Below, in pieces: positions 1-64,000 of a stretch of DNA of 64,000 nt. The notes below the pieces were generated by a model, which saw nothing but the letters and a program-made list of their open reading frames with translations, had not been told where the DNA came from and ran no database searches. Origin of the DNA: Nitrospirales bacterium (GTDB lineage Bacteria > Nitrospirota > Nitrospiria > Nitrospirales > UBA8639). How positions within the stretch are numbered: the first letter of the stretch is position 1; the number at the start of each line of letters is the position of its first letter. The translations under genes were made by a program, and so were the position numbers. Where the stretch lies: assembly GCA_022825885.1 (NCBI GenBank), contig JAJDVY010000033.1:10067-74066 (forward strand). Reading direction: 5' to 3'.

Positions 1-280
1 TTCGTTCTTCGCATTTAATCCGAAACTCTACGTCGTGAGGTTCTTTCCGGTCGGTCACAACGTTGTATCCGATGGCCTTCAGCCGTGTTTCTGCCGTTGC
101 CAGCAGGCCGGCAGGCGGCACGCGTCCGTTTTCCGTCAGGGCAAGGACGTTGAGGTAGATGGTTTGGATTTTGGCCAATTGCGCCCTTTGCTCGTTCGTG
201 ATGTGGGTTCGGCGCGCCATGCTTTCGGTCGTGAGTGTCACAAGCAATAAAGAGACGAGTATGGCTGATACGTATCTCAT
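1..280 (-). CDS. Secreted HEAT-repeat-like protein, N-terminal part only (gene runs off the window start); paralog of the next gene
   Basis: Absent from the ORF track because there is no stop in the window. Reverse-strand ATG at 280 with AGGAGG (rc of 288-293). The translation MRYVSAILVSLLLVTLTT..ARRTHITNEQRAQLAKIQTIYLNVLALTENG..HDVEFRIKCEER aligns with the N-terminus of the 465..1571 protein. Confidence 0.6.
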   Translation of the reverse strand, partial: MRYVSAILVSLLLVTLTTESMARRTHITNEQRAQLAKIQTIYLNVLALTENGRVPPAGLLATAETRLKAIGYNVVTDRKEPHDVEFRIKCEER

Positions 281-464
281 GATGAATCCTCCTGATAGGA
301 ATCAGGGTGAACCTGAAAAACCGGCAACTGGGATATAAATGATACCGAATAATGGGGGTGCATGAAAAGAGGGGCTCTTGTTATCTCATGGCCGGGTTTC
401 GTGGCACCATGCCCGGTCATACTGCCAATTGCCGTTGCGCTGTGTAGTTACAGGACCTGGCGCG

Positions 465-1571
465 TTAACTGACGTGCCCGTCCAGGTCGAGTTGTTTGTA
501 AGTCCAATTCGCCGCCTCTCGCAGGTTTGCCATTTCTTGTGAGTTATCTCTGATGAGCCAGACCTTCTGGTTCAGCTCATCCATGGGTTCAAGGGAACTC
601 TCGTCTCTCAGTTTGCCGAGGCTCCAGACGACTTCGGTTAAGACCGGAAAATTAATATCGTCGGAAGTATTGAAGTTCTTCAGGGCGGCTTTCAGGTATT
701 CAAGAAGCGGAGGAATTGCCGTAGGGTTCCCACTGCTTCCTGCCACGTCTCCAAGGGCTTTCGCTGCGGCGGCTTGAATCTCGGGTTGCGTTGATGATTG
801 AAAGAGATCGGTGAGAAAAGGAATGGAATCTTCTCCCACGCCGGTGAGTGCCTCCACGGCTTCCTGGGCTAGGTCTTTATCCTGCATCAGCTTGGTTAAA
901 TGAGGGAGTGCCGCTTCGGCTTCGATCTCGCTCAGCGTGGACAGGATAAACAGTTTGCGGATTTTGGGTGTGCCCGTTGCGTCGATCAGTTGTATGAGCC
1001 GGTCTGGTTGCCCCCATTCTGCCGCCAAGAGCACCGGAAAATCATATTGCTTGAGACGTTCGGCCAATTTGGTCAGGGCATAGTCCCCCGCATCTTTCGC
1101 TCCTGCCTCTTGGGCGGCTTCCATGGCATCATGAAAGGTCGTTCGGACTTCCTTATACCATCCGAGGTTTTTCCCATCGACAAGATAGGTCAACAAACAT
1201 GCCGGTCCTTTCCAGAGTCGCGCCGGGGCATCAAGCAGTTCGGCGTCACCTCCCTCTGCGGTGGTGCCGGTCCACGTTTTCCGTTCTTCACATTTCACCT
1301 TGAATTCGATGTCATGCGCTTGTTTGCGGTCGGCAGCCACGGAAAATCCAACTTCTGCAAGCCGCTGAGAGACCAGGGTCTGCAGTTGTTCCGAGTCGGT
1401 TTGTCCTTTTTCGGTCAGGGCAAGCGCGTTCACGAATATGGTTTGAGCTTTCCGGAGCTGTTCCTTTTGTTCCGGAGTGACGTGGGTTCGGCGAGCGGAA
1501 CTTTGAGGGACAAGAATGAGGGAAACGCTGAAGAACGCACAGATTATGACAACCACCGGCCGATTTTTCAT
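465..1571 (-). CDS. Secreted HEAT/armadillo-type repeat protein
   Basis: ORF 465..1601. Start refined to ATG 1571, which is preceded by AGGAGG. It has a hydrophobic signal-like N-terminus (MKNRPVVVIICAFFSVSLILVPQSSA). The C-terminal half has repeated helical A/L/E-rich units (..AQEAVEALTGVG..IQAAAAKALGDVAG..) typical of HEAT-like repeats. Confidence 0.6.
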   Translation of the reverse strand: MKNRPVVVIICAFFSVSLILVPQSSARRTHVTPEQKEQLRKAQTIFVNALALTEKGQTDSEQLQTLVSQRLAEVGFSVAADRKQAHDIEFKVKCEERKTWTGTTAEGGDAELLDAPARLWKGPACLLTYLVDGKNLGWYKEVRTTFHDAMEAAQEAGAKDAGDYALTKLAERLKQYDFPVLLAAEWGQPDRLIQLIDATGTPKIRKLFILSTLSEIEAEAALPHLTKLMQDKDLAQEAVEALTGVGEDSIPFLTDLFQSSTQPEIQAAAAKALGDVAGSSGNPTAIPPLLEYLKAALKNFNTSDDINFPVLTEVVWSLGKLRDESSLEPMDELNQKVWLIRDNSQEMANLREAANWTYKQLDLDGHVS

Positions 1572-1736
1572 AAGAAGCCTCCTTTCGCATGGGGCGGGCA
1601 TGCCGTGAGGGTGGCTGCTTGATCGTGCTTTTTACTATACTCTCGCTTTGCAAAAAAGCAACAAGTCTTCCAATATCTGGTGGTCAGGGTGGATAAGTTG
1701 AATGGGCTTACAATCCACGATATACTTACCGGCATC

Positions 1737-2609
1737 ATGTTAAAGAAAAAGCAAATAGCCGTCATCGGGGCAGGGAACATGGCGGAAGCCATCGTCTCCG
1801 GTTTATTGAAAAAGGGTATTGTTAACGCCAGCCAGATTTGTGCCACGGATGTGGATGCCCAACGATTAACGTATTTCCGCAAGACCTTTAAGGTTCGAGT
1901 TTCTCACAATAATCAAGAGACGGCTATGTCGAGTGATATCATTATGTTGTCAATAAAACCTCAAGTTATGGATAATGTTTTGGGTGGTCTGAAACTGTCT
2001 GGGGGTTCCGGGCAACTTATTATTACCGTGGCGGCGGGGGTTTCCATCGCGACCATTATTTCCGGATTGCATCCCAGGGCTCGTGTCGTCAGGGCCATGC
2101 CCAATACCCCGGCTGTTGTCCTGGAAGGCGCGACGGCCTTGGCCGGCGGCCCCGGGGTGACGACCGACCAAATGAAGGTGGCCAGGGCGGTGTTCGAGGC
2201 CATGGGGCAAGTGGTGGTGGTTGATGAACCGCTCTTGGATGCGGTGACGGGCCTGAGCGGGGGCGGACCTGCATATGTGTACCTGTTTATCGAGGCCTTG
2301 GCCGATGGCGGTGTGAAAATGGGGCTGTCCCGTGCGCATGCCCAACTCCTGGCAGCGCAGACGGTGTTGGGCGCGGCAAAGATGGTTGTCGAAACACGGG
2401 CCCATCCCGGAGTCTTGAAAGATCAGGTCGCTTCCCCCGGCGGGACGACCATCGCCGGATTGCACCGGCTCGAAAAAGGGCGATTGCGAGGAACGGTGAT
2501 CGGCGCCGTGGAAGCCGCCACCCTTCGTTGTCGGGAGTTAGGACAAGAGGCTATGGTCTCACGGGAATCCTCTGCCATATCCCGGACGGTGAAGCGGACC
2601 GTGGCGTGA
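1737..2609 (+). CDS. proC: Pyrroline-5-carboxylate reductase
   Basis: ORF 1680..2609. Start refined to ATG 1737 (MLKKKQIAVIGAGNMAEAIVSGL, a Rossmann motif). It shows conserved P5CR blocks (MPNTPA, SGGGPAY, SPGGTTIAGL). Confidence 0.9.
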   Translation: MLKKKQIAVIGAGNMAEAIVSGLLKKGIVNASQICATDVDAQRLTYFRKTFKVRVSHNNQETAMSSDIIMLSIKPQVMDNVLGGLKLSGGSGQLIITVAAGVSIATIISGLHPRARVVRAMPNTPAVVLEGATALAGGPGVTTDQMKVARAVFEAMGQVVVVDEPLLDAVTGLSGGGPAYVYLFIEALADGGVKMGLSRAHAQLLAAQTVLGAAKMVVETRAHPGVLKDQVASPGGTTIAGLHRLEKGRLRGTVIGAVEAATLRCRELGQEAMVSRESSAISRTVKRTVA

Positions 2610-2691
2610 AGTTGCCGCCAAGGTGCGCGACGGAAAACCGTCTTGGTACAGGACAATTCAAGCGGGTGTGAAGAGAAGAAAGGAGTCAATT

Positions 2692-2880
2692 GTGCAGTAT
2701 TGGGTCAAAGTGGTGTTTACCGATAATCAGGAACTCATGGTCAATGATGCTCTGCGTCATACGATCAGCGATGATATGGAAATCCTGGAAATTGACACTC
2801 CCAAGGAAGTCATCATTATTCCCCTCAAGCAATTGAAGTATTTTTCGTGTGATGCCGTGGTCTTCAGTCATAAGAAATAG
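2692..2880 (+). CDS. Small hypothetical protein (62 aa)
   Basis: In-frame GTG at 2692, preceded by AAAGGAG within ORF 2623..2880. I recognise no family. Confidence 0.35.
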   Translation: MQYWVKVVFTDNQELMVNDALRHTISDDMEILEIDTPKEVIIIPLKQLKYFSCDAVVFSHKK

Positions 2881-2968
2881 CCGGAGCCAATTGCGGAAGC
2901 GTCATCGACGGGTTTTCGCGATGCGTGAAACGATAGACCGTTTCATGAAGATACCGTAGGGCACAGGT

Positions 2969-3598
2969 ATGGAAAGACGAGTCACATCCCATACTGAGGA
3001 AGAGGAAATGAATCAGCGCCGTCACTTGCTGGCGCTGGCTCGGAAAGGGGACCAAAAGGCCGTCAATCAACTCATGGAGTTGTATCAGGTTCGGGTCTAC
3101 AGCGGGGACAGTCTCAAGTCCCTGAAAATTCGCAAATCACTTCCGGTTTTGAGTCCTCCAAAGCCCAAGGAAACGCCTTCCTCTTCCAAGGCAAAGCCCG
3201 TCAAGAGACACAAAGCACCGGCAAAACAATCTAAACCGGCAGCGAAAGAACCGGCAGCGAAATCGACACGGTCTGCGACTGCAAAAGCTGCTCCGAAATC
3301 TTCGTCATCGAAGGCGAAAACGAAAACTTCTCCTGAAAAACAGGTCAAGTCTCCGAAGCCCGCACGCCAAGCGAAGGCATCCCTGAAGAAGGCTCAACCT
3401 TCCTCCAGGAAAGTTTCTCCCCAGGCTTCTTTGCAAGGTGCGGCGAAAAAGCGGGGCAAGCACAAACCCGCCCTCAAGTCGCACGTGCAGTCCCGTACTC
3501 CAGTGAAATCCAAGGCGAAAACCCAAATCAAAGGGAAAACGAAGGCCACGAGTAAAGCAAGATCCGCTCCGGTCTCAAAAACGAAACGATCTCGTTGA
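2969..3598 (+). CDS. Lysine-rich histone H1-like / AlgP-like DNA-binding protein with a short helical N-terminal domain
   Basis: 209-aa ORF. After about 60 residues (..LLALARKGDQKAVNQLMELYQVRVY..) the rest is low-complexity K/A/P/S/T (KPKETPSSSKAKPVKRHKAPAKQSKPAAKEPAAK...). The start may instead be M14 (3008). Confidence 0.5.
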   Translation: MERRVTSHTEEEEMNQRRHLLALARKGDQKAVNQLMELYQVRVYSGDSLKSLKIRKSLPVLSPPKPKETPSSSKAKPVKRHKAPAKQSKPAAKEPAAKSTRSATAKAAPKSSSSKAKTKTSPEKQVKSPKPARQAKASLKKAQPSSRKVSPQASLQGAAKKRGKHKPALKSHVQSRTPVKSKAKTQIKGKTKATSKARSAPVSKTKRSR

Positions 3599-3706
3599 CC
3601 GGGATGTTTTGACAACTGCCGGAAAAAACGCGTTTCAACGTTTCACGCCGGAAAAACGGCACCTTGACCCTTTGGCCAAAAAGAAATCAACGCGATCGGA
3701 TATTGC

Positions 3707-4003
3707 TTAGCGAACGGCGACTCGCAACCCGCCGGCTGCAAGTTTTTGGGCTATCGTTTCAGCCGTCTTCTGAGTTCCTTGGTAGACTTGGGCGTTTCCG
3801 TGATGGTCGATCCGCCAAGCCAGCTCAAAGGCTTTGGACGAAGTCATACCGGGAATATACCGACAAAACAAGTCGATGACTTGTTGATACGTGTGACAAT
3901 CGCAATTATACACGATCACCTCAGCTTCAAAGTCACGGTCGGCACCCTGACTGGTTTCCTGTTCCGTGACTTCCGTCACTTCTGCGGCGGGAAGATTGCT
4001 CAT
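3707..4003 (-). CDS. clpS: ATP-dependent Clp protease adaptor ClpS-like protein
   Basis: 98 aa. The core VIVYNCDCHTYQQVIDLFCRYIPGMTSSKAFELAWRIDHHGNAQVYQG..ETIAQKL matches the ClpS fold pattern (VILxNDxxxxxxxV..L......A......H..G.A.V). Confidence 0.6.
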   Translation of the reverse strand: MSNLPAAEVTEVTEQETSQGADRDFEAEVIVYNCDCHTYQQVIDLFCRYIPGMTSSKAFELAWRIDHHGNAQVYQGTQKTAETIAQKLAAGGLRVAVR

Positions 4004-4111
4004 ACGGTGTGCAGATAACGTCGCATTGTACCTGTGAAGGGTCCATCACACAATACAGGGATGCGATTTGAGCGTTGCATTACGTTTGCATAACGGAGAG
4101 AGGGAAGGGCC

Positions 4112-5119
4112 TTGAGTAGAACCCTATTAGTGACGGGGGCAGCGGGATTTATCGGAAGCCACACCGTCCAGGCTTTGGCGGCCCGGGGAGACCGGGTTGT
4201 GGGTATGGACAACCTGAACGACTATTATGACCCGGCCAGGAAACGCGCCAATTTGGATGAAGTCTGCCGGACATTGACTCAATGTGGCCAAGAAGAAGCC
4301 TTTACGTTTATCCAAGGAGACATCCGAAACCGACAAACCGTGGAAGAGATCTTCTCATCCCATGAGATTGATGGAATTATCCACCTGGCCGCGATGGCCG
4401 GCGTTCGAGTGTCGATTGAGAAGCCGCATCTCTACTTCGACGTGAATGTCAACGGCACGCTGAACCTGCTGGAGGCCGCCATCGGAAGGATTGGGCGACG
4501 GGTCCGGTGTGCGTCATTCCCCACTTTCGTGTTTGCTTCGACCTCGTCCGTTTATGGCGACACGGAAACAATTCCTTTTCGGGAAAACGATTCCTGTGGC
4601 CGTCCCTTGGCACCCTATGCCGCCAGCAAGAAGGCCGGGGAATTGTTGGGTCATTCGTATCATCACGTGTATGGGTTGCCGTTTACGGCGCTCAGGTTTT
4701 TTACGGTCTATGGTCCGCGGGGGCGTCCGGATATGATGGCCTACAAGGTGTTGGATAACATCTTTTTCGGGCATGACGTCCCGCTGTATCATTCGGGGAA
4801 CATGCACCGGGACTGGACGTTTGTGAACGATGTCGTCCAGGGCGTGGTCAGTGCCGTCGACCGGCCGTTTGGATACGAGGTCATCAACCTCGGACGAGGC
4901 GAGCCCGTTTCATTGGCTGAGTTTGTACAAGTGATCGAAGAATGTGTCGGACAAAAAGCCAATGTTGTTTCCGCTCCCATGCCGCAAGCCGACGTTGCTT
5001 CCACTTGTGCCGATATTTCGAAAGCACAGGAATTATTGGATTATGCTCCGCAAATCCAGGTGCGCGAAGGAATCACCTTGTTTTGGTCGTGGTATAAGAA
5101 GTACGTGTTGGGTCAATGA
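4112..5119 (+). CDS. NAD-dependent sugar-nucleotide epimerase/dehydratase (UDP-glucuronate 4-epimerase-like)
   Basis: It has the LVTGAAGFIGSH Rossmann motif and the YAASKKAGE (YxxxK) catalytic motif, and is 335 aa long. TTG start at 4112 after GGAGAGAGGGA. Confidence 0.8.
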   Translation: MSRTLLVTGAAGFIGSHTVQALAARGDRVVGMDNLNDYYDPARKRANLDEVCRTLTQCGQEEAFTFIQGDIRNRQTVEEIFSSHEIDGIIHLAAMAGVRVSIEKPHLYFDVNVNGTLNLLEAAIGRIGRRVRCASFPTFVFASTSSVYGDTETIPFRENDSCGRPLAPYAASKKAGELLGHSYHHVYGLPFTALRFFTVYGPRGRPDMMAYKVLDNIFFGHDVPLYHSGNMHRDWTFVNDVVQGVVSAVDRPFGYEVINLGRGEPVSLAEFVQVIEECVGQKANVVSAPMPQADVASTCADISKAQELLDYAPQIQVREGITLFWSWYKKYVLGQ

Positions 5120-5143
5120 AGACGACGGCCAGCGTGTGAATTC

Positions 5144-5172
5144 TTGCCACTCCGGTCACGTGATGATAGAGT
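5144..5172 (+). promoter_or_regulatory. Candidate sigma70 promoter of tRNA-Leu
   Basis: TTGCCA (5144-5149), a 17-nt spacer, then TAGAGT (5167-5172), ending 11 nt before the tRNA 5' end. Confidence 0.4.
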
Positions 5173-5183
5173 GAGTTTCCCGT

Positions 5184-5272
5184 GCTGGAGTGGTGAAACA
5201 GGCAGACACCCGGGACTTAAAATCCCGTGCTTCGCAAGAAGCGTGCCGGTTCAAGTCCGGCCTCCAGCACCA
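5184..5272 (+). tRNA. tRNA-Leu (anticodon UAA)
   Basis: Hand-folded. Acceptor stem GCTGGAG/CTCCAGC. Anticodon stem CGGGA/TCCCG with loop CTTAAAA (anticodon TAA). It has the long variable arm of a class II tRNA, T-arm GCCGG-TTCAAGT-CCGGC, discriminator A and an encoded CCA. Confidence 0.9.
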
Positions 5273-5289
5273 CCTTTCTGCAAGTGGCG

Positions 5290-6294
5290 TTACTTTGTTC
5301 CAACGACCATGGATTCGGGGCCGGCCAGGTGTTCGACGCGCGTTTCCCGAAAACCGGCTTCTTTCATCCATCGGCAACAATCCGCGCCCGTATAGTCGAA
5401 TCCGCCCGGGAGTTCGATGAGCATATTGAGGCTCATGAGCAAGCCGAACGCATTCTTGCGGCGTTCGTCGTCAATGATCCCTTCAAAGACCAGCAGGACG
5501 CCACCGTCTGGTAATGCGTCATAGGCCTTTTGGATTAACGTCTTTTTTTGCGACAAATTCCAGTCGTGGAGGATGTGCCCCATGGAAAGCACGTCGGCGG
5601 AAGGCAGGTCATCGGCAAAGAAGTCTCCGGGGATAAATTTGAATCGATCTTCCAACCCGAATGAGGCCACGTATTCCTCGAAGATGGGGCCGGTGACGGG
5701 AAGGTCGAACCCTCCTCCGGTGATATGCGAATGCGCTTTGCCGACTTCGACGACCAAGCCGCCTTGAGCCGAGCCGATGTCGATCAGGGTTCGATGGTCT
5801 TGCCAGGGAAACTTTTGCGCAATGGCTTTGCTTGAGCCCATGCTGATGCCGGTCATGGCTTGCATGAAGCTCGACAGCTTGGCCGGGTCGCCATACAGGA
5901 TTTCAAAAAAATTCCCTCCGTTTTTGGCTTCGTTTTGGGGGCGTCCGGTTTTCAACCCCTCGGTCAGAGAGCCCCAAAATCCATACAGCCGGTCGTTCAC
6001 CATCACCAGGAATCCGCCGATATATGACGGTTTGGCTTTATCGAGAAACAGGTCCGTCTCCGGGGTATTGGAATAGAGCCCGTCATGTCGGTCCAGCATG
6101 CCCAAGGCCACCAACGCGTCAAAAAAATCCAGGGTGCTCCGTTCATGCAGGTCCAGTCGCTTTCGCAAGGTTTCGGCATCCATCGGGCCTGTTGCCAAAA
6201 TCGTGAAAACCTCAAGTTCGACGGCGCTCAACAACGTCTTGGCACCCCAGAACGCCATGCCCAAGTGCAGAATTTTTTCAGGAGTAAGGTTCAT
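5290..6294 (-). CDS. Class I SAM-dependent O-methyltransferase (with N-terminal dimerisation domain)
   Basis: 334 aa with SAM motif [10 protein letters not shown]. The overall pattern matches the O-methyltransferase family 2 (CrtF / ASMT-like). Confidence 0.75.
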
Positions 6295-6498
6295 GTGTGT
6301 GCCTCCGGACTATTGTTGATGCGTGACGGTGAGCCTCTGCGAAGAATTCGGTGCTGTCACGACGTGACGTTGTATCGCGAATGAGTTGTCATGATCAAGA
6401 ATCCATCGGCCGGTACGGATGGATGACGATGGAGAAATGCCGGTGGCGTTGAGTGCCGGCTGATTCGGCGTTACACTTCAGGTCAGGGAGTCGGACCA

Positions 6499-7674
6499 AT
6501 GACGAGAGTCACTGATTTCAAGAAAACCCTTGGGCGGATTCCGCTTGAAGGTCTGGGCGTCTACGTGCACGTTCCCTTTTGTCGGGTGCGTTGCCGGTTT
6601 TGCGCGTTTTATATGGAACGGCCAGGAGCAGACCGCGTTCAAGCGTTTATGGACGGGGTGGCGCATGAACTTCACCTGTATGCCCATGCACTGGGACTCC
6701 GCAGGATTCCGGTACAAACGATTTATTTTGGAGGAGGAACTCCGACGACGCTGACTTCGCAGCAACTCATTTTGATCTTGAATAACATCCGATACTGGTT
6801 TGCGGTTGAAGACGATGCAGAGTTGTCCATAGAAGTGCATCCGGGTACGGTCACTCCCGAGAGCCTTGGAACCCTCCGGCAAGCCGGGTTTACGCGGCTG
6901 AGCGTGGGGGTGCAATCGTTTGACCGGAATGAACTCCGGGAGTTGGGAGGACGAATGTTTGGCGGAGGAGTCGGGCAAGCGATTGCCTGGGCGCGGTCCG
7001 CGGGCTTTACGGATATTTCACTTGATTTGATGTACGGTTTTCCCGGACATTCGATGGAATCATGGCAACGGACTCTGGACGAAGCTCTGGCTCTTTCACC
7101 CACCCATCTCTCCTGTTATGCCTACACGTTGGAAGAAGGATCGCCGTTTCATCGGGAAATTGTGCAGGGAAAGGGATCAACGCCGGGCCAGGAATTTCAG
7201 GTGACCCTGGAAGAGAGAGCCATCGAACGTTTGGTCGCTGCAGGATTTGAGCGATACGAAATTTCCAATTACTGTCGGCCCGGGTATGCCTGTCGTCATA
7301 ATATGCGGTACTGGCAAGTCCGGCCTTATCTCGGACTTGGTCCGAGTGCGCAATCCTGTCTTGGCCATATCCGGTTTGGAAACGTGGCAGATTTGGAAGG
7401 GTATGCCGATTCCTTGAAGAGAGGAGCGTTGCCAATGGACGAAATCACGTGTTTATCCCCTGACCAGGTAGACCGTGAACGGGTTATATGGGGTTTGCGG
7501 ATGTTATCCGGAGTACCGGTCAGGATGAAAGCAACGGAGCAGAAAGCGGCCTTTCTCCAAACAATTCACCGATTGGGAGAGGAAGGGTTGTTGCGAGTCG
7601 AAGGGCAGGGACGAGTGCGATTGACCGATCTGGGTATTCGTTATGCTGATACCGTGGCTGTGGCATTGCTGTGA
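6499..7674 (+). CDS. hemW: Radical SAM heme chaperone HemW / oxygen-independent coproporphyrinogen oxidase-like protein
   Basis: VYVHVPFCRVRCRFCAFY carries the CxxxCxxC cluster motif. The GGGTPT block is present. The 391-aa length fits HemW better than HemN. Confidence 0.8.
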   Translation: MTRVTDFKKTLGRIPLEGLGVYVHVPFCRVRCRFCAFYMERPGADRVQAFMDGVAHELHLYAHALGLRRIPVQTIYFGGGTPTTLTSQQLILILNNIRYWFAVEDDAELSIEVHPGTVTPESLGTLRQAGFTRLSVGVQSFDRNELRELGGRMFGGGVGQAIAWARSAGFTDISLDLMYGFPGHSMESWQRTLDEALALSPTHLSCYAYTLEEGSPFHREIVQGKGSTPGQEFQVTLEERAIERLVAAGFERYEISNYCRPGYACRHNMRYWQVRPYLGLGPSAQSCLGHIRFGNVADLEGYADSLKRGALPMDEITCLSPDQVDRERVIWGLRMLSGVPVRMKATEQKAAFLQTIHRLGEEGLLRVEGQGRVRLTDLGIRYADTVAVALL

Positions 7675-7810
7675 AATAACCGCATTCCGTTCTTCCCGAC
7701 GCGAGAGATCGGGAATCCGGCGATTCAAGTGAATTGCACGAAAAATAGGCAATCCATTTGAGAGCCCATGGTTTCTGAATGGATGGATCTTATCAACATG
7801 TTCGTCCACA

Positions 7811-8079
7811 TGTAATTAATAAAACTTGAGGAAAGAATCCCATATTTTCCTCTAATTCAAATACGCCAATAAAAATTACTGTATTAATTTAATTATTGAA
7901 TAAAACTTATTGTATAAAAAGATTATTAATCTTGTACAAGATGGAATGAATTTCAGGCATGGTCGATCAAAGTCCAAATAGTTTCAATGACAGCATTGAA
8001 GCTGTTATTGATATTTTGAGAATATTATCAACAGCAATAAATGAGGCATTTGATGTCTGGATAATTCAAGAGAATGGTT
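7811..8079. other. Extremely AT-rich non-coding island
   Basis: No ORF of 60 aa or more. Positions 7861-7920 contain only 9 G/C in 60 nt, and the flanking genes are far more GC-rich. Confidence 0.8.
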
Positions 8080-8601
8080 TCACGTGTTCCATAATGCCTT
8101 GAAACCCCACAGGATCAAGGCAAGCGTACCAATGGAAATGCCAAACGTCCCTGCCAGCAATCCAATGGCGAACAGCCAGTCTCCGGGAGTCGCGTGGGTT
8201 GTTCGTTTACTGGTATAACGCCGCAACAATCTCGCATTTTTCAGGTTGCTTCGAAACCAGATTGAAAACGCGTCGCCGAGGCCGGGAATGGTGCCAATCA
8301 GGGTGTTGACCCCCATGTTTAAGGCCATCCTGACGACCACGATTTTAGGTACTTGAAGTTTGACGGCGAGGAGCAGAATTGTAGACCCAATAAAATTGGC
8401 GATCCAGTCACCGAGCCCCGGAATGAGCCCCAACAGGGCATCCAATCCGACCCGGATGGAAGTGCCGGGAATATGCACGACTGAATCGAGCAGGCGAGCG
8501 AGAGAGTCAGCGGAATCGCGCAGGGCTTCTCGTTGCCGTTCCTGTTCGTCGTCGAGAACGGGCTTTGCGTGTTGTTGAGGAAAAGCGGAGTCGTCGGCCA
8601 T
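8080..8601 (-). CDS. DUF4112 domain membrane protein
   Basis: Duplicated IPG(L/T)GD motifs (LIPGLGDWIANF.. and TIPGLGDAFSIWFRSNLKNARLL), characteristic of DUF4112. Hydrophobic segments are present. Confidence 0.65.
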   Translation of the reverse strand: MADDSAFPQQHAKPVLDDEQERQREALRDSADSLARLLDSVVHIPGTSIRVGLDALLGLIPGLGDWIANFIGSTILLLAVKLQVPKIVVVRMALNMGVNTLIGTIPGLGDAFSIWFRSNLKNARLLRRYTSKRTTHATPGDWLFAIGLLAGTFGISIGTLALILWGFKALWNT

Positions 8602-8727
8602 GGAATTTCAAGGACAATGGATGCGGGATTGTTTTAACAAAGCGGGCGCTTTGTCAAGACCCGGAGAAAGCCTTGCCGGCTTGGCGTACCCCAAACCGGC
8701 AGCGCCGCCCTTGCAGAACGTACGTCC

Positions 8728-10215
8728 ATGACCAGTCCTCGACATTCCACGCGTCTTTCCAAGTCCAGGTTTCTTTCAGGTCTGCAATGCCATAAACGGT
8801 TGTATTTGGAAATCCATGCCCCCCAGTTGGCCGCCGATATTGATGACCGGCGCCGGATGGTGCTGGATATGGGCAAAGAAATTAATGAAATCGCGCACAG
8901 GTATTTCCCCTGCGGCGTGTTGGTTGCCGAAGATCATCGTCATGCATCCGCTGCCCTGGAAAAGACGTCTGCACTGATGGCTGATCCGGACGTGCCCGCT
9001 ATTTTTGAAGGGGCGTTTCAATTCGAGGGGACGTTGGTCCGGGTCGACGTGCTTGAACGGGTCGATGGTGCCTGGAAGTTGATTGAAGTGAAGGCAGCCT
9101 CACGCGTGAAATCCGTCCACCTTGACGATCTGGCCGTGCAAACCCACGTGCTCCGGGGAAACGGCCTCGAACTGAACGGAATTTTTTTGATGCACGTGAA
9201 TCGACAGTATGCCTATCCCGGCGGGGACGTGGACCTGCAACGATTATTTGCGCTCGAAGACCTCACGGAGGCCATTCAGGAAAAACTGGCGGATATCCCT
9301 CCGCGCTTGGATGAGATGCACGCGATGCTCGGTGAAAGCCGTTCACCCGACGTCGAACCGGACCACCATTGTCACTCGCCTTACGAATGCCCGTTCTGGT
9401 CCCATTGTACGGCTGCCAAGCCGGCGCGGTGGGTCTATTATCTTCCCGGTCGTAAAGACCTTGTGCGCCGGTTGCGCCAACAGGGCGTTGAAACCATCGA
9501 CGAGATTCCCGTTCAGGTTTCTCTTTCGCATTTGCAACAACGCGTGCGGGAGAACGTGGAATGGATGTCGCCGAAGCTGGCGCAGAAGCTTCACTCGGTT
9601 CGGTATCCGGTTCATCATTTGGATTTTGAGACGGTGATGCCCGCGGTTCCCTTGTATGCCCACACGTATCCCTATCAGCCCATCCCGATTCAATGGTCGA
9701 ACCATACGGAATCGGAAGACGGTTCTTTGGGGCATACCGCCTATTTATGTGTCGAACACAAAGATCCGCGTGAAGAAATCGCCGTGAGTCTGTTGGAATC
9801 CGTCGGGGAAGAAGGTAGTATCTGTGTCTACTCCGAGTATGAACAGTATATCGTGAATGCCTTGGCCGAAGCCGTGCCTCGTCTGCGAAAAGACTTGCTT
9901 CGAGTCGGAGAGCGCCTTTGGGATCTCCTGGAAGTGCTGCAAAGCCATTATTACCATCCGGATTTTCAAGGGTCGTTTTCCATCAAATCCGTGCTGCCGG
10001 CTCTCGTCCCGTCGCTGGACTATGGCGACTTGGAAATCAAGGATGGCGCCACCGCGTCGGCAACGTATCATCGAATGATGTATGTCGTGACCGATTGGGT
10101 CGAGCGTCAACGCCTGGCATCGGCGCTGCTTGCCTATTGCGCGCGGGATACGTTGGGCATGGTGGAACTCCGCCGGGTTCTGGCTCAAAAAGCGCAGTCG
10201 GCGGCCCCGTCGTAG
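8728..10215 (+). CDS. DUF2779 domain protein with Cas4/PD-(D/E)XK-like nuclease N-terminal region
   Basis: The N-terminus LSKSRFLSGLQCHKRLYLE is typical of DUF2779. The Cys cluster C-x5-C-x5-C (HHCHSPYECPFWSHC) together with the N-terminal C resembles the Cas4/AddB-type Fe-S motif. Confidence 0.6.
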   Translation: MTSPRHSTRLSKSRFLSGLQCHKRLYLEIHAPQLAADIDDRRRMVLDMGKEINEIAHRYFPCGVLVAEDHRHASAALEKTSALMADPDVPAIFEGAFQFEGTLVRVDVLERVDGAWKLIEVKAASRVKSVHLDDLAVQTHVLRGNGLELNGIFLMHVNRQYAYPGGDVDLQRLFALEDLTEAIQEKLADIPPRLDEMHAMLGESRSPDVEPDHHCHSPYECPFWSHCTAAKPARWVYYLPGRKDLVRRLRQQGVETIDEIPVQVSLSHLQQRVRENVEWMSPKLAQKLHSVRYPVHHLDFETVMPAVPLYAHTYPYQPIPIQWSNHTESEDGSLGHTAYLCVEHKDPREEIAVSLLESVGEEGSICVYSEYEQYIVNALAEAVPRLRKDLLRVGERLWDLLEVLQSHYYHPDFQGSFSIKSVLPALVPSLDYGDLEIKDGATASATYHRMMYVVTDWVERQRLASALLAYCARDTLGMVELRRVLAQKAQSAAPS

Positions 10216-10241
10216 GCGGTTGCCATGAGTCAGGGGAAAAA
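10201..10241 (+). repeat. Direct repeat copy 1 flanking the PIN/UPF0175 cassette
   Basis: GCGGCCCCGTCGTAGGCGGTTGCCATGAGTCAGGGGAAAAA. The 22-nt core AGGCGGTTGCCATGAGTCAGGG (10214-10235) is identical to 11200-11221. It overlaps the stop codon of the DUF2779 gene. Confidence 0.85.
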
Positions 10242-10326
10242 TTCCGTTTTTGGGGAGCGTTATTGAAAACATTTGTATAATTTGTTAACTTGATGGCAAG
10301 GTAATGGCTGATGCTGTAGAGATGAG

Positions 10327-10842
10327 ATGATCGTAGCCGACGCTTCTCCGTTAATCGTTCTCGCCAAGCTCAAGTGTTTGGGGCTCTTGAACGGTCTCTA
10401 CGGAGAAGTGTTGATCGGACCGGTCATTAAATCGGAAACAATCGATTCGGGCAAGGCGATTAATGCTCCGGGGGTTGAGCAGCTTGAGGCCGCACTGGAA
10501 GCCGGGTGGTTACGAACGGTTCGCTTGACTGCACAGGAGCGTGGCCTGATGCAGCGCCTGACGAGACGCTCCCGTTTGGATCGGGGCGAAGCCGAGTCCA
10601 TTGCGCTCGCAAGTGGGCGGGACCTGCGACTGATTATTGACGATAAGGAAGGTCGAAGCGTGGCTGTGGTTGCCGAAGTAGAGCATGTGGGTACTGTTGG
10701 GGTCTTGTTGGAAGCATATTTGCAACAGTCTCTTGACTTGGGGGAATTCGAGACCACGCTTCGGGATCTCGGCCGGATCTTGTGGCTATCTCCAGCCGTC
10801 GTAGCGGAAGTCTTGAGACTCGCACGGGAGGCAAAGACGTGA
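10327..10842 (+). CDS. DUF3368 / PIN-like nuclease (type II toxin candidate)
   Basis: The N-terminus IVADASPLIVLAKLKCLGLL.LYGEVLIGPV is typical of the DUF3368 PIN-like family. It is paired with a UPF0175 gene. Confidence 0.7.
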   Translation: MIVADASPLIVLAKLKCLGLLNGLYGEVLIGPVIKSETIDSGKAINAPGVEQLEAALEAGWLRTVRLTAQERGLMQRLTRRSRLDRGEAESIALASGRDLRLIIDDKEGRSVAVVAEVEHVGTVGVLLEAYLQQSLDLGEFETTLRDLGRILWLSPAVVAEVLRLAREAKT

Positions 10843-11177
10843 AAAAAGAACGAATGGTGGGCACTAGGCTCCCCTTGGAGTTGCTGAGTGAGTTGGAACT
10901 CATCGAAGACGTTGAGCAGTCCGATCGCTCAACCACCGTACGCCGGTTGCTCTCGAAAGCAATCCGGCAATGGAAGTTCGATCACTACGTCCGGCTGTAC
11001 GGGGAGGGGAAACTCACCATGGCACGGGCTGCTCGCGAGGCAGGGGTATCCTTGTGGGAGATGATGGATTATGCCCGCACCGCAAAAATACCGGCCCAAT
11101 ACGACCTCGAAGATCTTCAGCGAGACGTGGGAATGATCTACGGAAGTCTGAACCAACAGTCAATTTGCAAGAAGTGA
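10839..11177 (+). CDS. UPF0175 family protein (antitoxin candidate)
   Basis: GTG 10839 overlaps the upstream stop TGA (GTGA). The segment ..LYGEGKLTMARAAREAGVSLWEMMDYARTAKIP.. is the typical UPF0175 HTH-like segment. Confidence 0.7.
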   Translation: MKKERMVGTRLPLELLSELELIEDVEQSDRSTTVRRLLSKAIRQWKFDHYVRLYGEGKLTMARAAREAGVSLWEMMDYARTAKIPAQYDLEDLQRDVGMIYGSLNQQSICKK

Positions 11178-11186
11178 AGATCGAAT

Positions 11187-11227
11187 GCCGCCCCGTCCCA
11201 GGCGGTTGCCATGAGTCAGGGAAAAAA
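11187..11227 (+). repeat. Direct repeat copy 2 flanking the PIN/UPF0175 cassette
   Basis: GCCGCCCCGTCCCAGGCGGTTGCCATGAGTCAGGGAAAAAA. It differs from copy 1 by 3 substitutions and 1 indel. Confidence 0.85.
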
Positions 11228-11348
11228 GTAGAATCTCTTTTTCTGTCAATCACTTGAGTGTGCCAGGGGGATTGAGTCTTGGTATGACCGTCCCTTCCTC
11301 CCTTCCCTCAAACATGCTTCCTGACTCACACGGTAAAGATACTCTTGG

Positions 11349-11798
11349 ATGATGCGAATCTTGGTGTTGCATGGCCCTAATCTGAATATGCTTGGGGTCC
11401 GCGAGCAGGAGACGTACGGGGACCAGACCCTTGAAGCCATCAATGCCCGGCTCATGGAATTGGCGAAGGCCGAAGGGGTCACCCTTGAGGCAAGACATTC
11501 GAACGGCGAAGGCGAACTGGTTTCGTGGATTCAAGAGGCCCGAGGCCAATTCGATGCGATCGTGATCAATCCCGCGGCCTATACGCATACCAGCGTTGCC
11601 CTTCGGGATGCCATCTTGAGTGTGACCGTGCCGACGGTTGAGGTGCATTTGTCGAATATTCACCAACGGGAGGAATTTCGCCAACGTTCCTACTTGGCGG
11701 GAGTCGCTATCGGCCAGATCAGCGGCTTTGGGGTATTGAGTTATGAACTGGGTGTTCGGGCGGCGATCGACCACGTCAGAAAGGTTCAGGACAAGTAG
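11349..11798 (+). CDS. aroQ: Type II 3-dehydroquinate dehydratase
   Basis: The motifs [39 protein letters not shown] and EVHLSNIH are canonical for AroQ. Confidence 0.92.
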
Positions 11799-11847
11799 GC
11801 AGCAAGCCGGCATGACAAGAGAGAATCATCGTGATACGCGTGCCACT

Positions 11848-11930
11848 GTCATCCTGAACGAAGTGAAGGCTCTCGTTTTTATATATATGCGTTTGTAAAA
11901 AAGCCGGATTCTTCGCTACGCTCGGAATTG
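11848..11930. repeat. REP/MITE-like hairpin element, family A (GTCATYCTGARCGAAG..GAAG..TCTC)
   Basis: The arm GTCATCCTGAACGAAGTGAAGGCTC (11848-11872) is imperfectly complementary to GGATTCTTCGCTACGCTCGGAATTG (11906-11930). A related copy lies at 62779-62846. Confidence 0.7.
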
Positions 11931-11973
11931 TATATGTTCACTCATTCGTTGACACTTTCTGTTGTCTCCTGCT

Positions 11974-12035
11974 GTCATCCCCGATCCTCGATTAAGAACG
12001 TCAAGGACAGGCTATTGTTAATCGGGAATCCGGGG
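11974..12035. repeat. REP/MITE-like hairpin element, family B
   Basis: GTCATCCCCGATCCTCGATTAA (11974-11995) pairs with TTAATCGGGAATCCGGGG (12018-12035). A related half-site, GGATTTCCGATTAA, lies at 37482-37495. Confidence 0.65.
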
Positions 12036-12088
12036 TTCTGTTCAAGACTGTTCCTTATGAATGGAGGGGCAGAAGAGAAAGGCACTGG

Positions 12089-12108
12089 ATTCCCGCGTGT
12101 GCGGGAAT
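12089..12108. repeat. Short perfect palindrome (REP-like)
   Basis: ATTCCCGC-GTGT-GCGGGAAT has 8-bp perfect arms. It has the same architecture as ATTCCGGG-CTTGA-CCCGGAAT at 37424-37444. Confidence 0.7.
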
Positions 12109-12194
12109 AACCGATTCGGGGTCTTTGCATACCAATGACGGGTATGATGTGGCAGGCTCTTATTTTTTATTGTTAGAGAAAGGATACGGAAATC

Positions 12195-12758
12195 GTGATT
12201 TCAACCGCAGAGTTTCGAAATGGCGCCCGGATGGAATTGGATGGCGCGCCGTATTATATCGTGGAATTTCAACACGTGAAACCGGGCAAAGGTGGTGCGT
12301 TTGTCCGGACCAAGTTGAAGAATTTGAAAACCGGTCAGGTGTTGGAGAAGACGTTTCGGTCAGGTGAAAAGTTTGACGAACCGGATCTGGAAGAATGCGA
12401 GATGCAATTCCTCTATGCGGCCGGTGAGTCCTATACGTTTATGGATACCTCCTCCTATGAGCAGTTCACTTATCAAAAGGATCAACTTGGCGACGATACC
12501 GACCTGCTCAAAGAAAACGCGACGGTGGAAATCCTGCTCTACGAGGGCGTCCCCATCTCCATGCTTTTGCCGATATTTATGGAGTTGAAGGTCGCGGAGA
12601 CGGACCCGGGGGTTCGAGGCGATACGGCTTCGGGAGGCACAAAGCCTGCGAAGGTTGAGACCGGAGCGACCATCAAAGTCCCGTTATATTTGGAAACCGG
12701 TGAGGTGATTAAAGTCGATACCCGGACACGGGAATACGTCGAACGCGTCCGGTCGTGA
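12195..12758 (+). CDS. efp: Elongation factor P
   Basis: ISTAEFRNGARMELDGAPYYIVEFQHVKPGKGGAFVRTKLKNLKTGQ is canonical EF-P. GTG start. Confidence 0.95.
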   Translation: MISTAEFRNGARMELDGAPYYIVEFQHVKPGKGGAFVRTKLKNLKTGQVLEKTFRSGEKFDEPDLEECEMQFLYAAGESYTFMDTSSYEQFTYQKDQLGDDTDLLKENATVEILLYEGVPISMLLPIFMELKVAETDPGVRGDTASGGTKPAKVETGATIKVPLYLETGEVIKVDTRTREYVERVRS

Positions 12759-12761
12759 AAC

Positions 12762-13214
12762 ATGAACAGCGAACAACGAAAAGAAATCCAGGATCTGGTT
12801 GAAATGCTGAACCGGCAGAATTTGAACGAGATCGAGGTTCAACGCGGGGACGTGCGTATCCGGGTCCGGCGTGAATCCGGTACCACGTCGAATGTCCAGG
12901 CGTCTTCTTCCGCGGAATCCGGTCAAGCTCCTCAACCGACCGTAGACGTTGTGGAAAAAGATGTCTCTCGTTTATTGACGGTCACCTCACCCGTTGTCGG
13001 GACTTTCTACCGCTCATCGTCTCCCGATGCCGAGGTCTACGTGGAAGAAGGTGACCTGGTAAGCCGGGGGCAAGTTCTGTGCATTGTCGAAGCCATGAAA
13101 CTGATGAACGAAATTGAATCCGAAGTCGATGGGCGAGTCGTCAAGATCCTGGTCGAGAATGAGGCGGGCGTGGAATATGGGCAACCCTTGTTTGCTATCG
13201 ATCCTCTTTCGTAA
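12762..13214 (+). CDS. accB: Acetyl-CoA carboxylase biotin carboxyl carrier protein
   Basis: C-terminal biotinyl domain with CIVEAMKLMNEIESE (AMKM/L motif). It sits immediately upstream of accC. Confidence 0.92.
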   Translation: MNSEQRKEIQDLVEMLNRQNLNEIEVQRGDVRIRVRRESGTTSNVQASSSAESGQAPQPTVDVVEKDVSRLLTVTSPVVGTFYRSSSPDAEVYVEEGDLVSRGQVLCIVEAMKLMNEIESEVDGRVVKILVENEAGVEYGQPLFAIDPLS

Positions 13215-13241
13215 GTCCCGTTCGCTTCACGAGGAAATTCC

Positions 13242-14591
13242 GTGTTCAAAAAAATCCTGATTGCGAATCGCGGAGAAATCGCCCTGCGTATCGTCCGTGC
13301 CTGTCGGGAACTGGGGATCAAGACGGTCGCCGTCTTTTCCGAAGCCGACGCGTCCACTCTCTACGCGCGCCAAGCGGACGAAAGCGTGTGCATCGGTCCG
13401 GCCGACAGTGCCTTGAGCTACCTGAATGTTCCCAACGTGTTGAGCGCGGCGGAAATTACCGGGGCCGATGCCATCCATCCCGGATACGGGTTCCTGGCGG
13501 AAAATGCGCATTTTGCCGAGGTCTGCGAATCCGTCGGTATCACGTTTATCGGTCCGGCCTCCGAACACATTGCTCTGCTGGGCGACAAGTCCAAGGCTCG
13601 AGAAACCATGCTCCGGCATGGGATCCCCGTCATGCCGGGCAGCGAAGGTGAACTGCAAAACCTTGATCATGCCGTCCATGTTGCGAACAAGCTCGGATAC
13701 CCCGTGATGGTCAAGGCTTCGGCCGGAGGAGGAGGACGGGGCATGCGGGTCGTCAGTCGTGAAGCCGAGCTGGGGAAGGCCATTTTATCGGCCCAGGTGG
13801 AAGCGCGGACGGGCTTTGCTCACGACGGCGTCTATCTTGAAAAGTTTTTTCCCGAACCCCGGCACGTCGAAATTCAGGTGTTGGCCGATGAACACGGGCA
13901 CGCGGTTCATTTGGGAGAGCGAGACTGCTCGATCCAGCGCCGCTACCAGAAATTGGTGGAGGAATCCCCGTCACCCGTCGTGGATGATTCCTTGAGAAAG
14001 GAAATGGGGAACGTTGCCCTCAAGGTGGTCAAGGCCGTGAATTACCGGAACGCGGGGACCGTGGAGTTTTTGCTTGATCAAAATCAAAAGTTTTACGTGA
14101 TGGAAGTCAACACCCGGATCCAAGTCGAACATCCGGTTACCGAAATGGTCACCGGCATTGATTTGGTCAAGGAACAAATTCGCGTGGCCGCGGGGATGCC
14201 GCTGCGATTTCGACAGAAAGACGTGCGGTTGCAGGGCCACAGTATCGAATGTCGAATCAATGCGGAATGTCCGGAAACCTTTGTCCCGAGTCCCGGCGTC
14301 GTTTCGCGTTTTTACGTGCCCGGGGGCGCGGGGATTCGCGTGGATACGGCCTTGGAAGCGACGGAACACGTGCACCCCCACTACGATTCTCTCATCGCCA
14401 AGTTGATTGCGCACGGCCAGGATCGTGCGGATGCGCTGGCCAAGGCTCAACGCGCACTCGACGAGTTTGCCGTGGAAGGGATCAAGACAACGATCCCGTT
14501 GCAACGGCTCATCATGCGTGACCCCGACTTTCAAAAAGGCGGCGTATCCACCAATTTTCTGGATCGGTTGTTAGCCGGCCGTATGCTGTAG
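13242..14591 (+). CDS. accC: Acetyl-CoA carboxylase biotin carboxylase subunit
   Basis: [26 protein letters not shown], an ATP-grasp region ([10 protein letters not shown]), and 449 aa long. Confidence 0.95.
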
Positions 14592-14734
14592 GAACCTTTA
14601 ATTTCTTGTGATAGCGGGATGCAGGGCAAGGCGTCCCGTAGTGAAACCCGAGGCTTATCAAATTAGATAGGTGAGGGTTGAGCGAGGACACAACGCCGCC
14701 ATGCGCCCGATAGTGCAATAAATTAGAGGTTCCT
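14590..14734. repeat. 145-nt element bounded by 29-nt imperfect inverted repeats (candidate structured RNA or MITE) filling the accC-thiE spacer
   Basis: 5' arm AGGAACCTTTAATTTCTTGTGATAGCGGG (14590-14618) against 3' arm CCCGATAGTGCAATAAATTAGAGGTTCCT (14706-14734). Counted by hand: 23 Watson-Crick pairs, 3 G-U pairs and 3 mismatches. Confidence 0.6.
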
Positions 14735-14736
14735 TA

Positions 14737-15399
14737 GTGTGTCAGCCCGCGTCGAGGTCTTCCCTTTCCGGTGTCTATCTCCTGTTGGATGAGCAATGGG
14801 CTCCCCGGTGGAATTTATCGTCCGTCCTCGAACTGGCGGCCGGATGCGGTATCCGGTTGTTTCAATACCGGAACAAGATCGGGTCCCCGAGGGAGGTTTT
14901 CGCCAAGGCCCGGGAATTGCGGAACGTTGCCGCTCGCACGGATGCCGTCTTCATCGTGAATGACCGGTGCGACGTCGCCTTGGCGGTGGAGGCGGATGGC
15001 GTGCATTTGGGTCAGGATGATCTTGACTTGGAGTTGGCGAGACGGATCATGGGATGCCGCAAGATCATCGGGGTTTCCACCCATCGACCCGAAGAAGTGA
15101 CACAAGCGACTCGGGGAGGCGCTGACTATATTGGGTACGGCCCTCTCTTTCCTACCACGACCAAGGCGGCTCACGAGGCGCCCGTAGGATGCGCCGGATT
15201 GCGGGAGATTCGTTCCCTGACCCCGTTGCCGGTGTTCGCGATCGGAGGGGTGACCCTGGATTGCGTCGAGGCAGTCGTCGCGTCCGGAGCCAATGGCGTG
15301 GCCGTCGCGTCCGCCGTGCTCGATGCCTCGTCTATCGAGGAGACGATGCGCGACTTTGTCAGTTACTTTCCTGCACCATCCTCGCCACTTCACGAATAG
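14737..15399 (+). CDS. thiE: Thiamine-phosphate synthase
   Basis: 220 aa in the TMP-TENI family pattern (..FQYRNK.., VNDR.D.A....ADGVHLGQDD, AIGGV). Confidence 0.88.
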   Translation: MCQPASRSSLSGVYLLLDEQWAPRWNLSSVLELAAGCGIRLFQYRNKIGSPREVFAKARELRNVAARTDAVFIVNDRCDVALAVEADGVHLGQDDLDLELARRIMGCRKIIGVSTHRPEEVTQATRGGADYIGYGPLFPTTTKAAHEAPVGCAGLREIRSLTPLPVFAIGGVTLDCVEAVVASGANGVAVASAVLDASSIEETMRDFVSYFPAPSSPLHE

Positions 15400-16084
15400 T
15401 GGAATGGTTTGCCAGCGTCCTGACGCCGCTGTCCCACTGTGAATTCAAGTGGGGTTGAAACGGGAAAGGACCCAGTACCGGTGCGTCGCTGAGTTCACGG
15501 AGCAGTTTGACGGTGGATGCCTGCTGCTCTTTCGGCGTGATGCCCGTGTGATTCAGGAGAATGCCCAAAATCGGAATGCCCGCTTCCCGCAGTCCCATGA
15601 GGGTTAAACGCGTATGGTTGATCGAACCCAAGCCGGTTCGAGCCACGATCAGGCATGGCAGGCCCAGAAGCCTGATCAGGTCTCGGACGTCATGTGTTTC
15701 TGTCAGGGGCACGAGAATGCCCCCGGCGCCTTCTACGAGCATGTAATGGTAATGGACGGCAAAGATTCCGCAGGCATTGAGGATTGCGTCAACGTCGATG
15801 GCTTGTTGCGCGCTCCGCGCAGCTTCGAGTGGAGCGACGGGCTGGGGAAGGCTATAGACGTTTCGCACGTCCACGTTCCTGTAGGGAGCAAAGAATTTCC
15901 TGAGTCGCTGGACGTCCGAATCCGGTTTGTCGGGTGTGAAGCCCGTTTCAACGGGCTTCATAATCCCGACCCTGGCCCCGGTTTGTTGCAGCGCCAGGCC
16001 CAAGGCGGCAGTCACCACGGTTTTCCCCACGTTCGTATCCGTTCCGGCAATAAAGATTCCTGGTGGCAGCGATTGGTCGGGCAT
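15359..16084 (-). CDS. bioD: ATP-dependent dethiobiotin synthetase
   Basis: Motifs IFIAGTDTNVGKTVVTAAL, MKPVETG and VEGAGG. Its 3' end overlaps the thiE 3' end convergently (15359-15399). Confidence 0.9.
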   Translation of the reverse strand: MPDQSLPPGIFIAGTDTNVGKTVVTAALGLALQQTGARVGIMKPVETGFTPDKPDSDVQRLRKFFAPYRNVDVRNVYSLPQPVAPLEAARSAQQAIDVDAILNACGIFAVHYHYMLVEGAGGILVPLTETHDVRDLIRLLGLPCLIVARTGLGSINHTRLTLMGLREAGIPILGILLNHTGITPKEQQASTVKLLRELSDAPVLGPFPFQPHLNSQWDSGVRTLANHSTIREVARMVQESN

Positions 16085-16088
16085 TGGT

Positions 16089-16904
16089 CTAGTGGATCCG
16101 GTTGTCCAAGTTATACACTTGACCCGAGATGTCCCGGGCCGTGGTTAATCGATAGATGAAATCGGCCACGTTATTGAGCGAGGGTGTGCGTTCCAGGACG
16201 TGGGCGTGGAGTTGATCCGGGTCAGGGAGCGCGTCTCCGGTGAGAGGCGATTGATGCCAGCCCGGAAAGACCGCGTTGACGCGGATGTTGGTTTTGCCGA
16301 GTTCCCGCGCTGCCGACTTGACCAATCCCAAGGCTCCGGCTTTGCAAGCGGCATAGGCCGTCTGGCCAGTCCCTCCCATGCTACTGCTCAGGGAACTCAC
16401 GACCGTGACGGCGCCTCCGCGTTGTTCGGACATTAACCGCAGTCCTCTTTGCAGACAGAGAAACAGGCCGGTGAGGTTGACGTTCAGCATACGCTCCCAT
16501 TCGGCCGGTGTGATGCGGACCGTGAGGCGGTTAACGGTCGAGCCTGCCGCCCATACAATCGCGTCGAGTTCGGACCAGACAATTTGAACTTGATCGAAGA
16601 GTGTGTGGATTTGACGTGTCTCACTCATGTCCGCTTGAAAGGCGCGGCTCGTTCGACCCAGGCGTTCGATCTTGTGAATGATCGCGTCGGCTGACTGTCG
16701 CCGGGCGTGATACTGGACCCCGACGTTCCATCCATTCTCCGCGAAACAAAGACACACCGCGGAACCGATGACACCGGAACCTCCGAGGACGAGCACCACT
16801 GGTGGATCCGCGGAGTCCTGACGCCGGTGCCGGATCGTGTGGGTGGATGCTGAGGGCATATTGCGGTCATTATCCCGAACGAAAGAAGGCAAGGCAAACC
16901 TCAA
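16089..16904 (-). CDS. SDR family oxidoreductase (FabG-like)
   Basis: VLVLGGSGVIGSAV (TGxxxGxG-like) and the YAACKAG (YxxxK) motif. The start may be M16 (16859). It lies 4 nt upstream of bioD. Confidence 0.8.
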   Translation of the reverse strand: MRFALPSFVRDNDRNMPSASTHTIRHRRQDSADPPVVLVLGGSGVIGSAVCLCFAENGWNVGVQYHARRQSADAIIHKIERLGRTSRAFQADMSETRQIHTLFDQVQIVWSELDAIVWAAGSTVNRLTVRITPAEWERMLNVNLTGLFLCLQRGLRLMSEQRGGAVTVVSSLSSSMGGTGQTAYAACKAGALGLVKSAARELGKTNIRVNAVFPGWHQSPLTGDALPDPDQLHAHVLERTPSLNNVADFIYRLTTARDISGQVYNLDNRIH

Positions 16905-17004
16905 CGCAAGACGGAGGGCGTCTCTTTCTTGCCGTGCCGCGGGGGCTGTGGTACGGTGAAAAAAGTTTGCGTCTTCATGTCAAAACGGAAAAACGGGAGA
17001 AATC

Positions 17005-26016: not shown

Positions 26017-27198
26017 CTAGGAGTCATGAAAAGAAAATTTGGCGAGTTCGGCGGTTTTCATACCCTCACGAACCATTTCTTCAATCGGCAGCAATGTTTC
26101 GGATTGTTGAATGGCATCGGGCCGGCAGCGCGTATTCGGATGGGGTGGGACGAACAACGTGCAGCAATCCTGGTCCGGTTCGATGGACGTTTCAAAGGTT
26201 CCGATTCGCTCCGCTTCATTGGCAATTTCGATTTTGTCCATCCCGATTAACGGACGAAGAATGGGCAGGCTCGCCACTTGGCTCACGGTTTGAAGGTTCT
26301 CTGCGGTTTGGGAGGCGACTTGCCCCAGACTGTCGCCGGTGACCATGCCCCAGCAGAGTTCTTGTTCAGCCAGTTGCTCCGCAATCCTCATCATCATACG
26401 CCGGTACAGGACGACGCGAATGGGCGCGGGAGAGCCGAGTACGATTCGTCGTTGAATATCTCCGAACGGAACGAGGTATAAGCGGGACGCCAATTGATAG
26501 CGCGTGAGCAGGGAGACGAGGTCGCGAACCTTTTCCTCGGAGGTTCGTGAAAGATAAGGCCGGCCGTGGAAATGAACGAAGACGACCTTGCAGCCGCGTT
26601 TCATCATCCGGTAGGCGGCGACCGGCGAATCAATGCCTCCGGAGATGAGACACAGGACGCGACGGCTGATGCCCGTGGGCAGTCCTCCCGGCCCCGGATA
26701 TTTGACGAGCGAAACATACGCCGTGTGATTGACGATTTCCACGACCACGTTGACGTCGGCTCCGTTCAGCCGAACCCGTTTCCCGGTCGCGGCGCATACG
26801 TGGGCGCCTATTTCCCGGTTCAGTTCAACGGAGGTCTTGGCAAACCGTTTGTCCGCGCGTTTGGTCGTGACGCGAAAGGTTTCGAACGTGATCGACCGGA
26901 GGGCGGTTTCAATGGTTTTGCAAAGCGGCGTGATATCCGGCGCTTCGTAGTCGATCGGCACGGAATGGGCCAGGGAATAATTCGCGACCCCGAACGTATG
27001 GCGGATGCGATCCTGTACGTCCTTCCATGAAGATTCGTCCGTGAAGGTGATCCGGATACGGCCGGAGAGGGGTTTGATTTCGGTGACGTTCGTTTTTTTG
27101 AGAGCATTCCCAAGGTGCTGAATCAATCGTTGTTCAAAAAATCCCCGGTTGCGGCCCTTGAGCGCCAGTTCGTGATAGTGGACCAGGGCATAGGGCAT
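26017..27198 (-). CDS. thiI: tRNA 4-thiouridine(8) synthase ThiI
   Basis: An N-terminal ferredoxin-like plus THUMP region and the PP-loop LISGGIDSPVAAY. 393 aa. Confidence 0.88.
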   Translation of the reverse strand: MPYALVHYHELALKGRNRGFFEQRLIQHLGNALKKTNVTEIKPLSGRIRITFTDESSWKDVQDRIRHTFGVANYSLAHSVPIDYEAPDITPLCKTIETALRSITFETFRVTTKRADKRFAKTSVELNREIGAHVCAATGKRVRLNGADVNVVVEIVNHTAYVSLVKYPGPGGLPTGISRRVLCLISGGIDSPVAAYRMMKRGCKVVFVHFHGRPYLSRTSEEKVRDLVSLLTRYQLASRLYLVPFGDIQRRIVLGSPAPIRVVLYRRMMMRIAEQLAEQELCWGMVTGDSLGQVASQTAENLQTVSQVASLPILRPLIGMDKIEIANEAERIGTFETSIEPDQDCCTLFVPPHPNTRCRPDAIQQSETLLPIEEMVREGMKTAELAKFSFHDS

Positions 27199-28115
27199 TA
27201 CCCTTCAGCCTCCAGAAACCGTTCGGCGTCCATCGCGGCCATGCAGCCGGTGCCGGCTGCCGTGATGGCCTGTCGATAGTGAGGGTCCTGCACGTCGCCG
27301 GCGGCAAACACTCCGGGCACGTTCGTTGCCGTCCCATGCGACGTTTGAATGTACCCATTGGCATCCGTGTCGATTTGCCCCGTGAAAAGTTGCGTGTTCG
27401 GCGTATGCCCGATGGCCACGAACACTCCCTTGCAATCTAGCGTCGCCGTGTCACCGGTGACGGCGTCCCGCAGGCGAAGTCCCGTCACTACGTCGTCACC
27501 CAAGACTTCTTCCACCATGGAATTCCAGCGGAACGTGATCTTGTCGTTCTTCATGGCCTTGTCCTGCATGATCTTGGATGCGCGCAGTTTGTCCCGGCGA
27601 TGAATAATGGTCACCTGGGAGGCGAATTTCGTCAAAAACGTGGCTTCCTCCATCGCGCTGTCGCCGCCTCCGATGACGACAATTGGTTGGCCCCGGAAGA
27701 AAAATCCGTCACAGGTTGCGCACGTCGAGACTCCATGGCCCAGGAGGCGACTTTCCGAATCCAAGCCCAGGAGGTTGGCTGACGCGCCGGTGGAAATGAT
27801 CAGCGATCGAGCCTGAATGGTTTCTTCGTCGTTAATCGTGACGGCAAAAGGCCTGCGGCTGAGGTCGACCTTGGTGACGTCGGCCGTCTGAAACGCCGTG
27901 CCGAAGCGTTCCGCTTGGGCCCGCATGTCCTGAATCAGTTGCGGTCCCATAATGCCCTGGGGAAAACCGGGAAAATTTTCCACGTCAGTCGTTAACGTGA
28001 GTTGCCCCCCGGCTTGCGAGCCTTCGATCATGAGCGGCGAAAGATTGGCCCGAGCCGTGTAAACGGCGGCCGTCAGGCCGGCGGGACCTGATCCGATAAT
28101 CACAACGTTGTGCAT
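27198..28115 (-). CDS. trxB: Thioredoxin-disulfide reductase
   Basis: VVIIGSGPAGLTAA, the redox-active CATCDG, and GGGDSAMEEA. Confidence 0.95.
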   Translation of the reverse strand: MHNVVIIGSGPAGLTAAVYTARANLSPLMIEGSQAGGQLTLTTDVENFPGFPQGIMGPQLIQDMRAQAERFGTAFQTADVTKVDLSRRPFAVTINDEETIQARSLIISTGASANLLGLDSESRLLGHGVSTCATCDGFFFRGQPIVVIGGGDSAMEEATFLTKFASQVTIIHRRDKLRASKIMQDKAMKNDKITFRWNSMVEEVLGDDVVTGLRLRDAVTGDTATLDCKGVFVAIGHTPNTQLFTGQIDTDANGYIQTSHGTATNVPGVFAAGDVQDPHYRQAITAAGTGCMAAMDAERFLEAEG

Positions 28116-28149
28116 GGGTGCCTATCCTTTGTGTGAAAAGTGACAAGAG

Positions 28150-28791
28150 TCAGACGTGACGGGGCTTACGTGGTCGTTGCGGCATGGTGGCCGCTTCTTG
28201 AAGGAACTCCCGATAGAGTTGTCGCACCTGTGGCCGAAGCCGGGTAACCGGCAACGTACCGTTCAGGATATAATCCGCGAAACGACGTTTGGTCCGCAAG
28301 GGCAGTTGCCCGCGAATGCGTCCCAATGCCTCTTTTTTGGTGAGACCGTCCCGTTGCCGGGCGCGTTGAAGCTGGATGGACTGGTTGGCGGTCACCACGA
28401 TGATCCGGTCCATTCGTTCATGTGCCCGCGCTTCAATCAAAAGCGCCGCATCGTAAATGATCACGGCATGTGGATGTTGCCTGGCGATGACGTTGGTTTG
28501 CCGGACCTGTTCGCGTGCCACGCGAGGATGCACGATGCGATTCAGGGCCGCCAATTTCCGGGGATGCTGAAAAACCATGTCGGCCAAGGCGATCCGGTCC
28601 AACGTTCGGTCGGCTTGAAGCACCCGGGACCCGAAGGTTTTGACAATCTCTTTCCAGGCTATTTTGCCCGGTGCCACCACGGAGCGGGCCAACTGGTCGG
28701 CATGAATGACAAACGCGCCGCATTCCTGAAACAGGCCCGCCACGGTTGTTTTTCCCGAAGCGAGCCCGCCTGTGAGACCTATCGCCATCAT
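28150..28791 (-). CDS. coaE: Dephospho-CoA kinase
   Basis: The P-loop IGLTGGLASGKTTVA and the CoaE length and pattern. Confidence 0.88.
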   Translation of the reverse strand: MMAIGLTGGLASGKTTVAGLFQECGAFVIHADQLARSVVAPGKIAWKEIVKTFGSRVLQADRTLDRIALADMVFQHPRKLAALNRIVHPRVAREQVRQTNVIARQHPHAVIIYDAALLIEARAHERMDRIIVVTANQSIQLQRARQRDGLTKKEALGRIRGQLPLRTKRRFADYILNGTLPVTRLRPQVRQLYREFLQEAATMPQRPRKPRHV

Positions 28792-28966
28792 GATAGTTTC
28801 TAGTATATCGGAATTTTTCCGATCTTCGAAAGTTGTGGTCCGTCATCCGGCAATCCCTGCTTGACCGGGAAACGGCCCTTCCTGTATGTCCGCTTTGTGT
28901 CAGAATCCCGGATGAGAGAGAGATGGGAGAAAACGACGTGCCGTTAACCATAAGGAATCGAACCTG

Positions 28967-29986
28967 ATGACGAGGTTTTGGGTGAAAGCCATTGTCTTGA
29001 TCGGTGTCTGGCTCGCGTTGTGTGGCTCAAGCGTATTGTTTGCGCAAGAGCAGGGCAAATCTCGTGAAGAATCAACCTGGCACGTGGCTTTGGACGGGTC
29101 CGGACACTTCACGTCCATTCAAGAGGCGATCGATCAAGCGCAGGCTGGGGATACCGTCCTCATCAAGGCCGGGCGCTATGCCGAGGACGTCACGGTCCAC
29201 AGCAAAGAAGGGTTGAAGGTCATTGGGGAAGGACCGGAAAAAGTCTTTCTCGCGGGCTTGAAACGGGTCGGTACGCTGCATATCGGAAAATGGCCTTATG
29301 GGGCCACGAACGTGGAAATTCGCGGATTGACCGTTCAACAGCACGGAGGGTTGGGCGTCGGTATTTTCAATGGTTCAGGCGTGACCCTCAAGAATCTCAA
29401 AGTCAACGGCTTTGTCTTCGGCCAACAGGTTCAAAGCGTGCGCATCGAGGGTTGCGTGATAGGCGGCAGCGAAACCACGGGTATCGCGTTTGCGGATTCT
29501 CAGGCCACGTTGATCGACAACCTGATTCACGATAACGACCATGGCGTATCGGTCGGAGGAACGTCGATCGTACATCTGGAACGGAACATCATTACGCAAA
29601 GCTTGTTCGAAGCCGTCCTTGTGGCTGATCAAGGCAATGCCACGTTGATTCAGAATACTCTCGTCAAGAATCAGGGTGGGGTCAAGTTTCAGGACGAGGC
29701 CACGGGCAGGGTCGCGGGCAATATTCTTGACCAGGCCCGGGTGGGCGTCGCGTGGTCAGGCAAGAACAAGGTGGAGATTACGCATAACGGGTTATATGAC
29801 ATTGACGTGAAGTATCAGGTCGATGGCCAAACCGTGTCTTCCGAGTCCAAGGCCTTTTCTGACGTGTATGCTGCCCCCAAGTTTGTGTCGCCACATGATG
29901 GAGATTACCGGTTGCAGGCCGACTCCCCCTTACGGCACGTCGGCGAGTTTCCCTATCTGGGCGCTCTGGGTCCCGTGTCCGAGTAG
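28967..29986 (+). CDS. Secreted right-handed parallel beta-helix repeat protein
   Basis: A signal peptide, then ..DGSGHFTSIQEAIDQAQAGDTVLIKAGRY.., and periodic G/N-rich repeats of about 22 residues. Confidence 0.6.
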   Translation: MTRFWVKAIVLIGVWLALCGSSVLFAQEQGKSREESTWHVALDGSGHFTSIQEAIDQAQAGDTVLIKAGRYAEDVTVHSKEGLKVIGEGPEKVFLAGLKRVGTLHIGKWPYGATNVEIRGLTVQQHGGLGVGIFNGSGVTLKNLKVNGFVFGQQVQSVRIEGCVIGGSETTGIAFADSQATLIDNLIHDNDHGVSVGGTSIVHLERNIITQSLFEAVLVADQGNATLIQNTLVKNQGGVKFQDEATGRVAGNILDQARVGVAWSGKNKVEITHNGLYDIDVKYQVDGQTVSSESKAFSDVYAAPKFVSPHDGDYRLQADSPLRHVGEFPYLGALGPVSE

Positions 29987-30027
29987 CCAAGGGAGCGTTC
30001 AGGTTTGGCATTGCTGGTTATTGATCG

Positions 30028-30696
30028 TCAGACCGGCCATTGTTCTTCGCGCCACGCCATGTCCCAAAACATCCATTCATAGCGCGAACTGGTCAGAAAT
30101 GCTTCACGCATCCGCTCTTGTTCGGCCTTTCCGGCCCGTTTCGCTTCTTTATCGACCAGGGCGCGCATCCATTGGGTGACTTCGGCGAATTCCGGTGATC
30201 CATATAACAGTAACCAATCCCGGTAGGGATGGTTGGATTTCGGCTGGCCTTTCCCCAACAGATGCTGGCCCACGACACAGTAGATCCATGCGCAGGGAAG
30301 AGCCACGACCGTGAGTTCGGCCAGAGTGCCGGTTTGAGCCGTGCTTCGCATGTGCCGGCAATAGGCGTAATTGGTCGGCGCGAGCGGGGTAGTCCGCATG
30401 TCGGTTGCGGTGAGTTGCCATTGCTTGCCGTAGGTTTCGTGCAAACCACGTTCGACCACAATGGTTTCTTCCACGAGCTTGGCAAAGCGAAGCGCCGTAT
30501 CAGGGTCTTGGGCCTTTTGCGCGCCCAGGGCGAATATCCTGGCAAGTTCTTCGAGATACCGGGCATCCTGAAGAATATAGTACCGGAACTTGCGTTGGGG
30601 GAGCGTGCCTTTCCCAAGAGCCACGACGAAAGGGTGTTTGAATTGCGCGTCCCAGATCGGTTTCGCCAACTGGTGCAAACGTTCCGTAAAACTCAC
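30028..30696 (-). CDS. tenA: Thiaminase II / aminopyrimidine aminohydrolase
   Basis: ..HPFVVALGKGTLPQRKFRYYILQDARYL.. is a TenA/PqqC family signature. 222 aa. Confidence 0.85.
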   Translation of the reverse strand: MSFTERLHQLAKPIWDAQFKHPFVVALGKGTLPQRKFRYYILQDARYLEELARIFALGAQKAQDPDTALRFAKLVEETIVVERGLHETYGKQWQLTATDMRTTPLAPTNYAYCRHMRSTAQTGTLAELTVVALPCAWIYCVVGQHLLGKGQPKSNHPYRDWLLLYGSPEFAEVTQWMRALVDKEAKRAGKAEQERMREAFLTSSRYEWMFWDMAWREEQWPV

Positions 30697-30852
30697 GAAT
30701 CGGTCTCCGTCATGGATTCAGAAAAATAGCCGTGTCGGCAAAAGTGTACTCGATTGAGCATAGGGAGGCAAAATTTTGTCCCCATTCGGCGAGCAGATTG
30801 GATGAGGGTTCTGTCGGGTTGCGCCATGATTGTCGACATGCGTGACGTTCAT

Positions 30853-31746
30853 TCAAACGACGGGTTCGGATTCCAGGAATTTCAGGATGGCGGAATTGAC
30901 GAAATCCGGGGTTTCCCATTGAGGGAGATGACCGGAATTCGGCGCTAGGAGGAATGAACTGCCGGAGATGATCGTGTGCAGGTTTTGTCCCACCGAAGGG
31001 GAAAAGATCTTGTCATAGGCTCCCCACATAATGAGCGTGGGGTGTGCAATTTCCCTCAACCGCGGGGCAAACGTCGTTTCCCATTCCGGAATCTGGTCCA
31101 GTTGTGCATACATGGCCCGGAAGAATCCGGATTGAAAGCGAAGGTGGTGAACACGTTCCACGACCATCGGAGAAATCAAGGCCTGGTCGTGAATGATTTC
31201 TTTCAAAATGAGTTTGATGGACCATCGGCCGGTCATTTGGCTCCCCAGTTTCGAGAGCCAGACGGCCGGCCGGTACTTGATAAACCGTCTGGTTCTCGAT
31301 GATTGCATGTTGTCGAGAATGCCGGCGGGAAATCCTCCGATGAGCACGAGGCCGGCGACGCGCTCCGGATGTTCCAGGCTCATCCCCATTGCGATGCCGG
31401 CACCCATGGAACTGCCGATCAACGTGGCTTTCTGAATATGGAGGGTATCCATGAACACGCGAAACGTATCGAGGAGGAAGTTTGGGGAATACGAGAGTTC
31501 AGGCTTCTCGGACAGTCCCGAACCCAGCAGGTCGGGCGTAATGATCCGATGTGATCGGGCAAGCGCGACCTGCTGGTGTTCCCAATGCCACATGGAGCCT
31601 CCCAGGCCATGAATCAGGATGACGGGCGGACCTTCACCGCTGTTCAGATAGGCCATGCGGTGTCCGTCTATGGTTGTGGTATGAACGGTGTGCCGGTGAA
31701 GCAGGTCAACGTGGGAGGGGATGCGAAAAGAAGATAAGGGTGTCAC
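30853..31746 (-). CDS. Alpha/beta hydrolase
   Basis: VILIHGLGGSMWHWEHQ and the nucleophile elbow GSSMGAG. Confidence 0.8.
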   Translation of the reverse strand: MTPLSSFRIPSHVDLLHRHTVHTTTIDGHRMAYLNSGEGPPVILIHGLGGSMWHWEHQQVALARSHRIITPDLLGSGLSEKPELSYSPNFLLDTFRVFMDTLHIQKATLIGSSMGAGIAMGMSLEHPERVAGLVLIGGFPAGILDNMQSSRTRRFIKYRPAVWLSKLGSQMTGRWSIKLILKEIIHDQALISPMVVERVHHLRFQSGFFRAMYAQLDQIPEWETTFAPRLREIAHPTLIMWGAYDKIFSPSVGQNLHTIISGSSFLLAPNSGHLPQWETPDFVNSAILKFLESEPVV

Positions 31747-31788
31747 AACGGAAGCATCACACTGCGGCAGGATCGGTCCATCTTGCTT

Positions 31789-31816
31789 GTAGGGACCAAC
31801 GATCGTTGGTCCCTAC
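31789..31816. repeat. 28-nt perfect palindrome (REP family C), copy 1
   Basis: GTAGGGACCAACGATCGTTGGTCCCTAC equals its own reverse complement. It abuts the stop codon of the carboxylase large subunit. A second, imperfect copy lies at 57498-57525. Confidence 0.85.
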
Positions 31817-33762
31817 TATTCGAGGCGGATCAAGGTCTCATCGGAATTCACCATATCGCCTTCACTGACGTAGATGGCCTTCACCGTGCCTTCAACCGGC
31901 GCGGTGACTTGGTTTTCCATTTTCATCGCCTCAATCACAATAACCGGCTCTTCGGCGGCGACGGTGCTGCCTTCGGTGACGAGGATTTTCACAACGCGGC
32001 CGGGCATGGGGGTCGTCACGTCTCCCGGGCCACTGGGTTTGGGGCGTTCTCCTTGGCCCTGGGCGGAGCCGGTCTGGACCGGTGCATCCGGTCCGCTGAC
32101 CAAGACTTCTTGGAGTGGTTCCAGGTAGACTTCTTCGAGCTTGTCATCGATTTTGATGTAATAGGGTTTTTTCCCGTCAACCGTCCGTCCGGAGCCCGAA
32201 ACCCGCACGTGATAGGATTCGCCGTGGAGCGTGACGTTGAATTCGATCGGTGCGAGATGAAGCCCTTGTTGCCCGCTACCGGGTCCTCCTTCCAGCGGCG
32301 GTTCAAGCGGTTCGGGTCGTAACTCTCCGCTGGCCCGTTCGTGAAGAAATTGTAACGCCACGGACGGGAACAGGGTATACGATAAGATGTCTTCCTCGGA
32401 GACGTCATGCTCGCTCAATTCTTCGGCGGCGTTCTTCAATTCAGGGGCAAGGTTGTCTGCCGGTCTGTTTGAGATGGGCGCGTCGTCGGCTATGGCTTTT
32501 TCTTTTGTGGTCAAATCCAAGGACCCCGGCGGTTTGCCATAGAGACCCAAAAAGTAATTTTTGGCTTCGTTGGTGATGACTTTGTACCGCTCTCCGGTTA
32601 TCACGTTCAGTGTGGCTTGCGTGCCGACAATTTGACTGGTGGGTGTCACCAACGGGGGATAGCCCATGTCTTTGCGAACCCGCGGAATTTCCTCCAGCAC
32701 TTCTTTCATTTTCTCTATGGCGTTTTGTTCGGCCAATTGGGAGGCCAGGTTCGAAATCATGCCGCCCGGCACCTGTGACAACAGGACGTCCGTATCGACA
32801 CCAGTATAATCGCTTTCAAACTGATGATATTTCTTTCTCGCCGTTCGCAGTTGTTCTGTAATCGGCGGAAACTGGGACAAATCCAATCCGGTATCGTACG
32901 GGGTCTTTTGCAGGGCCGCGATGAAGGTTTCCGTGGGGGGGTGGGAGGTTCCGCCGGCAAGCGGAGACAGGGCCGTATCCAGAATGTCGAGGCCTCCGAG
33001 GACCGCCATGAGCGACGACATCGAAGCCATCCCCGACGTATAATGCGTATGAAGGTGGATGGGAACCCGAACCGCTTCCTTCAATCGTTTGACGAGCGCA
33101 TAGGCTTCAAAGGGCGGTAAGAGCCCGGCCATGTCCTTGATGCAGATGCTGTCGGTGCCGAGATCTTCCAGTCGTTTAGCTTGATCCACGAAGTGATGAA
33201 GGCTGTGCATCGGGCTGACCGTATAGCAGATCGTGGCCTCCACGTGTTTATTGCACTGCCTGACCACCTTGATGGCTGATTTCAGGTTTCGAATGTCGTT
33301 CAGGGCGTCAAAAATGCGAAACACGTCGATGCCGTGTTCCGCGGATTTGACTATGAACTGTTCCAGGACGTCGTCGGCGTAATGCCGGTACCCGACGAGG
33401 TTTTGCCCTCGGAGCAGCATTTGCAGCCTGGTGTTCGGCGCGGCTTGCCGGAAGGCTTTTAAGCGTTCCCATGGATCCTCTTTCAGAAATCGCAAGCAGG
33501 CGTCGAACGTGGCTCCTCCCCAAACTTCGAGGGACCAGAATCCTATTGAGTCCAGTTGTTCCGCCGTCGGAATCAGGTCTTCCGTGCGCATGCGAGTCGC
33601 CAATAGCGATTGATGTCCGTCTCGCAGGGATACGTCCGTGAGGTGTATTTTTCTTCCCGGGGAGGCTTCAAGTTCGAACGTCTCCGGCCGTTTGCTTTTC
33701 CGGCGCCTTTTGGGTGCGGCGCGTCTTTTGAACTTGTCCCAGAGTGTCGGTTTCTTTGCCAT
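31816..33762 (-). CDS. Pyruvate carboxylase subunit B or 2-oxoglutarate carboxylase large subunit (carboxyltransferase plus C-terminal biotinyl domain; oxaloacetate decarboxylase alpha-like)
   Basis: ..DVSLRDGHQSLLATR.. (an HMGL-like carboxyltransferase) and C-terminal VIEAMKMEN. 648 aa. Confidence 0.85.
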   Translation of the reverse strand: MAKKPTLWDKFKRRAAPKRRRKSKRPETFELEASPGRKIHLTDVSLRDGHQSLLATRMRTEDLIPTAEQLDSIGFWSLEVWGGATFDACLRFLKEDPWERLKAFRQAAPNTRLQMLLRGQNLVGYRHYADDVLEQFIVKSAEHGIDVFRIFDALNDIRNLKSAIKVVRQCNKHVEATICYTVSPMHSLHHFVDQAKRLEDLGTDSICIKDMAGLLPPFEAYALVKRLKEAVRVPIHLHTHYTSGMASMSSLMAVLGGLDILDTALSPLAGGTSHPPTETFIAALQKTPYDTGLDLSQFPPITEQLRTARKKYHQFESDYTGVDTDVLLSQVPGGMISNLASQLAEQNAIEKMKEVLEEIPRVRKDMGYPPLVTPTSQIVGTQATLNVITGERYKVITNEAKNYFLGLYGKPPGSLDLTTKEKAIADDAPISNRPADNLAPELKNAAEELSEHDVSEEDILSYTLFPSVALQFLHERASGELRPEPLEPPLEGGPGSGQQGLHLAPIEFNVTLHGESYHVRVSGSGRTVDGKKPYYIKIDDKLEEVYLEPLQEVLVSGPDAPVQTGSAQGQGERPKPSGPGDVTTPMPGRVVKILVTEGSTVAAEEPVIVIEAMKMENQVTAPVEGTVKAIYVSEGDMVNSDETLIRLE

Positions 33763-33803
33763 AGGGTGCCTTTGCGTTCATGACGTCCGTTGCCGGAGCG
33801 TCT

Positions 33804-35222
33804 CTACAGCCCTTCATATGCCGCAATGGCGGCGGCGAGCGTCACCACAAGATCTTCCGAGACCAAGGCATGCTCGTAGTGATACAGGTCCGGGTGAGAA
33901 TCAAGATACGACGTATCGAAGGTCCCGTTCCGGAAGTCGAATTCTTCCATAATGTTCTTCAAAAAGGGAATAGTTGTTTTGACCCCCCGCAGCAAAAATT
34001 CTTCCAGCGAGCGGTGCGTCCGCCGGACGGCTTCGTCCCACGTCCGGCCCTGGACCGTCATTTTGGCCAACAACGCGTCATAGTACGGGGGAACGGTATA
34101 GTCTTTGTAGACGACACCGTCGATCCGCACCCCGATTCCGCCAGGAGACAGGTACGCCGTGATTTTGCCCGATGAAGGACGAAATCCGTTTTGAGGATCT
34201 TCGGCGTTGATGCGGCATTGAATCGCGTGCCCTTGCAGATTCACTTCATGTTGTCCGTACATGAGCGGCCGTCCCGCGGCAATCCAGATTTGAGCCTGCA
34301 CGATATCGATGGTGGTAATTTGTTCGGTGACCGTATGTTCCACCTGAATTCTGGGATTCATCTCCATGAAATAATAGCGGCCATCCTGATCCAACAGGAA
34401 TTCAACGGTGCCGGCGTTTTCAAATTCGGCGGCACGTGCCAGGGCAATCGCCGCATCGCCCATTTGATTTCTCAGTTCAGGGGTCAGGATCAAGGATGGG
34501 GCAATCTCGATCATTTTTTGATGGCGACGCTGGATTGAACAATCGCGTTCGCCCAAGTGGATGACCTGTCCGTCCTTGTCTGCAAGAAGCTGAAATTCAA
34601 TATGATGCGGTCGTTCAACGTACTTTTCAATAAAGAGATCGGCATTCCCGAAAGCCGCCAATGCTTCCCGGGCTCCGGACTCCATGGCCTCTTTCAGTTC
34701 TTCATCGGACCGGACGACGCGAAGTCCGCGCCCCCCTCCGCCGGCGCTGGCCTTGACCATCACGGGATAGCCGGCGGACCGGGCAAAGTTCAGCCCGTCT
34801 TCGACGCTTTGTATGCAGCCTTCCGTGCCCGGAACGACGGGAACTCCGATTCGTTTGGCAAGTTCTCTGGCTTGCACTTTGTCACCCAACAGTTCCAAGG
34901 CCTCGGGTGACGGTCCGATAAACGTGATGCCTTCTTCTCGACAGAAGTGGGCGAACTGGGCATTCTCCGCCAGGAACCCGTAGCCCGGGTGGATCGCATC
35001 GGCTTTGATGCGTTTAGCCAATTTGACGATTTGCCGGGCGTCCAGAAATCCCTGGACCGGACCGGGGCCTACCAGATAGGCTTCATGGGCTTTCTTGACG
35101 TAAATGGCCGTGGCTTCGCATTCGGCATAAATGGCAGCGGTGGCGATGTCGAGTTCGCGACAGGCCCGAATCACCCGCATTGCGATTTCACCGCGGTTTG
35201 CGACGAGGATTTTGTTAAACAT
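33804..35222 (-). CDS. Pyruvate carboxylase subunit A or 2-oxoglutarate carboxylase small subunit (biotin carboxylase)
   Basis: MFNKILVANRGEIAMRVIRACRELDI and an ATP-grasp region with GGGGRGLRVV. 472 aa. It is a paralog of accC. Confidence 0.88.
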   Translation of the reverse strand: MFNKILVANRGEIAMRVIRACRELDIATAAIYAECEATAIYVKKAHEAYLVGPGPVQGFLDARQIVKLAKRIKADAIHPGYGFLAENAQFAHFCREEGITFIGPSPEALELLGDKVQARELAKRIGVPVVPGTEGCIQSVEDGLNFARSAGYPVMVKASAGGGGRGLRVVRSDEELKEAMESGAREALAAFGNADLFIEKYVERPHHIEFQLLADKDGQVIHLGERDCSIQRRHQKMIEIAPSLILTPELRNQMGDAAIALARAAEFENAGTVEFLLDQDGRYYFMEMNPRIQVEHTVTEQITTIDIVQAQIWIAAGRPLMYGQHEVNLQGHAIQCRINAEDPQNGFRPSSGKITAYLSPGGIGVRIDGVVYKDYTVPPYYDALLAKMTVQGRTWDEAVRRTHRSLEEFLLRGVKTTIPFLKNIMEEFDFRNGTFDTSYLDSHPDLYHYEHALVSEDLVVTLAAAIAAYEGL

Positions 35223-35375
35223 GGCCTGGCCTGAAGGGTCTCCGAGAAAAGGGTCGTTCCTGGGCCATGAATCTCCGGAGAGAGTCTCGGTATCCGTAGA
35301 GCGAGGGCCTATGTATCATGGATCATAAAGGTCCTTCAAGAGAATGCCCGGAATCGTGACGGACGTCACGAGGCA

Positions 35376-36269
35376 CTATTCCCCTTTGAGCGGATAATAT
35401 TTGATGACCGAACTGGTTTTGTCCTGGAACAGCCCGCTGGCGCCTGCTTTGATGGCTCGTTGTCCTTGTGGCGACAGGACGTAGTCGAGAAAGGCCCGGG
35501 CGACCGGAGAGGCATTGGGGTTCATGACGAAGACGACCGGCCGGCGCAGGGGATAGGTGCCGTCCAGGACCGTTTGGTATTCGGGTTCGACGTCGTCAAC
35601 GAACAGAAGGGTCACGCCATACCCGTCTTTACGCGCTTGTAAAGCGGGCCCCATCGAGACGTAGGATATGGAATAGATGTCACCATTGATGGCCTTGAAG
35701 GTTTCATTTTCTTTTTCGACGACCTTTGCCCGGATGCCCTTATGGTTTTCAAGGCCGAGGAACGTTTCAAATGGTTGGCGGATATTTTGATTCCAGGTCC
35801 TGTGAATCAGCGAAATCTTGGCTTCCGGGCCCTCTTCGTACACTTGCGACCAGAATTTGATTTCGCCCGAGAAAATTTTTGCCAATTGTTCCCGCGTGAC
35901 GTCTTCAATGGCATTGGAAAAATTCGTCACGACGGCGATGCCGTCCCAAGCCACGGTGGTTGACGGGAGGTCTTTTTCCATTTGACCCGTCACGGCGACG
36001 TCCGCTCCATTTTCCCGAACCTCTTCGACGGGCCGGGCGTTCTGGTGCCAGAAAAAGTCAATCGAGGTTTTCGGATGCGATGCTTCAAAGTTTTTTGCCA
36101 AGGCCTCGACCGCGTACCGTTCCGGCCCATTCCCCACGATCAAGGCGGAGCCGGTCAGTTCTTCGGCGACGCCAAGCCCCGGCCATCCGAACGGCAGCAC
36201 GGCCATCAGCCAGCATGCCGCCAGTGTGTGCACGTTCGGCCATCTGGCATTGTTCCGAAGGTGCGGCAT
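35376..36269 (-). CDS. PstS-family (PBP-like) substrate-binding protein
   Basis: ORF 35376..36344. Start refined to ATG 36269, giving a signal peptide. The pattern ..LIVGNGPE..FEASHP..IDFFWHQNARP..ADVAVTG.. resembles phosphate-binding PBP_like_2 proteins. Confidence 0.55.
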   Translation of the reverse strand: MPHLRNNARWPNVHTLAACWLMAVLPFGWPGLGVAEELTGSALIVGNGPERYAVEALAKNFEASHPKTSIDFFWHQNARPVEEVRENGADVAVTGQMEKDLPSTTVAWDGIAVVTNFSNAIEDVTREQLAKIFSGEIKFWSQVYEEGPEAKISLIHRTWNQNIRQPFETFLGLENHKGIRAKVVEKENETFKAINGDIYSISYVSMGPALQARKDGYGVTLLFVDDVEPEYQTVLDGTYPLRRPVVFVMNPNASPVARAFLDYVLSPQGQRAIKAGASGLFQDKTSSVIKYYPLKGE

Positions 36270-36400
36270 GGCCGGTCTCTTATTCAGTGGAATGGGTGTC
36301 TCCTGAATGATTCGCGGTCTCATCACAATGAGCGGACGGGGCAACCCGACAAATTTCCCGATGCTTCGATTGTCCGGGGAATCGAAGGGAGTGGCGAGTG

Positions 36401-36724
36401 CTAACTTTCTCCTGAATCCGGGCCTGAGCCTGAATCCGTCGGCTGTGTCATCATGGGCGTGCCTGGAGCCTTGCGGGCCACGCCCATGAGGGGCGGAAGT
36501 TTCTTGAATTTATCCATCCGCTCATTGTACATGTCGTAGGCTTTCATTTCACCGAATCCCGGTTTATGGTCGCCTTTGATCTGGGAAGCGAACGCGGACA
36601 TGAGTCGTTGCGTATTGACGGCATTGCACTGAGGACAGACTGTTTCTCCAGCCCTGACGTTGACGGATTGGAGCAGTTCGAATTTATGGCCACAGGTGTT
36701 GCATTGATATTCATAGACAGGCAT
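36401..36724 (-). CDS. FmdB-family zinc-ribbon protein
   Basis: MPVYEYQCNTCGHKFELLQS....CPQC is the canonical FmdB/CxxC_CxxC_SSSS motif. Confidence 0.85.
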   Translation of the reverse strand: MPVYEYQCNTCGHKFELLQSVNVRAGETVCPQCNAVNTQRLMSAFASQIKGDHKPGFGEMKAYDMYNERMDKFKKLPPLMGVARKAPGTPMMTQPTDSGSGPDSGES

Positions 36725-36978
36725 GGATCAAATCGCTCCCTTGTTCCGGGTTCATGTGCGCGTCGTCGCGTTGCGTCCCATTATACAGGAATGGAATTGC
36801 CCTTGACTATGACCCAATGAAATTATTCTGCTTCTCCCTTGGACTCCGGAAGAGCGCCTCTTTCGGAGTCGCGCTAAGGGTGGGGCCGGGGGCCGCTCTT
36901 GACGCCCGCGGGTTTTCTTCTTTAAATTCCCATAGTTCCATTTGGTCTTGTTCATTTTAACGGGGTGGAGGATTACAG

Positions 36979-37158
36979 ATGTCTGTCTTGGTGAGAACGT
37001 ATCGGTTGGCAAGCGGGTTGCAACAGGTCGAACGGATTGATGACCCGGATCGTATTGAACGGTATATGAAGCTGTTTGATCGTGAAGACGTGAAAAAAAT
37101 CCAGACTGGGGCCAAGGTCAAGATTGAAAAAGATGAATGGCAGCTTCTTGATGATTGA
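36979..37158 (+). CDS. Small hypothetical protein (59 aa; below the ORF-track cutoff)
   Basis: ATG 36979 is preceded by GGTGGAGG, with stop TGA at 37156-37158. Translation: MSVLVRTYRLASGLQQVERIDDPDRIERYMKLFDREDVKKIQTGAKVKIEKDEWQLLDD. Confidence 0.35.
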   Translation: MSVLVRTYRLASGLQQVERIDDPDRIERYMKLFDREDVKKIQTGAKVKIEKDEWQLLDD

Positions 37159-37184
37159 CGCTGATCATTTCTGAGGCGCACTGT

Positions 37185-37388
37185 ATGGCTCTTTGGGTCA
37201 ACATTCGAAGGTCAGTGGATGAGGCTGTTCTGCATAAGGAGCGGTGCATCGAAGTCCCTTCCGTTCCCACCCGGTCTGATTTTTGGGAAGGGGGATGGTT
37301 TGAATATCCAGACAAAGATACGGCCCTGGACGCCTTGGAGCAGTCCGGGGTGATGCGTCAGGTGAAATGTCGTCTGTGTAAGCCGTAG
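37185..37388 (+). CDS. Small hypothetical protein (67 aa)
   Basis: In-frame ATG 37185 inside ORF 37155..37388. Translation: MALWVNIRRSVDEAVLHKERC...CRLCKP. It has two Cys pairs at its ends. No family recognised. Confidence 0.35.
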   Translation: MALWVNIRRSVDEAVLHKERCIEVPSVPTRSDFWEGGWFEYPDKDTALDALEQSGVMRQVKCRLCKP

Positions 37389-37420
37389 ATGCGTGCTCAC
37401 ATACGAGAATAACCCCTTCT

Positions 37421-37446
37421 GTCATTCCGGGCTTGACCCGGAATCC
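37421..37446. repeat. REP-like palindrome (GTCATTCCGGGCTTGACCCGGAATCC)
   Basis: 8-bp perfect arms ATTCCGGG/CCCGGAAT (37424-37444). It shares the GTCATYCC head with the elements at 11848, 11974 and 62779. Confidence 0.7.
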
Positions 37447-37503
37447 GGTGTCTTTCTCTTCAAGAAAAAAGCAAAGATCCTGGATTTCCGATTAAAAACA
37501 CCC

Positions 37504-37980
37504 ATGGCTGAAAAATTCGGTGGATATCGATGGGTCAAGGAAGGGTATCTGGACAATCGTACGCCGGGTGTTGTGGTCGGGGAGATGACGTTTGCTTCCC
37601 TGGGTCCGGTGGAATTTTGTTTGAACGGGGACTTCAACCCCGACATCGCCGGCCGGATCTTTTCCTTTCAGAACTCCCAATTCGCCGATGATCCCAACGC
37701 CGCGTCTCGTCTGCTCGATTTGGCCAGTCCCCAGGCCGGCACCGTGAGCTCGATTTCCTTTGACCCGCATCCTCTTCTTGCGCCGCACCCCTATATTGAG
37801 TGGTTTTCCCTCGATGGCGATCATTATCGCATCGAACTGCAGGATGGTGACGCCCGGCTTCTCGATCCTGACGAAGCCGTACCCTATGACGCGCAAAGCC
37901 AAAAGATCCGGGAATCGTATGCCGGTCAATCCGGACAGCCTCACGAGGAAACCCGGTCTCCCGATCAGGAGTGGTTCTAA
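37504..37980 (+). CDS. Hypothetical protein
   Basis: ORF 37393..37980. Start refined to ATG 37504 because the upstream part is the REP element. No family recognised. Confidence 0.45.
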   Translation: MAEKFGGYRWVKEGYLDNRTPGVVVGEMTFASLGPVEFCLNGDFNPDIAGRIFSFQNSQFADDPNAASRLLDLASPQAGTVSSISFDPHPLLAPHPYIEWFSLDGDHYRIELQDGDARLLDPDEAVPYDAQSQKIRESYAGQSGQPHEETRSPDQEWF

Positions 37981-37995
37981 CCAATTTCTTCCCCT

Positions 37996-39024
37996 ATGAC
38001 GAATGATCGTTTTCTGAAAGCCTGCCGCCGTGAATCCGTGGACCGAACGCCGGTTTGGTTCATGCGACAAGCGGGTCGCTACATGGCGGAATACCAACGA
38101 ATCCGGGCAAAGCACAGTATCCTGGACGTCTGCAAGACCCCGGACCTGGCCGCGGAGGTGACGCTTCAACCCATCGAACGTTTTGACTTGGACGCGGCCA
38201 TTATCTTTGCGGATATCCTGTTGCCCCTGGAGCCGATGGGACTGCAGTTGACGTTCAAGGAAGAACAGGGACCGGTCATTTTTAATCCGGTCAGACGTGA
38301 GGACGACGTGGTGCAGTTGCGCCAGGTCGCGCAAGAGGCATTCCGGTTTTCCTTCGATGCCGTCAGTTTGACGAAGAAGGCGTTGGATGGACGCGTCCCC
38401 CTCATCGGATTTGCCGGAGCCCCGTTCACCCTGGCGAGTTATGCGATTGAGGGCGGCGGCTCACGGAACTATCTCAATACCAAGCAGATGATGTTCGGCC
38501 GGCCTGATCAGTGGCACGCCTTACTCCGAAAACTTTCGGACGTGATTGTGACGTATTTGGACAACCAAATCCTGGCCGGTGTTGACGTTGTGCAAATTTT
38601 CGACAGTTGGGTGGGATGTCTGTCTCCCGCCGACTATGGCGAATACGTCTTGCCGCACGTGCAATCGGTCATCGAGCGGTTGAAACCTCAAGGGATTCCG
38701 GTTATCTATTTCGGAACGGGAACGTCGACGCTCTTGCCGCTCATGCGTAGCGCCGGCAGCGACGTCCTGGGGTTGGATTGGCACGTTGAACTCGATGAAG
38801 CATGGGCGCGGATCGGGTTCGACGTTGCCGTACAGGGTAACCTCGATCCCGTGATCCTGTTTGCGCCCCCGCCGGAAATTGAGCGTCGCATTAAGGACAT
38901 TCTGGACAGGGCCGGGAACAGGGCCGGACACATCTTCAATCTCGGCCATGGCATTCTTCCCAAGACTCCCGTGGAGCACGTCGAGTGCGCGATTGAGTTC
39001 GTCCGCAAATACAGTACTCGATAA
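37996..39024 (+). CDS. hemE: Uroporphyrinogen decarboxylase
   Basis: The signature ..RTPVWFMRQAGRYMAEYQ.. 342 aa. Confidence 0.93.
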   Translation: MTNDRFLKACRRESVDRTPVWFMRQAGRYMAEYQRIRAKHSILDVCKTPDLAAEVTLQPIERFDLDAAIIFADILLPLEPMGLQLTFKEEQGPVIFNPVRREDDVVQLRQVAQEAFRFSFDAVSLTKKALDGRVPLIGFAGAPFTLASYAIEGGGSRNYLNTKQMMFGRPDQWHALLRKLSDVIVTYLDNQILAGVDVVQIFDSWVGCLSPADYGEYVLPHVQSVIERLKPQGIPVIYFGTGTSTLLPLMRSAGSDVLGLDWHVELDEAWARIGFDVAVQGNLDPVILFAPPPEIERRIKDILDRAGNRAGHIFNLGHGILPKTPVEHVECAIEFVRKYSTR

Positions 39025-39072
39025 ACGTGGTTCGGCCTGCTCGACGTCTTTCCCCACGTGGTGTGATTCATA

Positions 39073-40521
39073 ATGGCGTCTCCCAAACGAGTGGTGATTA
39101 TCGGCGGAGGGATTTCAGGGCTTTCCGCCGCGTTTGCCCTGTATGAACGGGCCGGGAACGACAATGCGCCTCTTCAATGTACGGTGGTGGAGGGGCAGGA
39201 TCGTTTCGGCGGGAAAATCGTCACGCACCATCGTGATGGCTTGATCATGGAAGGAGGCCCTGATTCGTTCCTGACGACGAAGCCGGCGGGTTTGGCTCTC
39301 TGTGAAAAATTGGGGTTGACCTCACAATTGATCAACACCAAGACGGAAAACGCGCACACGTTTACCTATTCGAAGGGGCGGTTGCGTCAATTCCCGCAGG
39401 GGCTTATTGCCATGGTTCCGACGAAGGTCGGCCCCTTGTTTCGCAGCGGGGTGCTTTCCTGGCCCGGTATCGTGCGCATGGGAGCCGATTGGATCATCCC
39501 TCGCCGGCCCCGCACGAAAGATGAAGAAACGTTGGCGGAATTTTTCAGCCGGCGTTTGGGGTCCGAAGCCTTCAATCGCCTGATTGAGCCGTTGGTTTCG
39601 GGGATTTACGCAGGTGACGCGAATGAGTTGAGCGTGGATGCCACCTTTCCGCAACTCGTCGAATTGGAGCGCAAGTACGGCAGCCTGATCAAGGGAGCCG
39701 TGGCCATGCAGCGCGCGCGGTCTTCGCACGGGCCGACGACAACGGCCCGTACCCTGTTCACAACCTTACGCGGTGGTCTGGGTGATTTGATTGGGAGTCT
39801 GGAAGACAGGTTGTCCGGTGCGGGAGTGTCGCTTTGCCGGGGCACGAACGTGCAAGCGGTGCAAGCGGCCGGTTCCGGGCCGGGTCCGCCGTATCGGATC
39901 GAGTTGGAAGGCGGAGACAGATTGGAGGCGGAGGCCGTGATTCTTGCGACTCCCGCGTACGTTTCCGCGGAGTTTCTTCGCCCTTTCGACGAGCCGGCCG
40001 CTTTGGCGTTGGACGGCATCCCCTATGCTTCGACGATGACGATCTCGATGGTTTTTCCCGAGCCGGCCGTCAAGTCCCTGATTCGCGGCTACGGGTTTGT
40101 GGTCCCGCGCATTGAAAATCGTTCCTTGATTGCCGCGACGTGGTCATCGATGAAGTGGGCGGAACGCGCGCCCGTGGGCCAATGTCTGGTTCGGTGTTAT
40201 TTGGGTGGGCGTGGACGGGAGCCTTTGCTGGATTTGGATGATACGGAATTGACGGAACGAGCCCGTCGTGAGTTGGAAACCATTGCCGGCATTCAAAGTC
40301 TTCCTCTCCACGTGGAAGTGTATCGGTGGCCTCGAGCCATGCCCCAATATACCCGCGGGCATCGTGAACGTGTGCGGCACATTCGTGAACGTGTCGCCCG
40401 GCATCCCGGATTGTACGTGACGGGAGCGGCCTATGACGGCATTGGAATCCCGGACTGTATCCGTGACGCGGAACAGACCGCTGCAAAGCTGAGTGCGTAT
40501 TTGTGGGATCGCGTCTCGTGA
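39073..40521 (+). CDS. hemY: Protoporphyrinogen / coproporphyrinogen III oxidase (HemY/CgoX type, FAD-dependent)
   Basis: VVIIGGGISGLSAAFAL (FAD-binding). 482 aa. It follows hemE directly. Confidence 0.85.
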   Translation: MASPKRVVIIGGGISGLSAAFALYERAGNDNAPLQCTVVEGQDRFGGKIVTHHRDGLIMEGGPDSFLTTKPAGLALCEKLGLTSQLINTKTENAHTFTYSKGRLRQFPQGLIAMVPTKVGPLFRSGVLSWPGIVRMGADWIIPRRPRTKDEETLAEFFSRRLGSEAFNRLIEPLVSGIYAGDANELSVDATFPQLVELERKYGSLIKGAVAMQRARSSHGPTTTARTLFTTLRGGLGDLIGSLEDRLSGAGVSLCRGTNVQAVQAAGSGPGPPYRIELEGGDRLEAEAVILATPAYVSAEFLRPFDEPAALALDGIPYASTMTISMVFPEPAVKSLIRGYGFVVPRIENRSLIAATWSSMKWAERAPVGQCLVRCYLGGRGREPLLDLDDTELTERARRELETIAGIQSLPLHVEVYRWPRAMPQYTRGHRERVRHIRERVARHPGLYVTGAAYDGIGIPDCIRDAEQTAAKLSAYLWDRVS

Positions 40522-40546
40522 GGCGTTGTTGTCCGGTTGTGGTAAG

Positions 40547-40849
40547 ATGATGGACCGGGAAGCTCCCGTTCGAGTGCACGTCGTGGCCCAAGGTCGCGTG
40601 CAGGGCGTTGGGTTTCGAGCGTTTCTTCAGTCTCAGGCGATGAGGCGCGGGCTGAGCGGATGGGTCAGGAATTTGCCGGATGGTCGAATAGAAGCGGAAG
40701 TTGAAGGCCATCCCGTTCTTGTCGATGAAATCATTCAGGTCGTGAAACGTGGGCCATCCTTGGCAAGCGTTCAAGACGTTCAAGTAGAATGGGTCGACCC
40801 GAATGCCCAGGGTTCGTCCGATTTTCTTATTATTGCCGGCGGCGGTTAA
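40547..40849 (+). CDS. acyP: Acylphosphatase
   Basis: The signature V.GRVQGVGFRAF....A...GLSGWVRNL.DG.VE. Start refined to ATG 40547. Confidence 0.85.
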   Translation: MMDREAPVRVHVVAQGRVQGVGFRAFLQSQAMRRGLSGWVRNLPDGRIEAEVEGHPVLVDEIIQVVKRGPSLASVQDVQVEWVDPNAQGSSDFLIIAGGG

Positions 40850-40889
40850 AACGGCTTCTTTGTGAAGCCCGGCCGGAAAGGATTGATCT

Positions 40890-41405
40890 ATGGATTACAA
40901 AGCATTCATTCGAGAGATCCCGGATTTTCCCAGGCCCGGCATTTTGTTTTACGACATCACGACGTTGTTGAAGGACCCCCAAGGCTATCGAGCGGTGATT
41001 GACGACCTCACGGCTCGCTACCGGGACGACAGGATCAGCAAAGTCGTGGGAATTGAATCTCGCGGTTTCATCCTCGGAGCGCCGTTGGCGTACAACTTGG
41101 GTTCGGGATTCGTGCCGGTCCGCAAGTCCGGCAAGCTTCCCGCGGACGTGTTTGAGGTGAAGTACAATCTGGAATATGGGGCAAGTTCGTTAGCGATCCA
41201 TCGTGATGCCGTGGCGATGGAAGAACGCGTGCTGGTGGTTGATGATCTTCTGGCCACCGGCGGGACGGCGGCTGCAACGGTGGATTTATTGCGGAAATTG
41301 GGCGCGGAAATTGTCGGGTGTGCCTTTATGATTGAATTGCGGTTTTTGCAGGGACGTCAAAAAATTGAAGATTGCGAGGTTCATTCCTTGATGACTTATG
41401 ACTGA
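40890..41405 (+). CDS. apt: Adenine phosphoribosyltransferase
   Basis: ..IPDFPRPGILFYDITTLL.. and the PRPP motif VLVVDDLLATGGTA. Confidence 0.93.
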   Translation: MDYKAFIREIPDFPRPGILFYDITTLLKDPQGYRAVIDDLTARYRDDRISKVVGIESRGFILGAPLAYNLGSGFVPVRKSGKLPADVFEVKYNLEYGASSLAIHRDAVAMEERVLVVDDLLATGGTAAATVDLLRKLGAEIVGCAFMIELRFLQGRQKIEDCEVHSLMTYD

Positions 41406-41513
41406 ACTGCTATCTTTTCGAGCTTCGGCGTCGCGAACCGATGAGTATCGTTGTTGACGTTGGCAGACGAAAGAAACACGGCATTGCGGTTGCGGGGAAA
41501 AAGGAGACCGGAC

Positions 41514-42143
41514 ATGGCAGAGAAATCGGCGAAGAAACGTTCAACTCCAGTCGCCAAGCGTTCATCCAAAACGTCCAAGACGTCCAAGACGCAATCATCG
41601 GCCTCTTCCAAGAGTAAAACGCTGAAAGTGACTGCCAAAGCCGGTTCCCCTCCGGTCAAACGCAAAGCCACGGCTTCTTCGGTCAAGAGCAAAACCGCTG
41701 AACGGAAAACCGTTAAGAAAAGGACCTCGGCGACGGCGAAAACTGCCAGGCGGCTGCCTTCTTCACGATCAACGACGTTGCGGAAGATTATGCTGGAAAA
41801 ACGAGTCCAGCTTATGAAAGAAATTCAAAACCAATTGGGGCAATCATTGACGGAAGAGCAGCAACGGCGGTTTGAGTCGGCCATGGACAGTGGCGATCAG
41901 GCCTTGTTGGATCTGGAACGTGAAATGGGTATTTCCCTTCAGGAGAAACGGAACCGGGAACGGCAAATGATCGATGAAGCGCTGGTGAGCCTGGAAGAGG
42001 GGACATATGGTATTTGCGTCGAGTGCGGCACGGAAATCAGTGAAAAACGACTGGCGGTCATGCCCTTTGCCAGGCTCTGCGTCGAATGTCAGGAAAAAAT
42101 CGAGTTGCTCGAAAAAATTGAACGCGGGGAGCAACGGATCTGA
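41514..42143 (+). CDS. DksA/TraR-family C4 zinc-finger protein with a long lysine-rich N-terminal extension
   Basis: ATG 41514 follows AAGGAG. The C-terminal CVECGTEISEKRL.....RLCVECQ is a DksA-type finger preceded by a coiled coil. The first 95 or so residues are low-complexity K/S/T/A. Confidence 0.75.
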   Translation: MAEKSAKKRSTPVAKRSSKTSKTSKTQSSASSKSKTLKVTAKAGSPPVKRKATASSVKSKTAERKTVKKRTSATAKTARRLPSSRSTTLRKIMLEKRVQLMKEIQNQLGQSLTEEQQRRFESAMDSGDQALLDLEREMGISLQEKRNRERQMIDEALVSLEEGTYGICVECGTEISEKRLAVMPFARLCVECQEKIELLEKIERGEQRI

Positions 42144-42263
42144 CCTGACGACTTGCGCGTTCCCGACTCCCGCCTTTCTTGACTCGTCCGCCGCTCTCAT
42201 CATTGAATTGATTGTTCGGCCCGGTTGCGTTGTGGTGATGAGCCCCGGGTCTTTCAAGGCACG

Positions 42264-42971
42264 ATGAAAGCCGTCGTTCTGGCCAGTGGAGGGCTCGACT
42301 CAACCGTGGCGGCCGCCTTGGCTCGTCGTGAGGGGTACGCCCTGTATTTGCTCACGATCGGGTATGGACAGCGTCATCACGTTGAAATTCAAAAGGCACG
42401 GGAGATTGCCGCGTGGCTGGAGGCAGCGGAACATAAGGCCCTTCAATTGGATTTGCGAGAATTCGGCGGTTCGGCTTTGGTCGGCTCCGGAGACGTTCCC
42501 AAGAATCGGCCTGACCGGGAACGACGGACGGGCATTCCATCCACGTATGTTCCGGCGCGCAACACGATATTCCTGTCGTTGGCATTAGCCTACGCCGAGG
42601 TCGTCGATGCTTCCTGCATTTTCATCGGAGCGAACGTCTTGGATTATTCCGGCTATCCGGATTGCCGCCCCGAGTTTTTGCAGGCATTTGAACGGGTTGC
42701 CCGGCTTGGTACGAAAAAGGGGACCCATGGCGACACGGTTCAGATAAAAGCCCCGCTCTTGCTTTTGAGTAAAACCCGGATCATTCAACAAGGCTTGGCT
42801 TTGGGCGTGCCCTTCGAGTTGACGCACAGTTGTTATGATCCTCGTGAGGATGGTTTGGCCTGTGGGCAATGTGACAGTTGCCTGATCCGGTTGCAGGGGT
42901 TTCGGGCCGCCGGTCTTCAGGACCCGGCTCCCTATGCGACAATCGTCCCTGCTTCGCCGGAAGATCAGTGA
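42264..42971 (+). CDS. queC: 7-cyano-7-deazaguanine synthase
   Basis: MKAVVLASGGLDSTV (PP-loop) and the C-terminal CGQCDSC zinc motif. Confidence 0.92.
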   Translation: MKAVVLASGGLDSTVAAALARREGYALYLLTIGYGQRHHVEIQKAREIAAWLEAAEHKALQLDLREFGGSALVGSGDVPKNRPDRERRTGIPSTYVPARNTIFLSLALAYAEVVDASCIFIGANVLDYSGYPDCRPEFLQAFERVARLGTKKGTHGDTVQIKAPLLLLSKTRIIQQGLALGVPFELTHSCYDPREDGLACGQCDSCLIRLQGFRAAGLQDPAPYATIVPASPEDQ

Positions 42972-42977
42972 GGACCG

Positions 42978-43421
42978 TTGATGCGGCGTGTTGACGCAAA
43001 ACTGGCGTGGCTCGGTACGGCAGTGTTGATCTGCGTGGTTGGTTGCTCCGAGGGGCAAGGCGACCCCGGTTCAACGCATGCCTCGCATGACGGCGCCGTG
43101 CAACATGCTCCCGTGTCACGGGATGCGTCCCGACCGGTGCCCGAGGAATATCAAGCGGGGGAAAACAGGTTCAACGAACTATGCGCGCGCTGTCATGGCC
43201 TGGACGGCTTGGGGACGAATACGGGACCGCCGTTGGTGCATAAAATTTATGAGCCTTCCCATCACGCCGATTTTGCGTTCATGCGAGCGGCCATGCAGGG
43301 GGTCCGCGCGCACCACTGGAAATTTGGAAATATGCCAAAAATTTCCGAAGCCACACCCGACGACGTCAACCGGATCATCCCTTACGTCCGGTGGTTACAA
43401 CGGGAGGCGGGCATCGATTGA
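42978..43421 (+). CDS. c-type cytochrome lipoprotein
   Basis: A lipobox (LICVVGC) and a single heme-binding CARCHG motif. Confidence 0.7.
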   Translation: MMRRVDAKLAWLGTAVLICVVGCSEGQGDPGSTHASHDGAVQHAPVSRDASRPVPEEYQAGENRFNELCARCHGLDGLGTNTGPPLVHKIYEPSHHADFAFMRAAMQGVRAHHWKFGNMPKISEATPDDVNRIIPYVRWLQREAGID

Positions 43422-43438
43422 AGACCATACGGAGAAGG

Positions 43439-43681
43439 TCATTCGTAGAGCGTGTAGACCAAGTGGGTGTCGGTTTGAGCAACTCCTTCGATGGCATGAA
43501 TTTTGGTGAGGACCAATTGGGTTAGGGCTTCCTGGCTTGCCACTTCGACTTTGACGAAAATATCCGGTTTTCCCCAGCAGGCGTCAATCGTTTTGATTTC
43601 CTCGATTTGCGCCAATAAGTTTTTCACGTTTGCCGTTTGTCCAGGTAGCACGTTGATGAGAACGTAAGCGCTTTCCGGCAT
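43439..43681 (-). CDS. Stand-alone Lrp/AsnC ligand-binding (RAM) domain protein
   Basis: 80 aa. YVLINV..G....V...L..I.EI.....C.G..DIFVKV matches the AsnC_trans_reg-type pattern without an HTH. Confidence 0.6.
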   Translation of the reverse strand: MPESAYVLINVLPGQTANVKNLLAQIEEIKTIDACWGKPDIFVKVEVASQEALTQLVLTKIHAIEGVAQTDTHLVYTLYE

Positions 43682-44010
43682 TTGTCAAACTCCCTTTTTC
43701 AAAATCCTGCCCTTTGAGGGTATCCGCCAATGAACAGAACGGCAGGCTAACGCAATACGTATCTTCAAATCAAGGCAAGATGCCGTCCGCGCCACAGCGG
43801 CTGAGCCGTTTATCCGTACTCTCAGGGTGTTTGCCCCATGGTCTTTTCCAGCGATTCCAAATGGTAGCGGTGTGATCCTGCATGTTTCATGAGCCGTACT
43901 GCCGTCCGGTCCCCCGTTAATGGTTTCCCGTAAAAGACTCTTGTCACGACAAGTCAAGTATACTATTATACATAACATATGTCATGTATAATTTCTTTTA
44001 GTCTGATGAG

Positions 44011-45162
44011 ATGCCCATGCAAAAACTTCAACGGCGAGTGACGAACCGTTTGCGTGAAACGCGGGTTGCCGCCGGTCTCTCCCAAGGTGATTTGGCGAAA
44101 AGTGCGGGTATTACGCGGCAAGCTCTTTATGCCATGGAAAAAGATCAGTATCTCCCGGGTACGGAAGTCGCGTTGCAACTTGCCCGCACGTTGGGGAGGT
44201 CGGTTGAGGACCTGTTCTCTTTACGTGACAACCGGGAAATTCTCGAGGCGAATTTGCCGTCGGACCATTCCGGGTCTTTGGCGTCCACCAGGGTGAAGTT
44301 GGCGATCGTAGGGACTCGTTTGATAGCCAAGCCCCTGACGGAACTGGGGGACGTCTTGAATTATACGGTTCCCGCTGATGCCTTGATTCTGGGAACGGCT
44401 TCCCGGAGGAAACATTCGGTTTACGTGCGTCTCCTGAAAAGCCATGAGGACGTGGAGCGGCAGGTCGTTGTGGCGGGGTGCGACCCGGCTATATATCTGG
44501 CCGGAGAGCACGTTCGCCGGCAAGGAGGGAATGCGTCGGTCGTTGGGTGGAACATGACGAGCCTTGCTGCCTTGCGCGCATTAAAGCGGGGAGACGTCCA
44601 TGTGGCGGGGATTCATATGATGGACCCCCGTTCCGGGGAGTACAACCTTCCCTTCTTGAAGAGGTATTTGCAAGGGCAAGCCGTGACCGTCGTTCGGTTT
44701 GCCACGTGGCAGGAAGGGTTGTTGGTGAAGGAAGGGAATCCCAAACACGTCCGCGGCCTCGAAGATCTGACCAGGTCCGATATACGAATGGTCAACCGTG
44801 AGAAGGGTGCGGGGGCCCGCTTGCTCCTGGATTATTTGCTGTCACGTCATCGCATTCCGAGTCAGGTCGTGAGGGGCTATGGGGCCATCGCTTTTTCCCA
44901 GATCGGCCTCGGTCGATGGATTGCTGAAGGGAGGGCGGACGTCGGCATCGGTGTGCAGGCCGTGGCCCAATTGTATAATTTTGATTTCATTCCCTTGCAG
45001 GAAGAACGGTATGACCTGGTCATTCCGACGGCCTACATCGATTCGCATCCCGGCATGAAAATATTCCTGGACACCCTGGGCACGCACAAGTTTCAACAGG
45101 AAATCGAAGCGCTGGGAGGGTATGACGCCAAAGAGAGCGGGAAAGTGATCGGGGAACAATAG
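44011..45162 (+). CDS. XRE-type HTH regulator fused to a periplasmic-binding-protein-like (molybdate/tungstate-binding type) domain; TunR-like
   Basis: N-terminal LRETRVAAGLSQGDLAKSAGITRQALYAMEKDQ (HTH_XRE). The C-terminal region of about 250 aa is PBP-like. It lies directly upstream of the porin-modABC genes. Confidence 0.6.
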   Translation: MPMQKLQRRVTNRLRETRVAAGLSQGDLAKSAGITRQALYAMEKDQYLPGTEVALQLARTLGRSVEDLFSLRDNREILEANLPSDHSGSLASTRVKLAIVGTRLIAKPLTELGDVLNYTVPADALILGTASRRKHSVYVRLLKSHEDVERQVVVAGCDPAIYLAGEHVRRQGGNASVVGWNMTSLAALRALKRGDVHVAGIHMMDPRSGEYNLPFLKRYLQGQAVTVVRFATWQEGLLVKEGNPKHVRGLEDLTRSDIRMVNREKGAGARLLLDYLLSRHRIPSQVVRGYGAIAFSQIGLGRWIAEGRADVGIGVQAVAQLYNFDFIPLQEERYDLVIPTAYIDSHPGMKIFLDTLGTHKFQQEIEALGGYDAKESGKVIGEQ

Positions 45163-45262
45163 TCCGGAGCTTTGCACGCCAAGGACGCTGGTTCCCCGGT
45201 CGGAGCCGGTCCTTGCTTTGACCTGAACGCGTTCTTTGGTTATCTCATGATGTAAAGAATAT

Positions 45263-45291
45263 TTGACTTATAGTAAACTATAAAATAGCAT
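45263..45291 (+). promoter_or_regulatory. Candidate promoter with embedded palindromic operator upstream of porin-modABC
   Basis: TTGACT (45263-45268), a 17-nt spacer, then TAGCAT (45286-45291). The spacer contains the palindrome TTATAG-TAAA-CTATAA (45268-45283). The ATG at 45299 follows 8 nt later, with no SD. Confidence 0.4.
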
Positions 45292-45298
45292 CATTTTT

Positions 45299-46762
45299 AT
45301 GGTCTTGAGCTTTGGAAAGACGTGCCGGGCTTTTGCATGGATTGGCGGTTTGGTTTTGTGTGCCTGGAGCAGTATGGCATCCGCCTCCATGGAGGACTCT
45401 CACCGAACGGCGGGCGGGTTGCTCGCACGGGCTTCGAGTGTGCAGGTAACGGAGCCCGCGGATGCCGTCCTCATTCAACCCAGGGAATGGAAATGGAATC
45501 GGTACCTGAAGGCCGCCCTGCGTTTGCCGGATTGGCTGGATCTTGGACTCGAACACCGGACGCGTTTTGAAACCTATGATCATCCATGGCGACGCAGCCA
45601 ACCTGCCGGTCAAACGGACTCTCAGATTCAACAGCGGTCCCGTATCCGGTTGGGTCTGAACGGGGAGTACGTCAAGTTTTTGTTTGAAGGACAGGATGCC
45701 AGGGTCCACCTCGACGGCGTTGAGAGCTACGTCACCACGGCCATCAGGAATGAAATGGACGTGTTGCAGCTCATGGCGTCTATCACGTTGAACAACGTGT
45801 TGGGAACCGGTCTTCGTACGGACCTGCACGTTGGACGGCTGACGATGGACTTCGGACGGGGCCGGCTGATCATCCGGAACGACTATCGGAATACATCGAA
45901 TGCGTTTGACGGGGCGCATTGGCAATTGGGACGGGAAAAGAGTTGGCGCATCCGCCTGTTTCTGGTTGAACCCGTCCTGCGGGACGTCGTCCAACCTGAC
46001 GAACAGTCCCAACGCAGCGTCTTTTGGGGCACCTCCCTTGAAACCAATGACACGTCGCCGATGCGCCTCAACGTTTACTATTTCGGATTGAATGACCAAC
46101 GGAGCGTCAACGTCGACCGCCACAGAACGTTTTCGACTTTCGGAACGCGCCTCTATGATGAGCCGGAAACGGGAAGAATCGATTATGAAATCGAGAGCGT
46201 CTGGCAAACGGGGAAAAGGGGCACGATCAATCACGTTGCCCATTTCCAGCATCTTGATATTGGTTACACCCTGGATCTCCCGTGGTCGCCCCGATTCCTG
46301 GTTCATTACGACTACGCCAGCGGGGACCGGAACGCGCGGGACAGCCAGGATTCGGCTTTTGATACGCTGTTTGGCGCAAGACGTTTCGATTATATGCCCA
46401 CCGGCAATTTCGGACCGTTTTTTCGGTCGAATTTCAGTTCGCCGGGATGGCGGGTGATTGCGGTTCCGTGCCGGGGGTGCGAAGTGCAACTCAAACATCG
46501 GGTATGGTATCTCGCCACCGCGCGGGGCGCGTTTGGCCGTAACGGATTGCACGATCCCACCGGCGGGTCAGGGAATTTTCTCGGCCATGACCTTGAACTG
46601 CGAGCCCAGTGGAGAACGAACGACAACCTGGAATTCGAATTAGGCTACACGCATTGGTTTAAAGGCAGTTATTTCGACAGGCTTCCCGACTCTGCGGGGT
46701 TGCCTCCCGGCGGGAACAAGGATAGCGATTATTTCTACATACAGACGAAGTTCCGGCTGTAG
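45299..46762 (+). CDS. Outer-membrane beta-barrel porin (alginate-export-like family)
   Basis: A signal peptide ending ASA. It has alternating beta-strand-like sequence rich in Y/R/D/G/N and the C-terminal end ..YFYIQTKFRL. It is positioned upstream of modA. Confidence 0.5.
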   Translation: MVLSFGKTCRAFAWIGGLVLCAWSSMASASMEDSHRTAGGLLARASSVQVTEPADAVLIQPREWKWNRYLKAALRLPDWLDLGLEHRTRFETYDHPWRRSQPAGQTDSQIQQRSRIRLGLNGEYVKFLFEGQDARVHLDGVESYVTTAIRNEMDVLQLMASITLNNVLGTGLRTDLHVGRLTMDFGRGRLIIRNDYRNTSNAFDGAHWQLGREKSWRIRLFLVEPVLRDVVQPDEQSQRSVFWGTSLETNDTSPMRLNVYYFGLNDQRSVNVDRHRTFSTFGTRLYDEPETGRIDYEIESVWQTGKRGTINHVAHFQHLDIGYTLDLPWSPRFLVHYDYASGDRNARDSQDSAFDTLFGARRFDYMPTGNFGPFFRSNFSSPGWRVIAVPCRGCEVQLKHRVWYLATARGAFGRNGLHDPTGGSGNFLGHDLELRAQWRTNDNLEFELGYTHWFKGSYFDRLPDSAGLPPGGNKDSDYFYIQTKFRL

Positions 46763-46852
46763 GGATTGATAGGCCATGGGAAAGAACGGTGGGGAAAGGG
46801 TTGCGGCGAGGGGAAAGAAACCGTGTTTGCAGGCCCGGACGGTGCGCATGCC

Positions 46853-47614
46853 ATGATCGCCAGACTTCATCGTTTGCTGTTCCTTCTGTTCTTGACGATT
46901 TGTCCTGCAACCGGTGCCGCCGAAGAAGTACGCGTGGCCGTCGCAGCCAATTTTCTCGTGACGCTCAATGAAATTGCGACCAATTTTGAACGAGACACGG
47001 GGCACACTGCCGTTGTCAGTTCGGGATCAAGCGGCAAACTCTATGCGCAGATCAGAAACGGCGCCCCGTTCGACGTGTTTTTTTCCGCCGACGTGATGCG
47101 TCCGAAGTTGCTGGAAGAAGAAGGATTCGCGGTTCAGGGGAGCCGGTTTGCGTACGCCGTGGGACGGCTCACGTTGTGGAGCCGCGCTTCCACCCTGATC
47201 GAAGGGAATGGAGCATCCATGCTGTTGAGCGATGACGTCGAGTACGTGGCCATTGCGAATCCCAAAACTGCGCCTTACGGTGTCGCCGCCAAGGAAGCCT
47301 TGCAGTCACTGGGATTTTGGGAACGGGTGCAGGGCCGGTTGGTCCGGGGAGAAAATATCGGGCAAACCTTCCACTTTGTGTTTTCGAAGAATGCCCAACT
47401 GGGATTCGTCGCCCTGTCACAGGTATTGGACCCCAAAGTCAATGGGGCCGGAAGCCGATGGGACGTGCCGACGCATTTGTATGTTCCGATCCGGCAACAA
47501 GCGGTCCTGTTGCGCGCCGGTCAACGTCATGAAGTCGCACGCGCGTTCCTGGACTACGTGAAAGGAGCCAAGTCCCGTGGCGTCATTGAACGATTCGGTT
47601 ATGGCTTGGAGTGA
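46853..47614 (+). CDS. modA: Molybdate ABC transporter substrate-binding protein
   Basis: Start refined to ATG 46853, giving a signal peptide. Pattern ..VRVAVAANF...L..I...FE..TGH.V..S.GSSG.LY.QI.NGAPFDVF.SAD.. Confidence 0.9.
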   Translation: MIARLHRLLFLLFLTICPATGAAEEVRVAVAANFLVTLNEIATNFERDTGHTAVVSSGSSGKLYAQIRNGAPFDVFFSADVMRPKLLEEEGFAVQGSRFAYAVGRLTLWSRASTLIEGNGASMLLSDDVEYVAIANPKTAPYGVAAKEALQSLGFWERVQGRLVRGENIGQTFHFVFSKNAQLGFVALSQVLDPKVNGAGSRWDVPTHLYVPIRQQAVLLRAGQRHEVARAFLDYVKGAKSRGVIERFGYGLE

Positions 47615-47635
47615 TCGAGACCCGGGAGTCAAAGG

Positions 47636-48319
47636 ATGAGCATCCCGGAAATGGATTGGACCCCGTTGTGGCTGACCATGCAACTGGCAGGGGTGACCGT
47701 TGTGGTGTTGTTGCTGGTCGGTACCCCAATGGCATGGTGGTTGGCCTTCACGCGTTCGCGGTTCAGGACGCTGGTAGAGGCCATCGTGGCACTGCCCATT
47801 GTTCTGCCGCCAACCGTTCTCGGATTTTATCTGTTGGTCGCGCTTGGACCCCATGGCTTGATTGGCGGTCCCTGGAAGGACCTGACCGGATCGGCACTCT
47901 CGTTCACGTTTACGGGGTTGGTGATTGCCTCGACGTTCTATTCGCTTCCGTTTGTCGTTCAACCCCTGCATGGCGCATTCGAGGCCGTCGGCAAAAAGCC
48001 TTTGGAAGCCGCCTGGTCTCTCGGAGCCTCAAGACTTGACGCCTTTTTTACCGTGGCGTCGCCCATGGCGGTTCGAGGATACTTGAGCGCCGTTGTCCTG
48101 GGTTTTGCTCATACGCTTGGCGAGTTCGGCGTCGTGCTGATGGTTGGCGGAAATATCCCCGGGGTGACTAAAGTCCTCTCCATTGCCATCTATGATCACG
48201 TCGAGGTGCTTGAATATACCCAAGCCCATTTTCTTTCGGCGATGCTCCTTGCATTCAGTTTTCTCATTCTTGCGATCGTCTATACGGTCAACCGGCGTTT
48301 GCCCATTCACGTCTCATGA
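47636..48319 (+). CDS. modB: Molybdate ABC transporter permease
   Basis: Multi-pass membrane protein with an EAA-like loop (..LEAAWSLGASRLDAFFTV..). Confidence 0.9.
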   Translation: MSIPEMDWTPLWLTMQLAGVTVVVLLLVGTPMAWWLAFTRSRFRTLVEAIVALPIVLPPTVLGFYLLVALGPHGLIGGPWKDLTGSALSFTFTGLVIASTFYSLPFVVQPLHGAFEAVGKKPLEAAWSLGASRLDAFFTVASPMAVRGYLSAVVLGFAHTLGEFGVVLMVGGNIPGVTKVLSIAIYDHVEVLEYTQAHFLSAMLLAFSFLILAIVYTVNRRLPIHVS

Positions 48320-49398
48320 GTCAACTTGACGCGCGTTTCCACATCGACTATCCGGGGTTTCGTTTTGACGTGGCGTGTAGGGTCCCGCTTGACGGGCTGA
48401 TTGCCGTGTTTGGATCGTCCGGGAGCGGCAAGACCACGCTGTTGAGGTGTATCGCCGGCTTAACCCGGGCTTCTTCGGGGTTTCTTCAATTCGACGAGGC
48501 TGTTTGGCAGGACGACGCTCGCGGGGTTTTTCTGCCGGTTGAGCGGCGACGGGTGGGAGTCGTGTTTCAAGAAGCGCGACTGTTTCCCCACCTGACCGTC
48601 ACGCAAAACCTCACGTATGGGATGAAGCGCAGCAGCCCATCTTCGCGGCGCATCGAATTTGATCACGTCAGCGCGTTGTTGCGACTCGAGCCTCTCTTTC
48701 AGCGCCGGGTGTCTCACTTGTCCGGTGGTGAACAGCAACGAGTGGCAATAGGAAGAGCCTTGTTACGCAATCCGCAGCTCTTGCTGATGGATGAGCCCTT
48801 GGCCTCACTTGACCGGCAGCGAAAAAAAGAAATCGTTCCCTTCCTTCAGCAACTCAACCGGGAATTCCGCATCCCGGTCCTGTACGTCAGCCACGATCTT
48901 CACGAAGTTTTGCAGCTTGCCAATCACATGGTCCTGTTAAAAGAGGGGAGCGTGGCGGCGACCGGACCGATTCAGGACGTCTTTGCCCGATTGGACTTGC
49001 CGGAGTTGGTGGAATCGAACGCGGTCGGAGCTATTCTTGAAACGCGGATTGTCGAGCATGAACCGCATTTCGGGCTGACACGGGTTGAATTTTTGGGGCA
49101 ATCCCTTTTTCTCCCTCAACAGGCCCTTCCGCCCGGTGCGCCGTTGAGGGTGCAAATCCTGTCGCGTGACGTGAGCTTGACCGTCGGCGCTCCTCTTGCG
49201 GCCAGCAGCGCGTTGAATGCGTTGGAGGCGACGATTACCGAGGTCAGCGAATCACCGGGAGATCCTTACGCCGTCGAAGTGAAGCTCGACGTGGGTTCTC
49301 CGTTATTGGCCATGATTACGAGAAAATCGTTTCATCAACTTCGGCTGAAACCCGGCCAACAAGTCCATGCCTCTTTCAAGGCCGTGGCATTAAACTAG
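48316..49398 (+). CDS. modC: Molybdenum ABC transporter ATP-binding protein
   Basis: Walker A GSSGSGKTT, signature LSGGEQQRV, Walker B LLLMDEP, and a C-terminal Mop/TOBE-like domain. A 4-nt overlap links it to modB. Confidence 0.92.
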   Translation: MSQLDARFHIDYPGFRFDVACRVPLDGLIAVFGSSGSGKTTLLRCIAGLTRASSGFLQFDEAVWQDDARGVFLPVERRRVGVVFQEARLFPHLTVTQNLTYGMKRSSPSSRRIEFDHVSALLRLEPLFQRRVSHLSGGEQQRVAIGRALLRNPQLLLMDEPLASLDRQRKKEIVPFLQQLNREFRIPVLYVSHDLHEVLQLANHMVLLKEGSVAATGPIQDVFARLDLPELVESNAVGAILETRIVEHEPHFGLTRVEFLGQSLFLPQQALPPGAPLRVQILSRDVSLTVGAPLAASSALNALEATITEVSESPGDPYAVEVKLDVGSPLLAMITRKSFHQLRLKPGQQVHASFKAVALN

Positions 49399-49429
49399 AC
49401 GACGCGTCCCGGTCCACGTCTGCCTGCGG

Positions 49430-49795
49430 CTATTCGTTCTTCTTGGCCGGCGGCACACAGTGTTTTCCGTCAAACTCGGGACAGGCTGAATCACCGCTCG
49501 CCAATTTCCATAACTTGATAAGCGGCGGATTGGGTTTGCCTTGAAAGACAACGACAACGTCGATCAGTCCGCCGACGGGCAACTTTACAATATGCGGCAG
49601 AGCCGCCTCGCCGGCTTTGAGCCAGAGAATACCGCTCCCGCTGTTGATGAGGATAAAGCCTTTATCCGGAACCACGCGAATGATCGGACTGTAAAAACTG
49701 CCTTCTTTGCCGGGTTCATCGGTCAATGCCCAACCGGGCGTGGTCATCCAGATGACAAGAAAGAGAAGGAGGATGAAGGTAAAAGGACGCAACAT
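49430..49795 (-). CDS. Hypothetical small secreted protein
   Basis: 121 aa with a signal-like N-terminus (MLRPFTFILLLFLVIWMTTPGWA). No family recognised. Confidence 0.45.
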   Translation of the reverse strand: MLRPFTFILLLFLVIWMTTPGWALTDEPGKEGSFYSPIIRVVPDKGFILINSGSGILWLKAGEAALPHIVKLPVGGLIDVVVVFQGKPNPPLIKLWKLASGDSACPEFDGKHCVPPAKKNE

Positions 49796-49884
49796 GATGA
49801 ATCTCCTTGTCAGAAGGGAGAAATATTTTTTCGCATTATGGCAACATGGGGAAGGGATGTCTATAACGGCGTTACAGACCGTGG

Positions 49885-50391
49885 TTATCGGCGTTCGACG
49901 GGAACTTCGGTAGCCGTCGAATGCTGGATCCGATACGCGCGGATGATGGGATTCATCTTGTCTTGGAGGGAAATGATGACGTGGACGGGTTCGGGAATAT
50001 TGAGTTTTTCCCTGTAGCTCTCAAATTCCATGGCGATAGTAATATCCGTAGTGGATGGACGGGCAGGGCTGAACGTATGCGAATGGTAAAAGGCCTTTAG
50101 CGTCAGGCCTTTTTGACGAATGTCTTTTTGCGCTTGTGACATTTCCTGCGCATCCATCTGGAAGGCGATATCGGCGCGTTCTTCGGGAGAAAGTTGTGTC
50201 AGGTCGGACAGCTTGGCCTGGTCGAAACGGGCCAATTCAGCGTCACTCATCTTGGCCAGGATGTTGGTAATCCGGTAATGCTCGGTCATGACGGTGTCCC
50301 GGCCGGCCAAAATTCCGCAACATTCATGAGGGTCCAGGAGCCGCGCGTGCTCGATCATGTCTTCCCAAATCTCTGAAGGAATCGAAAGCAT
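49885..50391 (-). CDS. JAMM/MPN+ metalloprotease (Mec+/HcyD-like)
   Basis: It contains PHECCGIL (the catalytic E) and FYHSHTFSPARPSTTD, which is H-x-H-x7-S-x2-D. ATG at 50391, with an alternative TTG at 50400. It is the last gene of the sulfur-carrier operon. Confidence 0.8.
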   Translation of the reverse strand: MLSIPSEIWEDMIEHARLLDPHECCGILAGRDTVMTEHYRITNILAKMSDAELARFDQAKLSDLTQLSPEERADIAFQMDAQEMSQAQKDIRQKGLTLKAFYHSHTFSPARPSTTDITIAMEFESYREKLNIPEPVHVIISLQDKMNPIIRAYRIQHSTATEVPVERR

Positions 50392-50474
50392 GACGATCAA
50401 CGGCGGTCAGCGCGTTTGGGGTTTTCCTGAAACCGGGCCGCGGACAATCCCTGGCCGGGCTCTCTCCATTGACG

Positions 50475-51275
50475 TTACACGCTGCACGAGACGTGGTGCT
50501 CTTCCAGGGTGGTGATTGTCGGGTTGGCGCTGCAGAGTGGACAGCGGGGATCCTTGGGGCGCCTGACGATACGGAACTTCATTTCGAGCGCATCGTAGAT
50601 CAGTAAACGGTCAGCGAGTGTGTCCCCTATCTCCAGGATTTCTTTTATGGCTTCATTGGCCTGTAGAATACCGATTGTGCCCGCGAGGACGCCCAATACT
50701 CCGGCTTCCTGGCAACTGGGGACCAATCCGGCAGGCGGCGGTTCAGGGTAGAGACAACGATAGCAGGGGTAGCCCTTCTGCGGTTTGATTGTGGCAAGCT
50801 GCCCTTCAAAACGAAAGATGCTCCCCGAGATCAAGGTTTTTTTCGCAAAGTAGCAGGCGTCACTCACCAGGAACCGGGTGCCGAAGTTATCGGACCCGTC
50901 CAGCACAAGGTCGTAGTTCGGCAACAACGTCATAATATTTTCGGCGCTGATGTGCTCCTGATACGTGTGCACCAGGACGTCGGGGTTCAACGCCTCCAGG
51001 AGCCGGCGGCCGGATTCGACCTTGGGGACTCCCACGTGAGGCGTGGTGTGGAGGACTTGCCGTTGCAGGTTCGACAGATCGACCACGTCGCCGTCAATCA
51101 ACCCGATCGTGCCGATACCCGCTGCTCCCAGGTACAAGGCGATTGGCGAACCCAGGCCTCCGGCCCCAACCACGAGGATTTTGGCCCGGTTCAGTTTTTG
51201 TTGACCCTTGCCGCCGACCTCCTCGAGGATGATCTGCCGGCTATAGCGTTCGATTTGGTCTTCGGTAAAATCCAC
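50475..51275 (-). CDS. ThiF/MoeB-type E1-like adenylyltransferase (copy 1; no rhodanese domain)
   Basis: RYSRQIILEEVGGKGQQKL, VVGAGGLGSP, and two CxxC pairs (CYRC, CPLC). 266 aa. Confidence 0.88.
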   Translation of the reverse strand: MDFTEDQIERYSRQIILEEVGGKGQQKLNRAKILVVGAGGLGSPIALYLGAAGIGTIGLIDGDVVDLSNLQRQVLHTTPHVGVPKVESGRRLLEALNPDVLVHTYQEHISAENIMTLLPNYDLVLDGSDNFGTRFLVSDACYFAKKTLISGSIFRFEGQLATIKPQKGYPCYRCLYPEPPPAGLVPSCQEAGVLGVLAGTIGILQANEAIKEILEIGDTLADRLLIYDALEMKFRIVRRPKDPRCPLCSANPTITTLEEHHVSCSV

Positions 51276-51284
51276 GTCCGGCCT

Positions 51285-51524
51285 CTATTCCACCACGTTG
51301 AGTTCAATCGGGTCCACGAGCACGCCCTTCTCCCGCAACCCTCCAATCGCGCGTTCGATTTCTTCGGTTTCGCCTGAGAATTCCACGTCCATCCAGCCGG
51401 TGGTTGCACGGACGTCGGCCCGGCGGATGCTGGTGACGACCTGGTATTCATGCCCGATCTGATAAATGACGGGTTCGGGAATTTTTTCTTCCGGAAACCG
51501 AATGTGAAATCGCAGTTTAGTCAT
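51285..51524 (-). CDS. Stand-alone NIL domain protein
   Basis: ..KLRFHIRFPEEKIPEPVIYQIGHEYQVVTSIRRADVRATTGWMDVEFSGETEEIERAIGGLREKGVLVD.. follows the NIL (MetN C-terminal-like) pattern. ATG at 51524 or GTG at 51533; both overlap the upstream stop. Confidence 0.55.
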   Translation of the reverse strand: MTKLRFHIRFPEEKIPEPVIYQIGHEYQVVTSIRRADVRATTGWMDVEFSGETEEIERAIGGLREKGVLVDPIELNVVE

Positions 51525-51798
51525 GGCTGCCACCGGCGATAGCGGGAACGATGGACACCTCGTCGCCGTCTTTGACGGGCGTGTCTTTGCCCGTCAGGAA
51601 CCGGATGTCTTCTTCGTTCAGGTACACGTTGATAAACCGCCGAATCTCTCCCTGTTCGTCGCAGATCCGGTCTTTCAATCCCGGATGCGTTGCGTTCAAT
51701 TGCTCGATCAATTCGCCGATGCTGGCGCCGGTTCCTTCCACTTCACTCTTGCCTCCGGTCATCGGCCGGAGGGGAGTGGGTATGCGTACGGTGATCAT
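51517..51798 (-). CDS. MoaD/ThiS-family ubiquitin-like sulfur carrier with a GG-SHD C-terminus
   Basis: 93 aa ending ..DGDEVSIVPAIAGG-SHD*. Its start overlaps the stop of the ThrC-like gene (ATGA, 51795-51798). Confidence 0.7.
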   Translation of the reverse strand: MITVRIPTPLRPMTGGKSEVEGTGASIGELIEQLNATHPGLKDRICDEQGEIRRFINVYLNEEDIRFLTGKDTPVKDGDEVSIVPAIAGGSHD

Positions 51799-53033
51799 GC
51801 CGCCCCCTGTTGTCCAAACGTTTGTTCAAATTTAACCAGGCTCGGTGGAATGCGGAACGGACGTCCGACTGAATCCACAACGGCCTCCTGGGTTTTTAAT
51901 CCGTTGCCGGTGATATAGGCGACGGTCACGTCGTGTTTCTTGATGGCGCCTTGTTTGACGAGCTTGCGAAGGGTTCCGATGGTCACACCTCCCGCTGTTT
52001 CCGCAAAAATACCTTCCGTTTGAGCCAGTAGCTTAATACCTTCTATCACTTCGTCGTCCGTGACCGCATCCATGGCCCCTCCGCTTTCCGCGACGGTTTT
52101 CAGGGCATAGTAGCCGTCCGCGGGATTGCCGATGGCCAGGGATTTGGCAATGGTATTGGGTTTGACCGGTTTAAAGAAGTCGCGTCCGTCTTTAAACGCC
52201 GTGGCGATCGGGGAGCACCCTTCGGCCTGGGCGCCATTGACTTTCGTGGCCACGTCCTTGAGAAGGCCGATTTTTTTGAATTCATTGAGGCCTTTCCAGA
52301 TTTTGGTCAGTAACGATCCCGACGCCATGGGGACAACGACCTGATCGGGCGCTCGCCACCCCAGTTGTTCCGCGACTTCAAAGGCCAAGGTCTTCGACCC
52401 TTCGGCGTAATACGGACGGATATTCACGTTGACGAAGGCCCATCGTCGTTCGCCGGCAATCTCGCTGCACAAACGGTTGACGTCGTCGTAGTTGCCTTCG
52501 ATTTCCACGACTTTCGGCCGGTAGATCAGGTTGCCGAGGACTTTGGCCGCTTCCAGGTCGCCGGGGATGAACACGTAACATTGCATGCCGGCCTGTGCCG
52601 CGTGCGCGGCCACGGAATTAGCCAAATTGCCGGTGGAGGCACAGGCTGCGGTTTCATACCCCAGTTCCCTGGCGCGCGTCAGAGCAACGGCCACGACCCG
52701 GTCCTTAAACGACAGGGTCGGCTGGTTGACGCAGTCGTTCTTAATATACAGTTCATCGAGGCCCAAAAAGGCTCCCAGATTTTTGGCGTGAACGAGCGGC
52801 GTCATGCCGGCGTGCAGACCGATCGTCGGGCTGCCTTCGATCGGGAGCAATTCCTTGTACCGCCACAGCGACTTGGGACCGGCTTCGATCGTGGCTCGTG
52901 ACATCACCTCCTTGATTTCATCGTAGCTATATTTGACTTCCAGGGGTCCAAAGCACAGTTCACAGACGTGAAAGGCTTCCGTGGGATATTCCTTACTGCA
53001 TTCCCGGCAAATGAGGGCTTTCATCTTTGCCAT
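51795..53033 (-). CDS. thrC: Threonine synthase-like PLP enzyme with N-terminal zinc ribbon
   Basis: Start refined to ATG 53033 after GGAGG. It has CRECSKEY....CELC (a Zn ribbon), the ..PTLSFKDRV.. PLP-lysine block, and the Thr-synthase fold pattern. Confidence 0.75.
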   Translation of the reverse strand: MAKMKALICRECSKEYPTEAFHVCELCFGPLEVKYSYDEIKEVMSRATIEAGPKSLWRYKELLPIEGSPTIGLHAGMTPLVHAKNLGAFLGLDELYIKNDCVNQPTLSFKDRVVAVALTRARELGYETAACASTGNLANSVAAHAAQAGMQCYVFIPGDLEAAKVLGNLIYRPKVVEIEGNYDDVNRLCSEIAGERRWAFVNVNIRPYYAEGSKTLAFEVAEQLGWRAPDQVVVPMASGSLLTKIWKGLNEFKKIGLLKDVATKVNGAQAEGCSPIATAFKDGRDFFKPVKPNTIAKSLAIGNPADGYYALKTVAESGGAMDAVTDDEVIEGIKLLAQTEGIFAETAGGVTIGTLRKLVKQGAIKKHDVTVAYITGNGLKTQEAVVDSVGRPFRIPPSLVKFEQTFGQQGAA

Positions 53034-53065
53034 GGTTGAACCTCCTTCCGCATCCGGATCGTCAA

Positions 53066-53893
53066 CTAGGAAGTCCCGAGCACCCCGGGCACTTGCAGTT
53101 GGCACGCTTCCTGTTCGTGTTCAAACAGTTCGGTAATGTCCGGATGGTCTCCGCACAAGGGACACCTGGGATTTCGTTTCGTCTTGATTTCACGAAATGC
53201 GGTTTTTCGAGCATCAAAGTCGAGGATCCGGTCGGTGAGCGGATTCCCAATCCCAAGAATCAATTTCAGCGCCTCCGTGGCCTGAATGGTCCCGATAATG
53301 CCGGCCACGACGCCGATGATGCCGGCTTCCTGGCAATTGGGCACCAGCCCGGGTGGCGGTGGATGATTGAAAATGCACCGATAGCAAGCAGATTGCCCGG
53401 GCACGATGGAGAACACCCGGCCCTCGAACCGGAGGATTCCGCCGTGGACAAGGGGTTTGCCCGCAAAATAACACGTATCATTGATGAGAAACTTGGCCGG
53501 AAACGTATCCACGCCATCAATGACCACGTCATAGGGCGCGATGTAATCCATCGCATTGGAGGCGGTGAATCGATCTTCGTAGGTTTCAACGTTCACGTCG
53601 GGATTCAGAAGAAAGATTTTTTCTTTCGCCGATTGTACCTTGGACCGTCCGACGTCGGGTGTATGGTGCAAGACTTGTCGTTGAAGATTGGACCGGTCGA
53701 CGACGTCGCTGTCTATCAAGCCAATCGTCCCGATACCGGCTGCGGCCAAATACAAGGCGACGGGGGAACCGAGCCCACCCGCTCCGACGACAAACACTTT
53801 CGCCCGGGCAATTTTTTTCTGGCCCTTTCCCCCGACCTCCGGTAACAGGATGTGCCGGCTATATCGGGTGATTTGTTCGTCCGAGAAACTCAT
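53066..53893 (-). CDS. ThiF/MoeB-type E1-like adenylyltransferase (copy 2; no rhodanese domain)
   Basis: RYSRHILLPEVGGKGQKKI, VVGAGGLGSP, CYRC and CPLC. It is a clear paralog of 50475..51275. Confidence 0.88.
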   Translation of the reverse strand: MSFSDEQITRYSRHILLPEVGGKGQKKIARAKVFVVGAGGLGSPVALYLAAAGIGTIGLIDSDVVDRSNLQRQVLHHTPDVGRSKVQSAKEKIFLLNPDVNVETYEDRFTASNAMDYIAPYDVVIDGVDTFPAKFLINDTCYFAGKPLVHGGILRFEGRVFSIVPGQSACYRCIFNHPPPPGLVPNCQEAGIIGVVAGIIGTIQATEALKLILGIGNPLTDRILDFDARKTAFREIKTKRNPRCPLCGDHPDITELFEHEQEACQLQVPGVLGTS

Positions 53894-53907
53894 CTTCCTT
53901 GATTCAA

Positions 53908-54837
53908 TTAGATATTAAAATATTTTTCGATACTCAGATACCGTTCACCCGTATCGCACAACACTGTGACGACGTGTTGGTCGGGGTTCAGGTCGTTTGC
54001 GACTTGCTGGGCCGCAAAGACGTTGGCTCCTGCGGAAATCCCTACGAGCAGCCCTTCTTTTTTCGCCAGCAGCTTCGTGGTTTGATAGGCTTGGTCGTCG
54101 GTGACTCGAATAATGTCATCAATGATAGAACGATTCAGGACTTTTGGCACAAAACCGGCGCCGATGCCCTGTATCTTATGCGGTCCGGCTGCTCCTCCCG
54201 AGAGTACCGGGGACCCCGCCGGTTCCACGGCGACGATTTTCGTATTCGGCGCACGTTCTTTCATGACCTCTCCGCAACCGGTAATGGTTCCGCCCGTGCC
54301 GACCGCCGCAACAAACGCATCGATTTTACCGTCCATGGCGTCCCAGATCTCGACCGCCGTCGTTGTCCGGTGAATGGCCGGGTTGGCCGGGTTGGAAAAC
54401 TGGTCAGGCATGAAATATTCCGGGTTTTGGGCAATAATGTTTTCGGCTTCTCGGATCGACCCCTGCATGCCTTCCCAAGCCGGGGTCAAAATCAATTGTG
54501 CGCCATAGGACGACAACAAGCTTGCCCGTTCGAGGCTCATGCTTTCCGGCATGACCAGAATCAATTTATACCCCCGAACCGCGGCGATTAACGCCAGTCC
54601 GATTCCCGTGTTCCCGCTTGTCGGTTCGACAATGGTGCCGCCGGGTTTGAGTGTGCCGTTACGTTCCGCCTCGTCGATCATATTGAGGCAGATCCGGTCC
54701 TTGACGCTCCCGCCGGGGTTGGCGAACTCCACCTTCCCGAAAATCGTGGCGCCGCCTTCCCCGGAAAGGCGATTCAACCGAACCAATGGCGTGCGACCGA
54801 TTCCCTCCGTAATTTTTGATAAATATCGGGTCGTCAC
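53908..54837 (-). CDS. cysM: Cysteine synthase (CysK/CysM family PLP enzyme)
   Basis: ..IGRTPLVRLNRL.., ..NPGGSVKDR.. (PLP lysine), ..TSGNTG.. and ..GTGGTITG.. GTG start in a GTGA overlap with the carrier gene stop. Confidence 0.88.
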   Translation of the reverse strand: MTTRYLSKITEGIGRTPLVRLNRLSGEGGATIFGKVEFANPGGSVKDRICLNMIDEAERNGTLKPGGTIVEPTSGNTGIGLALIAAVRGYKLILVMPESMSLERASLLSSYGAQLILTPAWEGMQGSIREAENIIAQNPEYFMPDQFSNPANPAIHRTTTAVEIWDAMDGKIDAFVAAVGTGGTITGCGEVMKERAPNTKIVAVEPAGSPVLSGGAAGPHKIQGIGAGFVPKVLNRSIIDDIIRVTDDQAYQTTKLLAKKEGLLVGISAGANVFAAQQVANDLNPDQHVVTVLCDTGERYLSIEKYFNI

Positions 54838-55034
54838 GCCCCTCCACCCATGTAGAACAGAAATTCCAACGTATCGCCGTCTTGGACGTTCGTGGTTTCG
54901 AGCCGGTCTCGTTCGACGATTTGAGTATTGAGTTCAACGGCCACCATATGCGGGTCGATATCTTTTTGTTTCAGGACGTCCATAATGGTATCGGCCTGCA
55001 TTTCTTCGGGTTTTCCATTAATGGTGATTTGCAT
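54834..55034 (-). CDS. ThiS-family ubiquitin-like sulfur carrier with a GGG-A C-terminus
   Basis: Start refined to ATG 55034 after GGTGGAG. The 66-aa product is MQITINGKPE...VQDGDTLEFLFYMGGGA*. Confidence 0.7.
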   Translation of the reverse strand: MQITINGKPEEMQADTIMDVLKQKDIDPHMVAVELNTQIVERDRLETTNVQDGDTLEFLFYMGGGA

Positions 55035-55124
55035 GACGTTCTCCACCGTATGGGTATGACTATAAACATGTAAGGATAACAAACTTGTAACAATTTCGTC
55101 AAGAAAATGTGAAAATACAAGGGG

Positions 55125-55853
55125 TTATGAAATCAGTTGAGGCACCAGGTCTTTGGCGTGACCTTGGATGGCTACGTCCACGAGGCTGGAATGAGGCGTC
55201 GGATCGAGATTCAATTCCACCACGAAGGCGCCATTGTCTTTGGCAATGGGCCCGAAAGACGCGGCCGGGTAGACCACGCCTGACGTTCCGATAATCAGGA
55301 GCACGTCGCACTTGCGCAACGCGTCGAAACTTTTTTGCAAATCTTCAGGATCCAGGGATTCCCCAAACCAGACGATGTGAGGCCGAAGCAGCCCCCGGCA
55401 GGTTGCACATTCCGGCAGGATAGCGATGGGAACGTCGCGATTGACGGTAATCCGTCCGCATTGCGTGCAGCGCACTTTCCAAATATTGCCGTGAATTTCC
55501 GACAGGCGTTGAGAGCCGGCCAACGGATGAAGTCCATCGACGTTTTGCGTAATAAGCCAATATTGATCAATCCTGTGCTCCAGTTCCACCAGGGCGGCAT
55601 GGGCCGGGTTGGGGCGTTTGGTTGCAATGAGTTCGCGGCGCCAGTTGTACCATTCCCACACGAGTTTGGGGTTGCGGGCAAAAGCCTCAGGCGAGGCCAG
55701 CTCTTCGGGCCGGTGATCCTTCCACATCCCATCGCCCCCTCGAAACGTCGGCACCCCGCTGTCCGCGGAAATGCCGGCTCCGGTCAGGACCGTCACCGCG
55801 GTGGCGGAGGCAAGTCTCGCCTTCAGCTCCTGAATCGGGGAGGAAGCGTTCAT
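55125..55853 (-). CDS. cobB: NAD-dependent protein deacylase (Sir2 family)
   Basis: GAGISADSGVPTFRG, zinc Cys pairs CTQCG..CATC, and GTSGVVYPAA. Confidence 0.9.
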   Translation of the reverse strand: MNASSPIQELKARLASATAVTVLTGAGISADSGVPTFRGGDGMWKDHRPEELASPEAFARNPKLVWEWYNWRRELIATKRPNPAHAALVELEHRIDQYWLITQNVDGLHPLAGSQRLSEIHGNIWKVRCTQCGRITVNRDVPIAILPECATCRGLLRPHIVWFGESLDPEDLQKSFDALRKCDVLLIIGTSGVVYPAASFGPIAKDNGAFVVELNLDPTPHSSLVDVAIQGHAKDLVPQLIS

Positions 55854-55949
55854 GCTCGAGTAAAACCGTTGATGAGGAGAGGCTATAAATGGCGTTTCAG
55901 CCGCTCCGTATCTTCTGCATCCATAGCTTCTCCGACTCCTGGAGAATCG

Positions 55950-56735
55950 TCAGATTTCGCGGAGGTATTGCTCAAGTAAGGCGTGGTAGGCGCGGATGCG
56001 TTTCACGTACCGGACGGGCTCCCAACCGCGAGCATATCCGTATTGCAACGTTTCGTAGTAGGATTCTTGGGTCAAGAGGGGGAGCGTGGTTTTGAGATCA
56101 TCCCATGAATTGGGATTCTTCCCCACTCGGCGCGCGAGGAGTTGTGCGTCCTTGACGTGTCCCATGCCCACGTTATAGGCCGCCAAGGCAATCGCAATGC
56201 GATCCGTCTTTCCGATGTGACGGGGAAGTCGTCTCTCCAGATTCCTGAAATACCGGGCTCCACCTACGATACTTTTGGTGGGGTCTTCCCGATTTTGGAT
56301 ACCCAGGGACGAAGCCGTGTCGCGGGTCAGCATCATGATGCCTCGAACGCCGGTTGGGCTGACGGCGTGCCGGTCCCAACGTGATTCCTGATACGCTTGG
56401 GCTGCGAGTAACGTCCAGGAAATATTGTAGGCCTTTGCGACGCCTTCAAATTGCCACCGGTACTGCGGCAAGCGAGTTTCAATATGGTGCCGGAAGCGGA
56501 TTCTTTCCCACAAGGGGAGACCGGATGTGACCGGAGCGGGTGCGTGTTGAATGGCTTTGAGTTCGGAATGAGAGGGATTGAATGGAGGAGCCGATGCGTC
56601 AACGGGAATGAGCAGCCATGCCCCTGCCATCACGCTTAGGAGTACTGCAGACGCAACCAAACTGTTTCCAATGGCCGCCGCCGTCTGCAAAATCCCTGAC
56701 TTCTCCGAACGGAGTTTCGATAAAAATGCAATCAT
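55950..56735 (-). CDS. Lytic transglycosylase (SLT domain), membrane-anchored
   Basis: Start refined to ATG 56735, giving an N-terminal TM segment. The SLT motif is AQAYQESRWDRHAVSPTGVRGIMMLT. Confidence 0.8.
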   Translation of the reverse strand: MIAFLSKLRSEKSGILQTAAAIGNSLVASAVLLSVMAGAWLLIPVDASAPPFNPSHSELKAIQHAPAPVTSGLPLWERIRFRHHIETRLPQYRWQFEGVAKAYNISWTLLAAQAYQESRWDRHAVSPTGVRGIMMLTRDTASSLGIQNREDPTKSIVGGARYFRNLERRLPRHIGKTDRIAIALAAYNVGMGHVKDAQLLARRVGKNPNSWDDLKTTLPLLTQESYYETLQYGYARGWEPVRYVKRIRAYHALLEQYLREI

Positions 56736-57050
56736 AAGAACGGTTCGTTGCTCAAGGAGGCTTGAGCCCCAAGACTGCTTCAAACCCTCATCCTTGCACG
56801 GAGCGGGTCTCGTTCGCAAGTCCCTTTTTTTTCGACGTGAGCGGTTTGGGGGATATCGGATACACTCAGCCGGAACGCGTTCGGCATCATCCATCGTGAT
56901 CCCTTGAAGTTGGCTGCAACTGACGCGATTGGCCGAGCGTTGGTGTTCTTCTCCAGGAACGTGTTAGTCTATGCGGGACTCAGGATAAGCATGAACAAGC
57001 CTGATTACCGACAGATTCCGAATGGGTTGATGAAGAAAGGATGAGGAACG

Positions 57051-57476
57051 ATGGTCGAACGAACGTTAGCGATTATTAAACCTGACGCCGTGAAAAAGCG
57101 CGTGATTGGCGACGTTATTCAGCGATATGAAACAGCGGGGCTTCACCCGGTTGCCATGAAAATGATGAGTTTGTCCCAACCAATCGCCGAAGGATTTTAT
57201 GCCGTACACCGTGAACGTCCGTTTTTTCATGAACTTACCGCGTTCATGTCCTCGGGGCCTTCAGTTATCCTTGTCCTCAAAGGGGAAAACGCAATCCAGA
57301 CAAACAGGGATCTCATGGGAGCAACGGATCCCGGCAAGGCGGAGCCTGGAACGATTCGGGCAGCTCATGGGGATTCAATCGAAGCCAATGCCGTTCACGG
57401 GTCTGATTCTCCTGAAACAGCCAAGTTCGAAATAGGATATTTTTTCCCTGGCATGGATTTGCAAGCTGAAAATTGA
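57051..57476 (+). CDS. ndk: Nucleoside-diphosphate kinase
   Basis: [12 protein letters not shown].., and ..NAVHGSDS.. carrying the active-site His. Confidence 0.95.
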
Positions 57477-57497
57477 ACACGGCCGCGCCGTCTCAAA

Positions 57498-57525
57498 GTA
57501 GGGAACAACGATCGTTGGTCTCTAC
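57498..57525. repeat. 28-nt palindrome (REP family C), copy 2 (imperfect)
   Basis: GTAGGGAACAACGATCGTTGGTCTCTAC differs at 2 positions from 31789-31816. It lies just downstream of ndk. Confidence 0.8.
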
Positions 57526-57552
57526 GGATCTTCCATAATCATCCTTCTTCAC

Positions 57553-58971
57553 ATGTCGATGTCGTTTCCATATTTACGTTTCCTTGTCGTCACGTTTTCC
57601 GCGCTTCTTTTGTTGAGCGGGTGTCTCCGGTCCGCAGACCCGGATTGGGAGATCGGGATGTTACGTGATGAAACCGAGAGACTCTCATTGCAACAGGCTC
57701 AGCAGGCCTTTCTGGGGGCCGAGTATTCGAAGGCCGTGCAGTTGCTGGACCGGTTTTTGCGTGTGTATCCGCAATCGCCTCGCTTGCCGGAAGTCCGCTG
57801 GTGGTTGGCCCGGGCGTATGAGAAGTCGGGCAGACTGTCCTCCGCCCTGGAGCACCTGCGCTTTTTAGCCGACGCACCGGCCGGAAATTTGTATAAGAGA
57901 GATGCCCGATACCGTGTGACGCAACTTGAGGAACGGCTGGGCAAATCGATGGGGAATACGGCCGGAAAGGGAATCCTGATCTCTCTTGGCTCCGTCCAAA
58001 CGCCGGGTCAGGTGGAACTCGCGCTCTCTGAACTCCGGGGGGTCACAGGCGACACGATTTTGTTGGATGTCCCATGCCGCGTCGACGGAGTCCCGCCGGA
58101 TACCCGCCCATCGTTCTTTTTTGACGCGATGCGCTCCGCCGTTGAGCATCTACGTTCACAGGGGAAAGCCGTCTATCTCGGCGTGACGCTCACGTGTCTG
58201 GGACAGTTTTCCCGGGCACCCGAGTTGGACAATTGGAACGATTGGACCTATGACCCGTCATCGGGAACGTTGCGTCGTGCCTCCTCTTATTCGTTGCATT
58301 TTGAAGGCTACCAGGCCTTCCTTGCGGATTGGCTTGCGCGACTCCGCGACCTGCCGCTGACGGGTTTGGTGATTCGGAACGAGGTTCCCGTGGGCCCGTA
58401 TGAAGGGTTCAGCCCCTTGGCCGTGCGGTTATTTGCCAGGGAATTCGGCGTGGATTTCGACCCGGCTCGCACGTTCAGTGACGACCGGGCCGTGTTTGCA
58501 ACGGATTCCGAGTCCGTCGCTCGCCTTCCGGCCGTGTTTTGGAAGTGGGCCGGATGGAAAGCCAGGGAACGGCTGCGAATTATCCAAGGCCTGGTTCAGA
58601 CGTTGCGCGTTCATCTCCCTCATCTTGAGGTCGGCATAACGGTGCACCTCCAAAGCGTGACCGATCCCATACACGGGTTGATTCATTTTGCCGAAGACTG
58701 GATCGACGTGACACGCGGGCCGTTCGACGTGTTCGTGATGAGGATCGAAGGGTCGGACCGGAAGGTCGTCCATCCCATTTCCCAAGGTTCATCCCCGGAA
58801 TGGTCAGAAAAGAACAATGGCGTTGCCGCTGTCGCGGAGATGGCCCGACATCTCGGCAAGCCTGAAAAAATCTGGACCATCATGGCCCCCCGGTCCGGGG
58901 CCGCGCACATGCCGCCAACCGCGTTGCCGAAGGGAGTCCGCCGTATCTATGAGCGTCGTGGAATGCCTTGA
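57553..58971 (+). CDS. Lipoprotein with an N-terminal TPR/BamD-YbgF-like region and an uncharacterised C-terminal domain
   Basis: A lipobox (LLLSGC). The segment ..AQQAFLGAEYSKAVQLLDRFLRVYPQSPRLPEVRWWLARAYEKSG.. is TPR-like. I did not recognise the C-terminal 330 or so residues with confidence. Confidence 0.5.
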   Translation: MSMSFPYLRFLVVTFSALLLLSGCLRSADPDWEIGMLRDETERLSLQQAQQAFLGAEYSKAVQLLDRFLRVYPQSPRLPEVRWWLARAYEKSGRLSSALEHLRFLADAPAGNLYKRDARYRVTQLEERLGKSMGNTAGKGILISLGSVQTPGQVELALSELRGVTGDTILLDVPCRVDGVPPDTRPSFFFDAMRSAVEHLRSQGKAVYLGVTLTCLGQFSRAPELDNWNDWTYDPSSGTLRRASSYSLHFEGYQAFLADWLARLRDLPLTGLVIRNEVPVGPYEGFSPLAVRLFAREFGVDFDPARTFSDDRAVFATDSESVARLPAVFWKWAGWKARERLRIIQGLVQTLRVHLPHLEVGITVHLQSVTDPIHGLIHFAEDWIDVTRGPFDVFVMRIEGSDRKVVHPISQGSSPEWSEKNNGVAAVAEMARHLGKPEKIWTIMAPRSGAAHMPPTALPKGVRRIYERRGMP

Positions 58972-59038
58972 CAAACGGCGGTCCCTCATTTAAGAAAAGT
59001 TTTAGCTGGACTGTACGCGGGAGCAGGGAAGACCGGAA

Positions 59039-59422
59039 ATGATTCCTGAAGATTTACGGTATCACAAAGAACATGAATGGGTGCGGCTCGACGGGCGAAA
59101 CGCCACGTTGGGGATCAGCGATTTTGCGCAAGACGCCTTGGGTGACGTGGTGTTCGTGGATTTGCCAAAGGTCGATGCCGACATGACCGCAAACGAAGAA
59201 ATCGGCGAAGTGGAATCGACCAAAGCCACGTCCAGCCTGTACTCGCCGGTCAGCGGAAAAATCCTGCAAGTGAACGACGAATTGCAAGACCATCCGGAAT
59301 ATCTGAACCAGGATCCTTATGGAAAAGGATGGATTGCCGTGATCGAACTGACTGATCCCGCCGAAGTCGAAGCCTTGATGACGGCCTCGCAGTATGAGGA
59401 ATTTCTTTCCTCGCAGAGTTAA
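59039..59422 (+). CDS. gcvH: Glycine cleavage system H protein (lipoyl carrier)
   Basis: ..HEWVR.. and ..GEVESTKATSSLYSPVSGKI.. (lipoyl-lysine motif). 127 aa. Confidence 0.93.
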   Translation: MIPEDLRYHKEHEWVRLDGRNATLGISDFAQDALGDVVFVDLPKVDADMTANEEIGEVESTKATSSLYSPVSGKILQVNDELQDHPEYLNQDPYGKGWIAVIELTDPAEVEALMTASQYEEFLSSQS

Positions 59423-60825
59423 TGCCTTCCCCTCGACATATTGCCATTCTCGGTGCGGGTCCCGGCGGCTACGTGGCGGCGATTCGCGCGGCCCAACTCG
59501 GGGCCAAGGTGACGGTCATCGAGAACCGGTCCCTGGGCGGCGTGTGCCTGCATTGGGGCTGCATCCCGAGCAAGGCGTTGCTGTCGGTCGTCGAATTGGG
59601 CGAAAAACTGAAAAAGGCGCATGAACTCGGCCTGCAACTCTCACAGCCTCCGGCGTATATCCCGTCACAAATGGTGGAGAGAAAAAACCGGGTCGTGGGC
59701 GGACTGGTCAAGGGCATTGCCACCCTGCTGAAACAATGGGGAGTGTCGCACGTCCAGGGGACGGGGCGATTGGTGAATGACCGGACCATGCGGGTGTCTT
59801 GCGCCGATGGTACCGAAACGTCCATTCAGGCGGATGGAATCGTCATCGCGACGGGTTCATCAGCGCCGGCGCTCCCGATGTTTCCCGTTGACGGGTATGA
59901 CGTCATGACGAGCCGGGAAGCCTTGGAGATTCCGCGAGTGCCTGATCGGTTGCTCATCATCGGCGGGGGAGTCGAAGGGTGTGAATTCGCTTCCCTGTAC
60001 GCCGGGTTGGGGTCACACGTGACGGTGGTGGAAATGATGTCCCGGTTGTTGCCGCTGGAAGACAAAGAGATTTCAGCGTTCATCGAACGCGAATTGAAGA
60101 AACGTAAAGTCCGGATCATGGCCGGACACTCGGTGAAGTCCATCGAAAAAACGGATGCGGGAATAAGCACGGAGTTGACCGGCGGCGAACGACTGGATTG
60201 TGACTCGATTCTGGTCTCGGTGGGCCGGCGCTGCAATACCAACGGAATCGGGTTGGAAGCGGTCGGTGTGAAACTGGGAGTGAAAGGGGAAATCGAAGTT
60301 GACGGTCGCATGGAGACGAACGTGCCGGGCGTGTATGCCATCGGTGACGTCGTAGGGAAGGCGATGCTGGCGCACGTCGCGTCGGCACAAGGTAAAGTTG
60401 CCGTGGACAACATCATGGGGAACGTGAAAACCATAAACTATGACGTGGTGCCGGCCGGCATCTTTACGCTACCGGAAATTGGGCGAGTCGGCTTGACCGA
60501 AGGGCAAATTCGTGAACGAGGCATTGACCCCAAAATCGGACGCTTTCGGTATAATGCCCTGGGCAAAGCCCAGGCCGTCGGCGACACGGTGGGGTTGGTG
60601 AAGATTCTGGCCGACCCGCAAACGGACCGCGTACTGGGGGCGCATTTGGTGGGAAGCCATGCGGCGGATTTGGTTCATGAAGCGGCGTTGGCCATGCAGT
60701 TCAATGCTAAGGCCCGGGACGTGGCCGATATGATTCATGCCCATCCCACTCACGCCGAAGCCCTGATGGAGGCCTTCGAAGACGTCGACGGCATGGCAAT
60801 TCACCTGGCCAGGAAGCGATCCTGA
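59422..60825 (+). CDS. lpdA: Dihydrolipoyl dehydrogenase
   Basis: ILGAGPGGYVAAIRAAQLG, the redox-active GGVCLHWGCIPSK, and the C-terminal HAHPT.E. It overlaps gcvH at TAATG. Confidence 0.93.
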   Translation: MPSPRHIAILGAGPGGYVAAIRAAQLGAKVTVIENRSLGGVCLHWGCIPSKALLSVVELGEKLKKAHELGLQLSQPPAYIPSQMVERKNRVVGGLVKGIATLLKQWGVSHVQGTGRLVNDRTMRVSCADGTETSIQADGIVIATGSSAPALPMFPVDGYDVMTSREALEIPRVPDRLLIIGGGVEGCEFASLYAGLGSHVTVVEMMSRLLPLEDKEISAFIERELKKRKVRIMAGHSVKSIEKTDAGISTELTGGERLDCDSILVSVGRRCNTNGIGLEAVGVKLGVKGEIEVDGRMETNVPGVYAIGDVVGKAMLAHVASAQGKVAVDNIMGNVKTINYDVVPAGIFTLPEIGRVGLTEGQIRERGIDPKIGRFRYNALGKAQAVGDTVGLVKILADPQTDRVLGAHLVGSHAADLVHEAALAMQFNAKARDVADMIHAHPTHAEALMEAFEDVDGMAIHLARKRS

Positions 60826-61253
60826 TGGAAAAGGGGTTGATCAAAACATATCCGACGGGATGCTCGTTCGGATTCAAACTCCTGCTGCTTGCCGGGACCG
60901 TGGGGGTTCTGTCTTTGACGGGTTTGCCGGAAAGTCCGTCCCGGTCCGTATCTTCCGATGCGTTGTCCATGCGGCAGGCCGATGCGTCATTGAACGGCGA
61001 ACCGAAATCGTCATCCGTGACGGTTGCCGACGTTGGTCGTGTCGACATTAATCGCGGTTCGGCGGATGACTTGCGACGTTTGCCGGGAATCGGACCGGTG
61101 CTGGCTGAGCGCGTCATCCGGCACCGCCGAGAGCATGGAAAATTCGGCTCCATTCATGATATTCAAAACGTGAAAGGCATTGGCGCAAAAAGGTTTGCGC
61201 GACTCGAGCCGTACATTCACGTTGATGATGACGCCCCTTCGTCCGGCGACTAA
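60825..61253 (+). CDS. comEA: ComEA-family helix-hairpin-helix DNA-binding protein
   Basis: ..VDINRGSADDLRRLPGIGPVLAERVIRHRREHGKFGSIHDIQNVKGIGAKRFARL.. It overlaps lpdA at TGATG. Confidence 0.85.
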   Translation: MEKGLIKTYPTGCSFGFKLLLLAGTVGVLSLTGLPESPSRSVSSDALSMRQADASLNGEPKSSSVTVADVGRVDINRGSADDLRRLPGIGPVLAERVIRHRREHGKFGSIHDIQNVKGIGAKRFARLEPYIHVDDDAPSSGD

Positions 61254-61280
61254 TCTCTTGTTGCAGGACACCGGAACCTG

Positions 61281-62519
61281 ATGTCAGATCGAGAATTGAA
61301 ACGGCAGCTTGACCTTGTGACGCGCGGCACCGTTGAGGTCATCCAACAGCGTGAGCTTGAGGACCGGCTCAGGCTATCACTCAAGGAGAGGAGGCCCTTG
61401 CGGGTGAAGGCCGGGTTCGATCCCACCGCGCCCGACCTGCACCTCGGCCATATCGTGTTGATCCAGAAACTGCGGCATTTTCAGGAATTGGGACACGAGG
61501 TGGTCTTTTTGATCGGGGATTTTACCGGGATGATCGGCGACCCAACCGGTGTTTCCGAAACGAGGAAGGCGTTGAGCAAGGAGCAGGTCCTGGCCAACGC
61601 CAAGACGTACGAGCGACAAATCTTCAAAACGCTGGATCCCGAGACAACGCGCGTAGAGTTCAACAGCCGCTGGATGCAGGATATGCGCGCCGAGGAGGTC
61701 ATCGAATTGTGCTCGCACTATAACTTGGCGCGCATGTTGGAGCGCGACGATTTTTCCAAGCGTTACCGGGAGCAAAAACCTATCGGCGTTCATGAATTTC
61801 TATATCCGCTGGTCCAGGGCTATGATTCCGTGGCTCTCAAAGCCGACGTCGAACTGGGCGGCACCGACCAGACGTTCAATTTGCTCGTCGGACGGGATCT
61901 CCAGCGCAATTGGGGCCAGGTCCCTCAAGTCGTTATTACGGTACCGTTATTGGAAGGGACGGACGGTGTGCGGAAGATGAGCAAAAGTTTCGGCAACGCC
62001 ATCGCCCTGGAAGACGAGCCGTCGGACATGTTCGGTAAGATCATGTCGATCAGCGATGACCTGATGCTCCGGTACTATGAGTTACTGACCTCCGATGATC
62101 TCGATGCGGTCAAACAACGCCATCCCAAGGAGGCGAAGCTGGACTTGGCGGAAACCATGGTGACCCGGTATCACGGCGAGGAGGCCGCACGACAAGCCAA
62201 GGAAGGCTTTGAGCAGAAGTTTCGGAAGCGGGAATTTCCCGAACAGCCCGACGTGACCGTCACGCTGGCTGCGGCGGACTTTTCAGATCCGGGAAACCCT
62301 TCGATCGGGTTGGTGGATCTTCTCATGCGAACGGGGTTGTTGCCCAGCAAGGCGGAAGCGCGCCGTTTGATCGCGCAAGGCGCCGTCACCATCAACCAGG
62401 AACGCTGGCAGGACGGCAATGCGGTTTTGCCTTTGCAGGCGAACGAGTCGTACCGGATAAAAATCGGCAAACGAAAATATGCGCTGGTGCGGGTACGGAT
62501 CGAGCCGGGAACGGACTGA
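61281..62519 (+). CDS. tyrS: Tyrosine--tRNA ligase
   Basis: The HIGH-type motif (DLHLGH), KMSKS, and a C-terminal S4-like domain. Confidence 0.93.
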
Positions 62520-62589
62520 CGCCAAACGGGATGACTCACTTTTCGTTCTCCACTGCCGGGCGAGGGCCGGCAGTAAGGGGGGCGTTCGC

Positions 62590-62619
62590 TTGACTTGCAT
62601 TCCGCGCCCTGCCTAGAAT
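62590..62619 (+). promoter_or_regulatory. Candidate sigma70 promoter of tRNA-Gly
   Basis: TTGACT (62590-62595), an 18-nt spacer, then TAGAAT (62614-62619), about 22 nt upstream of the tRNA 5' end. Confidence 0.45.
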
Positions 62620-62641
62620 GAATTCCCTTCGACGACTGCGA

Positions 62642-62716
62642 GCGGGTGTAGCGCAGTGGTAGCGCATCGGCTTCCCAAGCCGTTGGTCGGGAGTTCGAAT
62701 CTCCTCACCCGCTCCA
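62642..62716 (+). tRNA. tRNA-Gly (anticodon CCC)
   Basis: Hand-folded. Acceptor GCGGGTG/CACCCGC, D-arm GCGC-AGTGGTA-GCGC, anticodon loop TTCCCAA, T-arm GGGAG-TTCGAAT-CTCCT, and an encoded CCA. Confidence 0.9.
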
Positions 62717-62778
62717 AATCTCACCGTGCTTTCTTCGACAATAATGAATACGAAAATAGCCAGCCACACTCAGAACTT

Positions 62779-62846
62779 GTCATTCTGAGACGAAGGCGAA
62801 GAATCTCTCGCTGAACGACCGAACGCCTGCAGTAGCAAATCCTTCG
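62779..62846. repeat. REP/MITE-like element, family A copy
   Basis: GTCATTCTGAGACGAAGGCGAAGAATCTCTC (62779-62809), with a partial inverted partner AAATCCTTCGC (62837-62846). It is homologous to 11848-11930. Confidence 0.65.
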
Positions 62847-62914
62847 CTTTTTCTTTCAAGAAAGCTGTGAAGAAGCCTCTTGCGGTATATCTCGCCTTGA
62901 GATATGCTGATCTC

Positions 62915-63202
62915 GTGCACATCATTTCGCGCAAAGCTCTTCAGGCGTTTTGGGTGCAGCATCCCGACAGTAAGGAGCCTCTGGGCCGCTGGTTCAAGAT
63001 TATGCGGCAAACGCGATTTCGCAGTTTTACGGCACTACGCCGTACGTTTCCTTCGGCTGATCAAGTCGGAGAGTATGTCGTGTTCAATATTGCCGGGAAC
63101 AAGTACCGTCTGATTGCATCCCTGCACTTCAATCGGGGAAAGGTGTATATTCGCCACGTCCTGACGCACCAAGCTTATGACCGCGGAGGATGGATGACAT
63201 GA
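62915..63202 (+). CDS. higB: HigB-family type II toxin (RelE-fold mRNA interferase)
   Basis: Start refined to GTG 62915. VHIISRKALQAFWVQHPDSKEPLGRWFKIMRQTRFRSFTALRRTFPSADQVGEYVVFNIAGNKYRLIASLHFNRGKVYIRHVLTHQAYD closely follows the HigB_toxin family pattern. Confidence 0.85.
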   Translation: MHIISRKALQAFWVQHPDSKEPLGRWFKIMRQTRFRSFTALRRTFPSADQVGEYVVFNIAGNKYRLIASLHFNRGKVYIRHVLTHQAYDRGGWMT

Positions 63203-63597
63203 ATGCCATAAGTCCACAGATTCAGCGATCCTGGACCCACGTGAGCGACTTGTTCAAGATTCGCAACGAACAGGACTATGATGCGGCAGTGGAGCACCTC
63301 AATACCCTCCTTGATGAGGTGGGCACCGATGAGCGGCATCCGCTCTATTCTCTGCTGGATACGCTTGGCACCGTGCTTCACGCCTGGGAAGAACAACATC
63401 ACGCGATGCCGGAATGCGGGGGAGCGGATGTGCTGCGATTCTTCATGGCGGAGCACAATCTGACCCAGTCGGACTTGCCAGAGGTCGGATCCCAAGGGGT
63501 CGTTTCGGAGATTCTGCGCGGCAAACGGGACCTGAATGTCAGGCAGATCCGCGCTTTGTCAAAGCGCTTCGGGGTCTCCCCTTCGGTCTTCGTATAG
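63190..63597 (+). CDS. higA: HigA-family antitoxin (HTH, XRE-type)
   Basis: It overlaps the higB stop. The C-terminal HTH is ..FFMAEHNLTQSDLPEVGSQGVVSEILRGKRDLNVRQIRALSKRFGVSPSVF. Confidence 0.85.
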   Translation: MDDMNAISPQIQRSWTHVSDLFKIRNEQDYDAAVEHLNTLLDEVGTDERHPLYSLLDTLGTVLHAWEEQHHAMPECGGADVLRFFMAEHNLTQSDLPEVGSQGVVSEILRGKRDLNVRQIRALSKRFGVSPSVFV

Positions 63598-64000
63598 GCC
63601 CACCCAACGGAAACATGCAGGGACGAGGTGCGCGATTCCATGCGGCAGTTTTCGTCCCCACCTAATGCACCCTTTACCTAAAAGAAAAAGGACTTTGACG
63701 ATCCCCTGGTCGAGACCGGAAAATTGCCGAACGCGGTGGGCTACAAGATCGAGGGGAGGTTTCTTGGTCTTCCTTCCGGGAAGGATGATGAGGACGGCGG
63801 TGTCCAGGGTGTTGGTCGGATTCGCTGAGGAATAAATCCAGTTCAGATAGACCTTATTCTATTGTCGCTCTTCTCCTTGAGCGCAAATAGACAGGCTCTG
63901 AGCCCTGATTCTCCTGAGCCCTCAATTGTTATAGAATAATCCTCCAATGCGTGCATGATTGCACTGGCAACATCCTCTGCATTCATCTCCGGTCGCCATT

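Follow-up and report, generated by a model that had tools for sequence, protein, structure and literature searches.

PIN-domain toxins of the COG2405 (DUF3368) group and antitoxins of the UPF0175 (COG2886) group comprise a predicted type II toxin-antitoxin family (Makarova 2009, PMC2701414; Matelska 2017, PMC5499597), in which the partnering of UPF0175 with the COG2405/DUF3368 PIN domain is reported as exclusive (PMC2701414; PMC5499597). Two further groups of described loci are close to the one presented here, including (i) T6SS effector-immunity, Rhs and CDI loci, where homology-facilitated illegitimate recombination, so-called C-terminal displacement, leaves orphan 3′ ends (Kirchberger 2017, PMC5361080), and (ii) restriction-modification gene complexes, which insert with a long target duplication and without mobility genes, sometimes over the 3′ end of a gene (Nobusato 2000; Furuta, Abe and Kobayashi 2010, PMC2853133).

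The locus under study is located in a stretch of 64,000 nucleotides from a Nitrospirales bacterium (GCA_022825885.1, JAJDVY010000033.1:10067-74066), hereafter the window, and comprises a toxin-antitoxin gene pair bracketed by two copies of a direct repeat, between a DUF2779 gene and aroQ:

8728..10215, + strand, DUF2779 gene (Pfam PF11074, E = 8e-36)
10186..10241, + strand, repeat copy 1: the last 9 DUF2779 codons, the TAG stop (10213-10215) and a 26-nt decayed hairpin
10242..10262, + strand, spacer that goes with the module's left side; L094, L097, L113 and G043 have homologous spacers (TTCCGTTTTTGG..AGCG)
10263..10326, + strand, predicted promoter/operator region of the module (TTGAAAACATTTGTATAATTTGTTAAC), where nucleotide homology to L090 starts; kept in all copies of the genus
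10327..10842, + strand, VapC-like PIN-domain toxin of the COG2405/DUF3368 group, 171 aa, assigned by fold and invariant acidic residues
10839..11177, + strand, UPF0175 (COG2886) antitoxin, 112 aa (Pfam PF03683, 36.5 bits against a cut-off of 27.9)
11161..11167, + strand, novel junction J1 between the conserved module end and the orphan tail, where two homologies meet
11168..11227, + strand, repeat copy 2: orphan DUF2779 3′ end and hairpin
11206..11234, + strand, predicted hybrid aroQ promoter, TTGCCA-17 nt-TAGAAT, with the -35 box from copy 2 and a native -10 box
11349..11798, + strand, aroQ, type II 3-dehydroquinate dehydratase (Pfam PF01220, E = 5.5e-58), the right flank of the variable spacer

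The genes at 10327-11177 form a type II toxin-antitoxin module of a toxin-first subfamily, with a predicted activity. The initial annotation had described these two genes as the only ones between the repeat copies, overlapping at GTGA, and both points hold: 10327-10842 and 10839-11177 are the sole credible genes there, and the GTG start of the antitoxin overlaps the toxin stop at GTGA, where G003 has an ATG. The AlphaFold2 model of the toxin (pLDDT 96) displays a PIN fold, the top Foldseek matches being VapC4 (PDB code, 5h4g, TM 0.62-0.75) and other VapC/PIN structures, including 2mdt, and residues D5, E88, E90, D105 and D106 are invariant across 33 homologues. This VapC-group fold with conserved acidic residues, together with an adjacent UPF0175 partner on the same strand and a 4-nt overlap, resembles the COG2405/UPF0175 family; nevertheless, the module departs from that family in a longer antitoxin, of 104-108 aa in its native form, and in a toxin score against Pfam DUF3368 (PF11848) below the cut-off (hmmscan, 16 bits, E = 0.011, residues 122-166 only; cut-off 27.3), PF11848 being assigned in precomputed tables to the whole cluster of the toxin and to its homologues. 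The antitoxin carries an N-terminal extension of ~45 residues that may be a ribbon-helix-helix domain, the confidence of the model being low (pLDDT 63), and a sequence search of the PDB with toxin and antitoxin gave no match for either. The gene order had also been noted as reversed, which is correct relative to the cyanobacterial plasmid UPF0175/DUF3368 pairs checked, where the antitoxin comes first, whereas the toxin-first order is constant within the subfamily, of which no experimentally tested member was found in the literature. The native antitoxin stops at ...AACCAA-TAG; this stop is mutated in the genus, and the reading frame therefore runs on into whatever sequence follows. In the window the last codons and the stop of the antitoxin fall within repeat copy 2, which now supplies the stop codon.

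The module is a self-contained unit of ~0.9 kb with its own predicted promoter, spread over several phyla. Nucleotide homology to an unrelated genome (L090) spans exactly 10263-11164 (~0.9 kb), and at least five further phyla harbour the same toxin-first module, 64-78% identical at the protein level, with the unit of toxin (171 aa), 4-nt overlap and antitoxin (104-108 aa) present in Latescibacterota, Acidobacteriota, Nitrospinota, Gemmatimonadota and others, and the same 4-nt overlap present in 10 other loci. The discrete cassette of about 1 kb proposed in the initial annotation is supported both by the bounded L090 homology and by the empty spacers of the genus described below. In terms of a vehicle, no recombinase reading frame was detected within 7000-14000, no phage matches were obtained, and the plasmid search returned distant homologues only, at 26-41% identity; an IS110 element is located elsewhere in the window.

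The repeat had been reported as a 41-nt sequence at 10201-10241 and 11187-11227, with a 22-nt identical core, three substitutions and one indel. The recurrence and the core stand, the latter as an exact match (AGGCGGTTGCCATGAGTCAGGG) at 10214-10235 and 11200-11221, whereas the count of differences does not, the ungapped match being 37/41, i.e., four substitutions; the 10201-10241 copy does include, as claimed, the end of the DUF2779 gene, namely the last four codons and the TAG. When small indels are allowed (+1 and +3 nt in copy 2), the homology extends over ~56-60 nt, between 10186-10241 and 11168-11227, with an alignment score of 63 against a null of 18 ± 2.4. The core matches twice in the window and not at all in 100 shuffles, and the whole genome (2.38 Mb, 50 contigs) holds two copies only, both flanking the module, the next-best matches to the repeat being chance-like at 14-17 nt. 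With two genome copies only, a dispersed REP/MITE repeat, which the initial annotation had named as the coincidence to be feared, is rejected. Divergence between the copies is uneven, with 0/22 differences in the core and ~6 substitutions and 2 indels in the left 34 nt, and could reflect gene conversion of an older duplication. The repeat folds no better than shuffled sequence (z = -0.17, 0.19, 0.29 and -1.82), a terminator scan of the repeat region found none, and Rfam returned no match, so that a REP-like, attC-like or terminator structure is also rejected. A scan of metagenome contigs with a 21-nt core retrieved three unrelated soil contigs sharing only the 21-mer, attributable to chance, and no conspecific empty site.

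Synteny of DUF2779 and aroQ is preserved in all 38 genomes of the genus, and the spacer between them is empty in 35 of the 38 species representatives (Nitrospirales), which identifies the module as an accessory insert; a search for empty sites had been proposed in the initial annotation. The left flank and a single repeat copy align in at least 30 of the genus genomes, copy 1 of the window is colinear with this single copy of the empty-site relatives, and no relative was found to carry both copies without the toxin-antitoxin genes, an arrangement that had been put forward as speaking against insertion of a cassette. The module carriers are not a clade on the efp+accC tree. In G003, G043, L094, L097 and L112 the module sits at the same homologous left junction, a second repeat copy is missing, and the right border differs in each. 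This left junction is inherited, since the spacer at 10242-10262 is homologous in L094, L097, L113 and G043; copy 2, on the other side, is derived in the window, because G003 and G043 have ACAGCGGAGCGG in common directly after the module. No decayed copy of the tail was detected just after the module in G003 or L094 (p about 0.7), and G043 and L112 show there no more than a weak extension past a REP match. The extra reading frame of G003, 87 aa in length, has no Pfam match.

Other carriers display gene ends duplicated in other forms. L108 comprises a complete DUF2779 gene with a REP-type tail, followed by a 45-nt orphan tail in the native context of hairpin, spacer and module; L113 resembles L108, its orphan DUF2779 tail likewise lying left of the module; and L097 has, as its right border, a duplicate of the 'stop + REP' found in a REP-type allele. 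In L089 the module is bounded on both sides by a REP element and ~15 nt, an apparent target duplication of ~43 nt with both copies in native context.

Comparison of individual alleles discloses that the locus is a recombination mosaic. The DUF2779 genes of G003, which carries the module, and of its empty sister G017 are 95-100% identical except in the last 100-nt window (89%), the differences being located, by eye, in about the last 90 nt, with near-identity resuming from the -35 box. The 5′ half of the toxin gene is 95.7% identical between the window and L094, whereas the flanking DUF2779 gene is only 87% identical; L094 and G003, conversely, share 95.5% identity in DUF2779 and only 85% in the toxin 5′ half. 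Vertical inheritance with repeated loss was considered first, since the divergence of the module looked like that of the host, and was dropped on account of the L094 mosaic tract and the G003/G017 comparison.

Copy 2 is restricted to the species of the window. Six conspecific contigs (L083-L088) are 97.7-100% identical to the window, metagenomes with such contigs including SRR16351679, SRR16351684 and SRR16351692, and each of the four that reach across both repeat positions (L083, L085, L086 and L087) has copy 2; of the two partial contigs, L084 covers copy 2 only and L088 copy 1 only, both with module sequence. Copy 2 carries the ancestral TAG in L083 and L087, and GTGCAG in L084. It is nearest to copy 1 of the window itself (score 63), the tail of any relative scoring at most 49. 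All conspecific contigs covering the site are occupied by the module, and no conspecific genome without it was found. Homology to G003, G043, L094 and L090 ends at 11158-11164 and homology to the DUF2779 tail starts at 11165-11168, the two meeting at J1. On its right side copy 2 adjoins the -10 box of the aroQ promoter, with ~77 nt of empty-site sequence missing, including the native -35 box. The sole promoter-like site within 10100-11450 is TTGCCA-17-TAGAAT (10/12 of the consensus), and relatives display TTGACC-17-TAGAAT at the homologous -10 box; copy 2 would thus give the predicted aroQ promoter its -35 box.

Taken with this anatomy, copy 2 is probably an orphan end of the DUF2779 gene, left by host recombination between module-bearing and module-free alleles. 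The module occupies the DUF2779-aroQ spacer in a minority of the genus lineages, and homologous recombination within the conserved flanks would pass module-bearing and empty alleles from one species to another. Homology would have settled one end of the event; the other would have been closed by an illegitimate join at J1 (~11161-11167), just past the antitoxin gene, a process corresponding to homology-facilitated illegitimate recombination (gene-end displacement). The same structure would also result from a Campbell-type crossover within the tail. A one-junction event would require an allele whose hairpin lies directly against the -10 box, through a 77-nt deletion, and otherwise a second event would be needed. 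An empty allele of the form ...GTCCTAGGCGGTTGCCATGAGTCAGGGAAAAAAGTAGAAT... would render the right side of copy 2 native, and no allele with the hairpin abutting the -10 box turned up, either in the 38 species representatives or in the additional loci analysed from the genus. L089, seemingly a clean insertion with a target duplication of ~43 nt, counts against the orphan-end reading and fits duplicative insertion; the uneven divergence of the two copies also counts against this reading.

The likeness to gene-end displacement loci includes (i) a conserved 5′ anchor gene with a variable 3′ region, (ii) incoming DNA joined homologously on one side and illegitimately on the other, and (iii) a displaced gene end that stays downstream as a decaying orphan, the orphans varying by lineage. 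Unlike at those loci, a housekeeping-type DUF2779 gene with an intergenic hairpin takes the place of a polymorphic toxin gene as the anchor in the window, the orphaned piece is just ~60 nt long, toxin-antitoxin genes make up the cargo, and the pathway is a proposed one, drawn from the anatomy only.

[quoted passage not shown] The window shares with those inserts an addiction-type gene pair without a mobility gene nearby, direct repeats that exceed 30 bp, occur nowhere else in the genome and lie over the 3′ end of the upstream gene (the features used by Furuta et al. 2010, PMC2853133), and a single repeat copy in the empty sites of relatives. The repeats also bracket the portable unit tightly, with 21 nt between copy 1 and the unit and 0-7 nt between the unit and copy 2, both copies have the lineage-specific bases CCATGAGTCAGGG, as expected if they come from one recipient sequence, and L089, with REP and ~15 nt on both sides in native context, offers an apparent case. 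The restriction-modification inserts differ, however, in that the right copy of the window is not contiguous with empty-site sequence, being out of its native right context by the missing ~77 nt and -35 box, in that the duplication is missing in other lineages with the same insertion, and in the cargo. Copy 2 is missing from five lineages that have this left junction, two distant ones among them sharing another post-module sequence; L108, a relative with the right junction of L089, shows the left side of L089 to be secondarily rearranged; and nine of the 10 other module loci have no flanking duplication. Less probable still would be a secondary intrachromosomal event in a module-carrying genome, either a tandem duplication from the tail to the module followed by deletion of the second module, or a double template switch that placed a ~60-nt copy of the tail beyond the antitoxin gene, the product having been retained because it restored the aroQ promoter. 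This would account for the proximity of copy 2 to copy 1 of its own genome, for a copy 2 hairpin of the module-allele form (TCAGGG) and not of the form of most empty alleles (TCAAGGAAC), for two copy 2 junctions that are both novel relative to all relatives, and for a -35 box arising at exactly 17-nt spacing. It requires, nevertheless, two novel junctions or two successive events, and no intermediate, such as a tandem module pair, was seen in any genome; moreover, copy 2 has the genus-ancestral bases AAGTG, GCCGCC and GTCC where the functional copy 1 is derived, which two alleles explain better, and an empty allele ending in ...CAGGGAAAAAAGTAGAAT would leave one novel junction only, with the right side of copy 2 native.

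The att-like site favoured in the initial annotation, by which the copies would be the attL and attR of a mobile mini-cassette comparable to CIMEs or integron cassettes, with excision of a circle by a recombinase encoded elsewhere, is very improbable. The likeness lies in a small, integrase-free cassette within direct repeats that include a gene 3′ end, as at many att sites, and in the 22-nt identical core. Unlike in CIMEs and integron cassettes, the core is not common to other copies of the cassette, as neither the repeat nor the core was matched next to the module in 13 other loci totalling 68 kb, and the repeat is not kept among carriers, copy 2 being absent from genus members with the same insertion; in addition, the repeat is unstructured and no cognate integrase is found within 7000-14000. 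The core occurs nowhere else in the genome, the tail duplicates of relatives vary in extent and in the side of the module on which they lie, and the conspecific contigs covering the site are all occupied.

The feature of the window alone is, on the favoured reading, an ordinary recombination scar beside a member of a known, predicted toxin-antitoxin family. The spread of toxin-antitoxin genes between genomes without mobility genes is poorly understood, and the locus offers a natural series within one genus, comprising at least two empty allele types, module alleles, orphan ends on either side and interspecies tracts inside the module; judging from this series, the vehicle would be recombination by the host, both homologous and illegitimate, and not a dedicated recombinase. 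A broader proposal, speculative and rather doubtful at this stage, is that toxin-antitoxin modules, like restriction-modification systems, move and persist via recombinase-free host-recombination events that duplicate or orphan the ends of neighbouring genes. If loss of the module were lethal through addiction, replacements by an empty allele would survive only where the illegitimate join falls just outside the module, which would pare the flanks back to a minimal unit and leave duplicated gene ends to its left or right; on this view, the process would have marked one locus four times independently, in the window, L097, L108 and L113. The duplicated gene tail has, in the window, been co-opted for the stop codon of the antitoxin and for the predicted -35 box of an essential gene of the shikimate pathway.

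The spacer between the DUF2779 gene and aroQ carries a toxin-antitoxin module bracketed by a direct repeat, with the following features:

8728-10215, DUF2779 gene, with its TAG stop at 10213-10215
10201-10241, repeat copy 1, containing the final four codons and stop of the DUF2779 gene
10263-11164, portable unit of the module
10327-10842, toxin gene (PIN, COG2405/DUF3368)
10839-11177, antitoxin gene (UPF0175/COG2886)
11187-11227, repeat copy 2
11206-11234, promoter-like site
11349-11798, aroQ

The two copies are identical at 37 of 41 bases in an ungapped alignment and share exactly the 22-nt core AGGCGGTTGCCATGAGTCAGGG, which matches twice in the window and never in 100 shuffles, confirming the repeat of the initial annotation with its differences as ungapped substitutions. 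Local alignment lengthens the repeat leftward to 10186 in copy 1 and 11168 in copy 2, with insertions of 1 and 3 nt in copy 2 (score 63, shuffled null 18 ± 2.4). A dispersed REP element is ruled out as its identity, because a search across all 50 contigs of the assembly (2.38 Mb) returned two copies only, both in the window (C32:10067-74066), the remaining matches being 10-17 nt long. The two genes between the copies overlap at GTGA, and the repeat closely brackets the portable unit, with gaps of 21 nt to its left and no more than 7 nt to its right.

The toxin (171 aa) yields a confident structure model (pLDDT 96) whose top structural matches are VapC-type PIN toxins, comprising 5h4g (TM 0.62-0.75), many other VapC structures and the COG2405 representative 2mdt; D5, E88, E90, D105 and D106 are invariant across 33 homologues. 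Its match to Pfam DUF3368 (16 bits) falls under the cut-off, and precomputed tables assign the cluster to PF11848; the second gene encodes a UPF0175 protein (36.5 bits). COG2405/DUF3368 proteins are described as VapC-group PIN toxins whose exclusive helix-turn-helix partner is UPF0175/COG2886 (PMC5499597; PMC2701414), and no experimental work on this pair was found in the literature. The antitoxin model is of low confidence (pLDDT 63), and its N-terminal ribbon-helix-helix domain is therefore no more than suspected. The gene order, initially described as reversed, is indeed so relative to two cyanobacterial plasmid UPF0175/DUF3368 pairs, both antitoxin-first, whereas the window subfamily is toxin-first, with a 4-nt overlap and an antitoxin of 104-108 aa in all 10 other loci examined.

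The module behaves as a discrete accessory unit, as had been proposed, on the evidence of (i) nucleotide homology (77%) to an unrelated genome, which starts at 10263, at the promoter-like TTGAAAACATTTGT.AATTTTGTTAAC, and ends at 11164, and (ii) a survey of relatives in which the DUF2779-aroQ spacer lacks it in 35 of 38 species representatives of the genus. Toxin homologues number 355, with identities of 56-95% among the 120 listed, and the named hosts include Nitrospirales, Latescibacterota, Acidobacteriota, Nitrospinota and Gemmatimonadota. At the equivalent of 11164 the unrelated genome has the native antitoxin stop (...AACCAA-TAG), mutated in the genus to CAG, CGG or CAA, with the result that the antitoxin frame runs on into the sequence that comes next. 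Its product measures 112 aa for the window, 118 for contig L089, 121 for genome G043 and contig L112, and 200 for genome G003 (L098:3013-3615) and contig L094 (1182-1784). The extra segment of about 87 aa (MSIWKLEPKDT...) in G003 and the L094 lineage has no Pfam match and may represent a third gene or a fusion; three-component COG2405 systems are mentioned in the PIN classification paper (PMC5499597). A decayed second module, consisting of toxin C-terminus and antitoxin N-terminus, lies beside a DEAD-box helicase gene in G043 (L043:4016-4242; G043:C1 about 1654100), and an intact one, its toxin 81% identical to that of the window, lies near a DEAD helicase gene at L109:2501-3336; this neighbourhood may be a second insertion site.

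DUF2779 is followed by aroQ in all 38 representatives. The empty spacers measure 56-274 nt (one, 647 nt), and most comprise one tail copy (the DUF2779 3' end), a hairpin or REP element, and the promoter TTGACC-17-TAGAAT; some of these parts are missing from several short alleles. An efp+accC tree does not group the three carriers, the window genome, G003 and G043, as a clade; further module-bearing contigs of the genus are L089, L094-L097, L108, L112 and L113. Between G003 and its empty sister G017, DUF2779 identity is 95-100% up to the final 100-nt window, where it is 89%; judged by eye, the mismatches occupy about the last 90 nt of the gene, and near-identity resumes from the -35 box, which is the mark of alleles replaced through homologous recombination. 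This mark is also seen within the module, where identity differs by region:

Pairwise identity in the DUF2779 body and the toxin 5' half
window-L094: DUF2779 body 87.0%; toxin 5' half 95.7%
window-G003: DUF2779 body 87.0%; toxin 5' half 83.1%
G003-L094: DUF2779 body 95.5%; toxin 5' half 85.0%

By these regional differences, the DUF2779-aroQ locus is a recombination mosaic across species. A between-species recombination tract in the toxin gene pairs L094:670-1185 with window 10327-10580.

The window, L094, L097, L113 and G043 have homologous spacers on the left side of the module, and the left junction is therefore inherited. No second tail copy occurs in G003, G043, L094, L097 or L112, and G003/L094 and G043/L112, on different branches around the window genome, have a common ACA(G/T)CGGAG... 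straight after the module, so that copy 2 in the window must be derived. Contrary to what had been supposed, the repeat is thus not the footprint of the original insertion, copy 2 being absent from these five module-bearing lineages. Its best match is the window's own copy 1 (score 63), the tails of relatives scoring at most 49, and it retains the genus-ancestral AAGTG, GCCGCC and GTCC at positions changed in copy 1. On its right it abuts the native -10 box, and about 77 nt including the -35 box are absent relative to empty alleles of the G009/G017 type; TTGCCA-17-TAGAAT, with its -35 box within copy 2, is the only promoter-like site in 10100-11450. Six conspecific contigs (97.7-100% identical, several samples of one metagenome study) show the same arrangement wherever covered: L083, L085, L086 and L087 span both repeat positions, L084 begins within the antitoxin gene and covers copy 2 only, and L088 stops at 10850 and covers copy 1 only. 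In two of them copy 2 still reads TAG in place of the window's CAG, and in one it still reads GTGCAG in place of the window's GTGAAG, which holds the antitoxin stop; copy 2 thus started out as a true duplicate of the DUF2779 gene end.

In L084, TGC replaces the antitoxin TGA stop (L084:208, window 11177), and the frame stays open across copy 2 as far as the TAG at 11229-11231, which belongs to the -10 box, thereby adding about 18 residues that partly repeat the DUF2779 C-terminus (AAPS). The aroQ leader of about 115 nt (window 11235-11348; CTCTTTTTCTGTCAATCACTTGAG...CCCTTCCTCCC...) is conserved in most of the genus and has no Rfam match. The spacers of G004, G023, G041 and G042 (L016, L035, L045, L046), 56-57 nt from the DUF2779 tail to the aroQ start, have lost this leader and the whole promoter, and aroQ must be transcribed differently there.

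Gene-end duplicates are frequent at this locus. L108 comprises a complete DUF2779 gene with a REP-type tail, two REP elements and a 45-nt orphan tail before the module, with stop and hairpin in native context and 91% identity to the real tail of L112; L113 has a similar, decayed design, with the orphan tail ahead of the module. In L097 the module is cut off at the equivalent of window 11147, and what comes next is a copy of the 'stop + REP' from a REP-type allele; in L089 a REP element with about 15 further nt stands on either side of the module. These duplicates vary by lineage in extent, side and sequence, which fits scars of recombination between alternative alleles rather than a conserved att site. 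Modules at unrelated loci lack flanking repeats (nine of ten other loci compared have none), and no core-like sequence occurs in 13 other loci. The initial reading of an insertion is upheld insofar as the pair is an accessory cassette of its own and a duplication did take place, whereas its site-specific, att-like mechanism is unsupported.

The most economical account would be recombination between an allele with and an allele without the module, in which homology in DUF2779 or aroQ settled one end, an illegitimate join immediately beyond the antitoxin gene (J1, 11161-11167) settled the other, and the displaced gene end was left behind as an orphan, copy 2. Such an event would match homology-facilitated illegitimate recombination, a process proposed to explain the orphan arrays of T6SS and Rhs loci (PMC5361080), and would overlap with insertion with long target duplication, known from restriction-modification systems (PMC2853133). 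An identical end product would come from a Campbell-type crossover, or from tandem duplication and then deletion. The module may have been either the resident or the incoming partner, and the 77-nt deletion may have come before the event or after it. Both components of the locus are of known kinds, the COG2405/UPF0175 toxin-antitoxin module on one hand and the orphan gene end, or long target duplication, on the other; it would be of greater interest if addiction-biased recombination were true.

A REP-like palindrome, (G)TAGGTCGGATTAGCGAAGCGTAATCCGAC, often starts at the DUF2779 stop codon and is found after the antitoxin gene as well in several members of the genus (sites include L089:2863-2896, 3842-3875 and 3927-3950, the spacers of G002, G007, G013, G018 and G046, and L042:4498-4529), and is absent from the DUF2779-aroQ locus of the window genome. 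The DUF2779 protein has a weak N-terminal match, below cut-off, to TIGR03491 (RecB-like putative nuclease, TM0106 family; E = 2.8e-8). Downstream, the aroQ-efp spacer (window 11928-12140) contains dispersed repeat elements of about 70-200 nt, with 79-94% identical copies on contigs C40, C30, C6, C42, C34 and C18 of the same genome and in many genomes of the genus.

Follow-up and report, generated by a model that had tools for sequence, protein, structure and literature searches.

A conserved Nitrospirota operon that probably serves protein-thiocarboxylate-dependent synthesis of cysteine and homocysteine

The 64,000-nucleotide stretch of DNA analysed here (the window), from a Nitrospirales bacterium, carries on its minus strand, at positions 49885-55034, eight tightly coupled genes that we read, with a probability of about 0.7, as a conserved operon whose products make both cysteine and homocysteine by protein-thiocarboxylate-dependent routes. 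In order, they encode a ThiS-like sulfur carrier, a CysK-type PLP cysteine synthase, an E1-like adenylyltransferase (E1a), a ThrC-like PLP enzyme, a carrier of the CysO/MetO family, a stand-alone NIL-domain protein, a second E1-like adenylyltransferase (E1b), and a JAMM/MPN+ zinc metalloprotease. A preliminary description of the sequence had proposed two carrier modules that share this protease within one transcription unit. Synteny, gene fusions, SAM riboswitches upstream of homologues, and C-terminal extensions of the carriers support the two modules and their common protease, while co-transcription is a prediction from the layout of the genes.

The ThiS-like gene (54834-55034, minus strand as for all genes of the operon; 66 aa) has a GGTGGAG Shine-Dalgarno sequence 6 nt upstream and shares a GTGA overlap (54834-54837) with the cysteine synthase gene (53908-54837; 309 aa). 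E1a (53066-53893; 275 aa) follows after 14 nt and the ThrC-like gene (51795-53033; 412 aa) after a further 32 nt. For the latter, the ATG at 53033, preceded by GGAAGGAGG, is preferred, and a 436-aa ORF opening at a GTG was rejected as an over-extension. An ATGA overlap (51795-51798) leads into the CysO/MetO-like carrier gene (51517-51798; 93 aa), which overlaps by 8 nt (ATGACTAA, 51517-51524) with the NIL gene (51285-51524, alternative GTG start at 51533; 79 aa). E1b (50475-51275; 266 aa) begins 9 nt later. The JAMM gene (49885-50391; 168 aa from its ATG, the length given by independent gene calls, or 171 aa from a TTG at 50400) is separated from E1b by 83 or 74 nt depending on its start. All ORFs, overlaps, and gaps listed in the preliminary description are thus in place, and independent gene calls on metagenome contigs recovered this set of eight genes. 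Profile-HMM searches, which it had proposed as a check, matched all the Pfam families concerned: ThiS for both carriers (E-values of 1e-09 for the ThiS-like and 3.5e-19 for the CysO/MetO-like protein), PALP for CysK (7e-81) and the ThrC-like enzyme (2e-67), ThiF for E1a (8e-84) and E1b (5e-78), NIL (3.5e-13), and Prok-JAB for the protease (3e-17).

Upstream of the ThiS-like gene lies a putative sigma-70 promoter (55073-55103, minus strand) with a -35 element CTTGAC and an extended -10 element TTTGTTATCCT, detected in a promoter pattern scan as TTGACG-18-TATCCT at 55102-55073. The CTTGAC and the T-G-x-T of the -10 element are invariant in nine aligned Nitrospirota upstream regions, though the upstream gene differs. 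No convincing terminator was found inside the operon, and no riboswitch or other Rfam element across 49000-57500. From this we infer that the eight genes form one transcription unit driven by the conserved promoter. The preliminary description stopped short of a conserved possible ninth gene after the protease, which encodes a secreted protein (49430-49795, minus strand; 121 aa) without Pfam or PADLOC match. Its homologues, 40-80% identical, lie 3' of JAB on the same strand in six loci (L005-L009 and L012), whose outer flanks differ. Its membership in the operon is uncertain because a pattern scan placed a promoter-like site (49863-49835) in the 89-nt gap that separates it from JAB. No canonical cysK, metX/metY, thrC, or thiS-thiG was found elsewhere within the 64-kb window.

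Comparison of gene neighbourhoods covered homologous loci (designated below by L numbers), and 69 related loci were scored for the neighbours of the ThrC-like gene. The full eight-gene order is kept across the Nitrospiraceae (L005-L009, L011, and L012), with JAB starting about 14 nt after E1b in L007, L009, and L012. The Ca. Manganitrophaceae locus L013 has the first seven genes in order and no JAB match within about 450 bases 3' of E1b. Because eight further Nitrospirota genomes keep the order despite protein identities down to 46-85% and changed flanks, it is more than a chance arrangement. The combined architecture with NIL had not been recognised earlier as a characterised system; it is not peculiar to this genome, since the cassette recurs across many phyla, where it mostly has a single E1 and frequently contains fusions of ThiS to CysK (ThiS~CysK) or of carrier to NIL.

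The AlphaFold2 model of the NIL protein (pLDDT 72.6) has a beta-alpha-beta-beta-alpha-beta topology, and the best 11 PDB matches are all MetN C2/NIL domains (TM 0.62-0.79), followed by ligand-binding regulatory domains of the ACT type. The NIL domain has been described as methionine-binding and regulatory (PMC12068725). Since its close structural relatives are only the methionine-binding C2 domains of MetN, the modelled protein is probably a feedback methionine sensor for the homocysteine module. NIL adjoins the ThrC-like/carrier pair in 25 of the 69 loci, and across many phyla it either stands alongside the carrier or is joined to it in one protein; the window protein reads S-I-R where most family members read N-I-R. 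Alternatively, NIL could be a structural partner of the carrier, either as a cap or chaperone of the Gly-Gly tail or as an adaptor to the ThrC-like enzyme or E1, and no methionine sensor. This would suit the six loci in which carrier and NIL form an in-frame fusion, with NIL starting three to about twenty residues past the Gly-Gly of the carrier, and the 8-nt overlap of the two window ORFs, which resembles a split fusion. Furthermore, locus L077 has both NIL and a SAM riboswitch, so that NIL is not simply a substitute for the riboswitch. A purely structural role nevertheless seems rather unlikely, given the structural matches, five Chloroflexota loci in which NIL is a separate gene between enzyme and carrier, and the fact that NIL is dispensable in cyanobacteria and absent from L085, the only actinobacterial locus examined.

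In the cysteine module, the carrier ends in FYMGGG-A, one residue past the Gly-Gly, and all Nitrospirota orthologues end in MGGG plus one or two variable residues, unlike solved ThiS proteins such as its best solved relative, 2k5p, which ends in FMGGG. The cysteine synthase, with its PLP lysine at K46 and a TSGNTG loop at residue 73, resembles classical CysKs: it passes the cysK model TIGR01139 (452 bits against a cutoff of 351), its best PDB matches are the CysK enzymes 2egu and 2q3b, and the CysM models stay below their cutoffs. The earlier label of CysK/M-type can therefore be narrowed to CysK-type, so that the cysteine half does not duplicate the mycobacterial system, and free sulfide could still be its sulfur source. 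Stand-alone CysKs, for example that of Thermotoga, are as close to the CysK domain of ThiS~CysK fusions as other fusions are, and the ordinary-looking window enzyme may simply use free sulfide. CysK active sites are known to take up the C-terminus of serine acetyltransferase and of other partner proteins, which makes insertion of a carrier tail plausible.

It could be argued that only the second half of the operon is carrier-dependent, the ThiS-like protein and E1a being the ThiS and ThiF of thiamine synthesis and CysK a normal sulfide-dependent O-acetylserine sulfhydrylase, placed beside them because the sulfur of the ThiS thiocarboxylate ultimately comes from cysteine. Associations of ThiS with cysteine synthase have been noted and explained in this manner (Iyer et al. 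2006), the carrier passes the thiS equivalog TIGR01683 (63.7 bits against 37.45), and genes for ThiE, ThiI, and TenA occur elsewhere in the window. However, E1a falls below the thiF equivalog cutoff (TIGR02356, 255.6 against 275.25), thiG is absent from the window, and the carrier is orthologous to the N-terminal domain of in-frame ThiS~CysK fusions. These make up about 90 of the best 120 matches (clusters at 90% identity), with an invariant Gly-Gly at the junction, and such a fused carrier is blocked until a protease cuts it. The fusions lie inside sulfate-assimilation clusters, next to JAB, sulfite reductase, PAPS reductase, TusA, and a MetM-like module rather than thiamine genes, and in none of the five loci inspected (L070, L086, L088, L089, and L090) does thiG or thiH stand beside them. 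Locus L090 follows the window gene order except that a single protein (P0481) joins ThiS to CysK, and its CysK domain is 76% identical to the window CysK; a JAB-ThiS-CysK order recurs in Actinomycetota and Planctomycetia. A thiamine role for the first half is thus doubtful.

The homocysteine module comprises the ThrC-like enzyme and the second carrier, adjacent in 65 of the 69 loci across many phyla. The enzyme scores 305 bits against the thrC model TIGR00260 (cutoff 167) and has the PLP motif SFKDR at residue 108, but solved ThrC structures align with it only from residue 46-57 or so, and its N-terminus carries a four-cysteine zinc ribbon (C9, C12, C24, and C27). Six homologues (L060, L063, L077, L083, L084, and L085), 54-63% identical to the window protein, are immediately preceded by SAM-I riboswitches (65-92 bits), indicating that this "threonine synthase" serves methionine synthesis. 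Canonical ThrC paralogues, which have no zinc ribbon and show SFKDRGM in place of the SFKDRVV of the ThrC-like family, coexist with it in the same operon (L056, L058, and L062) or nearby (L047 and L049). On these grounds, we propose that the ThrC-like protein is a MetM-type homocysteine synthase using O-phosphohomoserine. The MetM/MetO pathway published in 2024 (Hasebe 2024) employs a ThrC homologue of this kind together with a carrier, Mec, and MoeZ, and homocysteine synthase activity has been demonstrated for the Streptomyces homologue. The window enzyme and carrier match this route, although orthology to the S. albulus proteins is indirect; the homocysteine role that the preliminary description gave to the enzyme is thus supported, the pathway itself having escaped it. 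Its "MoaD-like" label for the second carrier, which ends in AIAGG-SHD, has to be given up in favour of the CysO/MetO family: among solved structures, the carrier scores highest against 4n6e_B and M. tuberculosis CysO (3dwg_C), with 86-87 bits as opposed to 17-41 bits for MoaD proteins, and the moaD model TIGR01682 gives 22 bits (cutoff 66). The C-termini of its orthologues vary from GG to GG plus 1-7 residues or fusion to NIL or E1.

That the ThrC-like gene encodes a genuine threonine synthase, with carrier and NIL serving, for example, molybdopterin synthesis beside the modABC genes directly downstream of the operon, would fit its thrC score and the name threonine synthase under which sources list it. 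Moreover, the Microcystis homologue, which reportedly shares 51.6% identity with MetM and whose neighbour shares 47% with MetO, is reported to act as threonine synthase and deaminase in vitro and to fall short of full MetM behaviour in vivo; a Microcystis homologue among the loci compared (L066) is 62% identical to the window protein. Against this stand the riboswitches, the near-universal pairing with the carrier, the coexisting canonical ThrC, the Streptomyces enzyme, the low MoaD score of the carrier together with the absence of MoaE, and a modABC neighbourhood kept in the closest relatives only, which together make this reading very improbable.

Both E1s are conserved, and neither has a rhodanese domain. 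E1a scores above the cutoff of the MoeB subfamily model NF004281 and carries GAGGLG at 37, CYRC at 170, PNCQEAG at 185, and CPLC at 244; E1b, 58% identical to it, has GAGGLG at 37, CYRC at 171, PSCQEAG at 186, and CPLC at 245. E1a forms a Nitrospirota clade of its own, while the E1b clade groups with the single E1s found 3' of carrier-NIL in other phyla. Neither in nor beside the window operon is a rhodanese domain, TusA, or sulfite reductase encoded. The protease, whose best solved relative is 2kks, has the intact E...HxH-x7-S-x2-D motif noted earlier (E23, H103-S-H105, S113, and D116). JAMM genes go together with carriers that are extended or fused: JAB is present in 7/7 loci with a fused carrier as against 5/57 with a carrier ending at GG, and both window carriers have residues after the Gly-Gly. 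A ubiquitin-like conjugation system, SAMPylation-like or an anti-phage module of the CBASS/Bil type, is scarcely credible, as the second carrier lies barely above the SAMP1 cutoff (63.6 bits against 60) but the E1s and JAB reach UbaA and desampylase below threshold (320-323 against 450 and 49.6 against 130 bits), the PADLOC E1-E2 and JAB models match in part, limited to the E1 Rossmann core (30-68 bits) with no E2 domain or effector, two PLP enzymes of amino-acid synthesis are interleaved with the carriers and fused to carriers in relatives, and the wider genomic context is sulfate assimilation.

Under the favoured reading of thiocarboxylate-dependent cysteine and homocysteine synthesis, one mRNA would start at the promoter upstream of the ThiS-like gene, with translation coupled through overlapping or close-set stop and start codons. 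The JAMM protease would expose the Gly-Gly by cutting Ala66 off the ThiS-like carrier and Ser-His-Asp off the CysO/MetO-like carrier. The E1s would then adenylate the carriers, E1a probably the ThiS-like and E1b the CysO/MetO-like one, and the acyl-adenylates would be converted to thiocarboxylates by sulfide or by a persulfide relay encoded elsewhere. The CysK-type enzyme would form aminoacrylate from O-acetylserine or O-phosphoserine, to be attacked by ThiS-COS-, and the MetM-type enzyme would activate O-phosphohomoserine for attack at C-gamma by the other thiocarboxylate. Once an S-to-N acyl shift had taken place, the JAMM protease would act again, hydrolysing the carrier-Cys and carrier-Hcy amides to release cysteine and homocysteine. 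NIL would most likely act as a sensor of methionine, or of a related end product, that restrains the homocysteine module, in place of the SAM riboswitch by which homologues in other phyla are controlled. The individual sulfur-carrier routes are known; the combined cassette, its cysteine half, and its NIL protein are not characterised, and the genes of this cassette are routinely mislabelled in many uncultured bacteria.

The eight minus-strand genes at 49885-55034 proved to be exactly as the preliminary description had set them out, and they encode, in order, a ThiS-like carrier, a CysK-type enzyme, an E1-like enzyme (E1a), a ThrC-like enzyme, a CysO/MetO-like carrier, a NIL protein, a second E1-like enzyme (E1b), and a JAMM/JAB protease. 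The tight junctions are likewise all present: a GTGA overlap (54834-54837) is followed by a 14-nt gap, a 32-nt gap, an ATGA overlap (51795-51798), an 8-nt overlap, ATGACTAA (51517-51524), and a 9-nt gap, and the gap before the JAB gene is 74 nt with a TTG start or 83 nt with an ATG start. When near-identical metagenome contigs were gene-called independently, the same eight products emerged (66, 309, 275, 412, 93, 79, 266, and 168 aa), and profile searches placed them in the Pfam families ThiS, PALP, ThiF, PALP, ThiS, NIL, ThiF, and Prok-JAB. Among related genomes, the complete ThiS-CysK-E1-ThrC-like-carrier-NIL-E1-JAB order recurs in the Nitrospiraceae loci L005-L009, L011, and L012, and genes one to seven recur in locus L013 from Ca. 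Manganitrophaceae, with protein identities across the conserved-order loci dropping to 46-85%. In all nine Nitrospirota loci compared, a -35 CTTGAC with an extended -10 stands unchanged some 50-60 nt before the ThiS-like start, and persists despite a differing upstream gene; a pattern scan places the window copy of this putative promoter at 55103-55073. Scanning the operon with its flanks against Rfam returned no RNA element (E up to 1), and no convincing internal terminator was seen within the operon. Given the kept gene order, the invariant promoter, and these two negative scans, co-transcription of the eight genes seems well supported. The larger gap before the JAB gene is lineage-specific, since JAB starts about 14 nt after E1b in L007, L009, and L012. 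A conserved 5'-UTR stretch (consensus AAATTCTTTAATCTCT), absent from the window, lies between the promoter and the ThiS-like start, about 25-45 nt from the latter, in one Nitrospiraceae subgroup (L007, L008, L009, L011, and L012), where it could be a regulatory site.

Several neighbouring genes can be set beside the operon. An ORF of 121 aa (49430-49795, minus strand) follows the JAMM gene on the same strand after a gap of 89 nt; it carries a signal peptide and the motifs SFYSPI and C-x-F-[DN]-G-x-x-C, and has no family match. Its position is kept in six Nitrospiraceae loci at 40-80% identity, with differing outer flanks. It could belong to the cluster as a ninth gene, or be served by a separate promoter-like site at 49863-49835. 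Further downstream on the opposite strand (44011-49398, plus) are encoded an HTH and PBP_like regulator, an outer-membrane protein of the Alginate_exp family, and, for molybdate uptake, a TOBE-domain ABC transporter of the ModA/ModB/ModC type. As only the closest relatives keep this neighbourhood, it probably has no connection with the operon. A putative HigB-toxin/HTH-antitoxin pair is found at the window edge (62867-63597, plus), as judged from the near-identical contigs L001 and L002.

The first homology searches gave Nitrospira-level relatives only (ThrC-like enzyme at least 94% and NIL protein at least 76% identical); broader homologues came from a representative-library search and a genome scan. 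The scan of the genome collection, made with an alignment of the family, yielded 80 loci from Nitrospirota, Cyanobacteria, Chloroflexota, Planctomycetota, Actinomycetota, Omnitrophota, and others. Among the 69 loci with enough downstream DNA, a carrier adjoins the ThrC-like enzyme in 65, and a NIL gene stands beside this pair in 25 of 69, from at least eight phyla. The NIL protein of the window (79 aa) matches PF09383 (49.6 bits, cutoff 24), and its AlphaFold2 model (pLDDT 72.6) has a beta-alpha-beta-beta-alpha-beta topology, for which the top eleven PDB matches are all MetN C2/NIL domains (TM 0.62-0.79), followed by ACT-type regulatory domains. In six loci (L015, L020, L073, L074, L076, and L080) the carrier and NIL are fused in frame in carrier ORFs of 169-188 aa, with three to about twenty residues between the Gly-Gly and the first NIL strand, and a JAB gene is present in all six of these complete cases; L016, whose ORF is cut by the contig end, is probably a further fusion. 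The 8-nt overlap of the window's carrier and NIL ORFs resembles a split fusion. NIL domains have been ascribed methionine binding and regulation of activity (PMC12068725), and are taken to act in this way in the methionine importer MetN and in MA1822, the NIL-ferredoxin subunit of aspartate-semialdehyde sulfurtransferase. The window protein shares fold, Pfam family, and a methionine-related setting with MA1822 and the MetN C2 domain; unlike them, it is a free protein, fused behind a carrier elsewhere, and carries no ATPase or ferredoxin domain. From the MetN C2-like fold of the model, the gene adjacency, the carrier fusions, and the methionine binding ascribed to NIL domains, it is proposed that NIL would partner the homocysteine module and regulate it in response to methionine. 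The main alternative is that NIL is purely a structural cap or adaptor.

The enzyme following the ThiS-like carrier had been described as a CysK/M-type cysteine synthase, of which the CysK part stands and the CysM part does not: it scores 452 bits with the cysK equivalog (cutoff 351) and 293-299 bits with CysM models (cutoffs 394-413), and its top PDB matches are CysK/OASS-A. On sequence alone, such a CysK-type enzyme could use free sulfide, and the cysteine half does not duplicate the CysO/CysM pair of mycobacteria. Its presumed carrier passes the thiamine ThiS model (63.7 vs 37.45), which favours a reading of this carrier and E1a as the ThiS/ThiF of thiamine synthesis, next to an ordinary CysK. 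That reading is weakened by several observations. The window carrier ends in GGG-A, and in all Nitrospirota orthologues the terminal MGGG is followed by one or two variable residues, so these carriers would need trimming. In locus L070, from an Actinomycetota MAG, ThiS and CysK form a single 372-aa ORF (6825-7943) preceded by a JAB gene, and the same locus has a 355-aa carrier~E1 fusion (9226-10293; the tilde denotes a single in-frame fusion protein). A search with the L070 ThiS~CysK protein gave about 90 fusion clusters among the top 120 matches, all with an invariant Gly-Gly and a variable linker at the junction. These fusions (367-390 aa; natural examples are proteins P0414-P0528) are widespread in Omnitrophota, Elusimicrobiota, Margulisbacteria, and others, where they are annotated merely as 'cysteine synthase A', and those examined lie inside sulfate-assimilation clusters, not with thiamine genes. 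The window's exact gene order is found in L090, with ThiS and CysK fused (7001-8110, P0481) and a CysK domain 76% identical to the window's. Also against a thiamine function, E1a scores 255.6 with TIGR02356 thiF, below the cutoff of 275.25, and the 64-kb window contains no thiG (nor canonical thrC, metX/metY, or cysE). Genes related to thiamine or thiolation do occur elsewhere in the window (14737-15399, 26017-27198, 27198-28115, and 30028-30696), encoding ThiE, a rhodanese-less ThiI, an adjacent thioredoxin-reductase-like flavoprotein, and TenA, with no thiG or thiS beside them.

A real partnership between ThiS-like carrier and CysK-type enzyme is thus indicated by the residues after MGGG, the ThiS~CysK fusions, and the fused copy in the window's own gene order. 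Serine acetyltransferase is one of the partner proteins whose C-terminal tails bind in CysK active sites, so insertion of a carrier tail into CysK would be mechanistically plausible. In other phyla, a larger conserved sulfur-assimilation supercluster was observed (L086-L089, e.g. L088 189-11840), typically ordered PAPS reductase, PHO4-type permease, JAB, sulfite reductase, ThiS~CysK, TusA, ThrC-like enzyme, carrier, E1, and NIL, with one E1 and with siroheme and tetrapyrrole genes also present. With TusA placed between the two modules, a persulfide could be relayed to the E1. Near the window's operon there is no gene for a rhodanese, TusA, or sulfite reductase.

In the homocysteine half, the ThrC-like and carrier genes adjoin through the ATGA overlap. 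This second carrier had been called MoaD-like; it is indeed a sulfur carrier, but its closest kin are not MoaD proteins. Its best solved relatives are M. tuberculosis CysO (3dwg_C) and 4n6e_B, at 86-87 bits, against 17-41 bits for MoaD proteins and 22 bits with the TIGR01682 moaD equivalog (cutoff 66). As for the enzyme, that it might be a genuine threonine synthase is suggested by its passing the TIGR00260 thrC model and by the threonine synthase and deaminase activity in vitro that is reported for a Microcystis member of the family. Other features weaken this identity. Six homologues with 54-63% identity to the window protein have a SAM-I riboswitch (RF00162) immediately upstream (L085 4878-4990, L083 4502-4620, L063 2545-2653, L060 7816-7926, L077 2900-3012, and L084 1739-1840), which marks the family as methionine-biosynthetic. 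A second ThrC continues the operon in L056, L058, and L062, and is found nearby in L047 and L049. These paralogues (355-366 aa) read NPTGSFKDRGMT where the window family has PTLSFKDRVV, that is, SFKDRG(M) against SFKDRVV. They also lack the N-terminal four-cysteine zinc ribbon of the window enzyme, which is absent from solved ThrCs as well; a search of the PDB found solely canonical ThrCs without an N-terminal domain, and no MetM-type structure. The order in these Thermodesulfovibrionia-type Nitrospirota is MetM-like enzyme, carrier, NIL, and canonical ThrC (L056 98-2964, L058 8001-10899, and L062 190-3247), so that both O-phosphohomoserine-consuming enzymes are in one operon, at a plant-like Thr/Met branch point. 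Finally, there is a Streptomyces precedent: in S. albulus, a ThrC homologue reportedly makes homocysteine from O-phosphohomoserine and the thiocarboxylate of MetO, with Mec and MoeZ (Hasebe et al. 2024), and "MetM ... is often misannotated" as threonine synthase. The window protein shares 54-55% identity with a Micromonosporaceae homologue under riboswitch control, and 62% with the Microcystis member of the family, itself reported as 51.6% identical to MetM. The ThrC-like/carrier pair thus appears to match the MetM/MetO pathway, through an orthology to S. albulus MetM that is indirect.

Three further identities were rejected: a Moco MoaD beside modABC, given the moaD score, the lack of MoaE in the cluster, and the presence of modABC only in the closest relatives; archaeal SAMP/UbaA/desampylase conjugation, given UbaA and desampylase models below their cutoffs; and CBASS Cap2/Cap3-type defence, given only partial PADLOC matches and no E2.

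Both E1s (275 and 266 aa), which would activate the carriers, retain the nucleotide loop (GxGGxG), a pair of CxxC zinc motifs, and the cysteine of P-[NS]-C-QEAG. They consist of a ThiF domain only and, unlike M. tuberculosis MoeZ, have no rhodanese domain; the MoeZ model gives 307-312 bits (cutoff 647), with only its N-terminal 270 positions matched. E1a and E1b are 58% identical and split into two separate clades, each kept across Nitrospiraceae and Manganitrophaceae; they are old, maintained paralogues, a pattern consistent with one E1 per carrier. The E...HxH-x7-S-x2-D motif of the protease is intact, as first noted (E23, H103-x-H105, S113, and D116; Pfam Prok-JAB 3e-17). In the window, the Gly-Gly is followed by Ala66 in the ThiS-like carrier and by Ser-His-Asp in the CysO/MetO-like carrier. 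Across loci, a JAB gene accompanies 7 of 7 second carriers that form a fusion with NIL or E1, 4 of 12 with a short extension, and 5 of 57 ending exactly at Gly-Gly, a distribution that fits a role of JAB in carrier maturation. The ThiS~CysK and carrier~E1 fusions would all require cleavage after Gly-Gly. By analogy with Mec+ and HcyD, a second JAMM role may be the release of cysteine and homocysteine from carrier adducts.

Compared with known systems, the window operon resembles S. albulus MetM/MetO in that a ThrC-homologous PLP enzyme adjoins a CysO-like Gly-Gly carrier, a JAMM protease (Mec in S. albulus) and an E1 are available for carrier maturation and activation, and homologues of the enzyme are under SAM-riboswitch control. 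It differs in itself containing the E1 and the protease, in E1s devoid of MoeZ's rhodanese domain, in the addition of NIL, in the absence of a riboswitch, and in joining the homocysteine module to a cysteine module. With the M. tuberculosis CysO/CysM/Mec+/MoeZ system it would share, as proposed from the genes, attack of a carrier thiocarboxylate on a PLP-aminoacrylate and freeing of the amino acid by JAMM; the second carrier is nearest to CysO itself, and the cluster encodes a JAMM protease with an intact motif. Unlike in M. tuberculosis, this CysO-like carrier is paired with a ThrC-like enzyme and not with a cysteine synthase, and the synthase is CysK-type, not an O-phosphoserine-specific CysM, with a presumed carrier that is ThiS-like. 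The HcyS/HcyF/HcyD/MetY system of Wolinella succinogenes, said to have been described by Krishnamoorthy and Begley in 2011, reportedly combines a ThiS-like carrier, whose extra C-terminal residue is removed by a JAMM protease, with a rhodanese-less E1. The window has the same three components, including the residue after Gly-Gly, and relatives of its cassette are similarly embedded in sulfate-assimilation genes. By contrast with Wolinella, the operon has no MetY, its ThiS-like carrier is coupled (in relatives, fused) to a CysK-type enzyme, and its homocysteine enzyme is predicted to be a ThrC-like fold-type II protein where MetY is a fold-type I O-acetylhomoserine sulfhydrylase; no fold-type I enzyme of Cys/Met metabolism was found in the operon or the 64-kb window. 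Operons with a Ub-like carrier, E1, and JAB together with cysteine synthase or sulfur-assimilation genes were surveyed previously (Iyer, Burroughs and Aravind 2006, rows 4c-4e). The window operon resembles these JAB/E1/ThiS-MoaD neighbourhoods in those components, but the survey lists no ThrC-like enzymes, NIL proteins, or ThiS~CysK or carrier~NIL fusions.

A more far-reaching reading is that NIL is a sensor of the end product, methionine, built directly onto a Ub-like sulfur-carrier pathway, and that ordinary CysK-type synthases accept a ThiS-like protein thiocarboxylate; as a whole it is tentative, with a probability of roughly three in ten. Several phyla may translate NIL as a C-terminal extension of the carrier, with JAMM cutting after Gly-Gly, and such fusions would parallel ubiquitin-fusion precursors in bacterial metabolism. 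Methionine could then gate the maturation of the carrier and, through it, the flow of sulfur into homocysteine. The CysK-type synthases, for their part, would often be synthesised as ThiS~CysK pro-proteins. Each chemical idea has a precedent (CysO/CysM/Mec+, HcyS/HcyF/HcyD/MetY, and MetM/MetO), and the case for this conserved and widespread cassette is a comparative one throughout. Literature searches found no account of the combined cassette, with cysteine and homocysteine modules sharing a protease (and with duplicated E1s in Nitrospiria), of a CysK-type enzyme with a ThiS-type carrier as its coupled or fused partner, of NIL with sulfur carriers, whether as a recurrent or as a fused partner of MetO-like carriers, or of methionine synthesis in Nitrospira.

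The testable extensions to sulfur-carrier biology are a ThiS-type carrier delivering to a classical CysK, NIL regulating a carrier/MetM module, and carrier fusion precursors processed by JAMM. An RF00162 element upstream of 'threonine synthase' genes offers a simple marker for their re-annotation as MetM-type homocysteine synthases. Under their present names ("threonine synthase", "cysteine synthase A", "ThiS", "MoeB", and "NIL domain protein"), the genes lead metabolic reconstructions for Nitrospira and many uncultured phyla to miss a methionine, and possibly a cysteine, route, and these reconstructions may infer false auxotrophy or a duplicated thrC; the phyla affected include Omnitrophota, Elusimicrobiota, Margulisbacteria, Chloroflexota, and Planctomycetota. 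As has been argued for M. tuberculosis, nitrite oxidisers may by analogy benefit from a route in which reduced sulfur stays bound to protein inside an oxic cell. If the joint reading of NIL as a sensor and of ThiS-like carriers as partners of CysK is true, it would amount to a widespread, unrecognised route to cysteine and methionine in uncultured phyla.

Follow-up and report, generated by a model that had tools for sequence, protein, structure and literature searches.

This locus raises the question of why a gene that would pass for a threonine synthase gene (thrC) should overlap the gene of a ubiquitin-like sulfur carrier, which in turn overlaps the gene of a small stand-alone NIL-domain protein. 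In the window, i.e. the whole stretch of 64,000 nucleotides of Nitrospirales DNA that was analysed, these three genes belong to a longer row, which is probably a self-contained operon for making sulfur amino acids by way of a protein thiocarboxylate, with the NIL protein as a conserved third component.

Organisation of the gene row

Eight genes follow one another on the minus strand with gaps of 0-74 nt, in the order ThiS-like, CysK-like, ThiF, ThrC-like, MoaD-like, NIL, ThiF and JAB protease. The row opens with a ThiS-like sulfur carrier, some 66 aa long (54834..55034; Pfam ThiS, 1.7e-09; TIGR01683 thiS, 62.8 bits), whose start is uncertain, the longest ORF extending to 55082 and the called gene in locus L001 encoding 66 aa, and whose C-terminus reads MGGG-A, with MGGG and one variable residue in the relatives. 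Its stop overlaps the start of the gene for a CysK/CysM-type PLP cysteine synthase of 309 aa (53908..54837; PALP, 6.8e-81; TIGR01139 cysK, 452 bits for a cut-off of 351), followed by a first ThiF/MoeB-type E1 adenylyltransferase of 275 aa (53066..53893; Pfam ThiF, 7.8e-84). Then come the ThrC-like (MetM-like) protein of 412 aa (51795..53033; Pfam PALP, 1.4e-67), the MoaD/ThiS-like β-grasp carrier (MetO-like) of 93 aa (51517..51798; Pfam ThiS, 3.5e-19) and the stand-alone NIL-domain protein of 79 aa (51285..51524; Pfam NIL, PF09383, 3.5e-13, 49.6 bits for a cut-off of 24). The row closes with a second ThiF/MoeB-type E1 of 266 aa (50475..51275; Pfam ThiF, 5.2e-78; NF004281 MoeB, 302 bits for a cut-off of 266) and a JAB/JAMM metalloprotease of the Mec/HcyD-like kind, 171 aa long (49885..50400; Pfam Prok-JAB, 3.4e-17), in the translation of which the motif E26...HSHTFSPARPSTTD is intact. 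The two E1s are 58% identical and both lack a rhodanese domain.

Regarding the junctions, the ATG of the ThrC-like gene lies at 53033, with GGAAGGAGG just before it, and its stop at 51795, the closest homologues being likewise 412 aa long. At the boundary with the carrier gene, GGC ATG ATC, the TGA stop overlaps the next ATG, i.e. an ATGA overlap, and the ATG of the NIL gene at 51524 overlaps the end of the carrier gene by 8 bases (ATGACTAA); this ATG, and not the GTG at 51533 given in the ORF list, is taken as the start because the homologues are 79 aa long. Both overlaps had been pointed out in the preliminary description and are confirmed at these minus-strand coordinates. The flanking genes, namely the two E1s, the JAB protease and the ThiS-CysK module, had been missed there. 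An identical eight-gene row occurs in Ca. Nitronereus and in the loci L002-L010, and the gene order is found again in further genera of Nitrospirota as well as across many other phyla, so that the arrangement of the trio is not due to chance. Promoter and terminator scans returned counts no better than in shuffled sequence.

The ThrC-like enzyme

At the level of family models, the ThrC-like protein looks like a threonine synthase: it scores above the NCBIfam thrC cut-off (TIGR00260, 305 bits vs. 167), its PLP-lysine block SFKDRV, that of a fold-type II PLP enzyme, holds K110, invariant in the alignment, and all the named database entries among the matches call it a threonine synthase. MetM, the PLP enzyme of a known homocysteine pathway, is often misannotated in this very way (GapMind 2026). 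Taken at face value, it would be the threonine synthase of the organism, or a threonine synthase/deaminase like that reported for Microcystis, next to MoaD-, ThiF- and JAB-type proteins serving the molybdenum cofactor or ubiquitin-like tagging. Besides the family score, this explanation can draw on the modABC genes, which adjoin the row at 46766-49398, on the carrier, which passes the SAMP1 model (63.6 bits for a cut-off of 60), and on the Microcystis homologue, for which threonine deaminase and weak threonine synthase activities were reported, methionine not being raised in vivo. It is nonetheless highly improbable in view of the family placement and genomic context of the protein.

The family was explored from the best 80 genomic relatives, all with an identity of at least 59% to the window protein, which come from Nitrospirota, Cyanobacteria, Chloroflexota, Actinomycetota, Thermodesulfobacteriota, Planctomycetia, Aquificaceae and others. 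The comparison with bona fide ThrC that the preliminary description had proposed turned out in favour of its reading, as the 81 ThrC-like proteins form one clade separate from ThrC in a neighbour-joining tree that covered solved ThrCs and canonical ThrC paralogues as well. Identities are 53-96% among the clade members, as against 31-40% to the solved ThrCs and the canonical paralogues. An N-terminal Zn ribbon, which ThrC lacks, belongs to the clade; in the window protein it adds about 55 aa (C9-x2-C12...C24-x2-C27). The window protein also bears the signature NIRPYYAEGSKT. Active-site positions are altered as well, the substitutions T88L, S155N, N157R, R160Y and N188S (T. thermophilus numbering) being invariant or nearly so among its members; in the window protein, L137, N204, Y209 and S238 stand at ThrC-conserved positions, with an arginine at 206. 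In T. thermophilus ThrC, T88, S155, R160 and N188 are residues that we take to lie around the substrate phosphate.

Regarding the attribution to a known family, the window protein shares 62% identity with that of the Microcystis locus L063, and for a clade member from Microcystis PCC7806 an identity of 51.6% to the MetM of Streptomyces albulus has been published, along with a neighbour similar to MetO; all three signature motifs are also found in an actinobacterial protein from Micromonosporaceae (P0245; 53-55% identity). By this indirect chain of identities together with the gene context, the window protein is a probable member of the MetM family.

The genomic context points in the same direction. 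A MoaD-like gene comes directly after the ThrC-like gene in about 70 of the 80 genomic loci; the linkage, on whose conservation in relatives the preliminary description had made its reading depend, is thus conserved. The carrier is translationally coupled to the ThrC-like gene in most loci across phyla and MoaE was not found in the eight-gene row, for which two reasons a molybdenum-cofactor role for the MoaD-like gene was rejected. As for tagging, the E1 and JAB proteins fall below the SAMP-system cut-offs. A canonical ThrC is found alongside the MetM-like protein, in many cases within one operon (L053, L055, L059, L117, L124, L135-L138 and L140), and Microcystis also carries a ThrC2; no second thrC was found within the 64 kb of the window. 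Lastly, the ThrC-like gene is immediately preceded by a SAM riboswitch (RF00162) in 11 loci (L057, L060, L070, L073, L074, L080, L081, L089, L097, L109 and L118), evidence of a link with methionine in these relatives; in the window, the search for this riboswitch found none.

The NIL protein, its fusions and its fold

The NIL protein is a widespread third component of such operons and not a peculiarity of the window. Of 81 genomic loci, 26 contain it, and in 71 of 80 metagenomic loci it lies beside the carrier or is fused with it, the metagenomic sample having been drawn with an alignment of fused carrier-NIL proteins as query and hence being biased towards NIL-bearing loci; in 53 of these metagenomic loci there is enough upstream sequence, and 46 of them have a ThrC-like gene as the next gene upstream. 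Searching with a profile of the NIL alignment itself, only Nitrospirota appeared among the 120 matches listed. In Chloroflexota, the NIL gene is upstream of the carrier gene, and NIL is absent throughout from the cyanobacterial operons, which makes it dispensable for the chemistry. Seven of the riboswitch-led operons (L070, L073, L074, L089, L097, L109 and L118) contain NIL, and in view of this co-occurrence the idea that NIL merely takes the place of the riboswitch in regulation was rejected.

In 23 loci, NIL is fused to the carrier C-terminus, directly after AGG and with a linker of varying length, and Pfam confirms the ThiS+NIL fusions, of which that of L073 is 171 aa long; a JAB protease is encoded in all six genomic loci with a fusion. 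In the window, the carrier ends in ...AIAGG-SHD, i.e. AGG with a three-residue tail, which is short and variable among relatives. Such an arrangement could suggest that NIL is a removable C-terminal cap, or pro-domain, blocking the Gly-Gly until the JAB protease acts, and that the stand-alone genes are products of fission, as the overlapping genes of the window and the short variable tail kept by its carrier could also be read. This is an improbable origin for the protein. Across Nitrospirota the stand-alone NIL is 76-96% identical with 34 invariant columns, and a relic would not be so conserved; NIL also persists beside carriers ending in a bare GG (L004, L006, L009, L010, L078, L050, L075 and L079), and its upstream position in Chloroflexota fits a cap poorly too.

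Regarding its structure, the window protein consists of the NIL domain only and lacks both a ferredoxin domain and cysteine. Its AF2 model (pLDDT 83) retrieves with Foldseek only MetN C2/NIL domains as top matches (TM 0.75-0.83), so that its predicted fold is that of the MetN C2 domain (PDB 3dhw, 3dhx, 2qsw and 2qrr). The motif S/N-I-L/R aligns between the two, the SIR position of the window protein corresponding to SIL/NII in MetN C2, a domain tied to methionine; it differs in being the C-terminal part of an ABC ATPase, whereas NIL stands alone in the window and is fused to a sulfur carrier elsewhere. Within the family, the conserved form of this motif is TNIRRA, found as TSIRRA in the window, where serine replaces the asparagine of most relatives, and the C-terminus (D/N)V(V/I)E reads NVVE.

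Databases call these proteins NIL domain-containing protein, FeS-binding protein, ABC-type methionine transport system ATPase subunit or L-aspartate semialdehyde sulfurtransferase ferredoxin. With neither ferredoxin domain nor cysteine in the protein, the second and the last of these labels are misleading. A role in Fe-S or persulfide chemistry was rejected on the lack of cysteine, for which reason NIL cannot itself relay sulfur. The last label refers to the NIL-ferredoxin MA1822 of the methanogen L-aspartate-semialdehyde sulfurtransferase (DUF39/COG1900), where NIL likewise accompanies a homocysteine-forming enzyme and has been described as methionine-binding and regulatory; the partner enzyme there is unrelated, and its substrate is aspartate semialdehyde instead of the O-phosphohomoserine proposed here.

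Since NIL is either fused to the carrier or beside it, physical cooperation between the two can be argued for. The part of a structural adaptor or chaperone with no ligand sensing, which might for instance bring the thiocarboxylated carrier to MetM or to the E1 and JAB proteins, is rather unlikely: the invariable position of NIL beside the carrier, the strong conservation of the surface motifs TNIRRA and (D/N)V(V/I)E and the company that NIL keeps with the non-homologous COG1900 enzyme would suit it, but the MetM-MetO pairs of Cyanobacteria do without NIL, as that of Streptomyces reportedly does too, and the only characterised NIL domains, those of MetN C2, are methionine-binding regulatory modules. 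Most likely, NIL would be a partner of the carrier that responds to methionine.

A proposed route to homocysteine and its known counterparts

The operon most likely makes homocysteine from O-phosphohomoserine with sulfur borne on the ubiquitin-like carrier, and from the gene content we infer the following chemistry. The 93-aa MetO-like carrier would be made with its GG-SHD tail, which the JAB protease would remove; the second ThiF/MoeB protein, the presumed MetO activator encoded downstream together with this protease, would then adenylate the exposed Gly-Gly. Sulfur from some donor, the two E1s being devoid of a rhodanese domain, would convert the adenylate into the carrier thiocarboxylate. 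The MetM-like PLP enzyme would eliminate phosphate from O-phospho-L-homoserine and add the thiocarboxylate at C-gamma, and the JAB protease would hydrolyse the carrier-homocysteine adduct, thereby releasing L-homocysteine and regenerating the carrier. In lineages with a fusion, this protease would have to cut NIL off the Gly-Gly before the carrier could be activated. The first three genes of the row would form a parallel cysteine module of the CysO/CysM type, in which the ThiS-like protein would be the carrier of the CysK-like enzyme, with the first ThiF protein as their E1.

The least certain step is that of NIL, which would work with the carrier as the conserved third component of the homocysteine module. 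It would most likely be a small ACT-like ligand-binding subunit sensing methionine, possibly homocysteine or SAM, and would modulate the maturation or the use of the carrier, thereby controlling how O-phosphohomoserine is split between threonine and methionine. A more specific version, to be held only tentatively and with more doubt than belief, is that of an end-product gate, in which the methionine- or homocysteine-bound form of NIL would block the maturation or the recycling of the carrier by the JAB protease, or else its use by the ThrC-like enzyme. Were this true, the gated cleavage in the fused forms would be the one at the Gly-Gly/NIL junction, and the processing of a pro-protein related to ubiquitin would set the partition of O-phosphohomoserine between threonine and methionine.

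Several known systems frame this proposal. In M. tuberculosis, CysM/CysO/Mec+/MoeZ makes cysteine from a thiocarboxylated carrier and O-phosphoserine with an enzyme of the CysK/CysM type. There too, a β-grasp thiocarboxylate feeds a PLP enzyme whose substrate is an O-phospho amino acid, and a JAMM protease frees the product; the ThiS-CysK-ThiF genes of the window look like its direct counterpart, whereas the homocysteine enzyme of the window is of the ThrC type. In Wolinella succinogenes, the HcyS/HcyD/HcyF/MetY system, reportedly described by Krishnamoorthy and Begley in 2011, is said to make homocysteine from a carrier thiocarboxylate. HcyS and the window carrier both have a C-terminal extension for a JAMM protease to remove and an E1 dedicated to them, but the Wolinella route uses O-acetylhomoserine and a MetY-type enzyme of a different fold. 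To our knowledge, neither the mycobacterial nor the Wolinella system has a NIL component. The methanogen homocysteine literature names the Wolinella-type route the protein thiocarboxylate pathway.

The closest counterpart is the MetM/MetO system of S. albulus, reported to convert O-phosphohomoserine to homocysteine via a thiocarboxylate (Hasebe 2024, Appl Environ Microbiol 90:e01247-24, PMC11497804, as cited in later work). This precedent, which the preliminary description had mentioned, is real, and with it the homocysteine route proposed here was already known. Both systems have a ThrC-homologous PLP enzyme beside a MoaD/ThiS-type carrier, O-phosphohomoserine as the reported or, here, proposed substrate, the need for a JAB protease (Mec) and an E1, and SAM-riboswitch control in relatives; the window differs by having the E1 and JAB genes in the operon, an E1 without rhodanese domain, unlike MoeZ, no riboswitch and an extra NIL protein. 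The components that GapMind 2026 lists for the pathway are MetO, Mec, MoeZ and MetM, with no NIL among them. The earlier proposal that the ThrC-like enzyme would use the carrier thiocarboxylate to make homocysteine thus gains backing from the gene linkage, the separate clade, the SAM riboswitches and the dedicated E1 and JAB proteins; likewise, its remark that such a cassette had not been known to include a NIL protein stands as far as the searchable literature goes, where none was found, and NIL is therein the new part. For the fused forms, the nearest parallel is the linear MoaD-MoaE fusion of Deinococcus radiodurans, cleaved by the JAMM protease DR0402 (Yang et al., 2018). In that reported case, a carrier is fused through its Gly-Gly to a partner from which a JAMM protease must free it, as would hold for carrier-NIL, but the system is that of molybdopterin synthase and the partner is a catalytic subunit, not a small ACT-like domain.

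If the operon does encode a MetM/MetO route, the annotation as threonine synthase would be corrected, and with it the metabolic reconstructions of Nitrospira, which are key nitrite oxidisers, and of many other phyla, and O-phosphohomoserine would feed both threonine and methionine in these bacteria, as it does in plants. The carrier-NIL fusions would add, in this proposal, a case of a prokaryotic ubiquitin-like protein freed from its partner by a JAMM protease. Besides, a small domain of the methionine-binding type attached to a sulfur carrier is a candidate for controlling the split between threonine and methionine.

The operon and its surroundings

The three genes singled out in the preliminary description are real and were correctly placed on the minus strand, as established from translations, Pfam matches and gene overlaps. 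The ThrC-like gene (53033-51795), whose ATG start has GGAAGGAGG upstream of it, encodes a protein of 412 aa, the length of its closest homologues, with an N-terminal Zn ribbon bearing four cysteines and the SFKDRV PLP-lysine block (Pfam PALP, 1.4e-67). Its TGA stop is overlapped by the ATG of the MoaD/ThiS-type carrier gene (51798-51517, minus strand; 93 aa; Pfam ThiS, 3.5e-19), the product of which ends in AIAGG-SHD. The end of the carrier gene is in turn overlapped by eight bases by the NIL gene (ATG at 51524, minus strand; Pfam NIL, 49.6 bits vs. a cut-off of 24), the product of which is 79 aa long, a length shared by hundreds of homologues.

This trio lies in the middle of eight genes on one strand separated by gaps of 0-74 nt, in the order ThiS-like carrier (~66 aa, C-terminal MGGG-A), CysK-type cysteine synthase, a first ThiF/MoeB-type E1, ThrC-like, MoaD-like, NIL, a second ThiF/MoeB-type E1 (58% identical to the first) and a JAB/JAMM protease with an intact E...HxHx7Sx2D motif. 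Both E1s of the window lack a rhodanese domain, and neither a second ThrC homologue nor a riboswitch was found within the window. The same eight-gene row is present in Nitrospirales, Nitrospiraceae and Manganitrophaceae genomes.

Directly upstream of the trio, the first three genes (53066-55082, minus strand) make up a second thiocarboxylate module with its own E1, in which the carrier is translationally coupled to the cysteine synthase. In 10/10 Nitrospirota examples, the MGGG of this carrier is followed by a variable tail of one or two residues (A, M, R, Q, L, I, AR) that looks like a removable cap by analogy with HcyS-Ala; a single JAB protease is encoded in the operon for the two carriers. 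Immediately upstream of the operon is a Sir2-family deacylase gene (55125-55853, minus strand), likewise found with the whole row in Ca. Nitronereus thalassa (locus L001, 5532-6260). Downstream, a divergent molybdate uptake cluster (44011-49398, plus strand) adjoins the operon, with ModA, ModB, ModC-like, an HTH/periplasmic-binding-type regulator and a porin-like protein, all assigned by eye from translations; these mod genes could misdirect annotators into calling the MoaD/MoeB-like genes Moco genes.

A MetM-like clade apart from threonine synthase

Among database entries, those most similar to the ThrC-like protein are labelled Nitrospira sp., sponge-associated bins among them. Of the matches in a scan covering one genome per species, at least 600 in number, the best 80 (59-96% identity) were analysed; in this set, Cyanobacteria form the majority, besides Nitrospirota, Chloroflexota/Dehalococcoidia, Actinomycetota, Thermodesulfobacteriota, Planctomycetia, Sumerlaeota, Omnitrophota and Aquificaceae. 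In a neighbour-joining tree, the 81 ThrC-like proteins form a single clade (53-96% identity within), set apart from bona fide ThrC by 31-40% identity to four solved bacterial threonine synthases and canonical ThrC paralogues. The solved enzymes align only from residue ~46-57 onward, and the Zn ribbon is therefore an addition; it is not clade-specific, since a more distant group (35-38% identity) has the ribbon yet ThrC-type motifs. The clade signatures are STGNLANS, SFKDRVV and N(I/L)RP(Y/F)Y(A/S)EGSKT. At ThrC-conserved positions, clade-invariant changes (Thermus thermophilus to window) are T88 to L137, S155 to N204, N157 to R206, R160 to Y209, N188 to S238, A222 to C273 and W249 to G307, of which T88, S155, R160 and N188 presumably line the substrate or product phosphate. 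C273, in the block QAEGCSPI, is a cysteine in 98% of the clade vs. an alanine in threonine synthases, and might help to handle a thiocarboxylate or persulfide.

The linkage to the carrier is kept in relatives across many phyla, a MoaD-like gene lying directly 3' of the ThrC-like gene in ~70 of the 80 best genomic loci. In an Actinomycetota MAG (L067, 4416-8542), the system is heavily fused, in the order JAB, ThiS-CysK (apparent fusion, 372-aa ORF), MetM-like, MoaD-ThiF (355 aa, junction AGG-SLSE-ThiF, confirmed by Pfam) and a stand-alone NIL. An Aquificaceae genome (L011, 148-1377) has a clade member with 65% identity and every signature motif, and the 6 kb downstream of it contain no carrier gene; Aquifex is among the organisms listed by Price et al. 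(2018) as lacking a known homocysteine pathway. Besides, 11 loci spread over several phyla carry a SAM riboswitch (RF00162, 65-96 bits) just 5' of the ThrC-like gene.

Operons with the ThrC-like gene often hold a gene for a shorter canonical ThrC as well, immediately behind NIL (loci L053, L055, L059, L117, L124, L135-L138 and L140), so the two enzymes are not redundant. In these loci, Thermodesulfovibrionia-type and several metagenomic ones, NIL sits between both O-phosphohomoserine-consuming enzymes, the ThrC (~360 aa; L053 1948-3018, L055 7856-8947, L059 2168-3268) being 34-35% identical to the MetM-like protein. Microcystis also encodes a separate ThrC2. That the window protein is a plain threonine synthase, with neighbouring carrier genes serving unrelated Moco synthesis or protein tagging, is thus unlikely: it does exceed the thrC HMM cut-off, and deaminase activity is reported for the Microcystis homologue (mSystems paper), but against it stand the active-site changes particular to the clade, the presence of a canonical ThrC besides, the SAM riboswitches of relatives and the coupling to a carrier gene across phyla.

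The MetM reading finds its counterpart in Streptomyces albulus (Hasebe et al., 2024), for which the GapMind 2026 preprint describes a thiocarboxylate route from O-phosphohomoserine to homocysteine, with MetO as the carrier, Mec as the hydrolase, MoeZ as the ligase and MetM as the homocysteine synthase that depends on MetO thiocarboxylate. According to the mSystems paper, S. albulus metM has a SAM riboswitch and the Microcystis ThrC, 51.6% identical to S. albulus MetM, adjoins a metO-like gene; a Microcystis orthologue (L063) falls within the clade, with 62% identity to the window protein. Membership of the latter in the MetM family thus appears well supported, if indirectly, by a chain of identities and by gene context. 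The earlier proposal that the ThrC-like enzyme and its carrier make homocysteine was most likely right, given the clade separation, the carrier linkage and the SAM riboswitches in relatives, and the window operon very probably runs homocysteine synthesis via the carrier thiocarboxylate. As this route is already published, the core interpretation is not new. In contrast to S. albulus, E1 and JAB genes are part of the metM-metO operon in the window, which holds a new, unusually complete MetM/MetO-type operon joined to a CysO/CysM-like cysteine module.

NIL as a third component

By a phmmer search, extended with an HMM derived from its matches, NIL adjoins the carrier in 26 of the 81 genomic loci, namely all Nitrospirota with enough sequence, 5/7 Chloroflexota (in the order ThrC-like, NIL, carrier), one Actinomycetota, Caldimicrobium and others, and is absent from every cyanobacterial locus among the 81. 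In six genomic loci (Planctomycetia, Syntrophaceae, Sumerlaeota, Thermodesulfobacteriota, a 'Deltaproteobacteria' genome and an unclassified bacterium), carrier and NIL form a single protein of 171-190 aa, laid out as carrier...AGG, a linker of 3-25 residues and NIL (ThiS and NIL confirmed by Pfam), and a JAB protease is encoded in 6/6 of them. A metagenome scan with the carrier-NIL fusion alignment, a query that favours NIL-bearing loci and biases the counts, gave 80 further loci: carrier and NIL are fused in 17, NIL is a separate neighbour in 54, and no NIL was seen in nine, some of them truncated. Of the 53 loci with enough upstream DNA, 46 have a ThrC-like gene ending just ahead of the carrier gene. 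NIL also occurs within SAM-riboswitch-led operons (L070, L073, L074, L089, L097, L109 and L118), and one metagenomic locus (L147, 5263-5780) has two tandem NIL ORFs after the carrier gene.

The family is strongly conserved (FP..LI.EP.I, T(N/S)IRRA, G(W/E)..LEL.G and C-terminal (D/N)V(V/I)E). The window protein, devoid of cysteines, is modelled by AlphaFold (pLDDT 83) with beta-alpha-beta-beta-alpha-beta topology; each of the ten PDB structures closest to the model is the C2/NIL domain of a MetN methionine-importer ATPase (TM 0.75-0.83). Databases name the 79-aa homologues 'FeS-binding protein', 'L-aspartate semialdehyde sulfurtransferase ferredoxin' or 'ABC-type methionine transport system ATPase subunit', none of which suits a cysteine-free single-domain protein; one entry (80% identity), listed under the cyanobacterium Petrachloros mirabilis, may stem from a contaminating contig. 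In the literature searched, three distinct works mention 'NIL domain' and no link to sulfur carriers or ThrC homologues was found, nor does a 2006 survey of prokaryotic ubiquitin-like systems mention NIL or ThrC; the initial remark that no NIL protein had been described in such a cassette holds for the accessible literature.

Since adenylation and thiocarboxylation of a beta-grasp carrier require its C-terminal glycine to be free, any fused NIL has to be removed first, presumably through the JAB protease encoded alongside. The three-residue tail of the window carrier fits the same processing logic; Nitrospirota tails after GG are none, R, H, AHG, GHD, SHD or TLCRT. A precedent is the MoaD-MoaE fusion, which a JAMM protease cleaves (Yang et al., 2018). 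NIL as a pure pro-domain capping the carrier is less likely, since separate NIL proteins are highly conserved beside carriers already ending in GG and NIL lies upstream of the carrier in Chloroflexota.

Fusion and constant adjacency suggest that NIL works with the carrier. Considering its fold and the view in the literature that NIL domains bind methionine and regulate, in MetN as in the NIL-ferredoxin subunit of the methanogen homocysteine enzyme, NIL could tentatively be a methionine-responsive regulator, on somewhat less than even expectation; a non-sensing adaptor or chaperone role is a possible alternative. O-phosphohomoserine would be common to ThrC and MetM in this pathway, and as these enzymes sometimes flank NIL, a post-translational control point at NIL over its use is plausible. 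This conserved third component, sometimes fused to the carrier, is a new part of the operon and worth experimental follow-up.
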